Shown here piece by piece: positions 1 through 64,000 of a DNA stretch of 64,000 nucleotides. Origin of the DNA: Candidatus Nealsonbacteria bacterium (GTDB lineage: Bacteria > Patescibacteriota > Minisyncoccia > Minisyncoccales > RBG-13-42-11); NCBI GenBank assembly GCA_019923655.1, contig JAHXGL010000001.1, forward strand, positions 3,653-67,652, read 5' to 3'. The stretch's first letter is position 1. Every line of letters starts with the position of its first letter. Made by a program: the position numbers and the translations under genes. The notes beneath the pieces were generated by a model. That model was not told where the DNA came from, did not search any database, and was given only the letters and a program-made list of their open reading frames with translations.

Positions 1-17
1 ATAAATTCCAAATTTAC

Positions 18-52
18 CCCGCCCAAATTTTGCGAAGCAAAATTTAGGCGGG
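18..52. repeat. Long hairpin (15 bp plus 1 mismatch) with a GCGAAGC apex; its 17-mer core TTTTGCGAAGCAAAATT recurs at 114-130
   Basis: cccgcccaaattttgc-gaa-gcaaaatttaggcggg read directly; the second copy lies just 5' of the groL ATG. Confidence 0.6.
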
Positions 53-100
53 TGAACAAATCCAAAATTCAAAACATATAGTTTGTAATTTGATATTTGA

Positions 101-1753
<1,653 letters not shown>

Positions 1754-1761
1754 TCAATTCT

Positions 1762-1980
1762 ATGGCTCAATATTTACCGATAATTCAGATTTTTGTGGCA
1801 ATTATTTTAATAGTTTTGATTCTTTTACAGCAAAGAGGAACAGCTCTTGGCAGTGGTTTTGGCGGAGAAGGGGGTTTTTACGCTACTCGGCGAGGAATTC
1901 AGCAAAAAATCTTTTTAGCAACCATAGTTTTTGGAACTCTTTTTATTCTTTTAGCGCTTTTTAATTTAGCTTTGTCTTAA
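1762..1980 (+). CDS. secG: Preprotein translocase subunit SecG
   Basis: 72 aa with two hydrophobic helices flanking LLQQRGTALGSGFGGEGG, the typical SecG Gly-rich loop. Confidence 0.8.
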   Translation: MAQYLPIIQIFVAIILIVLILLQQRGTALGSGFGGEGGFYATRRGIQQKIFLATIVFGTLFILLALFNLALS

Positions 1981-2004
1981 TTTTTTCATCTTTGTCTTGC
2001 TTTA

Positions 2005-2080
2005 CTGTCGGGGTTTGACCCCGACAGTGCTGTCGGGGTTTGACCCCGACAGCACCCCGACAGCATACCGACAGCATAAT
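2005..2080. repeat. Two tandem 23-nt palindromes CTGTCGGGGTTTGACCCCGACAG followed by decayed half-copies (CCGACAGCA x2)
   Basis: Read directly at 2005-2027 and 2030-2052; lies downstream of secG. Confidence 0.85.
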
Positions 2081-2082
2081 GC

Positions 2083-3741
2083 ATGTTTTCTAAATGGCCC
2101 AGTAAATCTCAATGGCTTCAATTTTTTAAGGTCCTGGACAAAAAAGAAAAAATCGCTTTTTTAGTTTTTGCTGTTTTGGCTTTTAGCAGTTTTTTCTTTT
2201 TGGTTTGCAGTTTCTATCTTAAAAATACCAGGATTGTACCAGCTTATGGCGGAGTCCATATTGAAGGCTTAATTGGCCAGCCAAGATTTATTAATCCGAT
2301 TTTCGCTCCTCTTAGCGATGTTGACCGGGATTTAACCGGGCTTATTTTTTCCGGCTTAATGAAATATGATATTCTTGGAAATCTTGTGCAGGATTTAGCT
2401 GATTGTCAGGTTAAAGAGCAGGGCCGAGTTTATGAATGCGTTTTAAGGCAGGATATTTTTTGGCATGACGGCCAAAGACTTACCCTTGATGATGTTATTT
2501 TTACCCTTGAAATAATCCAGGACCCGGTTTTTAAAAGTCCTTTATGGCCAAAATGGCTAGGCGTAAAAATAGAAAAAATTTCTGAGCAAACAATTCGTTT
2601 TATTCTGCCAGCCCCTTCAGCTTCTTTTTTAGAGAATTTAACTTTGAAAATCCTGCCCAGGCATATTTGGCGCAATATTTCTCATAAGGCCTTTCATTTG
2701 GCTTCTTACAACCTTAGGCCTGTTGGTTCTGGTCCTTACAAGTTTAGAGAAATTAAAAAAGACGAATTAGGCAGAATAGAAGTCCTGTCTTTAATTGCTA
2801 ATCCGCAGTATTTTCGCGGTAAGCCTTTTATTTCCGAAATTGATTTTTTATTTTTCCGCAATGAGCAAGAATTGGTAAAAGCGGCTCATCAAGGACAAAT
2901 TACCGGTTTTTCTTTGTGTCCCTTAAATCCAGCTAATGCATTTGGACGAAATTGGCAAATTCATTTTCTTGTTCTGCCAAGGTATTTCGCTGTTTTTTTC
3001 AACCCTCAAGAAGCAAAAGTTTTCCAAGACATAAATGTCCGCCAAGCATTAAATTACGCTGTTAATCAACAAGAAATTATTGCTTATCTGTTTCACAAGC
3101 AAGGTCAAAAGGTTTCTTCTCCTATTTTGCCGGAGATTTTTAATTTTTCCGCTCCGCAAAAAATTTTTGAGCCCAATTTAGAAAAAGCAAGAGAACTTTT
3201 GGAAAAAGCCGGCTTCCACAAAGAAAATCCTTTAAGATTTTCTCTTTCCACGGTTGACCATCCGCAGCTGCGAGAAACAGCTTATCTTCTAAAAAAACAA
3301 TGGCAGGCAGTTGGCGTAGAAGTTGAGATTAATATTTATGATATTGTTGAGCTTAAACGAGAAGTTATCAGGAATAGAAATTTCCAAAGTTTATTGTTTG
3401 GTCAAATTCTGAGCGCGATTCCCGACCCTTTTGTTTTTTGGCATTCGCTTCAGAGAAGAGACCCTGGATTGAATTTGGCTATTTTTGATAATAACAGGGC
3501 AGATTTTCTTTTAGAACGAGCTCGCCAAACCCTTAATCAAACAGCAAGAAGAGAGAAATTAGAAGAATTTCAGAACATTGTGATTGAACAAGCGCCAGCA
3601 GTTTTTTTATATAACCCTTATTATCTTTATTTAGTTTCCAGGACAATTAAAAAACCGGAAATGGAATTGATTATTACTCCGGCTGAAAGATTTACTAATA
3701 TAGAAGAATGGTATATTAGAACAAGAAGAATATGGCATTAG
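2083..3741 (+). CDS. ABC transporter substrate-binding protein, family 5 (peptide/nickel/oligosaccharide type), N-terminally membrane-anchored
   Basis: 552 aa with an N-terminal TM segment and overall SBP_bac_5-like sequence (GPYKF..., NP.YF.GKP). Confidence 0.75.
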   Translation: MFSKWPSKSQWLQFFKVLDKKEKIAFLVFAVLAFSSFFFLVCSFYLKNTRIVPAYGGVHIEGLIGQPRFINPIFAPLSDVDRDLTGLIFSGLMKYDILGNLVQDLADCQVKEQGRVYECVLRQDIFWHDGQRLTLDDVIFTLEIIQDPVFKSPLWPKWLGVKIEKISEQTIRFILPAPSASFLENLTLKILPRHIWRNISHKAFHLASYNLRPVGSGPYKFREIKKDELGRIEVLSLIANPQYFRGKPFISEIDFLFFRNEQELVKAAHQGQITGFSLCPLNPANAFGRNWQIHFLVLPRYFAVFFNPQEAKVFQDINVRQALNYAVNQQEIIAYLFHKQGQKVSSPILPEIFNFSAPQKIFEPNLEKARELLEKAGFHKENPLRFSLSTVDHPQLRETAYLLKKQWQAVGVEVEINIYDIVELKREVIRNRNFQSLLFGQILSAIPDPFVFWHSLQRRDPGLNLAIFDNNRADFLLERARQTLNQTARREKLEEFQNIVIEQAPAVFLYNPYYLYLVSRTIKKPEMELIITPAERFTNIEEWYIRTRRIWH

Positions 3742-3765
3742 GAGTGTTCAAGTCCACACTCCTAA
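3738..3765. terminator. Hairpin TTAGGAGTGT-N8-ACACTCCTAA overlapping the stop codon of the SBP gene
   Basis: 10-bp stem read directly. The same AGGAGTGTG...CACACTCCT arms occur at 40509-40538. No clear U-tract. Confidence 0.45.
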
Positions 3766-3792
3766 GATTGACAAGGTTTTTGTAAATGATAA

Positions 3793-3827
3793 GGTAGAAG
3801 GTAGAAGGTAGAAGGTAGAAGGTAGAG
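3793..3827. repeat. Heptamer microsatellite (GGTAGAA)x4 plus GGTAGAG
   Basis: Five exact-period 7-nt units read directly, 29 nt upstream of the GH130 gene ATG. Confidence 0.9.
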
Positions 3828-3855
3828 AGCGCCTAAGGGGTCAGACTTCACTAAT

Positions 3856-5853
3856 ATGCAGTTGGAGCGTTATAAAAACAATCCTATTTTAGAGCCGAGA
3901 AAAGAGCATGCCTGGGAAACAGGAGGTGTTTTTAATCCAAGCGTAATTTACGAACAAGGAAAAGTCTATATTGTTTATCGGGCTTTTTCTAAAGATCATA
4001 CTTCTAGTTTAGGTTTGGCAATTAGCAAGGACGGATTTAACATTGACGAGAGATTGCCAGAACCGATTTATAAGCCGCGAGAAAGTTTTGAAAAAAAAGC
4101 TAAACCAGGGGTTTGGTCGGGATGCGAAGACCCGAGAATTACTAAAATAGGCGACCGGTTTTATATGTGTTATACCGCGTTTGATGGAGTTCATCCAACC
4201 AGAGTCGCTCTAACATCAATAAAAGTAAAAGATTTTCTCGCTTTTCGCTGGAAATGGGAAAAACCGGTTTTAATTTCACCGCCAGGCATAGATGATAAAA
4301 ACGCTTGTATTCTGCCTCAAAAAATTAAAGGGAAATATTTTATTTTTCATCGATTTCATCCCTGTATTTGGATTGATTCAGTTAAAGATTTAAATTTCAA
4401 AAAAGACACTTGGATTAAAGGAAGTTGTTGGTTTATGCCGAGAACGGATAAATGGGATAGCCGAAAAATCGGCATTGGTCCGGTGCCGATAAAAACAAAA
4501 CAGGGCTGGCTTTTGATTTATCACGGCCTTTCTGAACAAGATAGAAAATACCGATTAGGCGCAATGCTATTAGATCTTAAAGACCCTTCCAGGGTTCTTT
4601 GCCGGCCAAATAATTTTATTTTGGAACCGCAGCAGGACTACGAAAAACAAGGAGTAGTTCCTAATGTTGTTTTTACTAATGGAGCAATAATAATTAAAGA
4701 CCAATTGTTTATTTATTACGGCGCCGCGGACAATGTTATCGGACTTGCCACAGTGAATCTAAATGAATTTTTGAAAGAATTAACGGAAAAAGCTGATTAT
4801 AAAATTGAACTTATAAGGCACAAACGAAACCCTATCTTAAAACCAAATATAAAAAATTGGTGGGAAGCTGATGCTGTTTTTAATCCTTGCGTTATCAAAG
4901 ATGAAAAAAACATTTTTCATATGGTTTATCGGGCTCATTCTTCTCAATTTTTTGATGAACATAAACCAGGATTTCATATTTCTTTTTTAGGATATGCCAA
5001 TAGTAAAAATGGAAGTACTTTTAAAAATCGTCGTCTATTTTTTAAGCCAGAGCATAAATGGGAATATTTTGGCTGTGAAGACCCAAGAATAACTAAATTT
5101 GGAAATCAGTACTTTATTTTTTATACCGCTGTTTCTCATTTTCCTTCTTCGCAAGAATATGTTAAAATAGCCTTAGCAACAACTAAGGACTTTAAAACAA
5201 TTACCAAGCATGGCATTGTAACGCCATTTAACGCAAAGTGCATGGTTCTTTTTCCGGAAAGAATCAACGGAAAAATGGTAGCAATTTTTGCTTTAGAGCC
5301 GGACTTGCGGCCATTAAAGACGGGTATTGCTTTTTTTAACGATATTCAAGAAATTTTATCTCAAGAATATTGGGATAAGTGGTGGATTGAAAAGGACCAA
5401 CAAGGTAAAAATATTTTATTTCCCCCAACGCCAGATTTAGAAATTGAAGTGGGCGCCCCTCCTATAAAAACAAAACAGGGCTGGTTGCTGATATTGGCTT
5501 ATATCACAGGAATTAGTCTTCCTGGTCCAGATGTTTTTGGCATCGGCGCCGCGCTTTTAGACCTAAAAGATCCAACTAAGATATTAGCTAAAAGCGATTA
5601 TCCTTTTTTAATTCCTAAAACGCAATACGAGATAAGATATATGCGGCCGAATGCTATTATCTTTCCTTCTGGCGCGGTTGTGAAGAACAAAGAATTATTA
5701 GTCTATTATGGGGCAGGCGACAAAATTTGCTGTTTAGCATTTTATAATTTAGAAAGATTAATAAAAATTTTATTAAAAAGCTCATCTCGCGCTTACTCTT
5801 CAAAATTCGCAGTCTTCCAAACCACGAAGGGGTTTGGAAACGAAGAATTTTGA
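3856..5853 (+). CDS. Tandem-domain glycoside hydrolase family 130-like protein (two GH130/DUF377 modules)
   Basis: NPILEPR..WE..GVFNPSVIYEQGKVYIVYRA and GCEDPRITKIGDRFYMCYTAFDG in the N-half; a second GCEDPRITKFGNQYFIFYTA module in the C-half. The last ~24 codons are encoded by a palindromic repeat. Confidence 0.8.
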   Translation: MQLERYKNNPILEPRKEHAWETGGVFNPSVIYEQGKVYIVYRAFSKDHTSSLGLAISKDGFNIDERLPEPIYKPRESFEKKAKPGVWSGCEDPRITKIGDRFYMCYTAFDGVHPTRVALTSIKVKDFLAFRWKWEKPVLISPPGIDDKNACILPQKIKGKYFIFHRFHPCIWIDSVKDLNFKKDTWIKGSCWFMPRTDKWDSRKIGIGPVPIKTKQGWLLIYHGLSEQDRKYRLGAMLLDLKDPSRVLCRPNNFILEPQQDYEKQGVVPNVVFTNGAIIIKDQLFIYYGAADNVIGLATVNLNEFLKELTEKADYKIELIRHKRNPILKPNIKNWWEADAVFNPCVIKDEKNIFHMVYRAHSSQFFDEHKPGFHISFLGYANSKNGSTFKNRRLFFKPEHKWEYFGCEDPRITKFGNQYFIFYTAVSHFPSSQEYVKIALATTKDFKTITKHGIVTPFNAKCMVLFPERINGKMVAIFALEPDLRPLKTGIAFFNDIQEILSQEYWDKWWIEKDQQGKNILFPPTPDLEIEVGAPPIKTKQGWLLILAYITGISLPGPDVFGIGAALLDLKDPTKILAKSDYPFLIPKTQYEIRYMRPNAIIFPSGAVVKNKELLVYYGAGDKICCLAFYNLERLIKILLKSSSRAYSSKFAVFQTTKGFGNEEF

Positions 5854-5856
5854 AAG
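5796..5856. repeat. Nested palindromic module: outer arms CTCTTCAAAATTC/GAATTTTGAAAG, inner arms TCTTCCAAACC/GGTTTGGAAAC
   Basis: Read directly; supplies the C-terminal tail and the TGA stop of the 3856..5853 ORF. Confidence 0.85.
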
Positions 5857-5864
5857 TTTAGTTT

Positions 5865-7631
5865 ATGCTTAATTTTAATATACAAATTAAAAATTATTTT
5901 CAAAATCCGATTTTATTTTCTAACCAGAAAGGAGCTCCAACAGTTATTGCAAAAGAGAAAAAGGTTTTTTTATTTTTTGAAGAAAACAATGCCATCTATT
6001 TAGCAACAAGCAAGGATGGAATAAATTTTAAAAAATATAATAAAAATCCTTTAATAGAAGAAAGCGGCGCAAGATGCGCAAATCCGAAAATAACAAAAAT
6101 AAAAAGAAATTATTTTTTAATTTATGAGGCTAAAAAAAAGAACAGCAGTAAAACTTATCTTTACTTCGCTCTTTCAAAGAATCTTTTTAAGTGGGAAAAG
6201 ATGGGCGAAATTAGCCCAAGGAAGAAATTGAGCATTATTCAAGATTATAAATATAATGGAAAAATATGCGGTTATTTTATTGGCAGAGACTCAATAAAAA
6301 TAGCTTTTTCAAAGAACTTAAAAAAATGGCAAGTTAAAGTTAAAAAAGAACCAATATTTTTTACAGAAAAGAATGAAAACATAAAAACAGGGCCAAGTCC
6401 GATTGTCGCAGAACAGGGAATTTTGTTTTTTTATAATACAGTTAATTCTGCTAAAAAAGGTACCAAATATTATTCTTGGAACTTGATTCTTTTTGATAAA
6501 GAAAATCCTGGTAAAATTTTATGGAGAACGAAAGAACCTATTTTTAGTTCAGAAAACAATAAAATTACTCTTGGCGGTTTAGTAAAATTTCAAGGAAGAT
6601 GGCTTTTGTATTATTACAGCGAGATTGATAAGGGTATTAATATTGCTTTTCTGGATTTTTGGGAAGATATCAAAGAAGAAGAATCTTCCAAATTAATAAA
6701 GTTTGAGGGCAATCCAATTTTAGATCCCAGGAAAATATATTTTTGGGAAGATAAGGCCTGTTTTAACGCTGCCGCTATTTATGAACAAAACAAAGTCTAT
6801 ATTGTTTATCGTTCCATTACTAAAGACGATGTTTCGGTTTTGGGTTTGGCAGTAAGCAATGATGGGATTAATATTTCTGAAAGATTAACCGAGCCAATTT
6901 ATGTTCCCAGAGAGCCGTTTGAAATAAATCCTTCCGGTAAAAGAACATATTATATTGGGTTTTCTGGCAGCGGACATTCAGGGTGCGAGGATCCCAGAAT
7001 AGTAAAAATAGAAGACAGATTTTATATGACTTATGTGGCGTTTGACGGCTGTAATCCTCCCCGGATTGCCTTGACCTCAATAAAAGAGAGCGATTTTTTA
7101 AATTATCAATGGAATTGGGAAAAACCAATTTTAATTTCTCCTCCGGGCATAGGCGATAAACAAGCTTGTATTTTTCCGGAAAAGATTATTGGAAATTATA
7201 TTTTTCTTCATCGGATTTTTCCTGATATTTGGATGGATTCTGTCCCGGATTTAAAGTTTAAGGATAGATGGTTAGCTGGAAATATTTTCGCAAGACCGAG
7301 AGAAAGTAAATGGGATAGTTTAAAAATTGGCGCCGCTGCCAGTCCAATAAAAACAGAAAAAGGCTGGCTTCTAATTTATAATGGAGTTAGTAAAAAAGAT
7401 TATAAATACAAAATTGGCGCTATGCTTCTTGATTTGAAAGACCCGAGCCGAGTTTTAGCCAGGAGCAATCAGCCAATTTTAGAGCCTGACAACGAGAAGG
7501 AGGGAAATATTGTCTATTCTTGCGGCTCAGTAATTATCAAAGACCGGCTTTATGTTTATTACGGTCAGAATGATTATAGTTTAGGCGTTGCAACAGCCAA
7601 TTTAGGCGAATTTCTACAAAAGTTGTCTTAA
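5865..7631 (+). CDS. GH130-like protein: divergent N-terminal beta-propeller-like half plus a canonical GH130 C-terminal half
   Basis: The C-half (NPILDPRKIYFWEDKACFNAAAIYEQNKVYIVYRS; GCEDPRIVKIEDRFYMTYVAFDG) is closely paralogous to the N-half of the preceding gene. Confidence 0.75.
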   Translation: MLNFNIQIKNYFQNPILFSNQKGAPTVIAKEKKVFLFFEENNAIYLATSKDGINFKKYNKNPLIEESGARCANPKITKIKRNYFLIYEAKKKNSSKTYLYFALSKNLFKWEKMGEISPRKKLSIIQDYKYNGKICGYFIGRDSIKIAFSKNLKKWQVKVKKEPIFFTEKNENIKTGPSPIVAEQGILFFYNTVNSAKKGTKYYSWNLILFDKENPGKILWRTKEPIFSSENNKITLGGLVKFQGRWLLYYYSEIDKGINIAFLDFWEDIKEEESSKLIKFEGNPILDPRKIYFWEDKACFNAAAIYEQNKVYIVYRSITKDDVSVLGLAVSNDGINISERLTEPIYVPREPFEINPSGKRTYYIGFSGSGHSGCEDPRIVKIEDRFYMTYVAFDGCNPPRIALTSIKESDFLNYQWNWEKPILISPPGIGDKQACIFPEKIIGNYIFLHRIFPDIWMDSVPDLKFKDRWLAGNIFARPRESKWDSLKIGAAASPIKTEKGWLLIYNGVSKKDYKYKIGAMLLDLKDPSRVLARSNQPILEPDNEKEGNIVYSCGSVIIKDRLYVYYGQNDYSLGVATANLGEFLQKLS

Positions 7632-7673
7632 CTTGAATTCTTATATGTTTGTTTCAGAAAAACAGAGAAATGA

Positions 7674-7759
7674 GCCGAGGTGGTGAAATTTGGCTAGACA
7701 CGCAGTCTTCAGAAGGCTGTGAAGGAAACTTCATGCGGGTTCGAGTCCCGCCCTCGGCA
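7674..7759 (+). tRNA. tRNA-Leu(CAG), long variable arm, no encoded CCA
   Basis: Manual cloverleaf: acceptor GCCGAGG/CCTCGGC, anticodon loop TTCAGAA, T-loop TTCGAGT. Confidence 0.9.
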
Positions 7760-7762
7760 TAT

Positions 7763-7785
7763 CTGTCGGGGTCAAACCCCGACAG
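7763..7785. repeat. Palindrome CTGTCGGGGTCAAACCCCGACAG, the reverse-complement orientation of the 2005-2052 units
   Basis: Read directly, 4 nt after tRNA-Leu. Confidence 0.85.
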
Positions 7786-7813
7786 CCTAAAATAATATAA
7801 GAATTAGGTATTT

Positions 7814-9526
7814 ATGATAAGAGAAAAATCTCTCAAAATTATTCCCCTTGGCGGCTTGGGCGAGGTTGGCCGCAATATGACGCTTCTTGAATATAATGAG
7901 GCGGTTTTAATTATTGATATGGGACTTAAAATGCCCGAAGAAGATACGCCGGGCATTGATTATATTGTGCCAAACATTAATTATTTGAGTTCTTTGAATA
8001 AACAAAGCAATGGTTGGCGAAACAGAAAACAAAAGAACATTTTAGGGATAGTTTTTACCCATGGCCATTATGACCATATTGGCGCGATTCCGTATTTAAT
8101 TGAAAAAATTTGGAGTCCTTCTCTGCAATTTTTCGCTTCCCCTTTGACGCGAGGAATAATTCTAAAAAGGCAGGAAGAGTTTCCCGAGCACCCTCAGTTG
8201 AAAATAAATGAAATTAAACACGGTTCTATAATTGAATTAGGTCCTTTTCGGATTGAGTTTTTCAGGCAAAATCACAATATTCCCGACAATTTTGGATTAT
8301 TTATTGAAACGCCAATCGGCAATATTTTACATACTTCTGATTTCAAGTTTGACTTAAATCCGGTAAATGAGCTACCGACTGATTTTCAGAAATTGAGAAC
8401 GCTTTCTGAAAAGAAAATTCTGCTTTTAATGTCAGATTCTACTGGCGCTGAAGAAAATGGCCATTCTTTGTCTGAAAAAACAATTGAAAAAAACCTAGAA
8501 GAAATTTTTCAACGTTCTTCGGGCAGGATTATTGCCGCTACTTTCGCTTCTTTGATTAATAGAATCCAGCAAATTATTTTTTTGTCTGAAAAATATGGAA
8601 GAAAAGTAATAATTGAAGGTTATTCAATAAAGAACAACATGGAAATGGCTGAAAAACTGGGGCGGATTAAATCAAAAAAGGGGACAATTATCAAGGGAAA
8701 AGAAATTGAAAATTATCCTGATTCAAAAATAACTATCTTATGCACCGGCGCCCAGGGAGAGAACCAAGCTGTTTTGATGCGGCTCGCCCAAAAAAGACAC
8801 GCAAGATTACGTCTTAAAAGCGGCGATTCTATTATTCTTTCTTCTTCTGTTATTCCCGGGAATGAAAGGACAGTCCAGGCGCTTAAAGACGCAATCTTGC
8901 GTCAAGGAGTAAAAGTTTTTCATTATAAAATGATGGATATTCATGCTGGCGGTCACGCCCAAGAACAGGAGCTAAAAGAAATGATTAAAATTACCAAGCC
9001 GAAATTTTTTATCCCTATTCATGGCCAATACTCAATGTTAGTTGCTCACGCTGAGATAGCCCGAGACACGGGAATGCCAGAGAAAAATATTGTTATTATT
9101 GAAAACGGCCAGATTATTGATTTAACCCCAAAAACAATTTTTATTAAAAGAACAAAAGTCCCCTCAAACTATGTAATGGTTGACGGTTTAGGCGTTGGTG
9201 ATGTTGGCGAGGTGGTTTTACGAGACAGGCATATGCTGGCTCGGGACGGAATGTTTGTTATTGTAGCAGTAGTAGATAAGCAAAGCGGCAAAGTAATCGG
9301 TTCTCCCGATGTAATCTCAAGGGGCTTTATTTATCTAAGAGAATCAAAGCAATTATTAAAAGAGACCAGACAGCAGGTAATAAAAATTGTTGACCAAGCA
9401 GTAACTTCAGGAGGAACGATTAATTGGATTTATGTCAAAGATGAAATGAGGAATAAAATCGGACAGTTTTTCTACTCTAAAACCAAAAGAAGGCCAATGA
9501 TTTTACCTGTTGTTATAGAAGTATGA
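7814..9526 (+). CDS. rnj: Ribonuclease J (metallo-beta-lactamase/beta-CASP)
   Basis: KIIPLGGLGEVGRNM, THGHYDHIGAIPYL, HASGHA-like HAGGHAQ. Confidence 0.9.
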   Translation: MIREKSLKIIPLGGLGEVGRNMTLLEYNEAVLIIDMGLKMPEEDTPGIDYIVPNINYLSSLNKQSNGWRNRKQKNILGIVFTHGHYDHIGAIPYLIEKIWSPSLQFFASPLTRGIILKRQEEFPEHPQLKINEIKHGSIIELGPFRIEFFRQNHNIPDNFGLFIETPIGNILHTSDFKFDLNPVNELPTDFQKLRTLSEKKILLLMSDSTGAEENGHSLSEKTIEKNLEEIFQRSSGRIIAATFASLINRIQQIIFLSEKYGRKVIIEGYSIKNNMEMAEKLGRIKSKKGTIIKGKEIENYPDSKITILCTGAQGENQAVLMRLAQKRHARLRLKSGDSIILSSSVIPGNERTVQALKDAILRQGVKVFHYKMMDIHAGGHAQEQELKEMIKITKPKFFIPIHGQYSMLVAHAEIARDTGMPEKNIVIIENGQIIDLTPKTIFIKRTKVPSNYVMVDGLGVGDVGEVVLRDRHMLARDGMFVIVAVVDKQSGKVIGSPDVISRGFIYLRESKQLLKETRQQVIKIVDQAVTSGGTINWIYVKDEMRNKIGQFFYSKTKRRPMILPVVIEV

Positions 9527-9552
9527 CAACAAGGGGTCTGACCCCAACTATT

Positions 9553-10530
9553 ATGAAAGTATTTAGCGGTATTCAGCCAACAGGCGCGCTTCATATAGGA
9601 AACTATTTAGGAGCGATAAAACAATGGGTTGAACTTCAAGAAAAAAACGAGTGTGTTTTTTGTATTGTTGATTTGCACGCCTTAACTTCTCCTTATCAAC
9701 CCGAAACTCTGCAAAATTTGATATTGGAAAAAGCGATTGTCTATTTAGCCGCTGGAGTTAATCCTGAAAAAGCGACAATTTTCGTTCAATCAGAAGTTAA
9801 AGAACACTCTGAATTAGCTTGGCTTTTAAATACGATAACGCCAATCGGCGACTTAAACAGAATGACTCAATACAAAGAAAAATCCAAAAAATTCAAACAA
9901 AATGTTAATGCCGGACTCTTAAATTATCCAATTTTAATGGCTGCTGATATTCTTTTGTATCAAACAGATATTGTCCCTGTGGGCCAAGACCAAAAACAGC
10001 ATATTGAAATAACCAGAACCATTGCCAGAAAATTTAATCAAAAATTTGGCCAAACTTTTAAGGTTCCGGAAGCAAAACTGCCTAACGCAGGGGCTAAAAT
10101 AATGAGCTTGACCCAACCAACAAAGAAAATGTCAAAAACCGATCCGCCCGAAAGTCGCATCGGTCTTTTTGACGAGCCGGAAGAAATAAAAGCCAAAATC
10201 ATGAAAGCGGTTACCGACACTGGAAAAACGATAAAATATAACGAAAAATTAAAACCCGGGGTTTCAAACCTTTTAACGATTTATTCTTTATTCTCGGGAA
10301 AAACGGTCAAGGAATTAGAAAAGAAATTTAAAGGGAAAGGATACGCGGAGCTCAAAAAATCCTTATCAGAGCTTTTGATTAACTCTCTGGAGTCTTTCCG
10401 CCGGAAAAAGAAAGAACTCCTCTGTAGAGAAGTCTATGTTAAAGAAATTTTAGAGCAAGGCAGAAAAAGAGCCCAAATTATCGCCTCTTCTACTATCGCA
10501 GATGTCAGAAAAAAGATGGGATTAACTTAA
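9553..10530 (+). CDS. trpS: Tryptophan--tRNA ligase
   Basis: MKVFSGIQPTGALHIGNYLGA (HIGH-type) and KMSKT. The ORF track start at 9523 precedes a small GGGGTCTGACCCC hairpin, so the ATG at 9553 is preferred. Confidence 0.9.
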   Translation: MKVFSGIQPTGALHIGNYLGAIKQWVELQEKNECVFCIVDLHALTSPYQPETLQNLILEKAIVYLAAGVNPEKATIFVQSEVKEHSELAWLLNTITPIGDLNRMTQYKEKSKKFKQNVNAGLLNYPILMAADILLYQTDIVPVGQDQKQHIEITRTIARKFNQKFGQTFKVPEAKLPNAGAKIMSLTQPTKKMSKTDPPESRIGLFDEPEEIKAKIMKAVTDTGKTIKYNEKLKPGVSNLLTIYSLFSGKTVKELEKKFKGKGYAELKKSLSELLINSLESFRRKKKELLCREVYVKEILEQGRKRAQIIASSTIADVRKKMGLT

Positions 10531-10545
10531 TATCCTGGATCTATT

Positions 10546-11886
10546 ATGATTTCATTATTTGGGACAAGCGGAATAAGGGGCTCGGCTAAAGAATTTTTAA
10601 CTAATCAATTCTGTTTTGATATTGGCCGGGCTTTCGGCATATTCTTAAAAAACCATAAACAAAAAGGCAAAATAGCCGTAGGAATGGATCCTAGAAGATC
10701 CAGTCCAAGAATAAAGAGATCTTTTTCTTCAGGGCTCTTAAAAGAAGGCTACAAGGTTTCCGACCAAGGAATTGTTCCCGCTCCAGCTATGAATTATATT
10801 TTAATAGCTGATCCGGCTTTTGTTGGCAGTTGTATGATTACCGGAAGCCATATTAGATTAGATTTTAACGGGTTGAAATTTTTTGCCTTCAAAGAAGAAA
10901 TTTTAAAAAAACAGGAAAGAGAAATTGAAAATATTTACAAAAAAATCAAAGAGAGAATTCCGTTCAAACGAAAAAAAATAGAGTTCAAAAAAGAAAATAT
11001 TGCCATTAAATCTTACCGAGAAATGCTCTTAAACATAGCCAAACCGCCCTACCCTAAATGGAAGATAGTTATTGACGCTAGTAATGGCTGTCAGGTAAAA
11101 GCAATACCGACAATTCTTAAAAAATTAGGATTAAAAGTAAAAATTATAAATGGCAACCTGCAATCGGAAAAATTTATTCCCAGAGACACTGAAACCGAAG
11201 AAGCGGTAAAGGAGCTTCAAGAAAAAGTAAAAAAGGAGAAGGCGAATTTTGGAATAGCTTTTGATGGAGATGGAGACAGGGTAGTTTTTGTTGATAAAAA
11301 AGGAAGGTTTATTCCCGGAGATTATACTGGAACCCTAATCGCTAAATACAGCCCCACAGCAACCGTAGTTATCCCGACTAATGTTTCTCAAGTAGTAGAA
11401 ACCATAGGGAAGAAGATTGTTCGAACAAAAGTTGGCTCTCCTTATGTGGTTGAGGCAATGAAAAAATATAAAGCTTTTTTTGGCTTTGAAGCAAACGGTG
11501 GAGGAATTTCGGCTGAAATTATGATGAGTCGAGACGCTGGTTCTGTAACAATAAAAATTTTAAACTTATTAACCCAAAGCAAAAAAACTTTAGAAGAACT
11601 AATAAATACCCTTTCTAAATTTTTTCTTTATAGGGTCAAAATCAACTGTCCTCAAGAACTAAATCCAATTATTCTTAAAAAAGCAAAGAAGAAATTTAAA
11701 GGAATTAAAACCGAGGAAATCGACGGATTAAAAATCTGGCTTGATAAGTACGCTTGGATTCTTTTTCGGCCATCGGCTAACGCTCCGGAATTTCGGGTGT
11801 TTGCCGAAGCAAAAACCAAGGAAGAAGCTGAAAAATTAGGACAAAAAGGAATTAATTTTGTTAAATCATTGGTGAAACCTTGTTAG
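10546..11886 (+). CDS. Phosphohexomutase family protein (GlmM/ManB-like)
   Basis: GIRG N-terminus, TGSH active-site loop, FDGDGDR metal site, GFEANGG sugar loop. Confidence 0.8.
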   Translation: MISLFGTSGIRGSAKEFLTNQFCFDIGRAFGIFLKNHKQKGKIAVGMDPRRSSPRIKRSFSSGLLKEGYKVSDQGIVPAPAMNYILIADPAFVGSCMITGSHIRLDFNGLKFFAFKEEILKKQEREIENIYKKIKERIPFKRKKIEFKKENIAIKSYREMLLNIAKPPYPKWKIVIDASNGCQVKAIPTILKKLGLKVKIINGNLQSEKFIPRDTETEEAVKELQEKVKKEKANFGIAFDGDGDRVVFVDKKGRFIPGDYTGTLIAKYSPTATVVIPTNVSQVVETIGKKIVRTKVGSPYVVEAMKKYKAFFGFEANGGGISAEIMMSRDAGSVTIKILNLLTQSKKTLEELINTLSKFFLYRVKINCPQELNPIILKKAKKKFKGIKTEEIDGLKIWLDKYAWILFRPSANAPEFRVFAEAKTKEEAEKLGQKGINFVKSLVKPC

Positions 11887-11929
11887 AAATAAAACCTTTG
11901 AGAAAAATTTCTAACAAGGTAAAATAATA

Positions 11930-12162
11930 GGGTAAAGTCTGAAAAACGGACCTATTTGTTCGTAATTTAGCTTAAAGCATCAGAAGCTCAGCAATCAAGT
12001 TTCAAGTCACCGGCTGTTAAAATCCCAGCGAGATTTTACAGCCTGCGTTCTCGGCTTGTTGTCCCTCACTTTGTTCGGGAACCATGCCAACAAGCCTGCG
12101 AAAGCTGCCTTGAAACCTATTGCCTCGCTTCTGAAATCGGTCCGGGAAATCGAACCTTACCC
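11930..12162. ncRNA. Candidate structured RNA of unknown class; strand unresolved
   Basis: Nested complementary segments: GGGTAA(11930)/TTACCC(12157), CGGACC(11947)/GGTCCG(12139), CAGAAGC(11981)/GCTTCTG(12127). Also a 12-bp hairpin at 12012-12043, a 9-bp stem 12053-12061/12088-12096, and a GCGAAAGC tetraloop motif near 12097. Sits in a 282-nt non-coding gap. Confidence 0.45.
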
Positions 12163-12168
12163 AATAAT

Positions 12169-13059
12169 ATGTCTTTTTCAGTGGGTATAATTGGCTTGCC
12201 AAATGTTGGCAAATCAACTCTATTTAAGGCTTTGACTAAAAATCCTGTGGGTATTGCTGACTACCCTTTTACCACTATTCATCCCAATGTCGGGCTAGTG
12301 GCGGTTCCTGATAAAAGATTAGAAAAAATTGCTCAAGTTATTAAACCGGAAAAAATAACCCCGACTGTAATTGAGTTTGTTGATATTGCAGGCCTGGTCA
12401 AAGACGCTCATAAAGGCGAGGGTTTGGGAAATCAGTTCTTGGCCCAAATCAGAAATTGCGACGCTCTGGTTGAAGTTGTCAAAGCATTTGATAATGCGAG
12501 CAATGCAAGTATTGAAAAAGATATTGAAATAATTAAAACCGAACTGGAAAAGAAAGATTTAGAATCAAAAGAAAAAGAAAATCTTTTAAGCAAAAAGCCG
12601 ATTCTCTATGTCTTTAACATTAATGAACAAAGAACAAAGAACAATGAACAAGAATTAAAACAGATGTTTTCTTTTCCCTGTTCCTTGTTTATTGATCTTA
12701 AGCTTGAAGTAGAAATATCAGAGATGTCAGAGTCCGAAATAAAAGAATTGGGCATCGCTTCCAAGCTTGACCAAATGATTTTAAGTTGCTATGATATTCT
12801 TAGTTTGATTACTTTTTACACGATAACTCGCGGGAAAGAAACCAGGGCATGGACGTTAAAAAAAGGGTTAAGAGTGCCGGTAGCTGGTGGAATTGTCCAT
12901 TCTGATTTTGAAACCAAATTTATTAGGGCCGAAGTAATCAGCGCGCAGAAATTAATCGCAGCCGGTTCCTGGAAACAAGCGCGGGAATTAGGGCAAATCT
13001 TAACAACTGGAAAAGAGTATGTTGTAGAAGACGGCGATGTTGTAGAATTTAAAATATGA
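12169..13059 (+). CDS. ychF: Ribosome-binding ATPase YchF (Obg-like GTPase family), short form
   Basis: GIIGLPNVGKSTLFKALT P-loop; C-terminal TGS-like HSDFETKFIRAEV...VEDGDVVEFK. Confidence 0.88.
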   Translation: MSFSVGIIGLPNVGKSTLFKALTKNPVGIADYPFTTIHPNVGLVAVPDKRLEKIAQVIKPEKITPTVIEFVDIAGLVKDAHKGEGLGNQFLAQIRNCDALVEVVKAFDNASNASIEKDIEIIKTELEKKDLESKEKENLLSKKPILYVFNINEQRTKNNEQELKQMFSFPCSLFIDLKLEVEISEMSESEIKELGIASKLDQMILSCYDILSLITFYTITRGKETRAWTLKKGLRVPVAGGIVHSDFETKFIRAEVISAQKLIAAGSWKQARELGQILTTGKEYVVEDGDVVEFKI

Positions 13060-13102
13060 GCAAGGTTGAGCAAAGCGAAAATTGCGTTCTCGTTACATTC
13101 AC

Positions 13103-13531
13103 ATGAAACACTACGAAATAACTTATCTTATTTCTTCAGAAATTCCTGAACAGGAAGCTAAGAAAATTCAAGAGAAAATAAACTTTTTAATCCAAAAACA
13201 GGGAGGAGTTTTGAAAAATAAAGGTCTTTTTTTAAGAAATAAGCTGTCTTGTCCTGTTAAAAAACAGATCCAGGTATTTTTGCTTGTTTTGAAATTCCAA
13301 ATAAACCCCGAGAACCTGCTTTTTTTAGAAAAAGAAATAAAAGCTGAAAAACAAGTTTTGCGTTATTTGATATTAGCCCAAGAACCGCTTAAAGAGAAAG
13401 CAAGAGAAATGTTTCCGAAACCCTTGACAGGATTAAAAAAGCCTGTTTTGCCGGTTGCCTTAGCCGAAGAGAAGAAAGTTAAATTAAAAGAAATAGAAAA
13501 AAAATTGGAAGGAATATTAGAAGAGATTTAA
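13103..13531 (+). CDS. rpsF: 30S ribosomal protein S6 with a C-terminal extension
   Basis: MKHYEITYLIS start; position in the rpsF-ssb-rpsR arrangement. Confidence 0.8.
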   Translation: MKHYEITYLISSEIPEQEAKKIQEKINFLIQKQGGVLKNKGLFLRNKLSCPVKKQIQVFLLVLKFQINPENLLFLEKEIKAEKQVLRYLILAQEPLKEKAREMFPKPLTGLKKPVLPVALAEEKKVKLKEIEKKLEGILEEI

Positions 13532-13647
13532 AGCCGATTTTAAAAAGGTCGATGACAATATATAGGAGTGTGGGATCATAGGGTAACTAACAAAATATAA
13601 TGAAGCTGTCTAAAATTGACTAATATAATGACAGACTTCTAACAGGA

Positions 13648-14082
13648 GTGAATTTTAATAAAGTTATTTTAATTGGTCGTTTGACTCGTGATCCAGAAAC
13701 AAGAAGCCTTCCATCAGGGCAATCAGTGGTTAATTTTGGAATGGCAACAACTAATTTTTTTACTGATAAATCCGGCCAAAAACAACAGCAAACAGAATTT
13801 CATAATATTGTTCTTTTTGGAAGATTAGCTGATATTGCTTCTCAATATTTAAATAAAGGTTCTTTGGTTTTGATTGAGGGCCGACTCCAAACAAGAACTT
13901 GGCAGGATTCTTCCGGAAATAAGAGATCTCGGACAGAAATTATTGCTCAAAGTTTGCAATTAGGGCCCCGAACAGCTGGAAAGGTTGTTCCTCCTGGAGA
14001 GGAGACGGAAAAACAAGCTGAACAAGAAGACATTCCAGTTATTGAAGAAGAGGAGATAGATATTAAGGACATACCTCTGTAA
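13648..14082 (+). CDS. ssb: Single-stranded DNA-binding protein
   Basis: NKVILIGRLTRDPE...TEFHNIVLFGRLA OB-fold and an acidic DIPL-type tail; GTG start. Confidence 0.92.
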   Translation: MNFNKVILIGRLTRDPETRSLPSGQSVVNFGMATTNFFTDKSGQKQQQTEFHNIVLFGRLADIASQYLNKGSLVLIEGRLQTRTWQDSSGNKRSRTEIIAQSLQLGPRTAGKVVPPGEETEKQAEQEDIPVIEEEEIDIKDIPL

Positions 14083-14086
14083 AACT

Positions 14087-14284
14087 ATGGATTGTTATTT
14101 TTGTAAAAGCAATATTAAAGAGATTGATTTTAAGGAAAGCCAAGTTCTGCGAAGGTTTATTTCAGGAGCTGGAAAGATTAAACCAAAAAAAAGAACCGGA
14201 ACTTGTTCCAGTCATCAGAGAAAATTAGCCCGAGCTATTAAAAGAGCTCGGTATTTAGGAATTCTCTCTTCAATTGCTCGTTGA
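14087..14284 (+). CDS. rpsR: 30S ribosomal protein S18
   Basis: CYFCK...IDFK...LRRFIS..GKI..RR.TG.C..HQR.LA.AIKRAR.LG. Confidence 0.92.
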
Positions 14285-15262
14285 TAAGTCTTTAATTTTT
14301 TTTGTAATTTCCGGATTCTTTCTTAAGAATTCTTTGCTGATTTCAGTTCCCTGTCCAAGTTTAATATTTTCAAATTGGAGCCAAGAGCCGGCTTTTTTTA
14401 TTACCCCTGTTTTTAAGCCGGTGCTTAAAACATCGCCAAAAAAAGAAATTCCCTCATTGTAAAAAATATCAAATTCAGCCACCTTAAACGGAGGAGCGAT
14501 TTTGTTTTTTACTATTTTCGCTTTAATCCTAGAACCAATAATTTCTTCTTTTTGTTTAATTTGAGCAATTCTTCTCAAATCAATCCTTACCGAAGCGTAA
14601 AATTTCAAAGCTAAACCGCCGGGCGTTGTTTCGGGATTACCGAAGCGAATTCCGATTTTCATTCTAGTTTGATTCAGAAATATGACTACGGTTTTTGTCT
14701 TAGCAATAATGCTTGAAAGTTTACGGAGCGCTTGCGACATAATTCTAGCCTGAAGGCCAATTTGAAATTCGCCTATTTCTCCGTCAATTTCTGCCTGAGG
14801 AACCAAAGCAGCCACTGAATCAACCACGATGACATCAATTTCCCCTGACCTGATTAATCTCTCAACAATCTGTAATGCCTGTTCTCCGGAATCTGGCTGG
14901 GAAATTAATAAATTATCAATATCAACTCCGATTCTTTTAGCGTAGTCAGGGTCCATGGCGTGTTCCGCGTCAACAAAAGCAGCCACCCCTCCTTGTTTTT
15001 GGGCTTCGGCGCAAATATGTAAAGCCAAAGTGCTCTTGCCGCTTGACTCCGGGCCAAAAATCTCAATTACTCTGCCCCGGGGAATACCGCTTACCCCCAA
15101 AGCTAAATCTAAGGAAAAAGAGCCCGTAGGAATAACATTAACATCTACTGCCTCTGTTTCTTTTAATTTCATAATCGCGCCATCGCCAAATCTTTGTTTG
15201 ATTTCAGTAATTGCTTCCTGGAGATCTTTCCCTTGAGATGGTAAGTCTTTTTTCTTTGACAT
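14270..15262 (-). CDS. recA: Recombinase RecA
   Basis: [13 protein letters not shown] Walker A, FVDAEHA, the [13 protein letters not shown]2 region. Confidence 0.97.
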
Positions 15263-15282
15263 ATTTTTATATTAACATTTGA

Positions 15283-17475
15283 TTATATTTTTTGCCAGCC
15301 ATTCTCTTCTTCATTGCCTTTAACATCATCTTCAAAATAGACCTCTCTTGGTTTAGCTCCTTGTCCGTGTCCGACTATTCCATTTTCCTCAAGTATATCC
15401 AATAATCTGGCTGCTCGGGCGTAGCCAATGCTTAATCTTCTTTGAAGCAGAGAGGCAGAAGCTTTTTTCGCTTCAATAACTATTTTCTTTGCTTCTTCGT
15501 ACAAAACATCTTTTTCGGATGAAAATTTAGTTGAATGAAAATCAAAGGATTCCAAGCTTGTTTCAAGATCTTTAGCTAAATCATTTTTAGGCAATTCCTT
15601 GTCATCGGTTTCGCCCGGATAAGGGTCAGAACTTTCAATTGTCGATTTTATCGCTTTTAATTTAATCCAATCAACCACATTTCTTATTTCCTTTTCTGAA
15701 ATATAAGCTCCTTGAATTCTTTTGGGCTTTGCAGTTTCAGCAGAAACAAAAAGCATATCGCCTAAACCTAAAAGTTTTTCTGCCCCGGCCATATCCAAGA
15801 TTGTTCTTGAGTCAATTTGAGAGGCAACCTGAAAAGTGATTCGGGAACTAATGTTCGCTTTAATTAAGCCGGTAATCACTTCTACTGACGGTCTTTGGGT
15901 AGCGACAACTAAATGAATGCCGACCGCCCTGGCCATTTGGGCCAACCTTACAATGCCAGCCTCTATTTCCTTTCCTCTGGCCGCGATTAAATCTGCCAAT
16001 TCGTCAATAATTAAAACAATATAAGGAATGGGTTTTTTTGTTTTTGGTAAAACTTTGGTATTATAGCTGAGAATATCGCGTGATCCATTTTCAGATAAAA
16101 CATCAAACCTTCTTTCCATTTCAGAGGTTAACCATTTTAAGGCGTTAACTGATTTTTGAGAATCAACAATAGCTGGGGTTAAGAGATGAGGCAGTTCTTG
16201 ATAAGTAGAAAACTCCACTCTTTTCGGGTCAATTAAGATAATTCTTAAAGTTTCCGGAGAGTTTCGATAAAGCAAACTTAAAATTAAAGAGTTTAAAAAA
16301 ATGGTTTTACCAGTACCCGTAGACCCTGCCACTAAAAGATGGGGCATTTTGGCAAGGTCGGCATAAAGGGGATTTCCGGAAACATCTCTACCCAAAACAA
16401 AGCTTAGAACAGAAGCAGAGTTTTGAAAATTAGGGCTTGAAATTAAATCTTTTAATCTAACCCGGCATCTTTCTCTATTTGGGATTTCAATCCCGACCAG
16501 GGATTTGCCTGGAATAGGCGCTTCAATTCTAATCGGATGGCTTGCCAGTGCCAAGGAAAGATTATTGGAAAGGGCGGTAATTTTTGAAAGCTTAATCCCT
16601 TCAGCCGGTTTCAGAGCATATTGAGTAACTGTTGGGCCAATATTTATTTCTGACATCTCTATTGTTAATCCAAAATTCTCCAAAGTTTTTTTGATGATAG
16701 CTGAATTGGTAATAGTATCTCCGGCCATTGGTTTTCCTTTTTCCGCTTCCAGCAAATCTAAAGGCGGCAGAAGATATTCGCTTTTTATGGTTGGTTTTAT
16801 TGGAGAAGCGGTCATCTCTTTGCTTTTTATTTTCAATGATTTGGTCGGAGAAAAGAGAGCAATTTGTTTAATTTTGAAATCCTGCGTTTTGTTGATTACT
16901 CTTTTTATCAATCGGCTGATTAAGGGTTTTTCTTGCTCGGTTTTTATTTTTAGTTCTTGTTTATCCTTTGTTTTGCCCTGATAGGGGATTAAGAACTGCC
17001 AGAGAATCAGGGTTCCGATTAAAATTAGCCCGCCAAATACAATTTGAGAAACCAGATCTCCAAAAAATCGGATAAAAGGCCAACTAAAAACAAAACCAAT
17101 CAATCCCCCTTGTTTGTCTTCTATGTTTGTTATTATCAAACTTTCCAAAAAGCCGCTTATCCCAACTATCAAAATAATGATTGCTAAAATTATCGGACCT
17201 AAGAATTTGGTATATTGAGTTTTTAGAGAAATTAAAGCTATGAAGATAAGAATTAAAGGAATGAGATAGGCTGTGCGTCCGATTAGAAAAACAAGAATAG
17301 CTGTTATTTTTTGTCCGGCTAATCCTGCCAAATTGAAGAAGCTTAAAATGATAATAATGGCGGCAATAAAAATTGCCATTCTAATAATCGTTTTTCTTGT
17401 TTCTCCCGGCAAAGTAAAAAAGCTTGGTTTTTTTATCCCTTTGGTTTTTTTATTTTTGAGTTTTTTTCTTGCCAT
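15283..17475 (-). CDS. ftsK: DNA translocase FtsK/SpoIIIE
   Basis: N-terminal TM helices, VAGSTGTGKT Walker A, a C-terminal gamma-like winged helix (ASLLQRRLSIGYARAARLLD). Confidence 0.93.
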   Translation of the reverse strand: MARKKLKNKKTKGIKKPSFFTLPGETRKTIIRMAIFIAAIIIILSFFNLAGLAGQKITAILVFLIGRTAYLIPLILIFIALISLKTQYTKFLGPIILAIIILIVGISGFLESLIITNIEDKQGGLIGFVFSWPFIRFFGDLVSQIVFGGLILIGTLILWQFLIPYQGKTKDKQELKIKTEQEKPLISRLIKRVINKTQDFKIKQIALFSPTKSLKIKSKEMTASPIKPTIKSEYLLPPLDLLEAEKGKPMAGDTITNSAIIKKTLENFGLTIEMSEINIGPTVTQYALKPAEGIKLSKITALSNNLSLALASHPIRIEAPIPGKSLVGIEIPNRERCRVRLKDLISSPNFQNSASVLSFVLGRDVSGNPLYADLAKMPHLLVAGSTGTGKTIFLNSLILSLLYRNSPETLRIILIDPKRVEFSTYQELPHLLTPAIVDSQKSVNALKWLTSEMERRFDVLSENGSRDILSYNTKVLPKTKKPIPYIVLIIDELADLIAARGKEIEAGIVRLAQMARAVGIHLVVATQRPSVEVITGLIKANISSRITFQVASQIDSRTILDMAGAEKLLGLGDMLFVSAETAKPKRIQGAYISEKEIRNVVDWIKLKAIKSTIESSDPYPGETDDKELPKNDLAKDLETSLESFDFHSTKFSSEKDVLYEEAKKIVIEAKKASASLLQRRLSIGYARAARLLDILEENGIVGHGQGAKPREVYFEDDVKGNEEENGWQKI

Positions 17476-17478
17476 TTC

Positions 17479-20400
17479 TTAGGAGTTAAGCGGGGTAAAG
17501 CCGGTCCCTGCGGGAATAAGCTTTCCAATAATCACATTTTCTTTAAGCCCGTGGAGTTTATCTTCTTTTCCTCTCAATGAAGCGTTGATTAAAACCCGAG
17601 AAGTTTCCTGAAAAGAAGCAGCGGAAAGAAAGCTCTCAGTGGTTAAAGCGACCTTAGAGACGCCAAGCAAAAGAACAATACCCTTGGCTGGCTTTTTTTT
17701 CTCTTTTTTGAGCTGAATGTTCTCTCTTAAAAATTCCGCTTTTTCTACAATTTCCCCAAGTTTAAAAATAGAATCTTCGGAAACAACAATCTTTAAACGA
17801 GAGAACATTTGGCGGCAGATTGTTTCTATGTGTTTGTCATGAAGTGAAACCCCTTGGGAAACATAAATTTTTTGGACTTCTTTGACAATATATTTTTGAG
17901 TTTGTTCAAGCCCAACCAACTTAAATAATTCTTTTAAGTCTAAATTACCCTCGCAGAGTTGCTGGCCTATTTCTATTTCTTGGTTAGGTTCTACTAAAAT
18001 TGCTATATTTTCCGGAATTTTATATTCTAAGATTGAAGACAAACTTTTAGTAGTCCTCCAATTCTTTTTTGTTTCTGACAGCAATTTTTTGCGTTTTTGT
18101 TTTATCTTTATTACCCTTTCAGGAGTTATTTCTATTATTTTTCCTCGGACTTGGGAAATCTTAGCTTTTCCTTTCGGTATTCTAGCTTCAAAAATCTCTT
18201 GAACTCGAGGCAGGCCAAGGGTAATATCACTTTCTCCGGCAACGCCCCCGGAATGGAAAGTTCTCATTGTTAGTTGGGTTCCTGGTTCGCCAATTGACTG
18301 AGCAGCCACAATTCCGGCTGCCTGTCCTATTTCTATTATTTTGTTTTTTCCCATATCCCAACCATAACATTTTTGACAAAGGCCTTTTACTACTTCACAA
18401 GTAAGCGGACTGGCGATTTTTATCTCTTTGATATTAAGACTGACTATTTTATCAGCTTTTTCCCAATCAATAATTTCTCCTTTTTTGCAAACCCCTTTTA
18501 TGTTTTCAAGGCTTATTCTTCCTGAAATTTTATGAATAAAATTCTGGCCAATTTCATCGGCATCTTTTCTTTGGACGATAATTCCTTGTTTGTTTCCGCA
18601 ATCTTTGGTAGTAATGATTATTTCATGGGCAACATCTATCAGTCTTCGGGTGAGATATCCAGCCGCTGCAGTTCGAAGCGCCGTGTCAGCCAGTCCTTTT
18701 CTTGTTCCATGAGTGGAAATAAAATATTCTAAAACATCAAAACCCTGCTTAAAAGAGTTTTTTATGGGCATTTCAATGATTTGACCGGTCGGATTAATAA
18801 CCAAACCTTTCATACCTGCCATTTGAACCGACGGACCCCAGGATCCTTTTGCTCCTGATTCAATGATTTGATAAATTGGCCCATTTTTTGGCAAGGTTTT
18901 CGGGATCAATTCTTCAATTTTGGACTTTGCTTTATTCCAAATTTTAATTACTTTAATAGTTTTTTCTTCTCTTGAGAGAAATCCTTTTTTTAAGTGTCCT
19001 TCAATTTCTTCTACTTCCTTTTCTGCTTCTTTTATAATTTTGGTTTTTTCTAAGGGAATAATTAAATCATCCATTCCCCAGGATATTCCGGACAGGCTGG
19101 CGTATTCAAATCCTAATAGTTTTATTTTATTTAAGAGATCTTGCGTTTTTTCTAAAGGGTATTTTTCAATAGTTTCCCTGCTTATTCTTTCTAAGTCTTT
19201 TATTTTTATTTCTGAATTCTGGAATGGGTAGTTTGAAGGCAGGGCTTGGTTGAAAATAATCCGACCAACCGAAGTTTCAATTAAATCCGTGCGTTTTAGC
19301 GGTTTAACATTTTGTCGGGACAGCCGCGTTTTAATTTTGGTTTTTAAGTCAATTTCGCCAAACTCATAAGCTAACATCGCTTCTTCGGGACTGGTAAAAA
19401 ATTTCTCTGGTTTTAGTGCTTCATCTTCAATTTTAGTTAAATAATAACAACCAAGAGCAATGTCTTGATGGAAAGTAATAACCGGAATACCTGTTGCCGG
19501 TTTTAGAAAATTAGCCGTGGAAAGCATAATTTCTCTAGCTTCTTTTTGGGCAATGGTTGAAAGGGGCAGGTGAACCGCCATTTGATCTCCGTCAAAATCA
19601 GCATTAAAAGCCTTACAGACCATGGGATGAATTTTAATGGCTTCTCCTTCAATTAAAACCGGATAGAAAGCTTGAATACCCAGCCGATGGAGGGTTGGCG
19701 CCCGATTTAATAAAACAACTTTATCTTTTGTTATTTCTTCTAAAATTGCCCAGACCTCATCTATGCCTTCTTCAATTAATTTTGAGGCGCTTCGAACATT
19801 ATAAGCTAGTTCTTTTTCCAAAATCTTTTTAATTATAAATGGCTTAAAAAGTTCCAGAGCCATTTTTTTAGGGAGACCGACTTGGTTAAGTTTTAATTCC
19901 GGACCAACGACAATTACCGACCGACCGGAATAATCAACTCGTTTGCCTAAAAGGTTCTGCCTGAATCGCCCCTGTTTCCCTTTAAGGATGTCAGCTAAAG
20001 ATTTTAGCATTCGCTTTCCGCCGGTCGTGGCAGTGGTCATTGTTCCTTTTCGGGCTTCGTTGTCAATGAGAGCGTCTACTGCTTCCTGGAGCATTCTTTT
20101 TTCATTCCTTAGAATAACTTCAGGCGCTTCTATTTCTAAAAGATATTTTAATCGATTGTTTCGATTAATTACTCGGCGATAAAGGTCGTTTAAATCCGAA
20201 GAAGCATACCGGCCGCCGTCCAGTTGCACCATTGGTCTTAAATCCGGAGGCGATACTGGTAAAAGTGTTAAAAATACCCATTCTGGTCTAATCTCAGCTT
20301 TTAACATTCCCTGGAAAAGTTTTATCCTTTCTAATATTTTTCTTTTAGCCAGGACTTGCCCCGTTAGATAATTTTTATCTAACGGGGCTTGCTCTGTTAG

Positions 20401-21228
20401 ATAATTTTTATCTAACAGGGATTGCCCCGTATAATCTTCGCGGGAGCTACGCGGGGATTGGGTTTTTTCTTTGTCATTTTTTAGTTTAGCTATTTCTTTT
20501 TCCAGGTCAATTTTGGTGCAAAGTTTTCTTAATGTTTCAGCTCCGGTTCCCACTTCAAAAACAGCCCCGTATTTCAGGGAAAGATCATGATATTCATTTT
20601 CAGAAAGAATTTTTAAAGGTTTTAGACTTAAAACTTCTTCTCGGGCTCTATTTTTAGCCTTTTTTAGCTTCTCTGACTCGGTTTTTGCTTTTGCTTTTTT
20701 ATTTTTGAGATTCTTTTGTTTTGACTCGTCTTGGTCTAAGGAACGCAGCGCCTTGTTTTTTCTTTTGTATTCTTTTTCAATCTCTTCCAGGATTTTTTTC
20801 TTAATGTCTAAGTTGACATCAGTAATAACATAGGCGGAGAAATAAATTATTTTTTCAAGCTGAGACACAGGAATATCCAGGATTGCGCCTATTGTTGAGG
20901 GAACGCCTCTTAAAAACCAAATATGGGAGCAGGCCATAGCTAGTTTAATGTGGCCCATTCTTTCGCGCCGCGAAAGAGCTTTTGTTACTTCTACGCCGCA
21001 CCGGTCACAAATTACTCCTTTGTAACGAATTCTTTTATATTTGCCGCAGTAGCACTCGTAATCTTTTGTTGGTCCGAAAATTTTCTCGCAAAACAGCCCA
21101 TCTTTTTCCGGCCTTTGTGTTCTATAATTAATAGTTTCAGGTTTTAAGACCTCTCCGTGAGACCATCTTGATATATCTTCCGGCGAAGCCAGTTTTATTC
21201 TTATTGATTTAATATCAGCAACTCGCAT
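17479..21228 (-). CDS. rpoC: DNA-directed RNA polymerase subunit beta-prime, with a K/E-rich lineage-specific insertion
   Basis: CxCGKY...CDRCGVEV zinc motif, NADFDGDQM catalytic loop, 1249 aa. Confidence 0.98.
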   Translation of the reverse strand: MRVADIKSIRIKLASPEDISRWSHGEVLKPETINYRTQRPEKDGLFCEKIFGPTKDYECYCGKYKRIRYKGVICDRCGVEVTKALSRRERMGHIKLAMACSHIWFLRGVPSTIGAILDIPVSQLEKIIYFSAYVITDVNLDIKKKILEEIEKEYKRKNKALRSLDQDESKQKNLKNKKAKAKTESEKLKKAKNRAREEVLSLKPLKILSENEYHDLSLKYGAVFEVGTGAETLRKLCTKIDLEKEIAKLKNDKEKTQSPRSSREDYTGQSLLDKNYLTEQAPLDKNYLTGQVLAKRKILERIKLFQGMLKAEIRPEWVFLTLLPVSPPDLRPMVQLDGGRYASSDLNDLYRRVINRNNRLKYLLEIEAPEVILRNEKRMLQEAVDALIDNEARKGTMTTATTGGKRMLKSLADILKGKQGRFRQNLLGKRVDYSGRSVIVVGPELKLNQVGLPKKMALELFKPFIIKKILEKELAYNVRSASKLIEEGIDEVWAILEEITKDKVVLLNRAPTLHRLGIQAFYPVLIEGEAIKIHPMVCKAFNADFDGDQMAVHLPLSTIAQKEAREIMLSTANFLKPATGIPVITFHQDIALGCYYLTKIEDEALKPEKFFTSPEEAMLAYEFGEIDLKTKIKTRLSRQNVKPLKRTDLIETSVGRIIFNQALPSNYPFQNSEIKIKDLERISRETIEKYPLEKTQDLLNKIKLLGFEYASLSGISWGMDDLIIPLEKTKIIKEAEKEVEEIEGHLKKGFLSREEKTIKVIKIWNKAKSKIEELIPKTLPKNGPIYQIIESGAKGSWGPSVQMAGMKGLVINPTGQIIEMPIKNSFKQGFDVLEYFISTHGTRKGLADTALRTAAAGYLTRRLIDVAHEIIITTKDCGNKQGIIVQRKDADEIGQNFIHKISGRISLENIKGVCKKGEIIDWEKADKIVSLNIKEIKIASPLTCEVVKGLCQKCYGWDMGKNKIIEIGQAAGIVAAQSIGEPGTQLTMRTFHSGGVAGESDITLGLPRVQEIFEARIPKGKAKISQVRGKIIEITPERVIKIKQKRKKLLSETKKNWRTTKSLSSILEYKIPENIAILVEPNQEIEIGQQLCEGNLDLKELFKLVGLEQTQKYIVKEVQKIYVSQGVSLHDKHIETICRQMFSRLKIVVSEDSIFKLGEIVEKAEFLRENIQLKKEKKKPAKGIVLLLGVSKVALTTESFLSAASFQETSRVLINASLRGKEDKLHGLKENVIIGKLIPAGTGFTPLNS
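20355..20420. repeat. Two tandem 33-nt palindromic units inside rpoC (stem CCCCGTTAGATAA/TTATCTAACGGGG)
   Basis: Read directly; translated in frame as LDKNYLTEQAP/LDKNYLTGQVL. Confidence 0.9.
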
Positions 21229-21249
21229 AATTGTAGGATGTAAAATAAT

Positions 21250-21335
21250 ATAGAAAGTAGAGGGTAGAAAGTAGAAGGTAGAGGGTAAAAAACTTTTATC
21301 TACATTCTACATTCTACATTCTACATTCTATATTC
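21250..21335. repeat. Inverted heptamer arrays: (GTAGARR)x5, an A-rich spacer, then (CTACATT)x4. The core at 21275-21330 is 54/56 identical to 50949-51004.
   Basis: Read directly in the rpoB-rpoC intergenic region. Confidence 0.9.
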
Positions 21336-21340
21336 CATAT

Positions 21341-24300
21341 TTAAGATTTCTGTTGTTTTGGTTTTTCCTTCACTTCTACGCTTAATCCAAGCGATTTCAA
21401 TTCTGCTACCAATAAGTTAAAGGAAGCAGGCAGGTTCGGACTTTTAATCTCTTCTCCTTTTAATATTGATTCATAAGTTGTTACTCTTCCAGAGATATCA
21501 TCTGATTTTATGGTTAACATCTCCTGAAGAATGTGAGCGGCTCCATACCCTTCTAGCGCCCAAACCTCCATTTCTCCAAATCTTTGCCCCCCAAGTTGCG
21601 ATTTTCCTCTTAATGGCTGTTGGGTGATTAAGGAGTAGGGGCCGATTGAGCGCATATGAATTTTATCTTCAACCATATGAGCTAATTTCATCATATAGAT
21701 ATAGCCAACCGTGATTTTTTTCTGAAAAGCTAATCCGGTTTGGCCGTCATATAAAGTAATTTTTCCATCTTCCGGGAGCCCGGCCTCTTTTAGTTCTTTT
21801 TTAATATCTTGTTCGGTTGCTCCGGATAAAGACGGAGTTATTGCCTGATACTTTAATTTTTTTGCGGCCCAGCCCAGGTGAGCTTCTAAAATTTGACCAA
21901 GGTTCATTCTGGAGACTACGCTTATCGGGTTTAAAATTATATCAACTGCCGTACCATCTTTCATAAATGGCATTTCTTCAACAGGCAAAATCTTTGAAAT
22001 TACCCCTTTGTTTCCGTAGCGGCCGGCTAACTTATCTCCAACCATAATTTTTCTGGCTTGAGCCACCTCAACTTCGATTCTTTTTATTATGCCCGGTTCT
22101 AATTTATGTCCCAATTCCCGGGAAAAAATTTTCACACCAACTACTCTTCCTCTTTTTCCGTGTTCCATAACAAGCGAGGTATCTTTAATTTCGCGGGCTT
22201 TTTCTCCAAAAATCGCTTTTAACAGCCTTTCTTCAGCTGTTAAATCCTGTTCTCCTTTTGGTGAAATTTTACCAACTAAAATATCGTTTTGTTCAACTTC
22301 AGCTCCTACCCTGATAATTCCTTCTCCGTCCAGATCTTTTAGTTTTTCTTCTGAAACATTGGGAATATCGCAAGTGGTAAGCTCCGGTCCTAATTTTGTT
22401 TCTCGGACATCGCATTCAAACTTTTCAATATAAATTGAAGTATAGGATTCATCTTTAACCAATCTTTCTGAAATAATAATCGCGTCTTCAAAGTTCCCTC
22501 CTCGCCAAGGCATGAAAGCGACTAAAATATTTTGGCCCAAAGCAAGACTTTTTTGAGAAATTGCTCCCCCGTCTGTTAAAACATCGCCTTTTTTAATTCT
22601 TTGACCTTTTTTTACAATTGGAATCTGGTGGAGACAGGTGCATTGATTGGTGCGGATAAAAGTTTTCAAATTATAAATCATTGATTCCGTTGGAAACGAA
22701 GCCTTCCAAGGGTTAATAATAATATGTTCTGCGTCAACTTTAATAACATAGCCGTCAATATCCGAGATAATTTCTTGGCCTGAATCTCTGGCTACTTTTT
22801 CCTCTGTTCCAGTAGAAACAATTGGGGGTTCAGGCCTTATTAAAGGAACTGCCTGACGCTGCATATTTGAGGCCATTAAAGTTCGAGCAGAATCATTATG
22901 CTGCAAAAAAGGAATACAAGAAGTCGCAACGGAAATAAATTGTTGGGGAGAAACATCAATAAAATCAATTTTATCTTTTTCAATGAATCCTGGCTCGCCC
23001 TTTATTCTGGCCTCAACTTTAGTGGGAATAATCTTGCCTTTTTTATTAAGAGGAATAGCCCCGGAGGCAATATTGAATTGTTCTTCCTGATAAGCGTTAA
23101 GGTATTGGACATCAGCCAACACTTTTCCGTTTTTAACTTTAAAATAAGGAGTTTCCAGAAAACCGAAATCATTAATTTTGGCGAATAAAGCCAGATGGCT
23201 GACCAGTCCGACATTAGGTCCTTCCGGGGTCTGAATCGGGCAAATTTTGCCGTAATAAGAAGGTTGGACATCTCTTACTTCAAATCCAGCTCTGTCTCTG
23301 TTTAGCCCTCCCGGACCAGTAACCGACAATCTTCTTTTATGTTCAAGTTCAGCCAATGGATTTTCATTGTCCATAAATTGGGATATTTGAGAAGAGGTAA
23401 AGAATTCTTTAACCACGGATATAAAGGGTCCGGGATTAATTAATTGTCCCGGAGCTAAATCCTCAATAGGTAAAACCGACATCCGGTCTCTAATGATTCT
23501 GCTCATTCTTACAAGTCCAATTTTTAATCTATTTTGCAATAATTCATTTAAAGTTCTGACTCTTCGGTTTCCCAGATGGTCAATTTTATCAGGCTTGGCG
23601 CCCGGCGTATTATTAAGCCGGATAATTTCTTTTATTACCGCTATTACATCTTCTAATTTCAATACTCTGTCTTCTGTTGTAATTTCTGTTTCATTGTTGT
23701 TTGCTGACAATGTCGTGAAACGTTGTTGCATCCTCCACCTTCCTACTTTAGATAAATCATATCGTTCAAAGTTAAAAAACATATTATTAATCAGTTCTTT
23801 GGCAGTGTCTGGGCTTACCAAGTCTCCAGGCCTTAATCTTTGATAGATTTCTACCAAAGCTTGGTCCTGGTTGTTGGTTAAATCTTTCTTTAGGGTTTCT
23901 TCAATATATTTAATTTCACCCAAATCAACATCTTTAAATAATTCTTTTATTGCTTTATTTTCAGAAGCGCCAAAAGCCCTTAACAGGGTAGTCGCCATTA
24001 TTTTTCTTTTCCGGTCAATTTTTACCCCAATTATGCCCGAGGAATCTGTTTCAATCTCAAGCCATGCTCCCCAGTTGGGAATAATTTTTGCCCCAAAATA
24101 ATTTTTATTGCCAAATCTTTGGGCGGTAAAAAAAACTCCCGGTGAACGGATTAATTGAGAAATAGCGACTCTTTCCACTCCGTTAATAATAAAAGTTCCC
24201 CTTTCAGTCATCAAGGGGAAATCAGTTAAAAAAATCTCTTGCTCTTTGGTTTTTTTAGTTTTTAGATTATTCAACCTTACTCTTGCTCTTAAAGTTGCTT

Positions 24301-24547
24301 CATAGGAATCGTTGTTTATCCGCGCTTCCATATCGTTTTTATATCTTGGTTTTTCAAGCCTATAATCTAAAAACCAAAGCTCCATTTCTTTGTTTGTATA
24401 ATCGCGAATAGGAGAAATTTCTTGGAAAAGATTTTTTAGATCTTTTTTCCAAAAGATTTCCCATCTTTCTTTTTGAGAAGCCAACAAATAAGGCAAGGAA
24501 AGAGAAACGCTCTCCCTGGCAAAAAGCTTTGTTTTTGTTGTGTTCAT
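21341..24547 (-). CDS. rpoB: DNA-directed RNA polymerase subunit beta
   Basis: 1068-1072 aa with conserved blocks (GPGGL.RDRAGFEVRDV, NMQRQAVPL, RFGEMEVWALE). The ATG at 24547 is preferred over the GTG at 24559. Confidence 0.98.
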   Translation of the reverse strand: MNTTKTKLFARESVSLSLPYLLASQKERWEIFWKKDLKNLFQEISPIRDYTNKEMELWFLDYRLEKPRYKNDMEARINNDSYEATLRARVRLNNLKTKKTKEQEIFLTDFPLMTERGTFIINGVERVAISQLIRSPGVFFTAQRFGNKNYFGAKIIPNWGAWLEIETDSSGIIGVKIDRKRKIMATTLLRAFGASENKAIKELFKDVDLGEIKYIEETLKKDLTNNQDQALVEIYQRLRPGDLVSPDTAKELINNMFFNFERYDLSKVGRWRMQQRFTTLSANNNETEITTEDRVLKLEDVIAVIKEIIRLNNTPGAKPDKIDHLGNRRVRTLNELLQNRLKIGLVRMSRIIRDRMSVLPIEDLAPGQLINPGPFISVVKEFFTSSQISQFMDNENPLAELEHKRRLSVTGPGGLNRDRAGFEVRDVQPSYYGKICPIQTPEGPNVGLVSHLALFAKINDFGFLETPYFKVKNGKVLADVQYLNAYQEEQFNIASGAIPLNKKGKIIPTKVEARIKGEPGFIEKDKIDFIDVSPQQFISVATSCIPFLQHNDSARTLMASNMQRQAVPLIRPEPPIVSTGTEEKVARDSGQEIISDIDGYVIKVDAEHIIINPWKASFPTESMIYNLKTFIRTNQCTCLHQIPIVKKGQRIKKGDVLTDGGAISQKSLALGQNILVAFMPWRGGNFEDAIIISERLVKDESYTSIYIEKFECDVRETKLGPELTTCDIPNVSEEKLKDLDGEGIIRVGAEVEQNDILVGKISPKGEQDLTAEERLLKAIFGEKAREIKDTSLVMEHGKRGRVVGVKIFSRELGHKLEPGIIKRIEVEVAQARKIMVGDKLAGRYGNKGVISKILPVEEMPFMKDGTAVDIILNPISVVSRMNLGQILEAHLGWAAKKLKYQAITPSLSGATEQDIKKELKEAGLPEDGKITLYDGQTGLAFQKKITVGYIYMMKLAHMVEDKIHMRSIGPYSLITQQPLRGKSQLGGQRFGEMEVWALEGYGAAHILQEMLTIKSDDISGRVTTYESILKGEEIKSPNLPASFNLLVAELKSLGLSVEVKEKPKQQKS

Positions 24548-24931
24548 ACGCGTGACCACTTCTAAAACTCGGGGCGCAAAGAATAATGCCCTGTCTTTAT
24601 AAATAAGACATAAAAAGCCTTTAAGTAAAAAGACTTTTAGGATTTATCTTTGGTAGTTAACTACTCTATTCATAAGGAATAAAGATTTTTGGTTTTATGA
24701 TGACCTGCGGCATCTCCTCGTAGCAAGAATTCGGATAGTTCCTGTCCCAATGAGTCTTATTTTAATATCTTATTGGCTTTGCGTCAGATACAAGGCTAAC
24801 TAAGTTAATTGCTTCTCTTTGTCTGCCCGGAAAGACACAATATACGATAACATATTTAGACAGAAAAGCAAAGTCGCAGAATTTTATCCACACCTCTAAA
24901 AGGGAATGAGTTTTCTCGTCTGCTTTCTATA

Positions 24932-24960
24932 ATTATAACTCTTATCTAAAACTTTGTCAA
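24932..24960 (-). promoter_or_regulatory. Consensus sigma70-type promoter (TTGACA, 17 nt, TATAAT) reading toward rpoB
   Basis: Minus strand reads ttgacaaagttttagataagagttataat; -35 at 24955-24960, -10 at 24932-24937. Confidence 0.65.
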
Positions 24961-24971
24961 ATTTTTTACGC

Positions 24972-25637
24972 TTAATCCTTCTTCTTTTCCCAGAATTTTC
25001 TAATTTTCTTAAAGTGATCAATTCGTTCTGTAATTTTGCCAATCTCTTTTGGGTAAAATTCCAAAAGCGTATCGCACAAGTCCAACATCCACTTTTTACG
25101 ACTATTTTTAGGGACCAGATTTACTACATTTGCGTTGGCAATTTGAATTTGTCCCCAACCGAGCGCGCCTATTGTTAAACAATTCCAGTTAAAAAATTCT
25201 ATAGGTGCAAAAACAATATGTTTAATAACGACTTTTGTGCCTTCAATTTGATAATCAATTTTCAAAAGTGAAAAATAATTTACATCTTCCTCATAGAACC
25301 TTGATAGTCGCTCAACGGAAGTCAAATTTGGCATGTTAAACTTCGTATCTAATCTATGTGTTTTTACATCAACAACATAGTAAAAGCCGTCTTTGTCAGT
25401 AAAGGCGAGGTCGGCCATTGCGCGACGCGCAAATGACGATGAATACTCGCTTACTAAATCGCCAAGTATTTCCTTAAAGTTTTCTACGATAATATTTTCA
25501 ATAGCGTCGCCAACCGCGCGAGGACTATTTTGTGTTCTCGCGGAAAGAAAATCTTTTTGGTTATTCAAAAAAGTTTTAATTTTTTCTGCGATTTCTTTAT
25601 ATTTGTTTGTATAAAAAATTAAACTTTTCTTTTTCAT
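24972..25637 (-). CDS. Putative type II restriction endonuclease (R1)
   Basis: 221 aa; overlaps the upstream methyltransferase gene by 4 nt; PD-(D/E)XK-like ADLAF...YYVVDVKTH. No family recognised. Confidence 0.6.
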   Translation of the reverse strand: MKKKSLIFYTNKYKEIAEKIKTFLNNQKDFLSARTQNSPRAVGDAIENIIVENFKEILGDLVSEYSSSFARRAMADLAFTDKDGFYYVVDVKTHRLDTKFNMPNLTSVERLSRFYEEDVNYFSLLKIDYQIEGTKVVIKHIVFAPIEFFNWNCLTIGALGWGQIQIANANVVNLVPKNSRKKWMLDLCDTLLEFYPKEIGKITERIDHFKKIRKFWEKKKD

Positions 25638-26647
25638 AATAGTTTATTATTAAATAAATCTGCTGTTGGCTCGACTTTATTTTTCTTTCCGTTTCCGTTC
25701 ATTTGCTCGTTAAGTGTATTGCGTTCCCAAAATATACCGTCCGAGTATCCTTGTATGTTTTTTTCTTTTTCTGTTATATCTAATCGCTTTTCAGCAAAAC
25801 AACAATAATACTCATCAACTTCTATGCCAACATACCGACGACCAAGTTTTTTTGCGACAACCGAAGTCGTGCCCGAACCAAGAAACGGGTCAAAAACAAT
25901 ATCATTTGGTTTTGAACTGGCCAAAATAACTTTAGCAACCAATTTTTCTGGTTTTTGTGTTGGGTGGTCAGTATTTTCCGGCATTGACCAAAACGGAATT
26001 GTAATATCTGTCCAAACATTTGATGGGTGAGTAATTCTATATTTCCCAGCGTCGCTATCTTCCCAATCTTTCGGCTTTCCGTTTTCGTCTTTGTATGGCG
26101 CTATAACTTTACGCTTCATTTTTACAGCGTCAACATTGAAATGATATTTATCGGAAAGTGTGCAAAACCAAATATCCTCGGAGCAATTTTTCCAATTACT
26201 TTTTGCGCCGCGTCCTTTTTCTCGTTCAAAGGTTATGCGATTTTGTATCTTAAAGTATTTTTTCGCTACATTAAAAATTGCCCCTGATGATTTCCAATCA
26301 CCACAAATATAAACAGAGGCGTGCGGTTTCAGTATCCGAATAAGTTTAGCAACCCAAGAATCAAGCCATTGCTCATATTTTTCTGACTCCATTTCTTTAA
26401 ACGAGGTAAGGTTGAAAGTTTTATTAAGGTTATAGGGTGGGTCAACAAAAACTAAATCAACAAAACTATCCGGTAAATAATTTAATGCCTCAAAAATATC
26501 CTGATGTATAGTTTTATTTTCGACTTCTTCAAGAGAAATAGGTTTATTTATTTTTATCAGCCGTTTTTTAAAATTGGAAATATCACTATCGCTCAATGTG
26601 ATAGTTCTATTTCTTGGTGCTCGTTGTTTTAGTGTTTTATCTTTCAT
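25634..26647 (-). CDS. Beta-class N6-adenine/N4-cytosine DNA methyltransferase (M1)
   Basis: DPPYN (motif IV) precedes FDPFLGSGTT (motif I). The ATG at 26647 lies 4 nt after the HTH gene stop; the track start at 26671 is a TTG. Confidence 0.88.
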   Translation of the reverse strand: MKDKTLKQRAPRNRTITLSDSDISNFKKRLIKINKPISLEEVENKTIHQDIFEALNYLPDSFVDLVFVDPPYNLNKTFNLTSFKEMESEKYEQWLDSWVAKLIRILKPHASVYICGDWKSSGAIFNVAKKYFKIQNRITFEREKGRGAKSNWKNCSEDIWFCTLSDKYHFNVDAVKMKRKVIAPYKDENGKPKDWEDSDAGKYRITHPSNVWTDITIPFWSMPENTDHPTQKPEKLVAKVILASSKPNDIVFDPFLGSGTTSVVAKKLGRRYVGIEVDEYYCCFAEKRLDITEKEKNIQGYSDGIFWERNTLNEQMNGNGKKNKVEPTADLFNNKLL

Positions 26648-26651
26648 TGGT

Positions 26652-26786
26652 TTATTTGATTGAATCTTCAATTGGAATATTTAACGCTTTCGCAATTTTT
26701 TTCAGCGTTTCTACCGTCGGATTTTGTTGTTTGCCCGCTTCTATGTTGATTATCGTATTATTGGACACATCGGCAAGCCGAGCCAG
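26652..26786 (-). CDS. XRE/C-protein-like HTH remnant (HTH-1) with no canonical start; its 5' end lies in the 49-bp repeat core
   Basis: Manual minus-strand translation gives LARLADVSNNTIINIEAGKQQNPTVETLKKIAKALNIPIEDSIK*. No in-frame ATG/GTG/TTG between that point and the upstream stop. Confidence 0.45.
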   Translation of the reverse strand: MARLADVSNNTIINIEAGKQQNPTVETLKKIAKALNIPIEDSIK

Positions 26787-26862
26787 TTTTCCCGTACAAA
26801 GCGGCGCGAAGCGCCGCCGAAACGCTGGACAAAAAAGAGGAAAGTTTGATACTGGAGCGGGT
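26775..26862. repeat. Direct repeat copy 1 (88 bp): a 49-bp core identical to 29909-29957, a 29-nt diverged spacer, and a 10-nt tRNA-Gly 3'-end fragment (TGGAGCGGGT)
   Basis: Aligned by eye with 29909-29996. The core contains the hairpin GCGGCGC-GAA-GCGCCGC. Confidence 0.9.
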
Positions 26863-26993
26863 TATTGGAAAAAGTTAGAACTTTTTACCAGCAAAATCCG
26901 GACGCGGAAATTTGATTTGATTTGCCCTCGCTCTTGCCCCGTAGTGAACGCGAAGCGTTCTACTACTGGGGTTTCCGCCGCCGCAATTTTTCA

Positions 26994-27010
26994 TGCCAGC
27001 GAAGCTGGCA
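26994..27010 (-). terminator. Hairpin TGCCAGC-GAA-GCTGGCA just downstream of the 172-aa ORF; on the minus strand it is followed by UGAAAAAUU
   Basis: 7-bp GC-rich stem read directly; a second, imperfect hairpin lies at 26937-26971. Confidence 0.5.
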
Positions 27011-27026
27011 CACTGCCTAAAAATTT

Positions 27027-27545
27027 TTATTCATTTTCTAATGGAAATATTTTACAATTTTTATCCGGACACACTAAAATAATTTTTTCGAAAAAATATT
27101 GTTTTAACTCTGCTCCCAAAATAAAATTTCTAAATTCATCTTTAAAATATTCCTCGCCGATAAACGATGGACTAGGGACACAAAACAACAAACAAATTAT
27201 TCCTTTCGCCGCTTTACCGAAGTTGTGATTTTCCAATGGTTCTTTAATTATGGATGTCCAGTATTCTTCGGTATTTCTCCAAAACTTTTTTTTACCATTT
27301 TCTCTTCTCCCCAAACAAACAAGCTCAAAAACACCACCTCTTTTATCAATAGTTCTACGCGGACCTTCTAATTTTCCATCAGCAAAAGCCACTTGAAATT
27401 TTTTATCTTTCCAAAAAACATCGCTGGGGTCATTTTCAACCGGATTCGGTTCAATGTCCTGCTCTTTGAAATCTAAACCTTCATTTTGTAAATATCTTTT
27501 TACAACATTTATTTCTTCTGTTTGTTTTTGTGAAAAAGAGTTCAT
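27027..27545 (-). CDS. Hypothetical protein (172 aa) in the R-M island
   Basis: Uninterrupted ORF, co-oriented with and 59 nt downstream of M2. No motif recognised. Confidence 0.55.
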   Translation of the reverse strand: MNSFSQKQTEEINVVKRYLQNEGLDFKEQDIEPNPVENDPSDVFWKDKKFQVAFADGKLEGPRRTIDKRGGVFELVCLGRRENGKKKFWRNTEEYWTSIIKEPLENHNFGKAAKGIICLLFCVPSPSFIGEEYFKDEFRNFILGAELKQYFFEKIILVCPDKNCKIFPLENE

Positions 27546-27604
27546 TTTATTTCTTCTTTTGGATTTAATTTTTTATTATCTTGTTTCATATTACTTAGTA
27601 ATAA

Positions 27605-28786
27605 TTAAAAAGCTAACTTTTGTTGATTTGCTGGTGCTAAATTACGAATATCAATTTTTTCAAATTTAATTTCAGACATAGATTCAGATTTTCCATTTTT
27701 GTCTATTAAAAATAAGTATTCCTTATTTTTTCCGTTAGTATTGTTAATCCATTCGTTGGTTGTCCGAGTTATTGTCGCCATTACATTTTTTCTGTAATCC
27801 ATTTCAAAAATAGAGATTTTTTTCTTCAAATTTTTTAGTATGTCTTTTATTGCTTGAAAGGTAGCCCTGCCATTATTGTTATAAGATAAAACCACATATT
27901 TTGCCGGAGTATTCTTTATCAATTTTTCTATCGCTTCAATAACAATATATTGTCCCTCATCATTTTTTCTAAACTCCTCAAAAATAGAACCGGAAATTGT
28001 ATCGCCAACATCCTCTCGCCTATTCGCTACGCCAACTAATTTTGGTTTATCGTTCAAGCAAATAGTTTTCCAAATATGATAATAAGAGGCGTATCTCACG
28101 CGAGAGGGCGGCATTAACTCATTTGAAGAACCATAAGGAGGGTCGTAATACGCTAAATCCACTTCAATATCATTTACTAAATCAAAAATATCTTTTTGAT
28201 AAACTTGATGTTGTTTGTCATCAATAATTAAACGAGGCACTTCCATTTTCATCGTGTTGTAGGCGCGGGGAGCCCATTTTTTCAAATACGAAACTTGATG
28301 ACCAACAGAACTATCGACCTTATCCATTGCTATAATTAAACTGGTAAGTAAGACCGACTTTTCAATTTTATCTTTTGTGATTTTATCAATCTCTTCTCTT
28401 ATTGCGTCCAGTTTTTTGGTATTATGTAATTGCCAAATCCTTTTTCTGCCGTCTTTTTGAATGGCAGAGCCGCCGTTCGGTTCGCCGCCGTAATTTTCCG
28501 AGAACCAGCCATATTTTCCGGGTAAATTATTTAGGTGATTTATAAGTGGTAAATAATAACTCGCGGATCTTTTATTCAATAAATAACACTCTCCAAATAT
28601 TTTTGACCAATCAGAAATATCATTAGCGTAGACGGCATAGCCAGCTTGTTTTAATGCTTGAGAAACCCTTGTCGTGCCAGAAAAACCATCTAAAACCGTT
28701 TTTATATTTAACGGCTTTATCAACTCCAACAAAACAGGGAGTATTTCTCTTTTAGAACCAGTATATTTTATGCCCTGTGTTTCCAT
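27605..28786 (-). CDS. Alpha-class (D12/Dam-like) N6-adenine DNA methyltransferase (M2) with a C-terminal extension
   Basis: KYTGSK, DGFSGTT (motif I), then YYDPPYGSS (motif IV). Confidence 0.88.
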   Translation of the reverse strand: METQGIKYTGSKREILPVLLELIKPLNIKTVLDGFSGTTRVSQALKQAGYAVYANDISDWSKIFGECYLLNKRSASYYLPLINHLNNLPGKYGWFSENYGGEPNGGSAIQKDGRKRIWQLHNTKKLDAIREEIDKITKDKIEKSVLLTSLIIAMDKVDSSVGHQVSYLKKWAPRAYNTMKMEVPRLIIDDKQHQVYQKDIFDLVNDIEVDLAYYDPPYGSSNELMPPSRVRYASYYHIWKTICLNDKPKLVGVANRREDVGDTISGSIFEEFRKNDEGQYIVIEAIEKLIKNTPAKYVVLSYNNNGRATFQAIKDILKNLKKKISIFEMDYRKNVMATITRTTNEWINNTNGKNKEYLFLIDKNGKSESMSEIKFEKIDIRNLAPANQQKLAF

Positions 28787-28858
28787 AAGCTAAAATTAAT
28801 AGATTATTCTCTAATATCATTTTAGCATTTTTTATTGTTTTGGTCTATTTAACGAGGG

Positions 28859-29665
28859 CTAAAAAAAATACTTTAATATTTTTTCGTGTGTATCTTTACG
28901 AGAAACAAGAATTTTAGCGATTAAAGCAATGAGCGGCTCATTGATTTTATAACCGCCAGTGAGTAGCTCTTTGAAAAATGGCTCAGCATTTTCCGTGTGC
29001 GTCCACATTCCGCGTTGTAAAGCATTGGCTTTTGCGTCGCCGTATCTAACCTCAAAAATATAATTATTTTTGTTATCAAAAAATTTATAAATCGGAAATG
29101 TCTTTTTTCTACCCATTTTTCGCGGTGGTAAAAATTTTATTTTCTTAACGGAAGAATATGCTCTTTGTAAGTCAAAAACTATCACTTTAAATCTCATTTC
29201 CCTTTCATTATAAATCAATGGTAAAACATTAACGGCGGTAAAATCTTTAAAGCATTTATTATTTAAAATCTGTTTTATTTTTGTGAGATCGTTTGTCGCT
29301 CGTTTTCCAACTTCTGTTTGTAAAAGAGAAAACATTGACCCGTCTTTATTTGTTGAAAGTTGAAGCGGGCCAAATCCGTAAGTTTTTATACTAATAGGAA
29401 TTTCTTTTTTGGTGCTGGTTTCAGTAATTCTTATATCTTCTTCAAATTCTTTCGCCCGAAATTTTTCTTTGCCTGTATGTTTTGCTGAATAACCGCCAAC
29501 ATATTGATTTATGTATTCCGTAAGAGCAATTTCCGCAAGATCGCCATGCGTTTTATTCCCGATAATTCTCATCGAAAAAACATTACCCAAGACATTAAAA
29601 ATCATCGGGTCTTTACCGCTGAAACTTTTAACAAATTTTGTTAGGAATTTATCAAATGATGACAT
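28859..29665 (-). CDS. Putative type II restriction endonuclease (R2)
   Basis: 268 aa between HTH-2 and M2; candidate acidic/Lys motif GDLAEI...EEDIRI...ISIKT. No family recognised. Confidence 0.55.
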   Translation of the reverse strand: MSSFDKFLTKFVKSFSGKDPMIFNVLGNVFSMRIIGNKTHGDLAEIALTEYINQYVGGYSAKHTGKEKFRAKEFEEDIRITETSTKKEIPISIKTYGFGPLQLSTNKDGSMFSLLQTEVGKRATNDLTKIKQILNNKCFKDFTAVNVLPLIYNEREMRFKVIVFDLQRAYSSVKKIKFLPPRKMGRKKTFPIYKFFDNKNNYIFEVRYGDAKANALQRGMWTHTENAEPFFKELLTGGYKINEPLIALIAKILVSRKDTHEKILKYFF

Positions 29666-29754
29666 AATTAAAAATCGCTAAAAAATCAGGCAATTTTAAA
29701 TTAAGCGCTTTTGCCACTTTTTCTATATTTTCTAAAGTTATATTTTTTTCTGCT

Positions 29755-29967
29755 TTAAACAAAATTACCAATATCTTTTTTATAAATTTTTGCTAACTCT
29801 TTTAATTCGGTAATATCAACCCTTCTCTCGCCTCTTTCTATTTTTGAAATGTAAGATTGGGGCTTTTTTAATCTTTGAGCCACATCTTCTTGTTTTAGGC
29901 GAACAGCTAAGCCGAGCCAGTTTTCCCGTACAAAGCGGCGCGAAGCGCCGCCGAAACAGCAAGCCAA
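29755..29967 (-). CDS. XRE/C-protein-like HTH (HTH-2); start uncertain (TTG at 29967 or GTG at 29883)
   Basis: LKQEDVAQRLKKPQSYISKIERGERRVDITELKELAKIY. The track ORF extends spuriously into tRNA-Gly. Confidence 0.6.
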   Translation of the reverse strand: MACCFGGASRRFVRENWLGLAVRLKQEDVAQRLKKPQSYISKIERGERRVDITELKELAKIYKKDIGNFV

Positions 29968-29996
29968 AAATCCGAAAGTCAAATCTTGGAGCGGGT
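29909..29996. repeat. Direct repeat copy 2 (88 bp), including the genuine 3' end of tRNA-Gly
   Basis: See copy 1. The core is at 29909-29957, with the hairpin at 29935-29951. Confidence 0.9.
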
Positions 29997-30061
29997 GAGC
30001 GGAGTCGAACCGCCTTCTCAATCTTGGCAAGATTGCATAATAACCGTTATACTACACCCGC
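29987..30061 (-). tRNA. tRNA-Gly(GCC), CCA encoded
   Basis: GCGGGTG acceptor, anticodon loop TTGCCAA, T-loop TTCGACT, ...CACCCGCTCCA. Confidence 0.85.
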
Positions 30062-30069
30062 ATTACTTA

Positions 30070-30141
30070 TGCCGCGGGCCGGTAACGCTCCGGCCACCCC
30101 TTCTTTTTCAGAGAAGTGCTCTACTTCTGAGCTACCGCGGC
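30070..30141 (-). tRNA. tRNA-Phe(GAA) with a non-canonical D-loop (AGAAGTA) and T-loop (AGCGTTA)
   Basis: All four stems are perfect: GCCGCGG/CCGCGGC, GCTC/GAGC, CTTCT/AGAAG, GCCGG/CCGGC. Anticodon loop CTGAAAA. Confidence 0.7.
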
Positions 30142-30145
30142 AGTG

Positions 30146-30219
30146 TGGGCGCGTCCTGACTCGAACAGGAGGCCTTCTCGGTGTAAACGAGACGCTCTAA
30201 CCAACTGAGCTACGCGCCC
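30146..30219 (-). tRNA. tRNA-Val(UAC)
   Basis: GGGCGCG acceptor, D-loop AGTTGGTTA, anticodon loop TTTACAC, T-loop TTCGAGT. Confidence 0.9.
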
Positions 30220-30222
30220 ATT

Positions 30223-30308
30223 TGGTGCGCGGGAGAGGACTTGAACCTCCACGTCCATAAGGACACTAGCACCTCAAGCTAGCCTGGCTACCATTACAGC
30301 ACCCGCGC
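30223..30308 (-). tRNA. tRNA-Leu(GAG), long variable arm, CCA encoded
   Basis: GCGCGGG acceptor, anticodon loop TTGAGGT, T-loop TTCAAGT, ...CCCGCGCACCA. Confidence 0.9.
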
Positions 30309-30716
30309 TCATTCTGTTATTTTAACAAACTCTTTTTTCTTTAATCTTGCTTTCTTCCCTTTAGCTGTTCTTAAATAATAAAGTTTTGCCCTTCTCACTT
30401 TTCCTCGTTTTATTATTTCTATTTTTTCTATAGTCGGTAAATGAATAGGAAAAATTCTTTCTACCCCAATTCCGGAAAGGACTTTCCTTGTTGTGATAGT
30501 TGCTCCTATTTCTTTTCCGTGTTTTATAGCGATTACCAATCCTTCAAAAATCTGAATTCTTTCCTTGATTTCTTTTTCTTTAGAGGACTTGGATTTGCTT
30601 TTCTTCGGCGTTTCTTTAATTTTTTGATAAATTCGAACAGTATCTCCTGGTCGGATATCAGGCAACTTCGTTCTTAATTGTGATTTTATGAAGTTTTCTA
30701 ATTTAGTGTTCATCAA
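30309..30716 (-). CDS. rplS: 50S ribosomal protein L19
   Basis: [13 protein letters not shown]...[14 protein letters not shown]...[17 protein letters not shown]; the TGA stop abuts the tRNA-Leu 5' end. Confidence 0.93.
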
Positions 30717-31330
30717 CTTAAGTTATTTAATATTTCTTCTAATTCTTCAGGCAGGATTGAATTAAACTCCTTTAATTCTTTGTCGGGCAGTTTTATCTTT
30801 AGGTAGCTGGCGTGCAAGAATTGTCTTTTTAGGCCTTGAGGAATTGGCTGATTTTTTAAGCCATACATTTTGTCTCCGGCAATTGGATGCGACAAATAAC
30901 TAAAATGAGCTCTGATTTGATGTTTTCTGCCTGTTTTCGGTTCAACCTCAATTAAAGTATATTTTTTGAATTTTTGCAAGACCCTGTATTTGGTTATTGC
31001 TTTTCTTTTTCCTTCAGCTTTGGGACCATGGTCCAGATAGACTTTTTGTTTTCTTCTGTCTTGGGGCGAGCGGCCAAGCAAAGTTTCAACTATCCCTTCT
31101 TTGTTTTTAAGGTGTCCCACAATTAAAGCTATATATTTTTTGACTACTTTTCTGTTTTTGAATTGTTCTTGTAAAAATTCTAAAGTTTTGTCATTCTTGG
31201 CGATTAAAAGTATTCCCGAAGTGTCTTTGTCTAATCTATGAGCTCTTTTTTCAAAATTATCGGAATTTATGCCTGCTGGCTTGGCAATCGCCAAAACATT
31301 TTCATCTTCATAGATTTTTTTCATTTTCAT
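30713..31330 (-). CDS. RluA-family pseudouridine synthase (catalytic domain only)
   Basis: [16 protein letters not shown] catalytic motif and [11 protein letters not shown]. The start is taken at MKMKKIY because the upstream part of the track ORF is tRNA sequence. Confidence 0.85.
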
Positions 31331-31331
31331 A

Positions 31332-31405
31332 TGGGCAATGCAGGGTTTGAACCTGCGACCTCTACCGTGTCGAGGTAGCGCTCTGACCAACTGAGCTAAT
31401 TGCCC
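31332..31405 (-). tRNA. tRNA-Val(GAC)
   Basis: GGGCAAT acceptor, anticodon loop TCGACAC, T-loop TTCAAAC. Confidence 0.9.
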
Positions 31406-31441
31406 CTGGTATGGGCGTGCCAGACAAAAGTATGGTTCTAG

Positions 31442-31516
31442 TGGGCATGCCAGGACTCGAACCTGGAAACCGCCAAGATATAAGCTTGGTGCTCTAACCA
31501 ATTGAGCTACATGCCC
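31442..31516 (-). tRNA. tRNA-Ile(UAU) (AUA-decoding), with a variable region one nt longer than standard
   Basis: GGGCATG acceptor, D-loop AATTGGTTA, anticodon loop CTTATAT, T-loop TTCGAGT. Confidence 0.75.
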
Positions 31517-31524
31517 TTTCTAAA

Positions 31525-31563
31525 CCCGTTATTAGATTTGCTTCGCAATTATCTAACAACGGG
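31525..31563 (-). terminator. Imperfect long hairpin with a GCGAAGC apex (minus strand) overlapping the ftsH stop
   Basis: cccgttattagatttgc-ttc-gcaattatctaacaacggg read directly. Confidence 0.45.
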
Positions 31564-33487
31564 TAACCCGTTTGATTTTTACTTTTATTGATTCTTTTTT
31601 TTGCGATTTTTGAAGTATAGGTTTTTCTAATGTTTCAGTTTTCTTTTTCTTTATTAGTCCTTCAAACTCTTCTTTTTCAATTATTTCTTTTGTGATCAAA
31701 GTCCTGGCAATTCTCTCAAGCAATTTTTTCTTTTTGATTAAAATTTGGTTGGCCTGAATTTCCGCATTTTTAATAAATTTGGTCACCTCTTTGTCAATCT
31801 GGGCAGACACTTTTTCAGAATAATTTTTTTGTTCAGAAATTTCTCTTCCCAAGAAAACCAGTTCTTCTTTTTCTCCAAAAGAAATAGGGCCCAAGCAAGA
31901 CATTCCGTATTCTTTGACTAATTTTCTTGCCAGATAAGACGCCCTTTCCAGGTCATTGGTCGCGCCGGTTGTAATTTCGTTAAACTTTAATTTTTCAGCG
32001 CAAAAGCCGCCCAATAAAGTAGCTATTTCAGACAAGAAAGCAGTCTTTGTTTTGATTTTTCTTTCTTCGGACGGCATTTTTAAGGTGTAGCCGGCAGCCG
32101 CGCCCCTGGCAATAATTGAAATTTTCCTGATCGGCTCTGTCTGGGGTAAATTAGCGGAAACTAAGGCATGGCCTGCTTCATGAAAAGCGGCAATTTCTTT
32201 TTCTGTTTTTGATAAAATATGGCTTTTTCTTTCCGGTCCCAGCAAGACCTTTTCAATTGATTCTAAAAGTTCTTCCTGAAAAACCTGTTGCTTGTTTTTT
32301 CTGGCAGCTAAAATAGCCGCCTCGTTAACCACATTTGCCAGATCAGCTCCGGAAAAACCAGGAGTTCTTTCAGCCACTTCTCTTAACTTAACATCTAAAG
32401 ACAAGGGCTTGCCTTGAGAGTGAATTTTCAAAATTTCTTCCCGGTCATTAATGTCGGGAATGTCTAAAATTACTTTTCTGTCAAACCTGCCTGGCCGTAA
32501 AAGAGCTGGATCAAGGACATCCCCTCTATTAGTGGCGCTGATAATGATAACATTGGTGTCTCTTTCAAAACCATCCATTTCTACTAAAATTTGATTTAAG
32601 GTTTGTTCTCTTTCATCATGACCTCCGCCGATTCCTGTTCCTCTTATGCGGCCAATTGCGTCTAATTCATCAATAAAAATAATAGCTGGGGCCGCTTTTT
32701 TGGCAGTTGAAAAGAGATCCCTTACTCGGCTTGAGCCTATACCGACGAAAAGTTCAATAAATTCTGAACCGGAAATTGAAAAGAATGGCGCATTAGCTTG
32801 TCCAGCCACGGCTCTTGCTAATAAAGTTTTTCCTGTACCAGGAGGACCTAAAAGTAAAACTCCCCTGGGTATTTTAGCTCCCATTTGCAGATATTTTTTC
32901 GGATTTTTCAAAAAATCAACCACTTCCATTAATTCTTGTTTTGCTTCTTTCAAACCAGCCACGTCTTTGAAAGTGATTTTTTCTTTGGGATGGCCTTCGG
33001 CGCCGAATAATTTAATTCTGGCTTTGGAAAAATTAAACGCCTGCATTGCCCCGGCTTTTGCCTGCCGGAAAATAAAAAAGAAAAATAAGCCGAAAAGCAA
33101 AAGCGGAAATAAAAGCAATAAAACCGGTCCAAGCCAGATTCCAATGCCTTTCTCTTCTTTTGCTATAATATCTAATTCTTTTAATTTGGTCGGAGAAACA
33201 CCAAGATTGATTAAAGTTTCCAAAAGAGAAATTTCTATTTCTTTTCTGGAGATTGCTTTTAGGTATTCTTCCGCTTCTTGATAAGTTATTTGGAGCTCGC
33301 TGCCGATAATGATAATTTCTTTCACTTGCCCGGCATTAATTTTTGTTGCTAGTTCGGTTAAAGAAATTTCCTTTGCGTGTTCGGCTGGTCTGAAAACCAC
33401 GGTATAAATGCCGGCAATAATCAGGAAAATCAGAAAGATAAATATCAAGTTTTTGAAAAAATATTTCATAGCTTTTATGAAATCCAA
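31553..33487 (-). CDS. ftsH: ATP-dependent zinc metalloprotease FtsH
   Basis: GPPGTGKT Walker A, DEID Walker B, SRH region, HEAGHA zinc site, N-terminal TM helices. Confidence 0.97.
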
Positions 33488-33489
33488 AA

Positions 33490-34545
33490 TTAAGGCTCCA
33501 ATTTTTTTAAGTTTATTCGATACTCTTTTGGATTAATTAATAAAATTTGGAAATTGTATTTTTTGTCTATTTCTAAAGCTGTTTCCATTTTTGACTTTGT
33601 GCCGAATTCAGAAATATGACAAAGCCCCTGGATTTTTGAAGCAAGCTGGACAAAAGCGCCGTAAGGATTAAATTTAATTACTTTTCCTTTAATGATGTCT
33701 CCCGGCTTATATTTTTTTTCAATTTCTTCCCAGGGATTTTTTTTCAGGGCTTTCAAGGACAGAAAAATTTTTGCTTCAGAGATAGAAATAATTTTCGCTT
33801 TTATTTTTTCTCCAAGTTTAACTATTTCTTCCGGAGATTCAACTATCTGCCATGCCAATTCCGAGATATGAATCAGTCCTTCAAGGTTTTCTTTGGTAAG
33901 TTTTATAAAAACACCAAAGTTAGTAATGCCGCTTACCTCTCCCTTAACAATATCTCCATTCTTATAGTTTTTTAAGAGCTGTTTTATCGCTTCATTTTCT
34001 TTTGATTTTTCCGAAAAAATGATTTTCTTTTCTTTGGGATTAAGGTTAAAAATTTCTACCTCCATTTCTTTTCCGATAAATTTCTGAAGTTCTTCCAAAA
34101 CCTTAAAAGCGCCGCCCTTTTCTACTCTCGGGTAATGTTTTGTTGATAATTGGGAAACAGGCAGGAAACCGGGAAGGCCGGAAAATTTTGTAAGCAGCCC
34201 GCCTTTATTGGCTCCTAAAATCTTAATTAATATCAACTCTTTTTTTTCTTTTTTTTCTCGGAGTTTTTCCCATGTTAATTCAATAGAGGCCTGATTTAGG
34301 GAAAGCTCGATATAGCCGTCTTCGTTTTCCAAGTCAATAATTTTAACAAAGAGCGTCTCGCCAATTTTTAAATTTTTAATCCGTTCTTTAATTTCCTGAA
34401 ATTCTTTTCCGTAGATTATTCCTGTTCCCAAAGCTTGTAAGTCCAGAAAAAGGGCCGAGGGCGTCTTGTTAATAATTTTTCCTTCAACAATTTTGCCTGG
34501 CTGGGCCGGTTTCAATAATGGGTTTTGTTCTAATGTATTTTTCAT
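33490..34545 (-). CDS. S1 RNA-binding domain protein (ribosomal protein S1-like, four S1 repeats)
   Basis: Repeated G.IV.G.V..I..FG.F(I/V).L motifs. Confidence 0.8.
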   Translation of the reverse strand: MKNTLEQNPLLKPAQPGKIVEGKIINKTPSALFLDLQALGTGIIYGKEFQEIKERIKNLKIGETLFVKIIDLENEDGYIELSLNQASIELTWEKLREKKEKKELILIKILGANKGGLLTKFSGLPGFLPVSQLSTKHYPRVEKGGAFKVLEELQKFIGKEMEVEIFNLNPKEKKIIFSEKSKENEAIKQLLKNYKNGDIVKGEVSGITNFGVFIKLTKENLEGLIHISELAWQIVESPEEIVKLGEKIKAKIISISEAKIFLSLKALKKNPWEEIEKKYKPGDIIKGKVIKFNPYGAFVQLASKIQGLCHISEFGTKSKMETALEIDKKYNFQILLINPKEYRINLKKLEP

Positions 34546-34568
34546 TAGTTTTTATTTTACTTCTTTTT

Positions 34569-34597
34569 TTGATTTTTGGCAAGAGATGTGCTATAAT
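34569..34597 (+). promoter_or_regulatory. Putative promoter: TTGATT, 17 nt, TGcTATAAT (extended -10)
   Basis: Read directly, 22 nt upstream of the ATG at 34619. Confidence 0.5.
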
Positions 34598-34618
34598 TTC
34601 TTGTAAGAAGCAAAAATT

Positions 34619-35383
34619 ATGAATATTATTTGGCACGGACAATCTTGTTTTCAAATTACTATCCAGAAAGGGAAAAACAATTTGGTCAATATTGTTATTG
34701 ATCCTTTTGATGAAACAATTGGCTTGCGAGTTCCCAAGCTGGAGGCCGATATTTTATTAGTTTCTCATAGCCACGCAGACCACAACAATAGAAAAGCAGT
34801 GGTCTCCCCGGCAGGATCAGGGCAAGTTCCTTTTTTAGTTGACGGCCCGGGTGAATATGAAGTAAAAGGAGTTTTCATTCAAGGGATTGATTCATATCAT
34901 GATTCTTTACTTGGCAGAGAAAGGGGATTAAACACCATTTATATTATTGAAGCTGAAGAAATGAAGATTTGCCACCTTGGAGATTTAGGACAAAAAGAAT
35001 TGACCGATGAACAAATTGAGAAGATTAACGAGGTTGATATTTTAATGATTCCGATTGGCGGTCTCTTTACAATTTCAGCCAAAGAGGCAATGAAAATAAT
35101 CTCTCAAATTGAGCCCAGGATCGTTGTCCCGATGCATTATTGCCTTCCAAAGCTAAAAATAGAGGGATTAGAAGATTTAGATAAATTTTTTAAAGCAATC
35201 GGAATAAAAAAAATAGAACCTTTGTCAAAGCTTTCTATTAAGAAAAAAGATATTTCGTCGGAAGAAGCGAGGATAATAGTCTTCCAAATCCGAAAGGATT
35301 TGGAAACGAAGTCTTCCAAACTTCAAAGAAATTTGGAAACGAAGTCTTCCAAATCCGAAAAAATTTGGAAACGAAGTTTTTAG
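34619..35383 (+). CDS. MBL-fold metal-dependent hydrolase (UPF0173-like) with a repeat-encoded C-terminal tail
   Basis: VSHSHADHNN metal motif. The last ~31 codons (IRKDLETKSSKLQRNLETKSSKSEKIWKRSF) come from palindromic units. Confidence 0.75.
   Translation: MNIIWHGQSCFQITIQKGKNNLVNIVIDPFDETIGLRVPKLEADILLVSHSHADHNNRKAVVSPAGSGQVPFLVDGPGEYEVKGVFIQGIDSYHDSLLGRERGLNTIYIIEAEEMKICHLGDLGQKELTDEQIEKINEVDILMIPIGGLFTISAKEAMKIISQIEPRIVVPMHYCLPKLKIEGLEDLDKFFKAIGIKKIEPLSKLSIKKKDISSEEARIIVFQIRKDLETKSSKLQRNLETKSSKSEKIWKRSF
35280..35376. repeat. Three tandem 32-33-nt palindromic units (TCTTCCAAAyC-loop-rATTTGGAAACGAAG)
   Basis: Units at 35280-35311, 35312-35344 and 35345-35376, read directly. Confidence 0.9.
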
Positions 35384-35396
35384 GTCCCAATAAAAA

Positions 35397-35780
35397 ATGC
35401 TGCGGAAATTACAAAAACAACCTGAACAAGTGAAAAAAATTATACTTTGGTTTGTGGTAATTATTATTGGAATTGTTTTGCTGAATTTTTGGGCAAGGAG
35501 CGTAGGGGAAAGAATGAGAGAATTTCAAGCAGAAGAACTTGATAAAAAATGGAGATTGCCAGAAATTGAAATGCCGGTTTTGGAAATTCCGGAAATTCCG
35601 GAGATTCCGTCGGATATTACCCCGGAGGAATTTTTAAAGAAATTAAAGGAGTTAATGCCAGAACTTCCGGAACAAGAATGGAAACGAATAGAAGAAAGAT
35701 TAAAAGAGATACCGGAACAAGAATGGAAACAGATAGAAGAAAGATTAAAAAAAACAGACGAGACATTAAAAAATGGCTAA
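35397..35780 (+). CDS. Small membrane-anchored protein with a tandem PEQEWK.IEERLK repeat
   Basis: N-terminal TM helix; 45-nt direct nucleotide repeat; overlaps the gyrA start by 8 nt. Confidence 0.5.
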
Positions 35781-38700
35781 AGATTTAGAAAAACAAAGTT
35801 TATCGGTTGGGCAGATTAAGCCGTGGGAGATTGTTGAAGAAATGAAAGAATCATACATTGATTACGCAATGTCGGTTATTGTTTCGCGCGCCCTGCCTGA
35901 TGTCCGCGACGGATTAAAACCGGTCCACCGCAGGATTTTGTATGCAATGCATGAGATGGGATTAAATCATACTGCAAAATTCAGAAAATCAGCAACAGTC
36001 GTGGGTGAATGTTTTATAAAAGATACTTTAATTTTGACCAAAAAAGGACTGATACCAATTCAGGAAATTAGAATTGGAGACGAAGTTTACACTCAAAATG
36101 GATTGCAAAAAGTAATTCGGCTTTACGAAATGCCAGAAAAGCCATTACTGAAAGTTATATTGGAAAATGGAATTTCAAACATTGTTACTCTCTCCCAAAA
36201 GTTTAAAGTTTTGACTCCTGATTGGAAATTTGAGTGGAAAGAAGCCAAGGATTTAACTAAAAATGATTATCTTTTAATAAAAGCTGACTACCCAGAGATT
36301 AAAAATTTAGTAGAACTGAATAAAATTGAAGAAAATCAACCTCAATATTTAGATGAAAATATTGCCTATTTGTTAGGAATTCTAATTTCTGATGGTTCAG
36401 TTTCTAATGATTATGGAAGAAAAAAACTTCCTAGACTTAGTTTTGGGTTAGGCGAAGCAAAAGAAAAAGCAGCAGAAAAAATAGTTTCAATTTTTGGGAA
36501 AGAATTCAATTATACTCCTACCCTTGAAGAGGATGATTATCAATACAAAACTAAAAGCGGAAAGATTTTTAATAATAAGAGGTATCAGATTAGAATTAAT
36601 AGGAAAGCTATTAATGAATTTTTCGTCTCTAATTTTGAACTAAAAGGATTTAAAGCTCCTACTAAAAAAATTCCTTCAAAAATTTTCCAATCACCTCCTA
36701 ATGTTATTTTCTCTTTTATCTCTGGATTGATTGATGGAGACGGATGTGTAAAACCTGGGAAGTGTTGTATTCAATATGCTTCAAGTTCAGAAAAATTAAT
36801 TGACGGTTTACTAATTATCCTTTTACATCAAGGAATATTTAGTTCTAAATATATTCTAAAACTTAAAGAAGGTGGCTACATTAATGGAAGAATAGTTAAA
36901 GGAAGATATCAACCCTATAGTTTAGAAGTAGGGGCAGAAAATGCTCTAAGATTAGCTAAATATTTAAATTTAGCTTCAAAGAAAAAGAGACTTAGAATTC
37001 AGGAAATTATTGAAAATGAAAAAGTTAGAAGAAATTGTGGATTTCAATACGATATTATTCCTTATGCTGGGAAAATGTTATTTGGAGAATTAAGAGAAAA
37101 TCACTTAGGAGCTGGTTGGTATCAAGATATAAATGGAAATAAATTTAGAATGGGAATAAAGTATCCTAATGGAGGATGTAAAATACGATATTCATCTGAT
37201 CTCCGGGAGAAACCTTTAAGAAAAACCCAAGTTATTGATTGGGGAATAAAAGAAAAATTAGATAAAATTGGATCTCCTCTTTTTGAATTTTTAAATCACA
37301 TTATTGAAAATAAAATTTACTTTTTGAAAGTAGCTTCAATAAAAAAAGTTGTTTCTCAAAAAACTTACGATTTTGAAGTAGGAAATGATCACGAATTTAT
37401 AGCTAACGGAATGATTTCTCATAATTGTATGGGAAAATTTCATCCGCATGGCGATGCCGCAATTTACGATTCTTTAGTCCGTATGGCTCAAGATTTTTCA
37501 TTGAGATATCCTTTAATTCAGGGTCAAGGAAATTTTGGAAGTTTAGATTCGGATCCGCCGGCCGCTCAAAGGTATACCGAAACCCGTCTTTCCAAAATCG
37601 GCGAGGAAATGCTGAAAGACATTGAAAAAAACACGATTGATTTTGCTGATAATTACGATGCCACCAGAAAAGAGCCAATGGTTTTACCCTCGCCTTTGCC
37701 CCAGCTTTTATTAAACGGTTCTTTGGGAATTGCGGTTGGTATGGCAACTAATATCCCTCCCCATAATTTATCCGAGGTTTGCGAAGCGCTGATTTATCTG
37801 ATTGACAAACCCAAGGCGAATGTGGAAGATCTTTTTAAGTTTATTCAGGGTCCGGATTTTCCTACTGGCGGGATAATTTATAACCAGAAGGAAATTCTCT
37901 CTGCTTATTCACAGGGCAAGGGGCCGATTGTTATCCGGGGAAAAGTAGAAATTGTTGAGGATGAAAAAAAGAGCCGTTCGCGAATTTTAATTTCCGAAAT
38001 TCCATTTCAAGTTCAAAAATCCTCTCTGGTTCAGCAATTTGCCAATTTGGTTCAGACCAAAAAGATTGACGGCATTAAAGACATTCGCGATGAATCAGAC
38101 CGGGAGGGGATGAGGATAGTTATTGAGCTTTCTCGCGACGCTTTTCCTCAGAAAATTTTAAACCGGCTTTATAAATTTACCGACCTCCAAAAAACTTTCC
38201 ATATGAATATGCTTGCTCTTGTTGAAAGAATTCAGCCCAGGGTGCTGAATATAGCGGAAATGCTCGGTAATTTTATTCTCCATCGCAAAGAAGTGATTTT
38301 CCGCAGAACAAAATATGATCTGGAAAAAGCCAAAGAAAGAGTTCATATATTAGAAGGGCTTTATAAATGTCTGGCTAACATTGACGCGGTTATCAAAATT
38401 ATTAAAAATTCCGCTCACAGGGAAGAAGCCCAGAAGAATCTGATTAAAAAATTCCGCTTAACTCAAATTCAAGTCAACGCTATTTTGGAAACGCGGCTGG
38501 CAAGTTTGGCAACGCTGGAGAGAAAGAAAATTGAAGATGAATTAAAAGAAATCCAGGCAAAAATTAAAAACTTATTAGTCCTTTTGAATAGTCCCCAGAA
38601 AATAAAAGACCAAATTAAGCAAGAGATAAAAGAGGTTAAAGAAAAATTTGGAGACCAAAGAAGAACAAAGGTTCATCTCCAAAAATTAGGGGAGATTAAC

Positions 38701-39678
38701 GAACAGGATTTAATTCCCAAAGAAGAGACGATTATTACTTTAACCCTTGGCGGCTACATTAAAAGAATAAACCCAAAAACATACAAAATTCAAAAACGAG
38801 GCGGTAAGGGCATTTTAGGAATGAAAACAGTGGGCGAAGATATTGTGAAACACTTTTTGCTCGTTAATACTCATGACGATCTTTTGTTCTTTACTGATTC
38901 TGGAAAAGTTTTCAGGACTCCGGTTTATGAAATTCCGGAAGGCGTTCGGGTCGCTAAGGGTCGGGGCTTGTTAAACTTTTTGGAAATTTCATCCGAGGAT
39001 AAAATCTTGTCTGTTTTAGGCCTTGGCAAAAACGATGAATCATTAGGAATCAAATATTTGGTAATGGTGACTAAGGGTGGTATAATTAAAAAAACCAGCT
39101 TGTCAGAATTTGACAATATCCGTCGGTCCGGTTTAATTGCCATTAATTTGAAAAAAGGAGACGCCTTAACAAGGGTTAAAAAGAGCGCTGGCCAGGATGA
39201 AATAATTTTAGCCACTAAAAAGGGACAGGCAATCAGATTTAAGGAAAAAGAAATCAGAGAAATGGGAAGAACAGCCCGCGGCAATAAAGGGATACGGCTG
39301 AAAAAGGGAGACGAGGTAATAGAAATGGATATAATAGAAGCGAAAAATGCAAACAACAATGAAAAGATAAAAAATAAAAAAGAATATCTTTTAGTAATTA
39401 CTGAAAATGGCTATGGCAAGCGGACCGAGCTTGTTCAGTATAAATCGCAAACCCGGGGCGGTTCAGGAGTTAAAACCAGCCAACTAAGTTCAAAAACCGG
39501 AAACTTGGTTACAGCTAAAGTTTTATCCGACGAAGAAGATTTAATCGCTATTTCTCAAAAGGGACAGGTGATTAGGGCGAAAATTTCCCAGATTCCCTTG
39601 CTTTCTCGCTCTACTCAAGGAGTTCGGCTAATGCGGCTGGACCAAGGAGATAAAATAACATCAACAGCCTGGGTCTAG
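35773..39678 (+). CDS. gyrA: DNA gyrase subunit A, interrupted by a 472-aa intein
   Basis: The exteins read ...RKSATVVGE|[20 protein letters not shown]...; the rest of GyrA is conserved, including the C-terminal beta-pinwheel repeats. Confidence 0.96.
36010..37425 (+). mobile_element. Intein with a LAGLIDADG homing-endonuclease domain
   Basis: Starts with Cys ([10 protein letters not shown]) and ends ...GMISHN, followed by a +1 Cys. LAGLIDADG motifs [12 protein letters not shown] and [12 protein letters not shown]. Confidence 0.9.
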
Positions 39679-39763
39679 AAAAACGCGCTTGACATATAAT
39701 ATATTTACTATAAGCTAAATGATAAATAGAAAGGTCGAAAAAAAACATAAAAAATATAATAAA

Positions 39764-39867
39764 GTTTCCAAATCCTTTGGCAGTCTTCCAAACCACGAAG
39801 AGGTTTGGAAACGCAGTCTTCCAAACCACGAAGGATTTGGAAACGAATTTGGAAACGAATTTGAAAG
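39764..39867. repeat. Array of TCTTCCAAACC...GGTTTGGAAACG palindromic units (2 full units plus partial ones)
   Basis: Full units at 39784-39816 and 39817-39847, read directly; the array ends 5 nt before the ATG at 39872. Confidence 0.9.
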
Positions 39868-39871
39868 ACTA

Positions 39872-40438
39872 ATGAAAAATATTTTGTCAAAAAGCATCTT
39901 GTCCTTGCTCTTAATCAGTTTTTTAGTTGTTCCAATAGTTGGGTTGGCAACAAGTGGGGCTACTCCCCCTGTTCCGAGAGTGGAGTGTCCAAAACTTTTA
40001 ACAAAGGCTCTCTGTGAGCAGACAGAAACTCCTGATATTAGATGTTTCTGGCATAGGGATGCAGCAGGCACAACAGCAGATCCTAGATGCAGGCATTTTC
40101 TAGCGCCACCACCAGAAGTAGATTTTTTAGCTGCGTTAGCCTGGATAGTTAATTTTGTTTTTTTCATTTTTATAACTGTAGCAGTAATTTTTATTATTGT
40201 GGCCGCTTTTCAGTTTCTTACGGCCGCTGGAGATGCTGAAGCAATTAAAAAGGCGCGAACAAGCATTCTTTACGCGGTAATTGCTATTGTAGTGGCAGTA
40301 ATGGCTCAAGGAACTGTAGACTTTATAAGAGATCGACTAGTAGCAGCACCACCAGTACCACCACCAGCACCAACAACACCACCAGCAACACTAGCACCAC
40401 CAGTAGAACCAGTAGAACCAGTAGAACCAGTAGTATAG
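39872..40438 (+). CDS. Secreted/membrane protein resembling CPR TrbC/VirB2-type (T4SS pilin-like) proteins
   Basis: Signal peptide MKNILSKSILSLLLISFLVVPIVG; a 4-Cys segment; two hydrophobic helices flanking FQFLTAAGDAEAIKKARTSILYA; a Pro-rich tail with (PVE)x3. Confidence 0.55.
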   Translation: MKNILSKSILSLLLISFLVVPIVGLATSGATPPVPRVECPKLLTKALCEQTETPDIRCFWHRDAAGTTADPRCRHFLAPPPEVDFLAALAWIVNFVFFIFITVAVIFIIVAAFQFLTAAGDAEAIKKARTSILYAVIAIVVAVMAQGTVDFIRDRLVAAPPVPPPAPTTPPATLAPPVEPVEPVEPVV

Positions 40439-40549
40439 CTGTTTAATAACCAAAAAACAGCTCTACGGAAAACGCTGAAGTTTTGCGATTTGGCTGGGAG
40501 CGCGGGTTAGGAGTGTGAGATTTAAATCTCACACTCCTTGTTGGTTTAA

Positions 40550-40632
40550 GTCCAGGTGGCGGAACTGGTAGACGCGGTAGGTTTAGGACCTACTAGGATT
40601 ATCCTGTGGGAGTTCGAATCTCCCCCTGGGCA
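40550..40632 (+). tRNA. tRNA-Leu(UAG), long variable arm
   Basis: Acceptor GTCCAGG/CCTGGGC (one G-U pair), anticodon loop TTTAGGA, T-loop TTCGAAT. Confidence 0.88.
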
Positions 40633-40641
40633 CAAATAAAA

Positions 40642-40665
40642 AGACAGGGCGCGAAGCCCTGGTCT
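40642..40665 (-). terminator. Rho-independent terminator for hsp20; on the minus strand a UUUUUAUUU run follows the hairpin
   Basis: agacagggc-gcgaa-gccctggtct read directly; GCGAAGC-type apex. Confidence 0.65.
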
Positions 40666-40675
40666 CTATAGGAGT

Positions 40676-41260
40676 CTATATGGCGCTAGAAATTTTTATT
40701 TCCCTTTTTCTTTCCCGGGAAGCCTTAGGGATTTTAATAGTTAAAATTCCTTGTTTCATTGTTGAAATAATCCGTGAAAGATCAACTTGTTCGGGCAGGA
40801 TTATTTTTCGGGAAAATAGCCCCCAATAACATTCTTGAATAAGATAATTTTGGCTTGTTTCTTTGTCTGGTTCTAATTTTGGTCGAATACCTCTGATAAT
40901 TATCATCTCGTCTTCAACTGTAATTTCTAATTCTTCTGGCTTGACGCCGGCAATAGCTGATTGGATAATAAACTCTTGTTCGGTTTGAAAAAAGTCAATT
41001 GCTAATTGACCTTCTGCTTCAAACCACTCTTTGTTTTTACTAGCTGCGCTTACAAGGGAAGGGCTCTCTTTGGTGCTTAAGCAGGCAAAAGATTCATTGC
41101 CTTTGGTAGCCAATTCAATCAAAGTTGTTTTGATTTCTAATTTCTTTGGTTCTTGGCTCTTTTGCTTGTTTGAGTTCTCGGAAATAGGGCTCTTAACAGG
41201 ACCTGTTTTGGTTGCTTCTGTTTTGGTCGTTATTTTTTTTAATTTCTTAAAAAAAGACAT
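40676..41260 (-). CDS. Hsp20/alpha-crystallin family small heat-shock protein with a long N-terminal low-complexity region
   Basis: C-terminal ACD: DFFQTEQEFIIQSAIAGVKPEELEITVEDEMIIIRG...GILTIKIPK. Confidence 0.85.
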   Translation of the reverse strand: MSFFKKLKKITTKTEATKTGPVKSPISENSNKQKSQEPKKLEIKTTLIELATKGNESFACLSTKESPSLVSAASKNKEWFEAEGQLAIDFFQTEQEFIIQSAIAGVKPEELEITVEDEMIIIRGIRPKLEPDKETSQNYLIQECYWGLFSRKIILPEQVDLSRIISTMKQGILTIKIPKASRERKREIKISSAI

Positions 41261-41262
41261 AA

Positions 41263-42009
41263 TTATATTTTACAAACGCTTTTTAATTTTTTTATTTTTT
41301 TGAAAGCGACTAACGCAAACGCAGCCAAACCAATTAAGACAATTATTGGAATTGAAATTAAGGCAATTACTAAAACAGGCTCGTAAACAATATCTTTCTC
41401 AATTATTATTATAGGAAAATTATAAACTCCGTGCAAGAGGGAGGCTATTCCTATTCCAAAGAGGAGAAGTTTTTTGCGTTGTTTTGTTTCAAAAAAAGAT
41501 AGAGCCATATAATAACCGATAAGCCCGGAACACAAGGCGTGTAAAAAAGTGGCGCTGATAAAGCGGAGAAAAGCCAGAAAGAAAAGTTCAGGAAAGGTAA
41601 ACAGGGGATGAGCGCCGAATAAAATCAAAATATTTTCAAGAGCGGCAAAGCCCAAACCAGCAATAATCATATAGAGCATAATATCAATTGGTTCGTCAAA
41701 TTCAGAACTGCGCAAGACCTTATATCTAACCACTAGATATTTTAGAACTTCTTCAGCTGTTGCCCAGAATAAAACATAGAGAGCTAAACCAATAATTGAA
41801 ATGCCAATCATATTTTTAATATCTTCTAAAGATTCAAGCAATATCAAAGAGATAACGACAAAGATAATTGGTAAAGTACTTGCCATGCCCCAGATAAAAA
41901 TTTTTAGAATCATTCGTTTTGACTCGGGATGAACATCTTTTCTAAGAAAAAAACAGAGCCAGATAAAACTGGGCAAAAGACCAAGGATAATGTAGAGAAA
42001 ATAGCTCAT
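41263..42009 (-). CDS. PrsW-family intramembrane protease
   Basis: Multi-TM protein with EEVLKY and HxxxN-type (LLHGVYNF) motifs. Confidence 0.65.
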   Translation of the reverse strand: MSYFLYIILGLLPSFIWLCFFLRKDVHPESKRMILKIFIWGMASTLPIIFVVISLILLESLEDIKNMIGISIIGLALYVLFWATAEEVLKYLVVRYKVLRSSEFDEPIDIMLYMIIAGLGFAALENILILFGAHPLFTFPELFFLAFLRFISATFLHALCSGLIGYYMALSFFETKQRKKLLLFGIGIASLLHGVYNFPIIIIEKDIVYEPVLVIALISIPIIVLIGLAAFALVAFKKIKKLKSVCKI

Positions 42010-43109
42010 ATTCTAAGATTCGCTTTTGCCTTAATGTTTTTCCATATCTTGATTTCTTTTTTAAGCCAAAGAAAATATCCTGTAATTCCAATCATAACCG
42101 CATTGTCAGCGCGCATATTAGGGGCTGGAATACATAGTTTAGAATTTGGAATTTCTTTTTTGATTTTTTTCTTAAATTGTTTTTGCAATTCTTTATTGGC
42201 AATTACACCGCCGCCTAAGATTATAGTTTGGACATTATAATCTTTAGCGGCTCGCAAAGTTTTATAAAGCAAAACATCAATTATTGCCTGTTGGATTTCT
42301 TGGCACATCGCTTGTATAAACTTTTCGCTTAGTGCTTTTCGTTTAGTGCTTTGCGCTTTATATAACACTGCGGTTTTCAGTCCGGAAAAACTAAAATCAT
42401 AATTCTTCTGATAAATCATCGGTCTCGGCAGTTTAATTGAAAATTGAAAATTGTGAATTGAAAATTTAGCGGCAGTAGCCGCAATAGCCGGTCCTCCGGG
42501 ATAACCAAGACCTAAAATTCGGGCTGTTTTATCAAAACATTCTCCAGCCGCGTCATCCCGCGTCTCGCCTAAAATTTTATACTTGCCAAAATCTCTCATT
42601 AAAATTAACTGAGTATGCCCGCCCGAGACAACCAAACAAATCGCCGGAAATAAGTTTTTGTAATTTGTCTGCCTCGCCTCGACAGCGAGTCGAGGCTGGG
42701 CAATTTGTGATTTGTAATTTACGCTAACAAGGTTGGCCGCGATGTGCGCTTCAATATGATTTATTGGAATTATTGGCAAATTCCAATTATGAGCCAGGCC
42801 TTTGGCAAAATTCACCCCTGTCCATAAACAGGGCTCTAATCCCGGTCCAACAGTAACAGCAATTGCGTCTATCCTTGATAAACCTTGTTTATCTCCTTGT
42901 TTTAGCGCCTTTCTTAAAACCAGGGGCAAATTGCGTTGATGTTCTCTTTTGGCAAGTAAAGGATATATGCCGCCCCATTTCTGATGAATTTCATTTTGAG
43001 AAGAAACAACATTGCTTAAGATATTCAATTTAACCTGTTTTTTTCCAACAGCTTCAATCAAGGCAACGCAAGTATCGTCGCAAGATGTCTCAATAGCAAG
43101 AATTTTCAT
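42006..43109 (-). CDS. tsaD: tRNA N6-adenosine threonylcarbamoyltransferase TsaD (Kae1/Gcp)
   Basis: ILAIETSCDDT, NHIEAHI, LVVSGGHTQL, GYPGGP. Carries an 18-codon insertion. Confidence 0.93.
   Translation of the reverse strand: MKILAIETSCDDTCVALIEAVGKKQVKLNILSNVVSSQNEIHQKWGGIYPLLAKREHQRNLPLVLRKALKQGDKQGLSRIDAIAVTVGPGLEPCLWTGVNFAKGLAHNWNLPIIPINHIEAHIAANLVSVNYKSQIAQPRLAVEARQTNYKNLFPAICLVVSGGHTQLILMRDFGKYKILGETRDDAAGECFDKTARILGLGYPGGPAIAATAAKFSIHNFQFSIKLPRPMIYQKNYDFSFSGLKTAVLYKAQSTKRKALSEKFIQAMCQEIQQAIIDVLLYKTLRAAKDYNVQTIILGGGVIANKELQKQFKKKIKKEIPNSKLCIPAPNMRADNAVMIGITGYFLWLKKEIKIWKNIKAKANLRI
42657..42720. repeat. GC-rich hairpin insertion (GCCTCGAC-AGCGA-GTCGAGGC) flanked by the 10-bp direct repeat TTTGTAATTT, copies 54 nt apart
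   Basis: Read directly inside tsaD. Confidence 0.8.
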
Positions 43110-43572
43110 TTAGACGAATAATCTCTTCATTTGTTTTTTTAATAACCTCTTTAATGACTTGCTCTTCTTTTTTGTTAAATTTCTGAAGAACAAATTTTTC
43201 AATATTTTTTGGTTTTCCTTTTTCGGGCCGGATTCCTATTCTAAATCTATTGAAGTTTTTTGTTCCTATTTCTTTAATAATTGATTTTACTCCTTTGTGG
43301 CCGGCAGGCCCGCGGTTTTTAGAGATTCTTGTTTTTCCCAAAGGCAAATCAATGTCGTCGTGGACTACCCATAGACAGGTAAATGGTATTTTGTATTTGA
43401 CAATTAAGGATTTAATTGCTTTGCCGGAAAGATTCATAAAAGTTTTGGGCTTTGCCAAAATAGCTCTTGGTAGATTTAAAGATTTAAGATTGTCAATTAC
43501 TTGAAAACCAATATTGTGCCGAGTTTTAGTGTATTTTTTTCCGGGATTGCCCAGACCAACAACTAAAAGCAT
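43090..43572 (-). CDS. pth: Peptidyl-tRNA hydrolase
   Basis: LLVVGLGNPGKKYTKTRHNIGF, GHKGVKSI. Confidence 0.93.
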   Translation of the reverse strand: MLLVVGLGNPGKKYTKTRHNIGFQVIDNLKSLNLPRAILAKPKTFMNLSGKAIKSLIVKYKIPFTCLWVVHDDIDLPLGKTRISKNRGPAGHKGVKSIIKEIGTKNFNRFRIGIRPEKGKPKNIEKFVLQKFNKKEEQVIKEVIKKTNEEIIRLNENSCY

Positions 43573-43593
43573 ATTTTTTATTATAGCAATTTC

Positions 43594-43621
43594 TTGCAAA
43601 ATTAAAAAGCTTTGCTATAAT
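43594..43621 (+). promoter_or_regulatory. Putative promoter: TTGCAA, 16 nt, TGcTATAAT. The -10 ends 9 nt before the lepB ATG.
   Basis: Read directly. Confidence 0.5.
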
Positions 43622-43630
43622 TAAAAAACT

Positions 43631-44170
43631 ATGAAAAAGGCAATGCGTTTTATTTTAGAAATCGCGAAATTGATTATCATTGCTTTGTTGGTGGTAATTC
43701 CTGTCCGTTATTTTTTATTTCAGCCGTTTTTAGTTAGAGGAATTTCTATGGAACCAACTTTTCAAAATAACGATTATTTAATTGTTGAGCGAATTTCTTA
43801 TCGGTTTAGAACTCCGCAGAGAGGAGAGGTTGTGGTTTTCAAAAGGCCTATGAGCAATGAATTTCATATTAAAAGAATTGCCGGCCTGCCAGGAGAAACA
43901 ATAGAAATAAAAATTAAGGATCAGGGCATAATAATTTTTAGCAATAAAAAAGATTATCTATTGCCTCCTCTCCGATTTCCCGGAAATTTTAGAATTTTTT
44001 TAGAACAAGACGAATACTTTCTTTTGGGAGACAACAGGCTTCTTTCAATTGATTCAAGGAATTGGGGAGGACTGCCCAGGGAAAATATTGTTGGCAGGGT
44101 TTTTATCCGCGCTTTGCCTTTTACAATTATAGATACATGGATTGAGGATATAGAGAAAATTCAATTATGA
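43631..44170 (+). CDS. lepB: Signal peptidase I
   Basis: GISMEPTF (catalytic Ser), RGEVVVFK, IKRIAGLPGE, GDNRLLSIDSR. Confidence 0.93.
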   Translation: MKKAMRFILEIAKLIIIALLVVIPVRYFLFQPFLVRGISMEPTFQNNDYLIVERISYRFRTPQRGEVVVFKRPMSNEFHIKRIAGLPGETIEIKIKDQGIIIFSNKKDYLLPPLRFPGNFRIFLEQDEYFLLGDNRLLSIDSRNWGGLPRENIVGRVFIRALPFTIIDTWIEDIEKIQL

Positions 44171-45471
44171 AAATAAAATTTCAAACGCCAACAGGCATGC
44201 ATGATATCCTGCCGGACGAGCAAGGATATTTTAGGAAGATTTATAATGTCTGTGAAAACGCGGCTAATTTTTATCAGTTTAAAAAAATAGATACCCCGAT
44301 TTTAGAGGAAACAGAACTTTTTTCAAAAGGGACGGGAATGGGCAGTGATATTGTTCAGAAACAAATGTATAGCTTGAAAACCAAGGGAGGAGATTTTTTA
44401 ACTTTAAGACCGGAATTTACCCCGGGAATAGTTCGGGCATATATTAAGTATGGAATGCGCAATTTGCCTCAGCCGGTAAAACTCTATTCAATCGGGCCGG
44501 TGTTTAGATATGAGCGGCCCCAAGAAGACCGCTATCGTCAGTTTCATCAATTTAATTTAGAAATTTTAGGAGAAGCGAATCCTGTGATTGACGCTCAAAT
44601 TATTCAGATTTTTTATAACATTTTAGAAGAGCTCAAATTTAAGAAATTAATTGTGGAAATAAATAGCATTGGCGATGGCATTTGTCGGCCTCGTTACCGG
44701 AAAATTTTAATAAATTATTTAAAAAAAAGAGAAACAGATCTATGCGCTGATTGTCGGCAGAGGCTTGGGAAAAATCCGTTAAGGGTTTTAGACTGCAAGG
44801 AAGAGAAGTGCTGGAAAATAATAAAACAAGCTCCGCAGGCGATTAACTATCTTTGCAATGAATGCCGTGAGCATTTTAAGGAAGTTTTGGAGTTTCTTGA
44901 CGAAATTGAGCTTCCTTATAATTTAAATCCTTATTTAGTAAGGGGCTTAGACTATTATACCAAGACAGTTTTTGAAATTTTTGAAGAGCATGGAATTGCC
45001 CAAGAGGAGAAAAAGAGAAACGCTTTGTTGGCAGGAGGAAGATATGATAATTTAGTTAAGAAATTGGGCGGTCTGCCAACACCTGCCTGCGGCGGAGCCA
45101 TTGGAATAGAAAGAATAGTAAATTTAATAAAGACTAAAGAAGTAAAAGTTTCTTCATTGGCTTCAACAGCGCAGACTAAAATTTTTTTGGCTCAATTAGG
45201 GGATTTGGCTAAAAGAAAAAGCTTAAATCTTTTAGAAAGTTTTCGCAAAAAGAAAATTAATATTGCTGAATCTTTTAGCAGAGATTCTTTGAAAAGCCAA
45301 TTAGCTCAAGCTGATAAAATTGGGGTAAAATATACTTTAATCTTGGGGCAAAAAGAAGTTTTAGAGAATACGATTATTATTAGAGATATGAAAACCGGCC
45401 AGCAGGAAACAAAGAAAATGAAGGAGATTGTTGGCATAATGAAGAAAAAGGTTGAAAAAATAAAAACATGA
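44167..45471 (+). CDS. hisS: Histidine--tRNA ligase
   Basis: Class II motifs: LRPEFT, FRYERPQ..RYRQFHQ, GGGRYD-like AGGRYDNL, GIERI. Confidence 0.93.
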   Translation: MKIKFQTPTGMHDILPDEQGYFRKIYNVCENAANFYQFKKIDTPILEETELFSKGTGMGSDIVQKQMYSLKTKGGDFLTLRPEFTPGIVRAYIKYGMRNLPQPVKLYSIGPVFRYERPQEDRYRQFHQFNLEILGEANPVIDAQIIQIFYNILEELKFKKLIVEINSIGDGICRPRYRKILINYLKKRETDLCADCRQRLGKNPLRVLDCKEEKCWKIIKQAPQAINYLCNECREHFKEVLEFLDEIELPYNLNPYLVRGLDYYTKTVFEIFEEHGIAQEEKKRNALLAGGRYDNLVKKLGGLPTPACGGAIGIERIVNLIKTKEVKVSSLASTAQTKIFLAQLGDLAKRKSLNLLESFRKKKINIAESFSRDSLKSQLAQADKIGVKYTLILGQKEVLENTIIIRDMKTGQQETKKMKEIVGIMKKKVEKIKT

Positions 45472-45806
45472 CAAATTGTATTTTTTGTAAAATTATAAAT
45501 AAAGAAATGCCAGCTGATATTATTTATCAGGATGATAAAGTTATGGCATTCAAAGATATTAAGCCGGTCGCGCCGGTCCATCTTTTAATTATTCCAAAAA
45601 AACATATTTCTTTGGCTTGCGATTTAGAATTAAAAGACAGAGAAATAATCGGCAAGATGTTTTTAGTTGCCCAAAAAATAGCCCGAGAACAGGGCGTTTC
45701 AGAAACCGGATATCGCTTAGTGATAAATGTCGGCAAAGACGCTGGCCAGACAGTGGCTCATTTACATTTACATTTATTGGGCGGAGAAAAATTACCATGG
45801 GCTTAG
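45468..45806 (+). CDS. HIT-family (histidine triad) protein
   Basis: CIFCKII...; HLHLHLLGG triad. Confidence 0.92.
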   Translation: MTNCIFCKIINKEMPADIIYQDDKVMAFKDIKPVAPVHLLIIPKKHISLACDLELKDREIIGKMFLVAQKIAREQGVSETGYRLVINVGKDAGQTVAHLHLHLLGGEKLPWA

Positions 45807-46015
45807 AAGCAAAAAAACGAGAAGGAGAAAACAGCCAGACATTAGTTCGCCGCTTTGCTCAGAGAGTAAGGAAAAGCGGAATTTTGCGTTTGGCAAGAAA
45901 AATTAGATTTAGAGAAAGGCCTAAAAGCCGTCAAATGAAGAAAAAAGCGGCTTTAAGAAGGGAAGAAATGAAAAAAGAATACGAAAAAATGAAAAAGCTG
46001 GGTAAAGCCAAATAA
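45797..46015 (+). CDS. rpsU: 30S ribosomal protein S21
   Basis: ATG at 45797 within track ORF 45617..46015: ...LVRRFAQRVRKSGILRLARKIRFRERPKSRQMKKKAA. Confidence 0.85.
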   Translation: MGLEAKKREGENSQTLVRRFAQRVRKSGILRLARKIRFRERPKSRQMKKKAALRREEMKKEYEKMKKLGKAK

Positions 46016-46064
46016 TATTTTAACCGGGCAGATAATGACTGGGGTCTGTGCCCAATCATTCATT

Positions 46065-46856
46065 ATGAATAAAGAGAATAAAGAGAATAAAGAGAATAAA
46101 GAGAATAAAGAGTTTGATATAACTGTACCGGGAAACAAGATTGCGTTGGGACATTTGCACCCCTTAACTCAGACCAAAAAAAGAGTTGAAGAAATTTTTC
46201 AAACAATGGGTTTCTCGATAGTAGAGGGTCCGGATATGGAGACAGAGTGGTATAATTTCGATGCTTTAAACATACCCAAAAACCATCCGGCAAGAGACCT
46301 TTGGGATACTTTCTATCTTAAAAACGGATTATTGTTGCGAACTCATACCAGTCCCGTTCAAATTCGTTATCTGGAAAAAAATAATCTTCCTCTGCGCATA
46401 ATTGTTCCCGGAAACGTTTTCAGGCGTGAAGCAACCAATGCTTCTCACGAATTTCAGCTCTTTCAAATCGAAGGATTAATGGTTGATAAAAAAATCTCGG
46501 TGGCTAATTTAAAAGCCATTGTTGGCGAGTTTTTCCGTAGATTTTTTGAGAAAGACGTTAAATTTAGATTAAAACCCGATTATTTCCCATTTACCGAACC
46601 CTCTTTTGATATTGGCATAAGTTGCTTGGTTTGCAGGGAAAGGGGCTGTCCGGCCTGTAAAGGAAGCGGCTGGATGGAGGTGGCTGGCGCTGGCATGGTT
46701 CACCCCAATGTTTTTAAAAATTCAGGCTTAATTCCCAAAGACTGGCAGGGTTGGGCTTTTGGTTTCGGTCTAGAAAGGTTGACTATGCTTAAATACAAGA
46801 TAAATGACATCAGATTATTTCGTTCCGGAGATTTAAAGTTTCTTCAGCAATTCTAA
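46065..46856 (+). CDS. pheS: Phenylalanine--tRNA ligase alpha subunit (short form lacking the N-terminal coiled coil)
   Basis: HPLTQ, NHPARD, LLRTHTSPVQIR, FRRE..., FQIEGL, GFGLERL. The N-terminus carries (NKE)x5. Confidence 0.93.
   Translation: MNKENKENKENKENKEFDITVPGNKIALGHLHPLTQTKKRVEEIFQTMGFSIVEGPDMETEWYNFDALNIPKNHPARDLWDTFYLKNGLLLRTHTSPVQIRYLEKNNLPLRIIVPGNVFRREATNASHEFQLFQIEGLMVDKKISVANLKAIVGEFFRRFFEKDVKFRLKPDYFPFTEPSFDIGISCLVCRERGCPACKGSGWMEVAGAGMVHPNVFKNSGLIPKDWQGWAFGFGLERLTMLKYKINDIRLFRSGDLKFLQQF
46068..46112. repeat. 9-nt microsatellite (AATAAAGAG)x5 at codons 2-16 of pheS
   Basis: Read directly. Confidence 0.9.
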
Positions 46857-46863
46857 AACTAAT

Positions 46864-48966
46864 ATGGTTTTCTCCTACGGTTGGCTTCAATCTTTTTTTC
46901 AAAAAAAACTACCCAAACCAGAAAAACTGGCAGAAGTTTTGACGATGAGTTTTGCCGAAATAGAAAAGGTAAAAAAAGAAAGAGAAGATTTTGTTTTGGA
47001 TATAGATGTCAAACCCAGCCGGGCGTCGGATTGTCTTTCCCACCTGGGCATTGTTCGCGAAATCGCTGCTATTACAAAATTACAATACAAAGAGCCTCTT
47101 TCTAAATTTAAGGCAGTTAAAGAGCTGAAATCAAAAAATTTTGTGTCTGTTGACATCCGATGTCAACAAGCTTGTCCAAGATATACAATTAAAATAATTG
47201 TTGATGTAAAAGTTTGCCCATCTCCAAAATGGCTGAAACACAGATTAAAGGTTTGCGGATTAAAACCGATAAATAACATTGTTGATATCGCAAACTATGC
47301 CATGCTTGAAACAGGTCAACCGCTTCACGCTTTTGATTTTGACAAAATTAAAGGTAGAAAAATAATTGTTAGAAAAGCGAAAAAAGGAGAAGAAATTACT
47401 ACTTTTGATGAAAAGAGTTATTGCTTGGACCAAGATATTTTAATAATTGCCGATGCCAAAAAACCAATAGCTATTGCCGGAATAAAAGGAGGGAAAGAAA
47501 CAGGCATTGATAAAAATACAAAGACCGTTGTTTTGGAGTCAGCCAATTTTAATCAAGGGATTATTCGAAAAGGTTCCAGAAAATTAAACTTAAAAACCGA
47601 TGCTGCGACAAGATTTGAACAGGGAATTGACCCTAATTTAACGGAATTTGCAATCAATAGAGCTTGCTATTTAATCCAGAAAATTTCCAAAGGCAAAATA
47701 GCTCATGGATTGGCAGATATTTATCCCAAAAAAGCCCTGCCAAAAAGAATTAGATTGGACTTGGATTATGTTGAAAGATTATTAGGAATAAAAATACCTG
47801 AAAGAGAAATCAAAAGTATTTTAGAAAAACTAAGATTCAAGCTTAAAACTCAAAACTTAAAACTATTAGATGTAGAGATTCCTACGTTCAGATTAGATAT
47901 TTCTTTACAGGAAGATTTGATTGAAGAGATCGCCAGAATATATGGTTATGAGAAAATTAAGCCGGTTTTCCCGATAGTTTCGCTTATCCCGTTCAAAAGG
48001 AATCTGGAAATTTTTTGGGAAGGCAGGGCAAAAGATATTTTAGAACAAGCAAGATTTTCTGAAGTTTATAATTATTCTTTCATTAGTAAAGGGGATGCCA
48101 AAAATTTTGGCGGTAAGATAAATAAATTAATTGAAATAGAAAATCCATCAAGCATTGAACATAGATATTTGAGACCGAGCTTAATTCCGAATTTGTTAAA
48201 AAATATTCAAAAAAATCAGAAACTCTATTTTGAAACTTTCAAAACTCATAGAGTTTTGAAGAGTGAAACTTTCAAAACTCTACGAATTTTGAAGAGTAAA
48301 GAAATTAAAATTTTTGAATTAGGAAAAATTTTTCAAGCGCCTAAATTAGAAAAAAGAACTCTTTCGGGGGTAATGACAGGAGATGCGTTTTATCAAGTAA
48401 AGGGAGTAATAGATTTGCTTTTAAGTAAATTAGGCATTAGTAATATTCAGTATTGCGAGCATAGAACCGTAGAAAGGGGGTTAAAAAGCTGTTGGTGGCA
48501 GCCACCAAAATGCGCGGAGATTAAAATTAATGGAGAGCAAATAGGGTTTTTGGGCGAGGTTTCTTTCCGAGTTTTAAGCGACCTGAAAATAGAGCTGAAA
48601 ACAATAGTTTTTGATATTGATTTTGAAAAATTAGTTAGGTTTTGCTCTGAAGAAAAGACCTATCAGCCAATTTCTCGTTATCCGTCAGCAATAAGGGACA
48701 TAGCGGTTTTGGTTCCTAAAAGAATTAAAGTGAATGAGGTTTTGAATAAGATTAATGCGGTCAAAGGACAGAGAGGCCTGATTAAGGATGTGGATTTGTT
48801 TGATGTTTATGAAGGCAGGAACATTCCCAATAACAAGAAAAATTTTGCTTTCCATATTATTTATCAAGCGGAAAATAAAACTTTATCATCAAAAGAAATA
48901 GACGACGCACATCAAAAAATTGTTAAAGCATTGGAGGAACGCAAGGGATGGGAAGTCCGAAAGTAA
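46864..48966 (+). CDS. pheT: Phenylalanine--tRNA ligase beta subunit
   Basis: 700 aa with B3/4, B5 and anticodon-binding-like regions; follows pheS. Confidence 0.92.
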   Translation: MVFSYGWLQSFFQKKLPKPEKLAEVLTMSFAEIEKVKKEREDFVLDIDVKPSRASDCLSHLGIVREIAAITKLQYKEPLSKFKAVKELKSKNFVSVDIRCQQACPRYTIKIIVDVKVCPSPKWLKHRLKVCGLKPINNIVDIANYAMLETGQPLHAFDFDKIKGRKIIVRKAKKGEEITTFDEKSYCLDQDILIIADAKKPIAIAGIKGGKETGIDKNTKTVVLESANFNQGIIRKGSRKLNLKTDAATRFEQGIDPNLTEFAINRACYLIQKISKGKIAHGLADIYPKKALPKRIRLDLDYVERLLGIKIPEREIKSILEKLRFKLKTQNLKLLDVEIPTFRLDISLQEDLIEEIARIYGYEKIKPVFPIVSLIPFKRNLEIFWEGRAKDILEQARFSEVYNYSFISKGDAKNFGGKINKLIEIENPSSIEHRYLRPSLIPNLLKNIQKNQKLYFETFKTHRVLKSETFKTLRILKSKEIKIFELGKIFQAPKLEKRTLSGVMTGDAFYQVKGVIDLLLSKLGISNIQYCEHRTVERGLKSCWWQPPKCAEIKINGEQIGFLGEVSFRVLSDLKIELKTIVFDIDFEKLVRFCSEEKTYQPISRYPSAIRDIAVLVPKRIKVNEVLNKINAVKGQRGLIKDVDLFDVYEGRNIPNNKKNFAFHIIYQAENKTLSSKEIDDAHQKIVKALEERKGWEVRK
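48232..48297. repeat. Two tandem 33-nt palindromic units inside pheT (GAAACTTTCAAAACTC-N3-GAGTTTTGAAGAGT)
   Basis: Units at 48232-48264 and 48265-48297, read directly; translated as ETFKTHRVLKS/ETFKTLRILKS. Confidence 0.9.
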
Positions 48967-48968
48967 AA

Positions 48969-50909
48969 ATGAAAAAACAAACTAAAAATAAAAAAGAGGC
49001 AACCTATACAGCAAAAGATATTTATGTCTTGGAGGGCTTGGACCCGGTCAGAAAGAGGCCGGGAATGTATATTGGGACAACCGGGACCGACGGTCTGCAT
49101 CATTTAATTTATGAAACAACTGATAATGCGTTGGATGAATTTATGATGGGATATGGAGACCAGATGGAAATTACGCTTTTGCCAAATGGCCGGGTGAAAG
49201 TGACTGATAATGGCAGAGGCATTCCGGTTGATAGGCACGCCCAAACCAAGAAATCAGCTTTAGAAACAGTGATGACTACTTTGCATGCCGGGGCAAAATT
49301 CGGCGGCAAATCTTATCAGATTTCCGGCGGGCTGCACGGGGTAGGGGTTTCAGTAGTTTGCGCTTTGTCGCGCTGGATGAGGGTTGAAGTTTGCCGACAG
49401 GGCATAAAATACGCCCAGGAGTATGCTAAGGGCAAAGCAAAAACAAAAGTTAAAAAAATTGACGTTTGCAAACAATCAGGAACCACTGTTATTTTTGAAC
49501 CAGATCCGGAAATCTTTAAGGGGTTTGGGGAATCGCTTAAATTTGATTTCAGAAAGATCTTAAACCATCTTCGTCAGCAGTCCTATCTGATAAAAGGAAT
49601 AAAAACAATAATTAGAGACGAGCGGCTTAGGGAAAAGAAAAGCTATAGTTTTTATTTTAGCGGCGGACTGGCTTCTTACATAAAATATTTAACGCGTGGA
49701 GCTGTTTCTAGACAGAGAAATATTTTTTACGGCCAAGGCGAGAAGAATGGAATTTTAGTTGAAGCGGTTTTTCAGTACACTCAGGAATACGAGTGTTACG
49801 AAGAGAGTTTCGCCAATAATATTAATACCGGAGAAGGCGGTACTCACTTAACAGGATTCAGAACCGCCCTGACAAGAACATTCAATGATTACGCGAGAAA
49901 GAATGGTTTTCTTAAAGAGAACGGAGAGAATTTAACAGGTGAAGACATAAGAGAAGGTTTAACCAGCGTAGTTTCGGTTAAAATAAAAGAGCCCCAATTT
50001 GAAGGACAGACAAAAGCGAAATTAGGAAATCCTGAAGCAAGGCCGGCGGTAGAGCAGGTAGTGGCAGAAACTTTAATTGATTGGCTTGAAAGAAATCCCC
50101 AGGATGCCAGGGCAATTATTGAAAATTGCTTAATAGTGGCTAAAGCAAGAAAGGCGGCTAAAGCGGCAAAAGAAATTGTGCTAAGAAAAGGGGCGTTAGA
50201 TGGATTGGCTCTGCCTGGAAAATTAGCTGATTGCGCCTCAAAAAAGCCAGAGGAATCAGAACTTTATATTGTTGAAGGCGCCAGCGCCAGCGGCAGTTGT
50301 AAAATGGGAAGAGATCGGAGATTTCAAGCCATACTGCCTTTGCGGGGAAAAATTTTAAATGTTGAGAGGGCTCGTTTAGATAAAATTCTTAGTTCAAAAG
50401 AGATTAAGTCGCTGATTATTGCTCTCGGCACTGCTATTGCTGAAGATTTTAACATAAACAACGCAAGATATCACAGAATTATTTTAACCTTGGACGCAGA
50501 TATTGACGGCTCTCACATTAGAACCCTGCTGCTTACATTTTTTTACCGGTATTTTAAGCCGTTGATTGAAAAAGGCTATCTCTACATTGCCCAGCCGCCG
50601 CTTTATAAAATACAAGTTGGGAAACAAAGAGAATATGTCTATACCGAAGAACAAAAAATTAAACTTTTGAAAGGAATAAAAAAAGAAAAAGGAATTACTA
50701 TTCAAAGATATAAAGGTTTAGGAGAAATGAATCCGGAAGAATTATGGTCAACGACAATGAATCCGAAAAACAGGACTTTACTTCAGGTAACCATTGAAAA
50801 CGTTAAAGAGGCTGACCGAATTTTTGATATTTTAATGGGCGAAGAAGTTTTACCAAGGAAAAAATTTATTCAAACACACGCTAAACAGGTCAAAAATCTT
50901 GATATTTGA
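48969..50909 (+). CDS. gyrB: DNA gyrase subunit B
   Basis: LEGLDPVRKRPGMYIG, GGLHGVG, the EGASA(S)GS Toprim region, PLRGKILNVE. Confidence 0.96.
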   Translation: MKKQTKNKKEATYTAKDIYVLEGLDPVRKRPGMYIGTTGTDGLHHLIYETTDNALDEFMMGYGDQMEITLLPNGRVKVTDNGRGIPVDRHAQTKKSALETVMTTLHAGAKFGGKSYQISGGLHGVGVSVVCALSRWMRVEVCRQGIKYAQEYAKGKAKTKVKKIDVCKQSGTTVIFEPDPEIFKGFGESLKFDFRKILNHLRQQSYLIKGIKTIIRDERLREKKSYSFYFSGGLASYIKYLTRGAVSRQRNIFYGQGEKNGILVEAVFQYTQEYECYEESFANNINTGEGGTHLTGFRTALTRTFNDYARKNGFLKENGENLTGEDIREGLTSVVSVKIKEPQFEGQTKAKLGNPEARPAVEQVVAETLIDWLERNPQDARAIIENCLIVAKARKAAKAAKEIVLRKGALDGLALPGKLADCASKKPEESELYIVEGASASGSCKMGRDRRFQAILPLRGKILNVERARLDKILSSKEIKSLIIALGTAIAEDFNINNARYHRIILTLDADIDGSHIRTLLLTFFYRYFKPLIEKGYLYIAQPPLYKIQVGKQREYVYTEEQKIKLLKGIKKEKGITIQRYKGLGEMNPEELWSTTMNPKNRTLLQVTIENVKEADRIFDILMGEEVLPRKKFIQTHAKQVKNLDI

Positions 50910-50920
50910 TTATTAATGAT

Positions 50921-51005
50921 ATAGAGTGTAGAATAATATAGAAAAAGGAAGGTAGAGGGCAAAAAACTTTTAACTACATTCTACATTCTACATTCTACAT
51001 TCTAA
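50921..51005. repeat. Second copy of the inverted heptamer-array element (core at 50949-51004)
   Basis: aaggtagagggcaaaaaacttttaactacattctacattctacattctacattcta read directly; ends 5 nt before the secE ATG. Confidence 0.9.
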
Positions 51006-51009
51006 ACTT

Positions 51010-51210
51010 ATGAACTTAACAAACATTCCAAATAAAGCCATTACTTTCTTAAAAGAAGTTCGTTTGGAGATGAGAAAATCTAACTGGCCGACCAGAGAAG
51101 AAACCATTAAATATACTTTGATTGTAATTGGGGCTTCAATAGTGGTAGCTATTTATTTAGGCGGACTTGATGTTTTGTTTACTTTCTTAATTGGGGAGTT
51201 TATACTATAA
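51010..51210 (+). CDS. secE: Preprotein translocase subunit SecE
   Basis: 66 aa, FLKEVRLEMRKSNWPTREE plus a single TM helix; precedes nusG. Confidence 0.88.
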   Translation: MNLTNIPNKAITFLKEVRLEMRKSNWPTREETIKYTLIVIGASIVVAIYLGGLDVLFTFLIGEFIL

Positions 51211-51219
51211 TGTCTGAAT

Positions 51220-51765
51220 ATGCCTGAACAGCAAATTTTACAAGAAAAAAAATGGTATGTTTTGCATACTTATTCTGGATACGAAGACGCGGTTGCCAAG
51301 AATCTGAAACAAAGAATTGAGACTTTGGGCATGGAAGATAAGATTTTTAATGTCTTGGTGCCCAGAGAAAAAAAGATTAAAATAAAAGACGGTAAAAGGA
51401 AAGTGATTGAAGAGAAAATTTATCCCGGCTATGTTTTGGTGGAAATGATTATTACTAATGATTCCTGGTATGTCGCGAGAAACACGCCTAATGTAACCGG
51501 TTTTATCGGAGCCGGAATTATCCCTATTCCGATTTCAATTAAGGAAATTGAAAGTTTGAAAAAGAGAATGGGCGCAGAAAAGCCCCAATATAAAATAGAT
51601 GTTAAAGATGGCGATTCAGTGAAAATTATTGACGGCCCATTTAAGGATTTTAACGGAAAGGTTTCAGGGATTGACCAGGAGAAAGGAAAAATAAAGATTT
51701 TGGTTAATATGTTTGGTCGAGATACGCCGGTGGAATTGGATTCTTTACAAATTAAAAAGATATAA
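51220..51765 (+). CDS. nusG: Transcription termination/antitermination factor NusG
   Basis: KWYVLHTYSGYE NGN domain; C-terminal KOW (GDSVKIIDGPFKDFNGKV). Confidence 0.95.
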   Translation: MPEQQILQEKKWYVLHTYSGYEDAVAKNLKQRIETLGMEDKIFNVLVPREKKIKIKDGKRKVIEEKIYPGYVLVEMIITNDSWYVARNTPNVTGFIGAGIIPIPISIKEIESLKKRMGAEKPQYKIDVKDGDSVKIIDGPFKDFNGKVSGIDQEKGKIKILVNMFGRDTPVELDSLQIKKI

Positions 51766-51790
51766 TTTAAGCGCGTTTTGAGCTTTATTC

Positions 51791-52213
51791 ATGCCAAAAA
51801 AAATTAAAGCCATTATAAAATTACAGATTTCAGCTGGTCAAGCCACGCCAGCTCCGCCGGTTGGGCCTGCTTTGGCTCAACATGGTTTGAATATCGCTGA
51901 ATTTTGCCAGAAATTTAACGATGCCACAAAAGACAATCAGGGTTTTAAGATTCCGGTTGAGATTACGGTTTATGAAGACCGGACTTATAATTTTGTATTG
52001 AAACAGCCGCCAGCTTCGGAATTGCTACTAAAAGCGGCTGGCATTGAAAAGGGGTCGGGCAAGCCGAATAAAACCAAAGTTGCTAAAATTACTAAAAATC
52101 AGTTGCAAGAAATTGCCGAGAAAAAAATGCCGGATTTAAATACTGATGACATTGAACAGGCAATAAAAATAATTGAAGGCACAGCTAAATCAATGGGCAT
52201 AGAAATAAAGTAA
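51791..52213 (+). CDS. rplK: 50S ribosomal protein L11
   Basis: [27 protein letters not shown]. Confidence 0.96.
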
Positions 52214-52222
52214 ATAGAATAT

Positions 52223-52576
52223 ATGTTGATAAAAATTATAAGAGATTCAATTACTAAAGGAGAACTTGTCAATATTGCTAAGGAGCAATTTGGTGATTTG
52301 GTGAAAGTTGTTGTAGATGTTAATCAAGAAATTATGGCAGTTGGAAGCGAACTTCATGCTGATGGAGAGGTGGCGTTGACCGAACAAGGAGGATCTAGGC
52401 GTGAAGATACTTGGGGCATAAACATCTATCCTGAAAAGGATAGCGAGGATTGGATTGAATTTGACTCCGTAATTAATTTGAAGCCTTCTTTTGGTAATCG
52501 ATCCAGGGGCGTTGACAACCCTGTAATTCAAAGAAAAATTAGAAATATTGTAGAGAAATTAGTTTTAAATCGATGA
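52223..52576 (+). CDS. Small conserved hypothetical protein. It resembles what I recall as DUF5674, but this is unverified.
   Basis: 117-aa ORF; overlaps the next ORF by 4 nt (ATGA). Confidence 0.55.
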   Translation: MLIKIIRDSITKGELVNIAKEQFGDLVKVVVDVNQEIMAVGSELHADGEVALTEQGGSRREDTWGINIYPEKDSEDWIEFDSVINLKPSFGNRSRGVDNPVIQRKIRNIVEKLVLNR

Positions 52577-52902
52577 AATTTTTCCACAAAAAGTTGGCTT
52601 CAGGGAGATGGTTTCAACTTTCTTTGGCGGAACAACTGGCAAATATTGGCAGTGAAGTAAGTAGGGCGCATGGGTGGCGGGAAAGAGACAGGAAGGTTTT
52701 TTGGGGAGCAGTTGACAGGGCATTAGAACTTTTCGATTTAACGCTTGAAGATACTCGCTGGCAGGGCCGTCGTAGAGAAATCGCAAGAGCGAGGGAAATA
52801 TTTTGCGATGCAGTGCTGGGAGGAAAAGAATACGGAAGTTCTCTTAAAGATTTAGCGCCTTACTTTGATCAATTTGCGATTGCTACCCGTCTTTATAAAT
52901 AA
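52573..52902 (+). CDS. Hypothetical all-helical-looking protein (109 aa)
   Basis: ORF with visibly higher GC than its neighbours; translationally coupled to the preceding ORF. Confidence 0.5.
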   Translation: MKFFHKKLASGRWFQLSLAEQLANIGSEVSRAHGWRERDRKVFWGAVDRALELFDLTLEDTRWQGRRREIARAREIFCDAVLGGKEYGSSLKDLAPYFDQFAIATRLYK

Positions 52903-52913
52903 AAACTTGCTAT

Positions 52914-53486
52914 ATGATTCTATCCGACCGAGATATCAAAAAATACCTAAAAGAAGGAAAAATTAAAATTATTCCCGAGCCAAATTTTGAAGAACAATTA
53001 GGTCCTTGTTCTTTGGACTTGCATTTAGGAAATGTTTTCAAATCCTTCAAACCAACTCAATATCCATACTTAGACCTGAAAACAAAAAAGAGTTTTGAAG
53101 AAGTTATGGATGAAACAACAATAGAGGATAACGCGCCTTTTATTTTACAGCCAAAAGGGTTTGTTATTGCCGTAACCAAAGAAGAAATTATTTTACCTGA
53201 TTATATTATGGCTCGATTGGACGGAAGGAGTTCTTTGGGGAGATTGGGGCTGGTAGTTCATTCAACTGCGGCCAGGTTTGACCCTGGTTGGAAAGGGAAA
53301 GCGGTAATGGAGTTGGGCAATCTTGGGATTATGCCGATTATTTTATATGCCGGAATGAGAATTTGCGCTATAACTTTTGAGACGCTTACTAGTCCGGCTG
53401 AAATTCCTTACTTAAAACAGAAAGACCACAAGTATGCCGGACAAAATAATTCTACTGCCAGTAAACTTAACGAAGAGCCCAGATGA
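52914..53486 (+). CDS. dcd: dCTP deaminase
   Basis: MILSDRDIKKYL..., ARLDGRSSLGRLGLVVH, DPGWKG...ELGN. Confidence 0.9.
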   Translation: MILSDRDIKKYLKEGKIKIIPEPNFEEQLGPCSLDLHLGNVFKSFKPTQYPYLDLKTKKSFEEVMDETTIEDNAPFILQPKGFVIAVTKEEIILPDYIMARLDGRSSLGRLGLVVHSTAARFDPGWKGKAVMELGNLGIMPIILYAGMRICAITFETLTSPAEIPYLKQKDHKYAGQNNSTASKLNEEPR

Positions 53487-55093
53487 AACCTTTTTTAACC
53501 CGCAATCTAAAAGTCCAGTTTTTAGGGATAACTCCTGTTTTAAGAGATAAGACAGGAGTTTTAAACCCTCAACAAATTGTTGCCCTCTCAGCTCTTTTGA
53601 CTTTTAAGGGGAAGACAATAAAAAATCTCTTTAAAGAAATTAAAAACAATGGAGAGAATTTAGACGAGAAGATAAAATTAATTCTGCAAAAATCATCTTT
53701 ACGGGGACATGCCTCCATATCAACCACTCCCTCTCTTTGTTTAACCTATGAAGGAAGCAAATTTTTAGATTCTGCCTTAACTGGTATTTATTTTTCTTCT
53801 TCTCTGGTTTCTTCTGGCAGAAGAACAGGAACCATTGAAAAAGATATTGTTTTTCCGAATAAGATTTATTCCAATAAAAAAGCTAAGGGAATATATCAAG
53901 AAACTTCAGAAAAGATTATCAGATTTTTTAATTTTCTTTTATCTCAAGAGGTTAAAAAAGATGAAGCCAGCAAGATTTTACAATACGGCATTTATGGCAC
54001 CGGTATTATTCAGCTACCAATAGAAACAATTATTGGCTTAAAAAGAGAGTACCAGAGAGAGGAAAAATGGATGCCGGAAGAAGTAGGAATTTTACTCAGA
54101 AAAATAGAAAAAGAAGCTAAAAAATTAGGAATTGATTGGCTTTACGCTACCAGAGAAGCAGCGCCCAGAAATGTTTTCCCTTTTCCCAATATATTTAAAG
54201 ACCCCAAAGAAGGAAATTTGGTTAGAGGAATAAAGAAGAAAATAAAACTGGAGCAAGGAGCAAGAGTGGTTTCAACGGATATTTTGATTCCCTCCGAGCT
54301 AAAAAAGAGATTGATTAATTTAGAAAAAAAGACAAAAGAAACTTTTTCTTCTTTAAGAAAAATTAAAAAAGATTGGCAACAGCTCCTTTCTCTGAGACAG
54401 GAAATTTTGAGGGACTATAATTTAGCTTTAAGATTTAAGGTCTTGTCTTCAGCGCCCTGGCGGGTTTGGGGAGAAAAAAAGAGGCATCGGACTTGCCTTC
54501 AAGTTATTGAGTCAATTTATTATTGCGTTGATAGAGCGGCTAAAGTTTTCAGAAAATTTGAGCGGCAAATTAGAAAAGGGAAAATTAACAAGAGAATAAC
54601 AAGAGAGGTTGGGGAAGTTTTTTCTATCCCGCCATCAATAAAACAAAAACAAGAGCTTTTATCTGAATATTTATTAGTTGCGCTAAGGGCTTTTGGGGAT
54701 TATAAAAAGTTAATTAACTTAGGAATCAAACCCAAAGAAGCAATTTTTTTAATTCCCCGAGCAACCAAAATTGATATTTTACAGGAATATGATTTATATA
54801 ATCTTTTGACCGGCTACTATCCCTTGCGGCTTTGTAAGACAGCTGAAGAGGAAATGAGAAGAAATACATTGAAGGAAGTTGCTCAAATTAAAAATGTCTT
54901 GGCTAAAAAAGGCTATGGCTGGTTGAATGGGCTTATTGGTCCCAAGTGTGAGATTATTGGCTTTTGTCCGGAAGAAAAGAGCTGCGCTATGATTAAAACA
55001 TCGGTTAGAAAATATAATGATAAATTTCATCAAGAAATGAAAGAGGAATTGAAAAGATTATTTCAAGAAAATTTAAAAAACTTAGGTGAATAA
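53483..55093 (+). CDS. thyX: Long (536 aa) ThyX-family FAD-dependent thymidylate synthase-like protein: degenerate N-half, canonical-looking C-half
   Basis: N-half: LRGHASIS...EGSKFLDSALT. C-half: KKRHRTCLQVIESIYY (RHR...ES..Y) and IPRATKIDIL...YYPLRLCKTAEEEMR (the ThyX C-terminal motif). Confidence 0.7.
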   Translation: MKPFLTRNLKVQFLGITPVLRDKTGVLNPQQIVALSALLTFKGKTIKNLFKEIKNNGENLDEKIKLILQKSSLRGHASISTTPSLCLTYEGSKFLDSALTGIYFSSSLVSSGRRTGTIEKDIVFPNKIYSNKKAKGIYQETSEKIIRFFNFLLSQEVKKDEASKILQYGIYGTGIIQLPIETIIGLKREYQREEKWMPEEVGILLRKIEKEAKKLGIDWLYATREAAPRNVFPFPNIFKDPKEGNLVRGIKKKIKLEQGARVVSTDILIPSELKKRLINLEKKTKETFSSLRKIKKDWQQLLSLRQEILRDYNLALRFKVLSSAPWRVWGEKKRHRTCLQVIESIYYCVDRAAKVFRKFERQIRKGKINKRITREVGEVFSIPPSIKQKQELLSEYLLVALRAFGDYKKLINLGIKPKEAIFLIPRATKIDILQEYDLYNLLTGYYPLRLCKTAEEEMRRNTLKEVAQIKNVLAKKGYGWLNGLIGPKCEIIGFCPEEKSCAMIKTSVRKYNDKFHQEMKEELKRLFQENLKNLGE

Positions 55094-55106
55094 TGAGTAA
55101 AAAATT

Positions 55107-55712
55107 ATGATTTTAGGGGTAAAAAAACTTTTAGAGCTGGTTAAAAAAAAGCCCAGCACCAGAGCGAAGCTCGGTGCTGGACCAGTCCCGCACCGAAACA
55201 AAGTTTCTGGTGCGGGGAAATTGGTTGAAAATTTGTCTGAAAGAGAACTGAAGAGTCCTGAAGGGGCGGGCTTTGATTTAAGAATAGGCCAGTTATACCA
55301 AATCAAAGGGAAAGGATTTTTAGGGACCGAAGAAAGAGAGACGCCGAAAATGGAATTAATGGCAAAATATGAAGAAGGAAAAATTACAAAGGTATGTTTA
55401 GAACCCGGGACATATTACTCAATGAAAACAGTTGAGGAAGTTAATATGCCGAACAATCTTTTAGCCATAATGACTCCGCGCTCTACTTTATTTCGCTCCG
55501 GAGTTTACATTTTTGGCGGTCAAACTCCGCCCGGATATAAAGGCGGCTTGACAATGGGTATTTATAATTTTAGAAACGAGAAATTTGAGTTGGAAATGGG
55601 TTCGCGAGTTGTCCATATTATGTTTTTTGAAGTAAAGGGAAACACAAATTTATACCGCGGCCAATGGCAAGGCGGTCGAGTTGCCACAAAAAAGAAAGAA
55701 AAACAAATCTAA
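55107..55712 (+). CDS. dCTP deaminase/dUTPase-superfamily protein (second copy) with a 22-codon GC-rich insertion near the N-terminus
   Basis: MILGVKKLLELV N-terminus parallels dcd; GFDLRIG, TPRSTLFRSG, PPGYKGGLTMG. Confidence 0.8.
   Translation: MILGVKKLLELVKKKPSTRAKLGAGPVPHRNKVSGAGKLVENLSERELKSPEGAGFDLRIGQLYQIKGKGFLGTEERETPKMELMAKYEEGKITKVCLEPGTYYSMKTVEEVNMPNNLLAIMTPRSTLFRSGVYIFGGQTPPGYKGGLTMGIYNFRNEKFELEMGSRVVHIMFFEVKGNTNLYRGQWQGGRVATKKKEKQI
55151..55217. repeat. Two adjacent GC-rich hairpins (CCAGCACC.GAGC-GAA-GCTCGGTGCTGG and CCCGCACC-N13-GGTGCGGG), 66-67 nt in total, in frame
   Basis: Read directly; encodes PSTRAKLGAGPVPHRNKVSGAG. Confidence 0.85.
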
Positions 55713-55718
55713 AAATCT

Positions 55719-55748
55719 TTGACATATTAGACACCGAGTGTCTAACAT
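55719..55748 (+). promoter_or_regulatory. TTGACA -35 box followed by the palindrome ATaTTAGACAC-CGA-GTGTCTAACAT (contains a TAACAT -10-like hexamer 18 nt after the -35)
   Basis: Read directly, upstream of the orphan ORF. Confidence 0.5.
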
Positions 55749-55788
55749 ACATTTATCTATTAATCTATTAAAGGAAAGGAAAAAAACT

Positions 55789-56568
55789 ATGTTAGAAAAA
55801 TTTAAAGGCGAGGTTCCATTACAGGGAAAAGAGATTTCACCACAAGAAAAAATTGAAGGGGTTGAGCAGCCGAAAATTTCTGAACACCTCTCATTTTTGG
55901 AAAAATCTGTTCATCGATATAGGGGACTGGATCAATCTAAGACAGAACAGCTATTTCGTAATGCTTTTGAAAAATTGCCTAAAAGTAAGCAAAAAACAAT
56001 TTCATTGGAACTCCAAGCTCTTGGTATTGAAATTGACACACTTGAAAAACAAGATATTGAAATTTCGCCTGTCTGGCGATCAGAAATAAGCAATCGTATT
56101 TTAGGCGCCATAGAGAAGAGTGGAGTGGTGGCGAGCGCCAAAGAGGGCGGAGTTGATAGAACAAGAAAACAAGTGGGTGAAGTAGCAGAGAAAGCAGCGG
56201 CTTATTTGATTGAATATGAAACGTTTGCGCAAAGCGTCAAGGATAAATCAGGCAACACGAAAAAAAGCGTAGAATATCTGTTGGCTATATCTTCCGGTAT
56301 TAAACAAGAGCTTGGGCGATTGCAATTAACCGATGTGTCTTCCGCTCAATCGCAAAATGAATTAAAAGATGAGCGCGAGGCGCGATATCCTGTTATTACA
56401 AACGTTTCTTATTTTTACCGCGATATTGATAACGCAATTTATATGGAAGGTCTTATCGGATTTTCTACCCTCAATAAACTCTTAAAAGAATTTTGTTCCG
56501 CCAAGGAATATTTAGAAAAGACTGTTTTACAAACCAAGGCAAAAAAGGCAAAAAGGGCAAAAAAGTGA
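55789..56568 (+). CDS. Hypothetical soluble protein (259 aa) with a Lys-rich C-terminus
   Basis: The ATG at 55789 is preceded by AAGGAAAGGA; the track start at 55738 lies inside the palindrome. Confidence 0.55.
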   Translation: MLEKFKGEVPLQGKEISPQEKIEGVEQPKISEHLSFLEKSVHRYRGLDQSKTEQLFRNAFEKLPKSKQKTISLELQALGIEIDTLEKQDIEISPVWRSEISNRILGAIEKSGVVASAKEGGVDRTRKQVGEVAEKAAAYLIEYETFAQSVKDKSGNTKKSVEYLLAISSGIKQELGRLQLTDVSSAQSQNELKDEREARYPVITNVSYFYRDIDNAIYMEGLIGFSTLNKLLKEFCSAKEYLEKTVLQTKAKKAKRAKK

Positions 56569-56595
56569 CATGTTAGACACCGAGTGTCTAACATG
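56565..56595 (+). promoter_or_regulatory. GTGACA followed by the perfect 27-nt palindrome CATGTTAGACAC-CGA-GTGTCTAACATG, upstream of tmk
   Basis: Read directly; a TATAAT hexamer also occurs at 56618-56623, 6 nt before the tmk ATG. Confidence 0.5.
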
Positions 56596-56629
56596 CATTG
56601 TTTTAATAAAAATTTAGTATAATTTAACC

Positions 56630-57205
56630 ATGCAAAAGAATCCTTACTCTGGGAAATTTATTGCTTTTGAGGGTTTAGATGGTTCTGGTCAAAGCACCCA
56701 GGCCAATGTTTTGAAAGATTTTTTGACTGAAACAGGCAATCAGGCCTTTTTAACCAAAGAGCCAACTAATAATATTATTGGCGGGCTTATTCGGGGTCAG
56801 TTGACCAATAACTGGAAGACCGACCCTAAGTGCTTGCAATTGCTTTTTTCTGCGGACAGAGCTTTTTATTTAGAAAAAGAGGTAATCCCCTTATTAGAAA
56901 AAGGGATTACAGTGATTACCGACCGTTATTTTTTATCAACCATTGCTTACGGCGCTGTAGAAATAGAGGATGTAGATTGGTTGATTGAGATTAATAAGCT
57001 TTTTATTCTGCCAGATATTACTTTTCTAATAAAGGTTTCTCCAAAAATTTGTCTTGAAAGAATAAGGGAAACTCGTTTCCACATTGAACTTTTTGAAAAA
57101 GAACAAGCTCTTTTGCAGGTTTGGCAAAATTATGAAAGCATTGCTAAAAGATTTGAAAATATTTATATTATAGATGGAGAAAAAACAATTAAAGAAGTTT
57201 TTTGA
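56630..57205 (+). CDS. tmk: Thymidylate (dTMP) kinase
   Basis: GKFIAFEGLDGSGQSTQ P-loop; DRYFLSTIAYG. Confidence 0.92.
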   Translation: MQKNPYSGKFIAFEGLDGSGQSTQANVLKDFLTETGNQAFLTKEPTNNIIGGLIRGQLTNNWKTDPKCLQLLFSADRAFYLEKEVIPLLEKGITVITDRYFLSTIAYGAVEIEDVDWLIEINKLFILPDITFLIKVSPKICLERIRETRFHIELFEKEQALLQVWQNYESIAKRFENIYIIDGEKTIKEVF

Positions 57206-57245
57206 AGAAATTAAAAGCATTCTTGAGGAGTGCCGATAATATTTG

Positions 57246-59228
57246 ATGATTTCTAAAACCGATCCAAAAATTTACAATTTAATCAAAAAAGAAATTATTC
57301 GCCAAAAAAACGGCTTGTCTTTAATTGCTTCTGAAAATTTTGCCAGCCAAGCTGTTTTAGAAGCAATGGGGACTGGCTTAAGCAATAAATATTCTGAAGG
57401 GTATCCGGGAAAGAGGTATTATGGCGGCAATGAATTTATTGACCAAATTGAAACAATAGCCATTGAACGGGCTAAAAAATTGTTCAAGGCGGAACATGCC
57501 AATGTTCAGCCCCATTCCGGCTCTCAAGCAAATGCCGCGGTTTATCTGGCGCTCCTAAATTACCGAGACAAAATTTTAGGCATTGATTTGTCAGCTGGCG
57601 GGCATTTGACCCATGGCTCTCTGGTTAATTTTTCCGGCCAGCTCTATAATTTTTCTTATTATGGCGTAGATTCTAAAACAGAAAAAGTTGACATAAGAGA
57701 AGTGGAGAAAATAGCTTTAAGGTTTTTACCAAAATTAATTATTGTAAGCACGACTGCTTATTCCCGGATACTTGAATTCAGAAAATTCAGAAAGATTGCC
57801 GATAAAGTAAAGTCCTATTTAATGGCTGATATTGCTCATATTGCCGGCTTGGTAACAGCCGGCCTTCATCCGCATCCTTTTCCTTATTGCGATGTGGTAA
57901 CGACCACTACTCATAAAACATTAAGAGGTCCTCGCGGCGGATTGATTTTATCTAAAATCAAAGACAGAATAGACCCAAGAGGGAAAATGAATTTAGCTCA
58001 GAAAATTGATAAAGCGGTTTTTCCGGGAATACAGGGAGGGCCATTAGACCATGTTATTGCCGCCAAAGCAGTTTGTTTTTTGGAAGCAATGAAGCCATCT
58101 TTCAAAAAATATCAAAAACAGATTATTTTGAACGCCAAAGCAATGGCTGATGAGTTTCAAAAACAAGGGATTAGAGTGGTTAGCGACGGGACAGACAATC
58201 ATTTAATGGTTATAGATATTTCTCCTTTTAATGTTGGTTCTAAACTAATTCAGGATGAATTGGATAAAGTCGGCATTTATGTTAATCGCAACGCTATTCC
58301 TTTTGACAAAAGACCGCCTTACAATCCTTCAGGAATCAGATTGGGTTCGCCAACCATAACAACCATGGGCTTAAGAGAAAAAGAATGTCGGCAGGTAGTG
58401 AAATTAATTGTTGCTCTAATAAAAAATATAGAAACACAGAAAATAAAAACAGAGATCAAGAAAGAGGTAAAGAAATTGGTTAAAAATTATAGAAATTGTC
58501 AAAAACGCAGTTTTAGATTAAAGAGTATCAAAATGAAAAACATTGCTAAGATTATTGACCAAACTTTTCTAAAAAAAGGAGCACTAGATGAAGAAATAAA
58601 GAAAATTGCCGAGGAAGCAAAAGAGTATAATTTTCGGGCATTTTGCGTTCTTCCGGAGCATACTGAATTAGCCAAAGAAATACTTAAACATACTGATGTC
58701 AAGGTAACTACCCTGATTGACGAACCAACAGGGGCAAGTCCTACTGAACAAAGAAAAAAAATGGTTAACAAAGCTAAAATAGATGGCAGTGATGAAATAG
58801 AATTGGTAATGAAAATAGATGATTTCAAAAATAAGAAATATAAAGAGGTTTTAGAGGACTTAGAAGAACTCTGTCCAATTCTGCCAACGAAAGTAATTAT
58901 TGGCTCGGGTTATTTGACTGATCAAGAGATAAAAAAGGCGTCAGAAATGACCAAACAAGCCAAAGCAATTTGTGTTAAAACCGCTACTGTGGATGACCCT
59001 TTGGACAGTTCAGAATTAAAAGAAAAAGCTAAACACATCAGAATAATGAAGGAAACAGCTCCTGGTTTACTAATAAAAGCGTCTGGAGCAGTCCGAACTT
59101 TAGCTGACTTAGAAATAATGCTCGCGGCCGGCGCTGATATTATTGGCACAAGCTCGGGCAAGGAAATAGTAGATGAGGCCCATGGAAAAGAGGTAAAAGA
59201 AACAAAAGACAATAGAATAGTGGAATAA
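57246..59228 (+). CDS. glyA: Serine hydroxymethyltransferase fused in frame to a DeoC-type (deoxyribose-phosphate aldolase family) domain
   Basis: SHMT: LIASENF, YSEGYPGKRYYGG, TTTTHKTLRGPRGG (PLP Lys). There is no stop codon before the DeoC-like domain, which begins at the internal ATG 58533: IDQTFLK..., VKT(A), IKASGAVRT...GADIIGTSSG. Confidence 0.85.
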   Translation: MISKTDPKIYNLIKKEIIRQKNGLSLIASENFASQAVLEAMGTGLSNKYSEGYPGKRYYGGNEFIDQIETIAIERAKKLFKAEHANVQPHSGSQANAAVYLALLNYRDKILGIDLSAGGHLTHGSLVNFSGQLYNFSYYGVDSKTEKVDIREVEKIALRFLPKLIIVSTTAYSRILEFRKFRKIADKVKSYLMADIAHIAGLVTAGLHPHPFPYCDVVTTTTHKTLRGPRGGLILSKIKDRIDPRGKMNLAQKIDKAVFPGIQGGPLDHVIAAKAVCFLEAMKPSFKKYQKQIILNAKAMADEFQKQGIRVVSDGTDNHLMVIDISPFNVGSKLIQDELDKVGIYVNRNAIPFDKRPPYNPSGIRLGSPTITTMGLREKECRQVVKLIVALIKNIETQKIKTEIKKEVKKLVKNYRNCQKRSFRLKSIKMKNIAKIIDQTFLKKGALDEEIKKIAEEAKEYNFRAFCVLPEHTELAKEILKHTDVKVTTLIDEPTGASPTEQRKKMVNKAKIDGSDEIELVMKIDDFKNKKYKEVLEDLEELCPILPTKVIIGSGYLTDQEIKKASEMTKQAKAICVKTATVDDPLDSSELKEKAKHIRIMKETAPGLLIKASGAVRTLADLEIMLAAGADIIGTSSGKEIVDEAHGKEVKETKDNRIVE

Positions 59229-59232
59229 ATCT

Positions 59233-60756
59233 ATGTATAAACCAACTCTAGGCATTGAGGCACACGTACAACTCAAGACAAAATCAAAAATGTTTTGTAG
59301 TTGTAGAAATAATCCTAATGAGCGTCATCCTAACGTCCTAATCTGTCCAACTTGCCTTGGACATCCGGGAACTCTTCCGGTTATCAATCAAGAGGCGGTC
59401 AGAAAAACGATAAAAACCGGTTTGGCTTTGAATTGCCAAATTCCCGAATATTCAAAATTTGACAGGAAAAATTATTTTTATCCTGATTTGCCAAAGGGCT
59501 ATCAGATTTCTCAATTGTATGAGCCATTTTGCAAGAATGGATTTTTGGAAATTAATGGAAAAAAAATAAGAATTCGGGAAGCGCACCTTGAAGAAGATAC
59601 CGGTAAATTGATTCACCCTAAAGGCGCTGATTATTCTTTGGTGGATTTTAATCGGGCCGGAATTCCTTTGATGGAGTTAGTTACTGAACCGGATATTACT
59701 TCAGCCAAAGAAGCAAGAAAGTTTGCTGAAGAGCTTCAGCTTATTTTAAGATACCTTGATGTTTCAAATGCTGATATGGAAAAAGGAGAGCTAAGAATTG
59801 AGGTAAATATATCTTTAACAAAAACAAGCAAATTAGGGACAAAAGTAGAAATAAAAAACATTAACTCTTTTCGCGCAGTAGAAAAGGGGATTGATTACGA
59901 AATTAAAAGACAGGCGAAAATTCTGAACAGCGGAACTAAAGTCATTCAGGAGACCAGGGGTTGGCATGATGCCAAAAAACGCACTTTTAGCCAAAGAAAA
60001 AAAGAGGAAACACATGATTACCGATATTTTCCAGAACCGGATTTGCCGTTGCTGCGAATCGCTAAAGAATTTATTCATCAAATTAAAGCTGAAATTCCGG
60101 AGCTGCCGCAGCAGAGAAGAGAGCGATTCAAAAAAGAATATGAAATAGAGGATAAAGACATAGAAATTTTTGTCTACAATAAAAAACTCGGAGAATATTT
60201 TGAAAAAGCGGCATCAGAACTTATAAATTGGGTCAAAGAAACGGAAAGAAAAAATAGCGTAGAAAAAGATGAATTTACTAAATTAGTTAAACTCTGCTCA
60301 AATTATATAATTAGTGATTTACAAGGATTAATAAAGAAAACCCCCTACCACTTTTTTGAGAAAAAAGAAGGGGGGTTGATTACTCCGGAAAATTTCGCTG
60401 AATTTGCGTGTTTGATTTATAAAGACAAAATTTCAAGTAAAATCGCAAAAATGGTTCTCTCTGAAATGTTCTTGACCGGGGCTGATCCTTCTCAAATTAT
60501 TGAAGAAAAGGAATTAACCCAAATTGCGAATGTTAAAGAACTCGCAAAAATTATAAAAGAAGTGCTTTCTAAAAACCCAAAGCCGGTTCAAGATTATAAA
60601 AAAGGAAAACAAAACGCCTTCCAATTTTTAATCGGCCAAATAATGGCACAGAGCAAAGGAAAAGCAAATCCTCAAATAGTCCGTAAACTGCTTCTCCGCA
60701 GAATGAGTGAGGCAACGGTCACGGGAATGATAACCAAAGAATCAACAGGGCTTTAA
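59233..60756 (+). CDS. gatB: Asp/Glu-tRNA(Asn/Gln) amidotransferase subunit B
   Basis: GIEAHVQL.T.SKMFC.C, CPTCLGHPGTLPV, NRAG.PL.E.V..PD. Confidence 0.93.
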   Translation: MYKPTLGIEAHVQLKTKSKMFCSCRNNPNERHPNVLICPTCLGHPGTLPVINQEAVRKTIKTGLALNCQIPEYSKFDRKNYFYPDLPKGYQISQLYEPFCKNGFLEINGKKIRIREAHLEEDTGKLIHPKGADYSLVDFNRAGIPLMELVTEPDITSAKEARKFAEELQLILRYLDVSNADMEKGELRIEVNISLTKTSKLGTKVEIKNINSFRAVEKGIDYEIKRQAKILNSGTKVIQETRGWHDAKKRTFSQRKKEETHDYRYFPEPDLPLLRIAKEFIHQIKAEIPELPQQRRERFKKEYEIEDKDIEIFVYNKKLGEYFEKAASELINWVKETERKNSVEKDEFTKLVKLCSNYIISDLQGLIKKTPYHFFEKKEGGLITPENFAEFACLIYKDKISSKIAKMVLSEMFLTGADPSQIIEEKELTQIANVKELAKIIKEVLSKNPKPVQDYKKGKQNAFQFLIGQIMAQSKGKANPQIVRKLLLRRMSEATVTGMITKESTGL

Positions 60757-61689
60757 GAAGTTTCTAACTAATTTGGCGGCTTCTGGCTGTTTTTTTATCC
60801 ATTTAATTCGTTTATCGTGTTTAAACCAAGCCATTTGACGTTTGACAAGTTGTCTTGTATGAAGAGCGATTAAATCTTTAACTTTGTCTTTATCAATCTT
60901 GCCGCTAAACCCGGTTAAATGTTTACTATTTAGCGGGGTGAAATACTCTTTCCATTCTTGATAACCGATTGTTTGGAAGGCCGGAACCCAGCCGTGCGTA
61001 GCAACTAAATTTGCTACTTCTTTTTCCAATCCTAAATTAACCATTTTTTTTACCCTTTTCTCAATTCTTTTTTCGGTTTCTTGTTCTGATAATTTTATTC
61101 CCAATATCAGAAAAGGATAAGGAAAAGGTTTTTTAGAAACCAAAGGTATTGGCTTTTTTGTTTTTATAATAATTTCCAATGCCCTGACTAATCGCCTTTT
61201 ATTTTGGTTTTCAATTGTTTTTGCTCTGTTTGGGTCAAGTTTTTTTAATTTATTAAACAATTCTTCTGCTGGTTTTGGTTCTAATTTGGCTCTTAATTTC
61301 CAGTCCGGTTCAACTTTGGGAATTGTTAAGCCGTCAATAATCGCTTTAATATAAAACCCTGTTCCGCCGCAAAGAATAGGAATTTTGCGTTTTTTGAAAA
61401 TTTTGCGTATTGCCGCGAGCGCCAATTTGGTATATTGAATTACGGTAAATATCTTAACTGGCGAAACCACATCAATACAATAATGAGGAACTTCTTGGTG
61501 GGTAAACGCATGCGTCAAAGAATTTGGTGTATCAGGGGCAATCTTTCCCGTTCCAATATCCATTCCTTTATATATCTGTCTGGAGTCGGCTGAAACAATC
61601 TCACCATTGAATTTCTTAGCGAGTTTTATTGCCAGTTCTGATTTTCCAACAGCGGTTGGCCCTAAGATGACAATAAGTTTCTTAAGCAT
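60742..61689 (-). CDS. miaA: tRNA dimethylallyltransferase
   Basis: ILGPTAVGKSELAIKLA, SADSRQIYKGMDIGTGK. Confidence 0.93.
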   Translation of the reverse strand: MLKKLIVILGPTAVGKSELAIKLAKKFNGEIVSADSRQIYKGMDIGTGKIAPDTPNSLTHAFTHQEVPHYCIDVVSPVKIFTVIQYTKLALAAIRKIFKKRKIPILCGGTGFYIKAIIDGLTIPKVEPDWKLRAKLEPKPAEELFNKLKKLDPNRAKTIENQNKRRLVRALEIIIKTKKPIPLVSKKPFPYPFLILGIKLSEQETEKRIEKRVKKMVNLGLEKEVANLVATHGWVPAFQTIGYQEWKEYFTPLNSKHLTGFSGKIDKDKVKDLIALHTRQLVKRQMAWFKHDKRIKWIKKQPEAAKLVRNFLKPC

Positions 61690-62630
61690 TTGGTTCTTCT
61701 TTTTTTTTCTTCTAAGGGGACATTGTCTTTCATTTTGAAGGCGGCTGTTCCCGGACGGGGAGAGTATTTGGAAATATAAGCCGCGTTGAATTTAATTTCT
61801 TTAAATAATTTGACGGTGCGTTCAAACTGTTTTTTAGTTTCTCCTGGGAAGCCGACAATAATGTCAGTTGATAATCTGATGTCAGGAATTTTTTTGCGAA
61901 TTCTGGCAACTAAATTTTTGTATTGCTGGACTGTGTAAGGCCTGTTCATTCTTTTTAAGATATCATCATCTCCTGATTGAACCGGCAAATTGAGATGCTT
62001 AATGATTTTAGTAGATTTAGCCATAACATCAATTAACTGAGCGGAAAAGTCCTTGGGATGACTGGTTAAAAAAGTTATTTTGAAATTTCCAGGAAGATTA
62101 TTTATTTTAGTAAGCAGCGTTGAAAAATTAGGATAGCTATTTACATTTTGACCAAGCAGGGTTATTTTTGGACATCCTTTTTTAATCAGCGTAGTTGCTT
62201 CATTAATAATTTCTGCTTCTTTTCTATATTGCTCTCTGCCTCTGGTATATGGAACAACGCAATAAGCGCAAAAATTATTACAGCCCTCCATAATTGGAAC
62301 AAAGCATTCAGGATAAATAATTTTTGGCTCTATCTTAAATAAATCTTTAAAATCTATAATTTCGCACTTGTTTTTTTTTAATTTGGTTCTGTCTTGTTTT
62401 AAGATACAGCCGGTAATAATAATTTGCTTGTCTTTTAGGTTTTTAATTTTATTATAAACGCGGTCAACAGCTGATTGTCTGACCGAACACATATTAACCA
62501 CAACAAAAGAGGCTTGCTTTATATTTCTTGCGGGTAGATATCCTTTGCGTTCTAAAACCGTTGCAATCCTTTCAGAATCAGCTTTATTCATTTGACAGCC
62601 ATAGGTGATAATGTGATATTTCATATTCAT
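61662..62630 (-). CDS. miaB: MiaB/RimO-family radical-SAM methylthiotransferase lacking the C-terminal TRAM domain
   Basis: YGCQMN UPF0004 domain and the CNNFCAYCVVPYTRG radical-SAM cluster. 322 aa, ending inside the miaA start region (28-nt overlap). Confidence 0.8.
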   Translation of the reverse strand: MNMKYHIITYGCQMNKADSERIATVLERKGYLPARNIKQASFVVVNMCSVRQSAVDRVYNKIKNLKDKQIIITGCILKQDRTKLKKNKCEIIDFKDLFKIEPKIIYPECFVPIMEGCNNFCAYCVVPYTRGREQYRKEAEIINEATTLIKKGCPKITLLGQNVNSYPNFSTLLTKINNLPGNFKITFLTSHPKDFSAQLIDVMAKSTKIIKHLNLPVQSGDDDILKRMNRPYTVQQYKNLVARIRKKIPDIRLSTDIIVGFPGETKKQFERTVKLFKEIKFNAAYISKYSPRPGTAAFKMKDNVPLEEKKRRTKCLRNLLSS

Positions 62631-62647
62631 TGTTCATTGTTGATGCT

Positions 62648-64000
62648 TTAGTGTATTTCTTCCCTTTTCTCTTTTAGGAAATATCGCCATTGTTCCAAAA
62701 ATTCCACAAAAAGCTGAAAAGGCATATCAATTAAAGAGACAAATAAGAGCGCCAAAGCATTGTTTTTCGTCCACCAACAGGATAATCTTTTTCCTATTTG
62801 AACTATAGGTATAGAAAATAAGTCGCCCATAAAATGAAAAAATCCCTCTTTAGTTTCAATAATTTGCAATTCTTTAGATTTTTCTCTGAGTTTTATCCCG
62901 GCAAAAGCAATCAAAGAAATAAATACTAAAGAAGTTGCTTGGGTAATTATTGGCACTTGAAATTGCTGAAGAGCCCAGAGTATTAATCCGTAAGACAAGC
63001 AAAAACACAAAAAGTAAAAAAAAGTAATTATTGTTTTTAAGATAATACCCCTTTTGGGAGGAACCTTAATTTCGTAAACATCTTCTCTTTTGTTTTGGTA
63101 AACAATTTTCATTGTTTCCATGATTACCATTTGAAGATTTTCTTTTTTGGGAAGTTTGATAGTAAATATTAAAAAGAACATTAATAGAGTGGGACCAAGA
63201 ACGCTTATAAGGCGAGAAATCCATCCAAACGGCTGTCCCATGACAAATAAAGTGAAAGGAATTTCAAGAGCGTAAAGAACGAGCATATTGGTAAGAAAGA
63301 TAGATATTGTAGCATAGACAGCTGCTCTGCTAATTCTTGATTTAAGGGTTTTGGCTCTTTTGTTGTAGGATTCTTTGATTAGATTTTCCAATGTTTCGGG
63401 TTGAGAAATTTTTTGTTGAGCTTTTAATGGATCTTCAGTAAGAATATCGCCAAAGAGCAGATAGGGAGTGTCGTATCTTTCGCAAACCTTGTAGAATTTG
63501 TGTGATAGGGGATGGTTTAGTTCTTTGGTAATATTTGTCCATATCGCGTAAATGCGTTGAGCTATTTCTTGTTCTTGAAGATCAGGCAAAGAAAGAATTG
63601 ACCAATCAGAAAATTTCTTTTTCAATAGATGATAGCTAATTATTGGGGGATCTAATCTGAAAAGAGCTCTCTGAACCGCAATATAGATTTGAGTCCGTTT
63701 AGTCGTTTCTTTCAGTCCGCCAATAACAAAAAGACCCTCTTGCACTTTAATTCTTGCCTGCATTGCGTCTGTCATATAATCTATCAGGGCATTTTCTTTA
63801 ATAGGTGAAGAGAGAATTTCTTCTATTTCGCAAGCAGCGATTCCTAAAATCCAGCTATGAAGTTGGGACTTTTGTTTGGTGCGCGGCGGAATAGGGCTAT
63901 TTTCAAGTATAAAAATGTATTTATCTATCGTTCTTTGAATGTCTTGGATTTGGTTTTCAGGAACCGTATCATTTGGGAAATGTCCTCCCCTGATTAGCTC
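62648..64000 (-). CDS. Multi-pass membrane protein of unknown function (5'-partial; continues past the window edge)
   Basis: The track ORF is 62648..63775. Manual translation shows the frame stays open upstream to 64000 (ELIRGGHFPNDTVPENQ...ENALIDYMTDAMQ). Confidence 0.6.
   Translation of the reverse strand, partial: ELIRGGHFPNDTVPENQIQDIQRTIDKYIFILENSPIPPRTKQKSQLHSWILGIAACEIEEILSSPIKENALIDYMTDAMQARIKVQEGLFVIGGLKETTKRTQIYIAVQRALFRLDPPIISYHLLKKKFSDWSILSLPDLQEQEIAQRIYAIWTNITKELNHPLSHKFYKVCERYDTPYLLFGDILTEDPLKAQQKISQPETLENLIKESYNKRAKTLKSRISRAAVYATISIFLTNMLVLYALEIPFTLFVMGQPFGWISRLISVLGPTLLMFFLIFTIKLPKKENLQMVIMETMKIVYQNKREDVYEIKVPPKRGIILKTIITFFYFLCFCLSYGLILWALQQFQVPIITQATSLVFISLIAFAGIKLREKSKELQIIETKEGFFHFMGDLFSIPIVQIGKRLSCWWTKNNALALLFVSLIDMPFQLFVEFLEQWRYFLKEKREEIH

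What the first reader, a model, noticed from the sequence alone, without database searches (positions are those of the whole stretch)
55719..56595. Near-identical 12-3-12 palindromes, each fused to a -35-like hexamer, bracket an orphan ORF in the dTMP cluster
(T/G)TGACAT(A/G)TTAGACAC-CGA-GTGTCTAACAT(A/G)CAT occurs at 55719-55751 and 56565-56598. In both copies TTGACA or GTGACA overlaps the left arm and TAACAT lies in the right arm, 18 nt after the -35-like hexamer. This is the classic layout of a repressor operator spanning a promoter. One copy precedes the 259-aa orphan ORF and the other precedes tmk and glyA-deoC. Alternatively, the two copies mark the boundaries of an inserted gene cassette.
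Basis: partly seen in the sequence, partly recalled or inferred. Interest (0 to 1): 0.55.

Follow-up and report, generated by a model that had tools for sequence, protein, structure and literature searches.

The report
REP-type mobile palindromes, not an operator
The two near-identical palindromes are copies of a small dispersed hairpin repeat (a REP element) that is spread through ultra-small Patescibacteria (CPR) genomes, probably by a dedicated IS200-like tyrosine transposase, so they are not a locus-specific repressor site.

Summary
Two 34-nt units (55719-55752 and 56565-56598) are 31/34 identical, and each holds the core TGTTAGACAC-CGA-GTGTCTAACA.

The core is not local. Exact copies occur in 29 stretches of GTDB genomes, all labelled Patescibacteria/CPR, and in more than 120 metagenome contigs, giving 142 non-redundant sites. 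Flanks are not conserved, so the -35-like hexamer is only a lineage-specific flank.

About 22% of sites lie inside ORFs, against 79% for random positions. Most of those are in one reading frame, encoding VRHxVSN.

In at least 11 loci, two copies bracket a ~222-aa gene. That gene matches Pfam Y1_Tnp and carries the HUH motif NHFH and the tyrosine motif YIHRNP. It also carries a third, variant copy at codon 57. This is the REP-RAYT ("REPtron") architecture. Five more such genes, fetched by protein alone, are flanked by related palindromes, and three of them share recR-RAYT-rplU synteny.

The window has no RAYT. Its copies sit 12 and 2 nt after stop codons, as known REPs do. Relatives differ in gene content exactly at these repeats, including an extra pheA between copies.

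Verdict: a new member of a known kind. The operator/promoter reading is not supported. The cassette-boundary reading is partly supported.

The parts
55719..55752 (.). REP copy 1. The 34-nt lineage-specific unit is TTGACA-TATTAGACAC-CGA-GTGTCTAACA-TACAT, with the 23-nt family core at 55725-55747. There is one arm mismatch (A/C on the + strand, G-U on the - strand).
   Evidence: RNA fold is -7.9 kcal/mol on the + strand and -13.5 on the - strand. The same copy is at the same place in L050 (76% id) and L163 (same strain).
56565..56598 (.). REP copy 2. The unit is GTGACA-TGTTAGACAC-CGA-GTGTCTAACA-TGCAT, with the perfect 23-nt core at 56571-56593. It overlaps the stop codon TGA at 56566-56568.
   Evidence: RNA fold is -20.1 and -17.8 kcal/mol, z-scores -6.7 and -5.9. 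It is flagged terminator-like on both strands. It corresponds to a fusion of the L104 copies that flank pheA.
55789..56568 (+). 259-aa conserved hypothetical gene bracketed by the two REP copies (the 'orphan').
   Evidence: It has 20 homologues at 39-60% identity in CPR, in different genomic contexts. No Pfam or NCBIfam match. The AlphaFold model is all-helical (pLDDT 77) with no PDB fold match.
55107..55712 (+). Upstream gene, dCTP deaminase/dUTPase-like, 201 aa. REP copy 1 follows its stop codon.
   Evidence: Pfam PF22769 and PF00692. Homologues are mostly 179 aa.
56630..57205 (+). Downstream gene tmk (thymidylate kinase). A consensus TATAAT lies at 56618-56623, between REP copy 2 and the ATG.
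   Evidence: Pfam PF02223. The TATAAT is read directly from the sequence. The same leader is conserved in L104.

Best explanation
The two palindromes are non-autonomous copies of a REP-type element (repetitive extragenic palindrome). Its core is TGTTAGACAC-YNR-GTGTCTAACA. It belongs to a REP-RAYT system that is widespread in Patescibacteria/CPR.

The cognate gene is not in this window. It encodes a ~222-aa IS200-like Y1 HUH transposase (RAYT/TnpA-REP type). That gene is itself bracketed by two copies of the palindrome and carries a third, in-frame variant copy at codon 57.

By analogy with characterised RAYTs and IS200/IS608 TnpA (inferred, not shown here), the enzyme recognises the hairpin that the palindrome forms in single-stranded DNA, then cuts and rejoins next to it. 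This is how copies get seeded around the chromosome.

Copies persist where a hairpin is tolerated. That is mostly just downstream of stop codons, and occasionally in frame within surface loops of proteins.

In this window the two copies are direct repeats of a 34-nt lineage-specific version of the unit. They occupy the two short intergenic gaps on either side of a variable accessory gene. Their likely local effects are secondary and inferred:
- a stable 3' hairpin on the dcd-like and 259-aa-gene transcripts, acting as a partial terminator or mRNA stabiliser;
- a substrate for gain or loss of the genes between copies.
For: 1. Dispersal and taxonomic restriction. Exact matches to TTAGACACNNNGTGTCTAACAT occur in 29 stretches of GTDB species representatives, all labelled Patescibacteria/CPR, with up to 5 per genome. 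More than 120 metagenome contigs also match, giving 142 non-redundant sites.

2. Only the 23-nt core is conserved. Arm variants are often symmetric or compensated.

3. Extragenic bias. 22.5% of sites lie inside ORFs, against 78.9% of random positions in the same loci. In 18 of 44 tandem-gene cases the site is within 13 nt of the upstream stop codon, as published for 'uni-REPs' (PMC3733652).

4. The only recurrent neighbouring gene is the transposase. At least 11 distinct ~222-aa genes are bracketed by two copies, plus an internal copy at codon 57.

5. The gene product has the right signature.
- Pfam Y1_Tnp scores 44.8-47 bits against a cut-off of 23.
- The best and only NCBIfam hit is REP_Tyr_transpos.
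- A profile of the family hits ISDra2 TnpA in the PDB across the HUH and Tyr motifs.
- NHuH is present in 120/120 and Y[IV]HxNP in 100/120 top homologues. Y---NP is the class-2 (TnpA-REP) signature in PMC6006769.

6. Independent confirmation. Five RAYT loci were fetched by protein only (L160, L161/L162, L165, L167, L168). All are flanked by the same palindrome or by co-varying versions of it.

7. recR-RAYT-rplU synteny is shared by three genomes. This indicates a chromosomally fixed, vertically inherited gene, as described for RAYTs.

8. Two other features match published REP systems: in-frame intragenic copies and REPs inside the transposase gene (PMC6006769; PMC3733652).
Against: - No RAYT gene is in the 64-kb window, and the rest of this genome could not be searched.
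- Copy number looks low: 2 in 64 kb, at most 5 exact copies in any GTDB representative, and no extra copies in the 20-kb RAYT loci L160 and L167. Classical REPs number tens to hundreds per genome.
- There is no GTAG/CGTC 'foot'.
- The RAYT-like protein is below NCBIfam's equivalog cut-off (42.5 against 80 bits).
- No target-site duplication or other transposition signature was found.
- Binding or cleavage by the enzyme is untested.
- The two window copies share extra flanks (TGACA and RCAT) that create a good -35/-10 match, so a promoter role in this lineage is not excluded.
Confidence: 0.8

Rival explanations
1. Repressor operator overlapping a sigma-70-type promoter. A dimeric regulator binds the palindrome and blocks transcription starting from TTGACA/GTGACA-N18-TAACAT, co-regulating the 259-aa gene and tmk-glyA.
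For: Both copies give 10/12 and 9/12 matches at 18-nt spacing. The TGACA flank recurs in copies from the same lineage: L050, L104, L109 and L052. Both copies lie upstream of a gene start, at 41 and 36 nt.
Against: - The -35-like flank is absent from the family at large.
- Copies lie inside ORFs.
- Copies lie preferentially right after stop codons.
- Some copies lie between convergent genes.
- There is no associated regulator or functionally coherent set of neighbouring genes.
- tmk has its own consensus TATAAT at 56618-56623, downstream of the palindrome.
- The promoter scan is barely above background (57 hits against 38).
Confidence: 0.05
2. Hairpin selected mainly as an RNA element. It would act as an intercistronic intrinsic terminator or 3'-end mRNA stabiliser that happens to have a conserved sequence (an exapted REP). 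This is not exclusive of the best explanation.
For: - Both copies start 2-12 nt after a stop codon.
- Family-wide, 18/44 sites in tandem gene pairs are within 13 nt of the upstream stop.
- Flanks tend to be A-rich on the left and T-rich on the right, and they extend the stem by 4 or more bp in 21 sites against 2.4 expected.
- Copy 2 folds at about -18 to -20 kcal/mol and is flagged as a bidirectional terminator.
- REPs are reported to act this way (PMC3733652).
Against: - Terminators are not normally conserved in sequence across distant lineages.
- Copy 1 on the + strand folds weakly (-7.9 kcal/mol) and has no T-run.
- 22% of copies are inside coding regions, where termination would be harmful.
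- This reading does not explain the association with a transposase gene.
Confidence: 0.25
3. Cassette borders. Pairs of direct REP copies delimit single-gene modules that are inserted, excised or deleted, either by RAYT acting on the two hairpins like IS200 ends, or by recombination between the 34-nt repeats.
For: - L104 (96% id) has 259-aa gene-REP-pheA-REP-REP-tmk where the window has a single REP. The window copy equals the left flank of the first L104 copy joined to the right flank of the second.
- L050 diverges completely 10 nt after copy 1.
- L164 has dcd-like directly followed by deoC, with no REP, 259-aa gene, tmk or glyA.
- Homologues of the 259-aa gene sit in unrelated contexts.
- Other REP-bracketed single genes are RAYT (11 loci), an SNase, a GNAT, pheA and a 315-aa unknown.
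Against: - Homologues of the 259-aa gene elsewhere are not flanked by this palindrome.
- No genome was found with dcd-like-single REP-tmk.
- REPs may simply accumulate in any short intergenic gap of a plastic region, so bracketing could be incidental.
- No circular or excised forms and no identical cassette at two sites were seen.
Confidence: 0.18
4. Chromosomal protein-binding site of another kind, such as a parS-like centromere, a DNA-uptake sequence or a nucleoid-organising site, recognised by a conserved CPR protein.
For: - The sequence is conserved across CPR lineages.
- Extra half-sites lie next to full sites.
- Copies in genes show a reading-frame bias, as is seen for uptake sequences.
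- There is a slight excess of DnaA boxes nearby: 6 within 150 nt against about 1.6 expected.
Against: - Density is far too low for an uptake sequence: no isolated half-sites occur in 64 kb.
- There is no association with parAB or origin genes.
- The strong, specific association is with a Y1 transposase gene.
Confidence: 0.03

Closest known systems
REP / BIME elements with RAYT (TnpA-REP, e.g. E. coli YafM) and the REPIN-RAYT systems of Pseudomonas (Nunvar 2010; Bertels & Rainey 2011, PMC3116915; Ton-Hoang 2012; Messing 2012, PMC3479197)
   Same: - A short stem-loop repeat that is dispersed and mainly extragenic.
[quoted passage not shown]
- The cognate Y1 HUH transposase gene is flanked by the repeats (a 'REPtron').
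- The transposase sits in conserved synteny.
- REP sequence co-varies with its RAYT (L061, L165 and L168 variants).
   Different: - The palindrome is perfect and symmetric, with a 3-nt loop and no GTAG/CGTC foot.
- Copy number appears low.
- The same 23-mer accompanies RAYTs that are only 56-67% identical, in several CPR lineages.
- The protein is below the NCBIfam REP_Tyr_transpos cut-off.
- It occurs in Patescibacteria, for which I found no report.
TnpA-Y1 subclass 2.4 (Bertels group 4) of Quentin et al. 2018 (PMC6006769)
   Same: REP copies are inserted in frame within the tnpA-REP gene itself, in addition to the flanking copies. The HUH motif is of the form NH[IFV]H.
   Different: [quoted passage not shown] Here the copy sits at a fixed position (codon 57), upstream of HUH.
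- The Y motif here is YIHRNP, against YIxNNP.
- The FQ motif and the ~222-aa length resemble subclass 2.1, which is reported to lack REPs.
- Subclass assignment was not tested phylogenetically.
Rickettsia palindromic elements (RPE) and intragenic GTAG/CGTC REPs (Ogata 2000; Di Nocera 2013, PMC3733652)
   Same: Palindromic repeats are inserted in frame in housekeeping genes, here KsgA, FolD, SecA C-terminus and a MurA/AroA-like gene, and presumably translated.
   Different: The element is much shorter: 23-27 nt (8-9 aa), against about 100-150 nt for RPE-1. It also has a clearly linked transposase gene.
IS200/IS605 insertion sequences (IS608, ISDra2)
   Same: A Y1 HUH transposase fold and motifs, with hairpins flanking the gene. 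Single-strand 'peel and paste' chemistry is the inferred mechanism.
   Different: - The gene is in conserved chromosomal synteny rather than in multiple identical mobile copies.
- The left and right hairpins are the same sequence.
- There is no tnpB.
- The solo hairpins disperse, rather than the gene.
Operator-promoter palindromes conserved across phyla (e.g. the CIRCE/HrcA site TTAGCACTC-N9-GAGTGCTAA)
   Same: A phylogenetically conserved perfect inverted repeat beginning TTAG and ending CTAA, located in intergenic DNA.
   Different: - There is no consistent position relative to promoters.
- There is no regulon.
- Copies occur within ORFs.
- The repeat is linked to a transposase, not a regulator.

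Membership tests
REP-RAYT system (REPtron / REPIN-RAYT) | Short (about 20-40 nt) palindromic repeat able to form a stem-loop | tested here: met
   The core is a 23-nt 10-3-10 palindrome (12-3-12 in copy 2). Fold energies range from -7.9 to -20.1 kcal/mol.
REP-RAYT system (REPtron / REPIN-RAYT) | Dispersed in many copies, predominantly extragenic | tested here: met
   There are 142 non-redundant sites. 22.5% lie inside ORFs against 78.9% for random positions.
REP-RAYT system (REPtron / REPIN-RAYT) | High copy number within one genome (tens to hundreds) | tested here: inconclusive
   There are 2 copies in this 64-kb window and at most 5 exact copies per GTDB representative. Whole genomes could not be scanned with mismatches allowed.
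REP-RAYT system (REPtron / REPIN-RAYT) | A Y1 (HUH) transposase gene flanked on both sides by the same repeat | tested here: met
   At least 11 loci found through the repeat, plus 5 loci fetched by protein only. It is not present in the window itself.
REP-RAYT system (REPtron / REPIN-RAYT) | Catalytic HUH motif and class-2 tyrosine motif Y---NP | tested here: met
   The motifs are MPNHFHL and YIHRNP, invariant in alignment A4. They occur in 120/120 and 100/120 top homologues. The motif definition is from PMC6006769.
REP-RAYT system (REPtron / REPIN-RAYT) | Protein passes curated family thresholds | tested here: inconclusive
   Pfam PF01797 Y1_Tnp scores 44.8-47 bits against a cut-off of 23, so that is met. 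NCBIfam NF047646 REP_Tyr_transpos is the only hit but scores 42.5 bits against a cut-off of 80, so that is not met.
REP-RAYT system (REPtron / REPIN-RAYT) | Transposase gene chromosomally fixed and vertically inherited (low copy, conserved synteny) | tested here: met
   The order (dnaB-)recR-RAYT-rplU(-rmuC) is shared by L160, L161/L162 and L168, which come from three assemblies. Copy number per genome was not tested.
REP-RAYT system (REPtron / REPIN-RAYT) | Conserved GTAG or CGTC tetranucleotide 'foot' next to the hairpin | tested here: not met
   No base outside TG...CA is conserved family-wide. Only a lineage-specific TGACA flank is seen.
REP-RAYT system (REPtron / REPIN-RAYT) | The transposase binds and cleaves the REP hairpin in single-stranded DNA | not testable with these tools
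   This needs biochemistry.
Operator overlapping a sigma-70 promoter | -35 and -10 hexamers at 16-18 nt spacing that are conserved wherever the palindrome occurs | tested here: not met
   They are present in the two window copies. The -35 flank is not conserved across 142 sites.
Operator overlapping a sigma-70 promoter | Sites lie upstream of regulated genes, with a cognate regulator or coherent regulon | tested here: not met
   Sites occur inside ORFs and right after stop codons. No recurrent neighbour other than the transposase was found.
Intrinsic (rho-independent) terminator | G+C-rich stem followed directly by a T-run | tested here: inconclusive
   Copy 2 is flagged on both strands and copy 1 is not. 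Flanks across the family are A-rich on the left and T-rich on the right.
IS200/IS605 insertion sequence | The whole unit (gene plus distinct left and right hairpin ends) is mobile and present in several near-identical copies | tested here: not met
   The gene is in conserved synteny. The flanking hairpins are the same sequence on both sides. The solo palindromes are what is dispersed.
Integron attC site | Outer R'' (RYYYAAC) ... R' (GTTRRRY) in that order, with imperfect internal pairing, 57-141 nt | tested here: not met
   GTTAGAC and GTCTAAC fit the two consensus strings but occur in the opposite order. The element is a 23-nt perfect palindrome. This is a direct reading.

The most novel reading that the evidence does not exclude
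In these tiny genomes, pairs of REP copies may act as portable borders for single-gene modules. The RAYT, or recombination between the repeats, would then shuffle accessory genes in and out of conserved operons. Examples here are the 259-aa gene, pheA, an SNase and a GNAT.

On this reading, a REP-RAYT system with an unusually frozen 23-nt REP would be a gene-cassette engine for CPR bacteria. That REP is shared by RAYTs only 56-67% identical and is embedded at codon 57 of the RAYT gene itself.
Probability: 0.12. Interest if true: 0.7.

Novelty: new member of a known kind. Interest (0 to 1): 0.4.

Why it matters
- CPR/Patescibacteria genomes are about 1 Mb, densely coded, and thought to be poor in classical mobile elements. 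A REP-RAYT system with thousands of RAYT variants in this group (at least 6,729 protein clusters) adds a persistent, vertically inherited repeat system to their biology.
- It explains recurrent perfect palindromes that could otherwise be annotated as operators, promoters or terminators.
- It may explain contig breaks. Several short contigs end at or near copies (for example L050, L163, L016).
- It explains 8-9-residue VRHxVSN inserts in housekeeping proteins.
- For people who study REPIN-RAYT persistence, one REP core retained while the transposase diverged to about 60% identity is a useful extreme case.
- For this locus specifically, the dTMP cluster is not shown to be under a shared repressor.

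Tried and rejected
- **Local operator with a regulon.** Clustering genes next to 29 and then 142 sites found no regulator or functional theme.
- **Target-site duplications as in DDE-type MITEs.** The TG...CA ends suggested this, but no direct repeats of 1-10 nt were found at any assumed boundary.
- **parS or origin association.** DnaA boxes are only weakly enriched nearby (6 against about 1.6 expected), and no parAB neighbours were seen.
- **DNA-uptake sequence.** No isolated half-sites occur in 64 kb.
- **Phage origin.** There were 0 hits in 2.9 million viral contigs.
- **Known RNA family.** Rfam found only tRNAs in the window and in three homologue loci.
- **attC-like core sites.** The order of the two consensus strings is reversed.
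- **The 259-aa gene as a degenerate RAYT or recombinase.** It is all-helical, with no HUH motif, no family hit and no structural hit.
- **Literature.** Searches for the sequence itself and for REP/RAYT together with CPR found no prior description. The one paper that mentions both concerns an archaeal RAYT.
- **Finding this organism's own RAYT.** There is none in the window. Candidate unnamed NCBI proteins could not be traced to this assembly.
- **A clean 'empty site' for copy 1 or 2.** L164 lacks the whole REP-gene-REP-tmk-glyA block, so it gives no single-element comparison.
Full report
**The observation.** The window reads TTGACATATTAGACACCGAGTGTCTAACATACAT at 55719-55752 and GTGACATGTTAGACACCGAGTGTCTAACATGCAT at 56565-56598. 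The two units are 31/34 identical. Copy 2 is a perfect 12-3-12 palindrome, and copy 1 has one A/C mismatch. TTAGACACNNNGTGTCTAA occurs only at these two places, even with three mismatches allowed. The half-site ATGTTAGACAC with at most one mismatch occurs four times, all within the two copies, against 0.33 expected. The -35-like hexamers and TAACAT at 18-nt spacing are there. However, the same scan gives 57 promoter-like hits in 14 kb against 38 in shuffles.

**Position relative to genes.** Pfam places the copies in a run of + strand genes:
- dcd (52914-53486)
- a long thyX-like gene (53483-55093)
- a second DCD/dUTPase-like gene (55107-55712)
- the 259-aa ORF (55789-56568)
- tmk (56630-57205)
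- an SHMT-containing 661-aa ORF (57243-59228)
- gatB (59233-60756)

The 23-nt core of copy 1 starts 12 nt after the TAA of the DCD-like gene. Copy 2 starts 2 nt after the TGA of the 259-aa ORF, and that TGA lies inside 'GTGACA'.

**The '259-aa orphan'.** It is not an orphan. Twenty homologues at 39-60% identity exist, and the named ones come from Nealson-, Portnoy-, Falkow- and Collierbacteria. The 100% hit identifies the window as a Candidatus Nealsonbacteria MAG. The homologues sit in unrelated neighbourhoods, such as after grpE-dnaK-dnaJ plus a tRNA, or after two tRNAs. They are not flanked by this palindrome. The protein has no Pfam or NCBIfam match. An AlphaFold model (pLDDT 77) is all-helical and has no PDB fold match.

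**The palindrome is a dispersed CPR repeat.** Scanning one genome per GTDB species for TTAGACACNNNGTGTCTAACAT returned 29 stretches. All are from records labelled Patescibacteria/CPR: Saccharibacteria, Paceibacterota, Niyogi-, Zambryski- and Adlerbacteria, Minisyncoccales and the Parcubacteria group. Up to five occur in one genome. By my estimate, only a handful of chance hits would be expected across all bacteria. Viral contigs gave none.

After removing duplicates there are 142 sites. Their properties are:
- The conserved unit is TGTTAGACAC-YNR-GTGTCTAACA.
- The loop is CGA/TCG in 62% of sites.
- Nothing outside TG...CA is conserved, apart from a tendency to A on the left and T on the right.
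- The TTGACA/GTGACA of the window copies is therefore not a family feature.
- The TGACA flank recurs only in the window's close relatives: L050, L104, L109 and L052.
- The flanks extend the palindrome by four or more base pairs in 21 sites, against 2.4 expected.
- There is no target-site duplication.
- Arm variants exist, and many are symmetric or compensated.

**Where copies sit.** 22.5% of sites are inside ORFs, against 78.9% of random positions in the same loci. Of 24 sites inside ORFs of 150 aa or more, 21 use one frame and encode (N)VRH(S/R)VSN(I). The other three use the other stop-free frame and encode MLDTxCLT. The host proteins appear to include KsgA, FolD, the SecA C-terminus and a MurA/AroA-like enzyme. 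These identities are from reading the flanking residues and, for KsgA, an alignment with the E. coli protein, not from family searches. Between tandem genes, 18 of 44 sites lie within 13 nt of the upstream stop codon. The median distance is 36 nt to the upstream stop and 90 nt to the downstream start. This is the pattern published for REPs (PMC3733652).

**The associated gene.** Clustering all ORFs within 1.5 kb of the sites gave one large family, 11 distinct proteins of about 222 aa. In each locus:
- one palindrome ends 13-37 nt (mostly 17-20) before the start codon;
- a second lies overlapping the stop codon or up to 37 nt after it;
- a variant copy, TGTTAGACAC-NNN-GTGTTTAACA, lies at codon 57-58 and encodes VRH(S/R)VFN.

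The protein identifies as an IS200-like Y1 transposase of the REP-associated type:
- It matches Pfam PF01797 (Y1_Tnp, IS200-like) at 44.8-47 bits, against a cut-off of 23.
- Its only NCBIfam hit is REP_Tyr_transpos, at 42.5 bits, below the equivalog cut-off of 80.
- A profile of the family hits ISDra2 TnpA (2xm3) across the HUH and tyrosine motifs.
- MPNHFHL and YIHRNP are invariant.
- Y---NP is the signature of class-2 TnpA-Y1, that is TnpA-REP/RAYT (PMC6006769).

A profile search found at least 6,729 protein clusters at E of 1e-20 or better. Every named one among the 120 listed is from CPR.

**Independent confirmation.** Five RAYT loci were fetched by protein alone.
- L167 has the canonical layout.
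- L160 has a nested 17-3-17 version with TGG and CCA loops.
- L161/L162, L165 and L168 have co-varying versions of the palindrome.
- L061 likewise pairs a diverged RAYT with TGTTAAACCC...GGGTTTAACA.
- L160, L161/L162 and L168 share recR-RAYT-rplU synteny. This points to a chromosomally fixed, vertically inherited gene rather than an insertion sequence.

REP-gene-REP with solo REPs elsewhere is the 'REPtron' or REPIN-RAYT architecture. REPs inserted in frame in the tnpA-REP gene, and in unrelated genes, have been described (PMC6006769; PMC3733652).

**What this means for the window.** The window contains no RAYT. The rest of the genome could not be searched. The two copies are solo REPs in two consecutive short intergenic gaps. 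They are direct repeats of a 34-nt lineage-specific version of the unit.

Relatives show that gene content changes at these repeats:
- L163 is the same strain (99.98-100% identity) and has copy 1.
- L050 (76% identity, syntenic with 50379-55755) has copy 1 at the same place but diverges completely 10 nt after it. It also carries an extra copy in the gap corresponding to window 51765-51791.
- L104 (96% and 90% identity in the two aligned flanks) reads 259-aa gene-REP-pheA-REP-REP-tmk. The window's copy 2 equals the left flank of the first copy joined to the right flank of the second.
- L052 has thyX-(half REP + REP)-glyA.
- L164 (73-80% identity) has the DCD-like gene followed directly by deoC and gatB, with none of REP, 259-aa gene, tmk or glyA.
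- Elsewhere, REP pairs bracket an SNase, a GNAT and a 315-aa unknown gene.

It is equally compatible with REPs simply accumulating in the gaps of a plastic region.

**Mechanism: shown and inferred.**

Shown:
- the repeat family and its distribution;
- its extragenic and post-stop bias;
- its in-frame coding copies;
- its physical linkage to a Y1 HUH transposase gene, with co-variation.

Inferred from characterised RAYT and IS200/IS608 enzymes:
- the transposase recognises the hairpin in single-stranded DNA, and cuts and joins next to it, which seeds copies.

Inferred from position and folding (copy 2 at -18 to -20 kcal/mol on either strand; copy 1 at -7.9 and -13.5):
- the local effect is a 3' hairpin on the upstream transcripts, acting as a partial terminator or stabiliser.

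tmk has its own TATAAT at 56618-56623, 6 nt before the ATG. It therefore does not need the TAACAT of the palindrome. Promoter activity of TTGACA-N18-TAACAT is not excluded but has no comparative support.

**Comparison with known systems and novelty.** This is a REP-RAYT system. It departs from the classical ones in four ways:
- a perfect symmetric palindrome without a GTAG/CGTC foot;
- apparently low copy number;
- one 23-nt core shared by RAYTs only 56-67% identical;
- an internal copy fixed at codon 57.

The motifs NHFH, FQ and YIHRNP and the length resemble Quentin's subclass 2.1, reported to lack REPs. The in-gene REP resembles subclass 2.4. I did not classify the family phylogenetically. 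Full-text searches found no description of this sequence or of REP-RAYT in CPR. I rate it a new member of a known kind, of moderate interest.

Noticed in passing
window 20358-20420 (inside the - strand ORF 17479-21228): There are two tandem hairpins, GCCCCGTTAGATAATTTTTATCTAACGGGGC and CTCTGTTAGATAATTTTTATCTAACAGGG. They are compensated variants of the same TGTTAGA...TCTAACA palindrome. Both lie in frame in a 1249-aa ORF and encode LLDKNYLT twice.
   Followed up: partly
window 55150-55215 (N-terminal part of ORF 55107-55712): Two G+C-rich hairpins (CCAGCACC...GGTGCTGG and CCCGCACC...GGTGCGGG) encode a 22-aa insert, PSTRAKLGAGPVPHRNKVSGAG. This makes the DCD-like protein 201 aa where most homologues are 179 aa. 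The same-strain contig L163 has a run of N exactly here.
   Followed up: partly
window 1994-2055 and 7752-7786; 5806-5845, 35245-35410 and 39777-39849; 3775-3841, 21245-21344 and 50939-51004; 26775-26869 and 29909-30003: Several other hairpin or repeat families are dispersed in the window:
- CTGTCGGGG..CCCCGACAG, with one copy overlapping the 3' end of tRNA-Leu 7674-7759;
- TTCCAAACC..GGTTTGGAA, in tandem arrays;
- TAGAAGG/CTACATT heptamer runs;
- a 95-nt repeat at 81% identity.
   Followed up: no
L003 and L004 at 4700-5000 and 5750-6100; L008 at 4800-5000 and 5735-5765: Homologues of the 259-aa gene are flanked by conserved non-coding sequence in different genomes. Upstream is gcaccaCGTAGGAAA...TTTTGGGGGYAAAAACGAATT, directly after a tRNA gene or a tRNA 3' end. 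Downstream is GAATTGTCAGCGGTGCGGCTCCGCCGCCTTTCCGAATT...TTCGGACTAATTCAAGAATACT. No Rfam family matches, and the motif is absent from the window. It could be a structured RNA or the ends of a mobile element.
   Followed up: partly
L097, L105 and L148 (KsgA/RsmA genes); L018: Three different KsgA genes carry the palindrome at the same C-terminal position, encoding MLDT(E/Q/R)CLT. It aligns with native residues (E. coli LFSVEVLT) rather than adding length. L018 KsgA has a separate 7-8-aa VRHSVSN insert before the NxPY motif.
   Followed up: partly
window 56618-56632: A consensus TATAAT lies 6 nt before the tmk ATG, with no Shine-Dalgarno sequence. This suggests a leaderless tmk mRNA. It is conserved in L104.
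   Followed up: no
window 57243-59228; L164 2152-2823: The SHMT ORF runs in frame into a DeoC-like part (...SIK-MKNIAKIIDQ...), giving 661 aa. In L164, deoC is a separate gene that starts with the same MKNIAKIID.
   Followed up: no
window 53483-55093; L052 57-1786: The thyX-like ORF is 536 aa, but Pfam Thy1 matches only residues 324-471. The L052 homologue also appears to carry a long internal insert, judged by reading its sequence only. This may be an intein or homing-endonuclease insertion.
   Followed up: no
L016, L050, L062, L163 and other short contigs: Several contigs end at or within about 100 nt of a palindrome copy. The repeat may therefore break short-read assemblies of CPR genomes.
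   Followed up: no
window 31441-31516: ARAGORN calls a tRNA-Ile with anticodon TAT, which is uncommon in bacteria.
   Followed up: no
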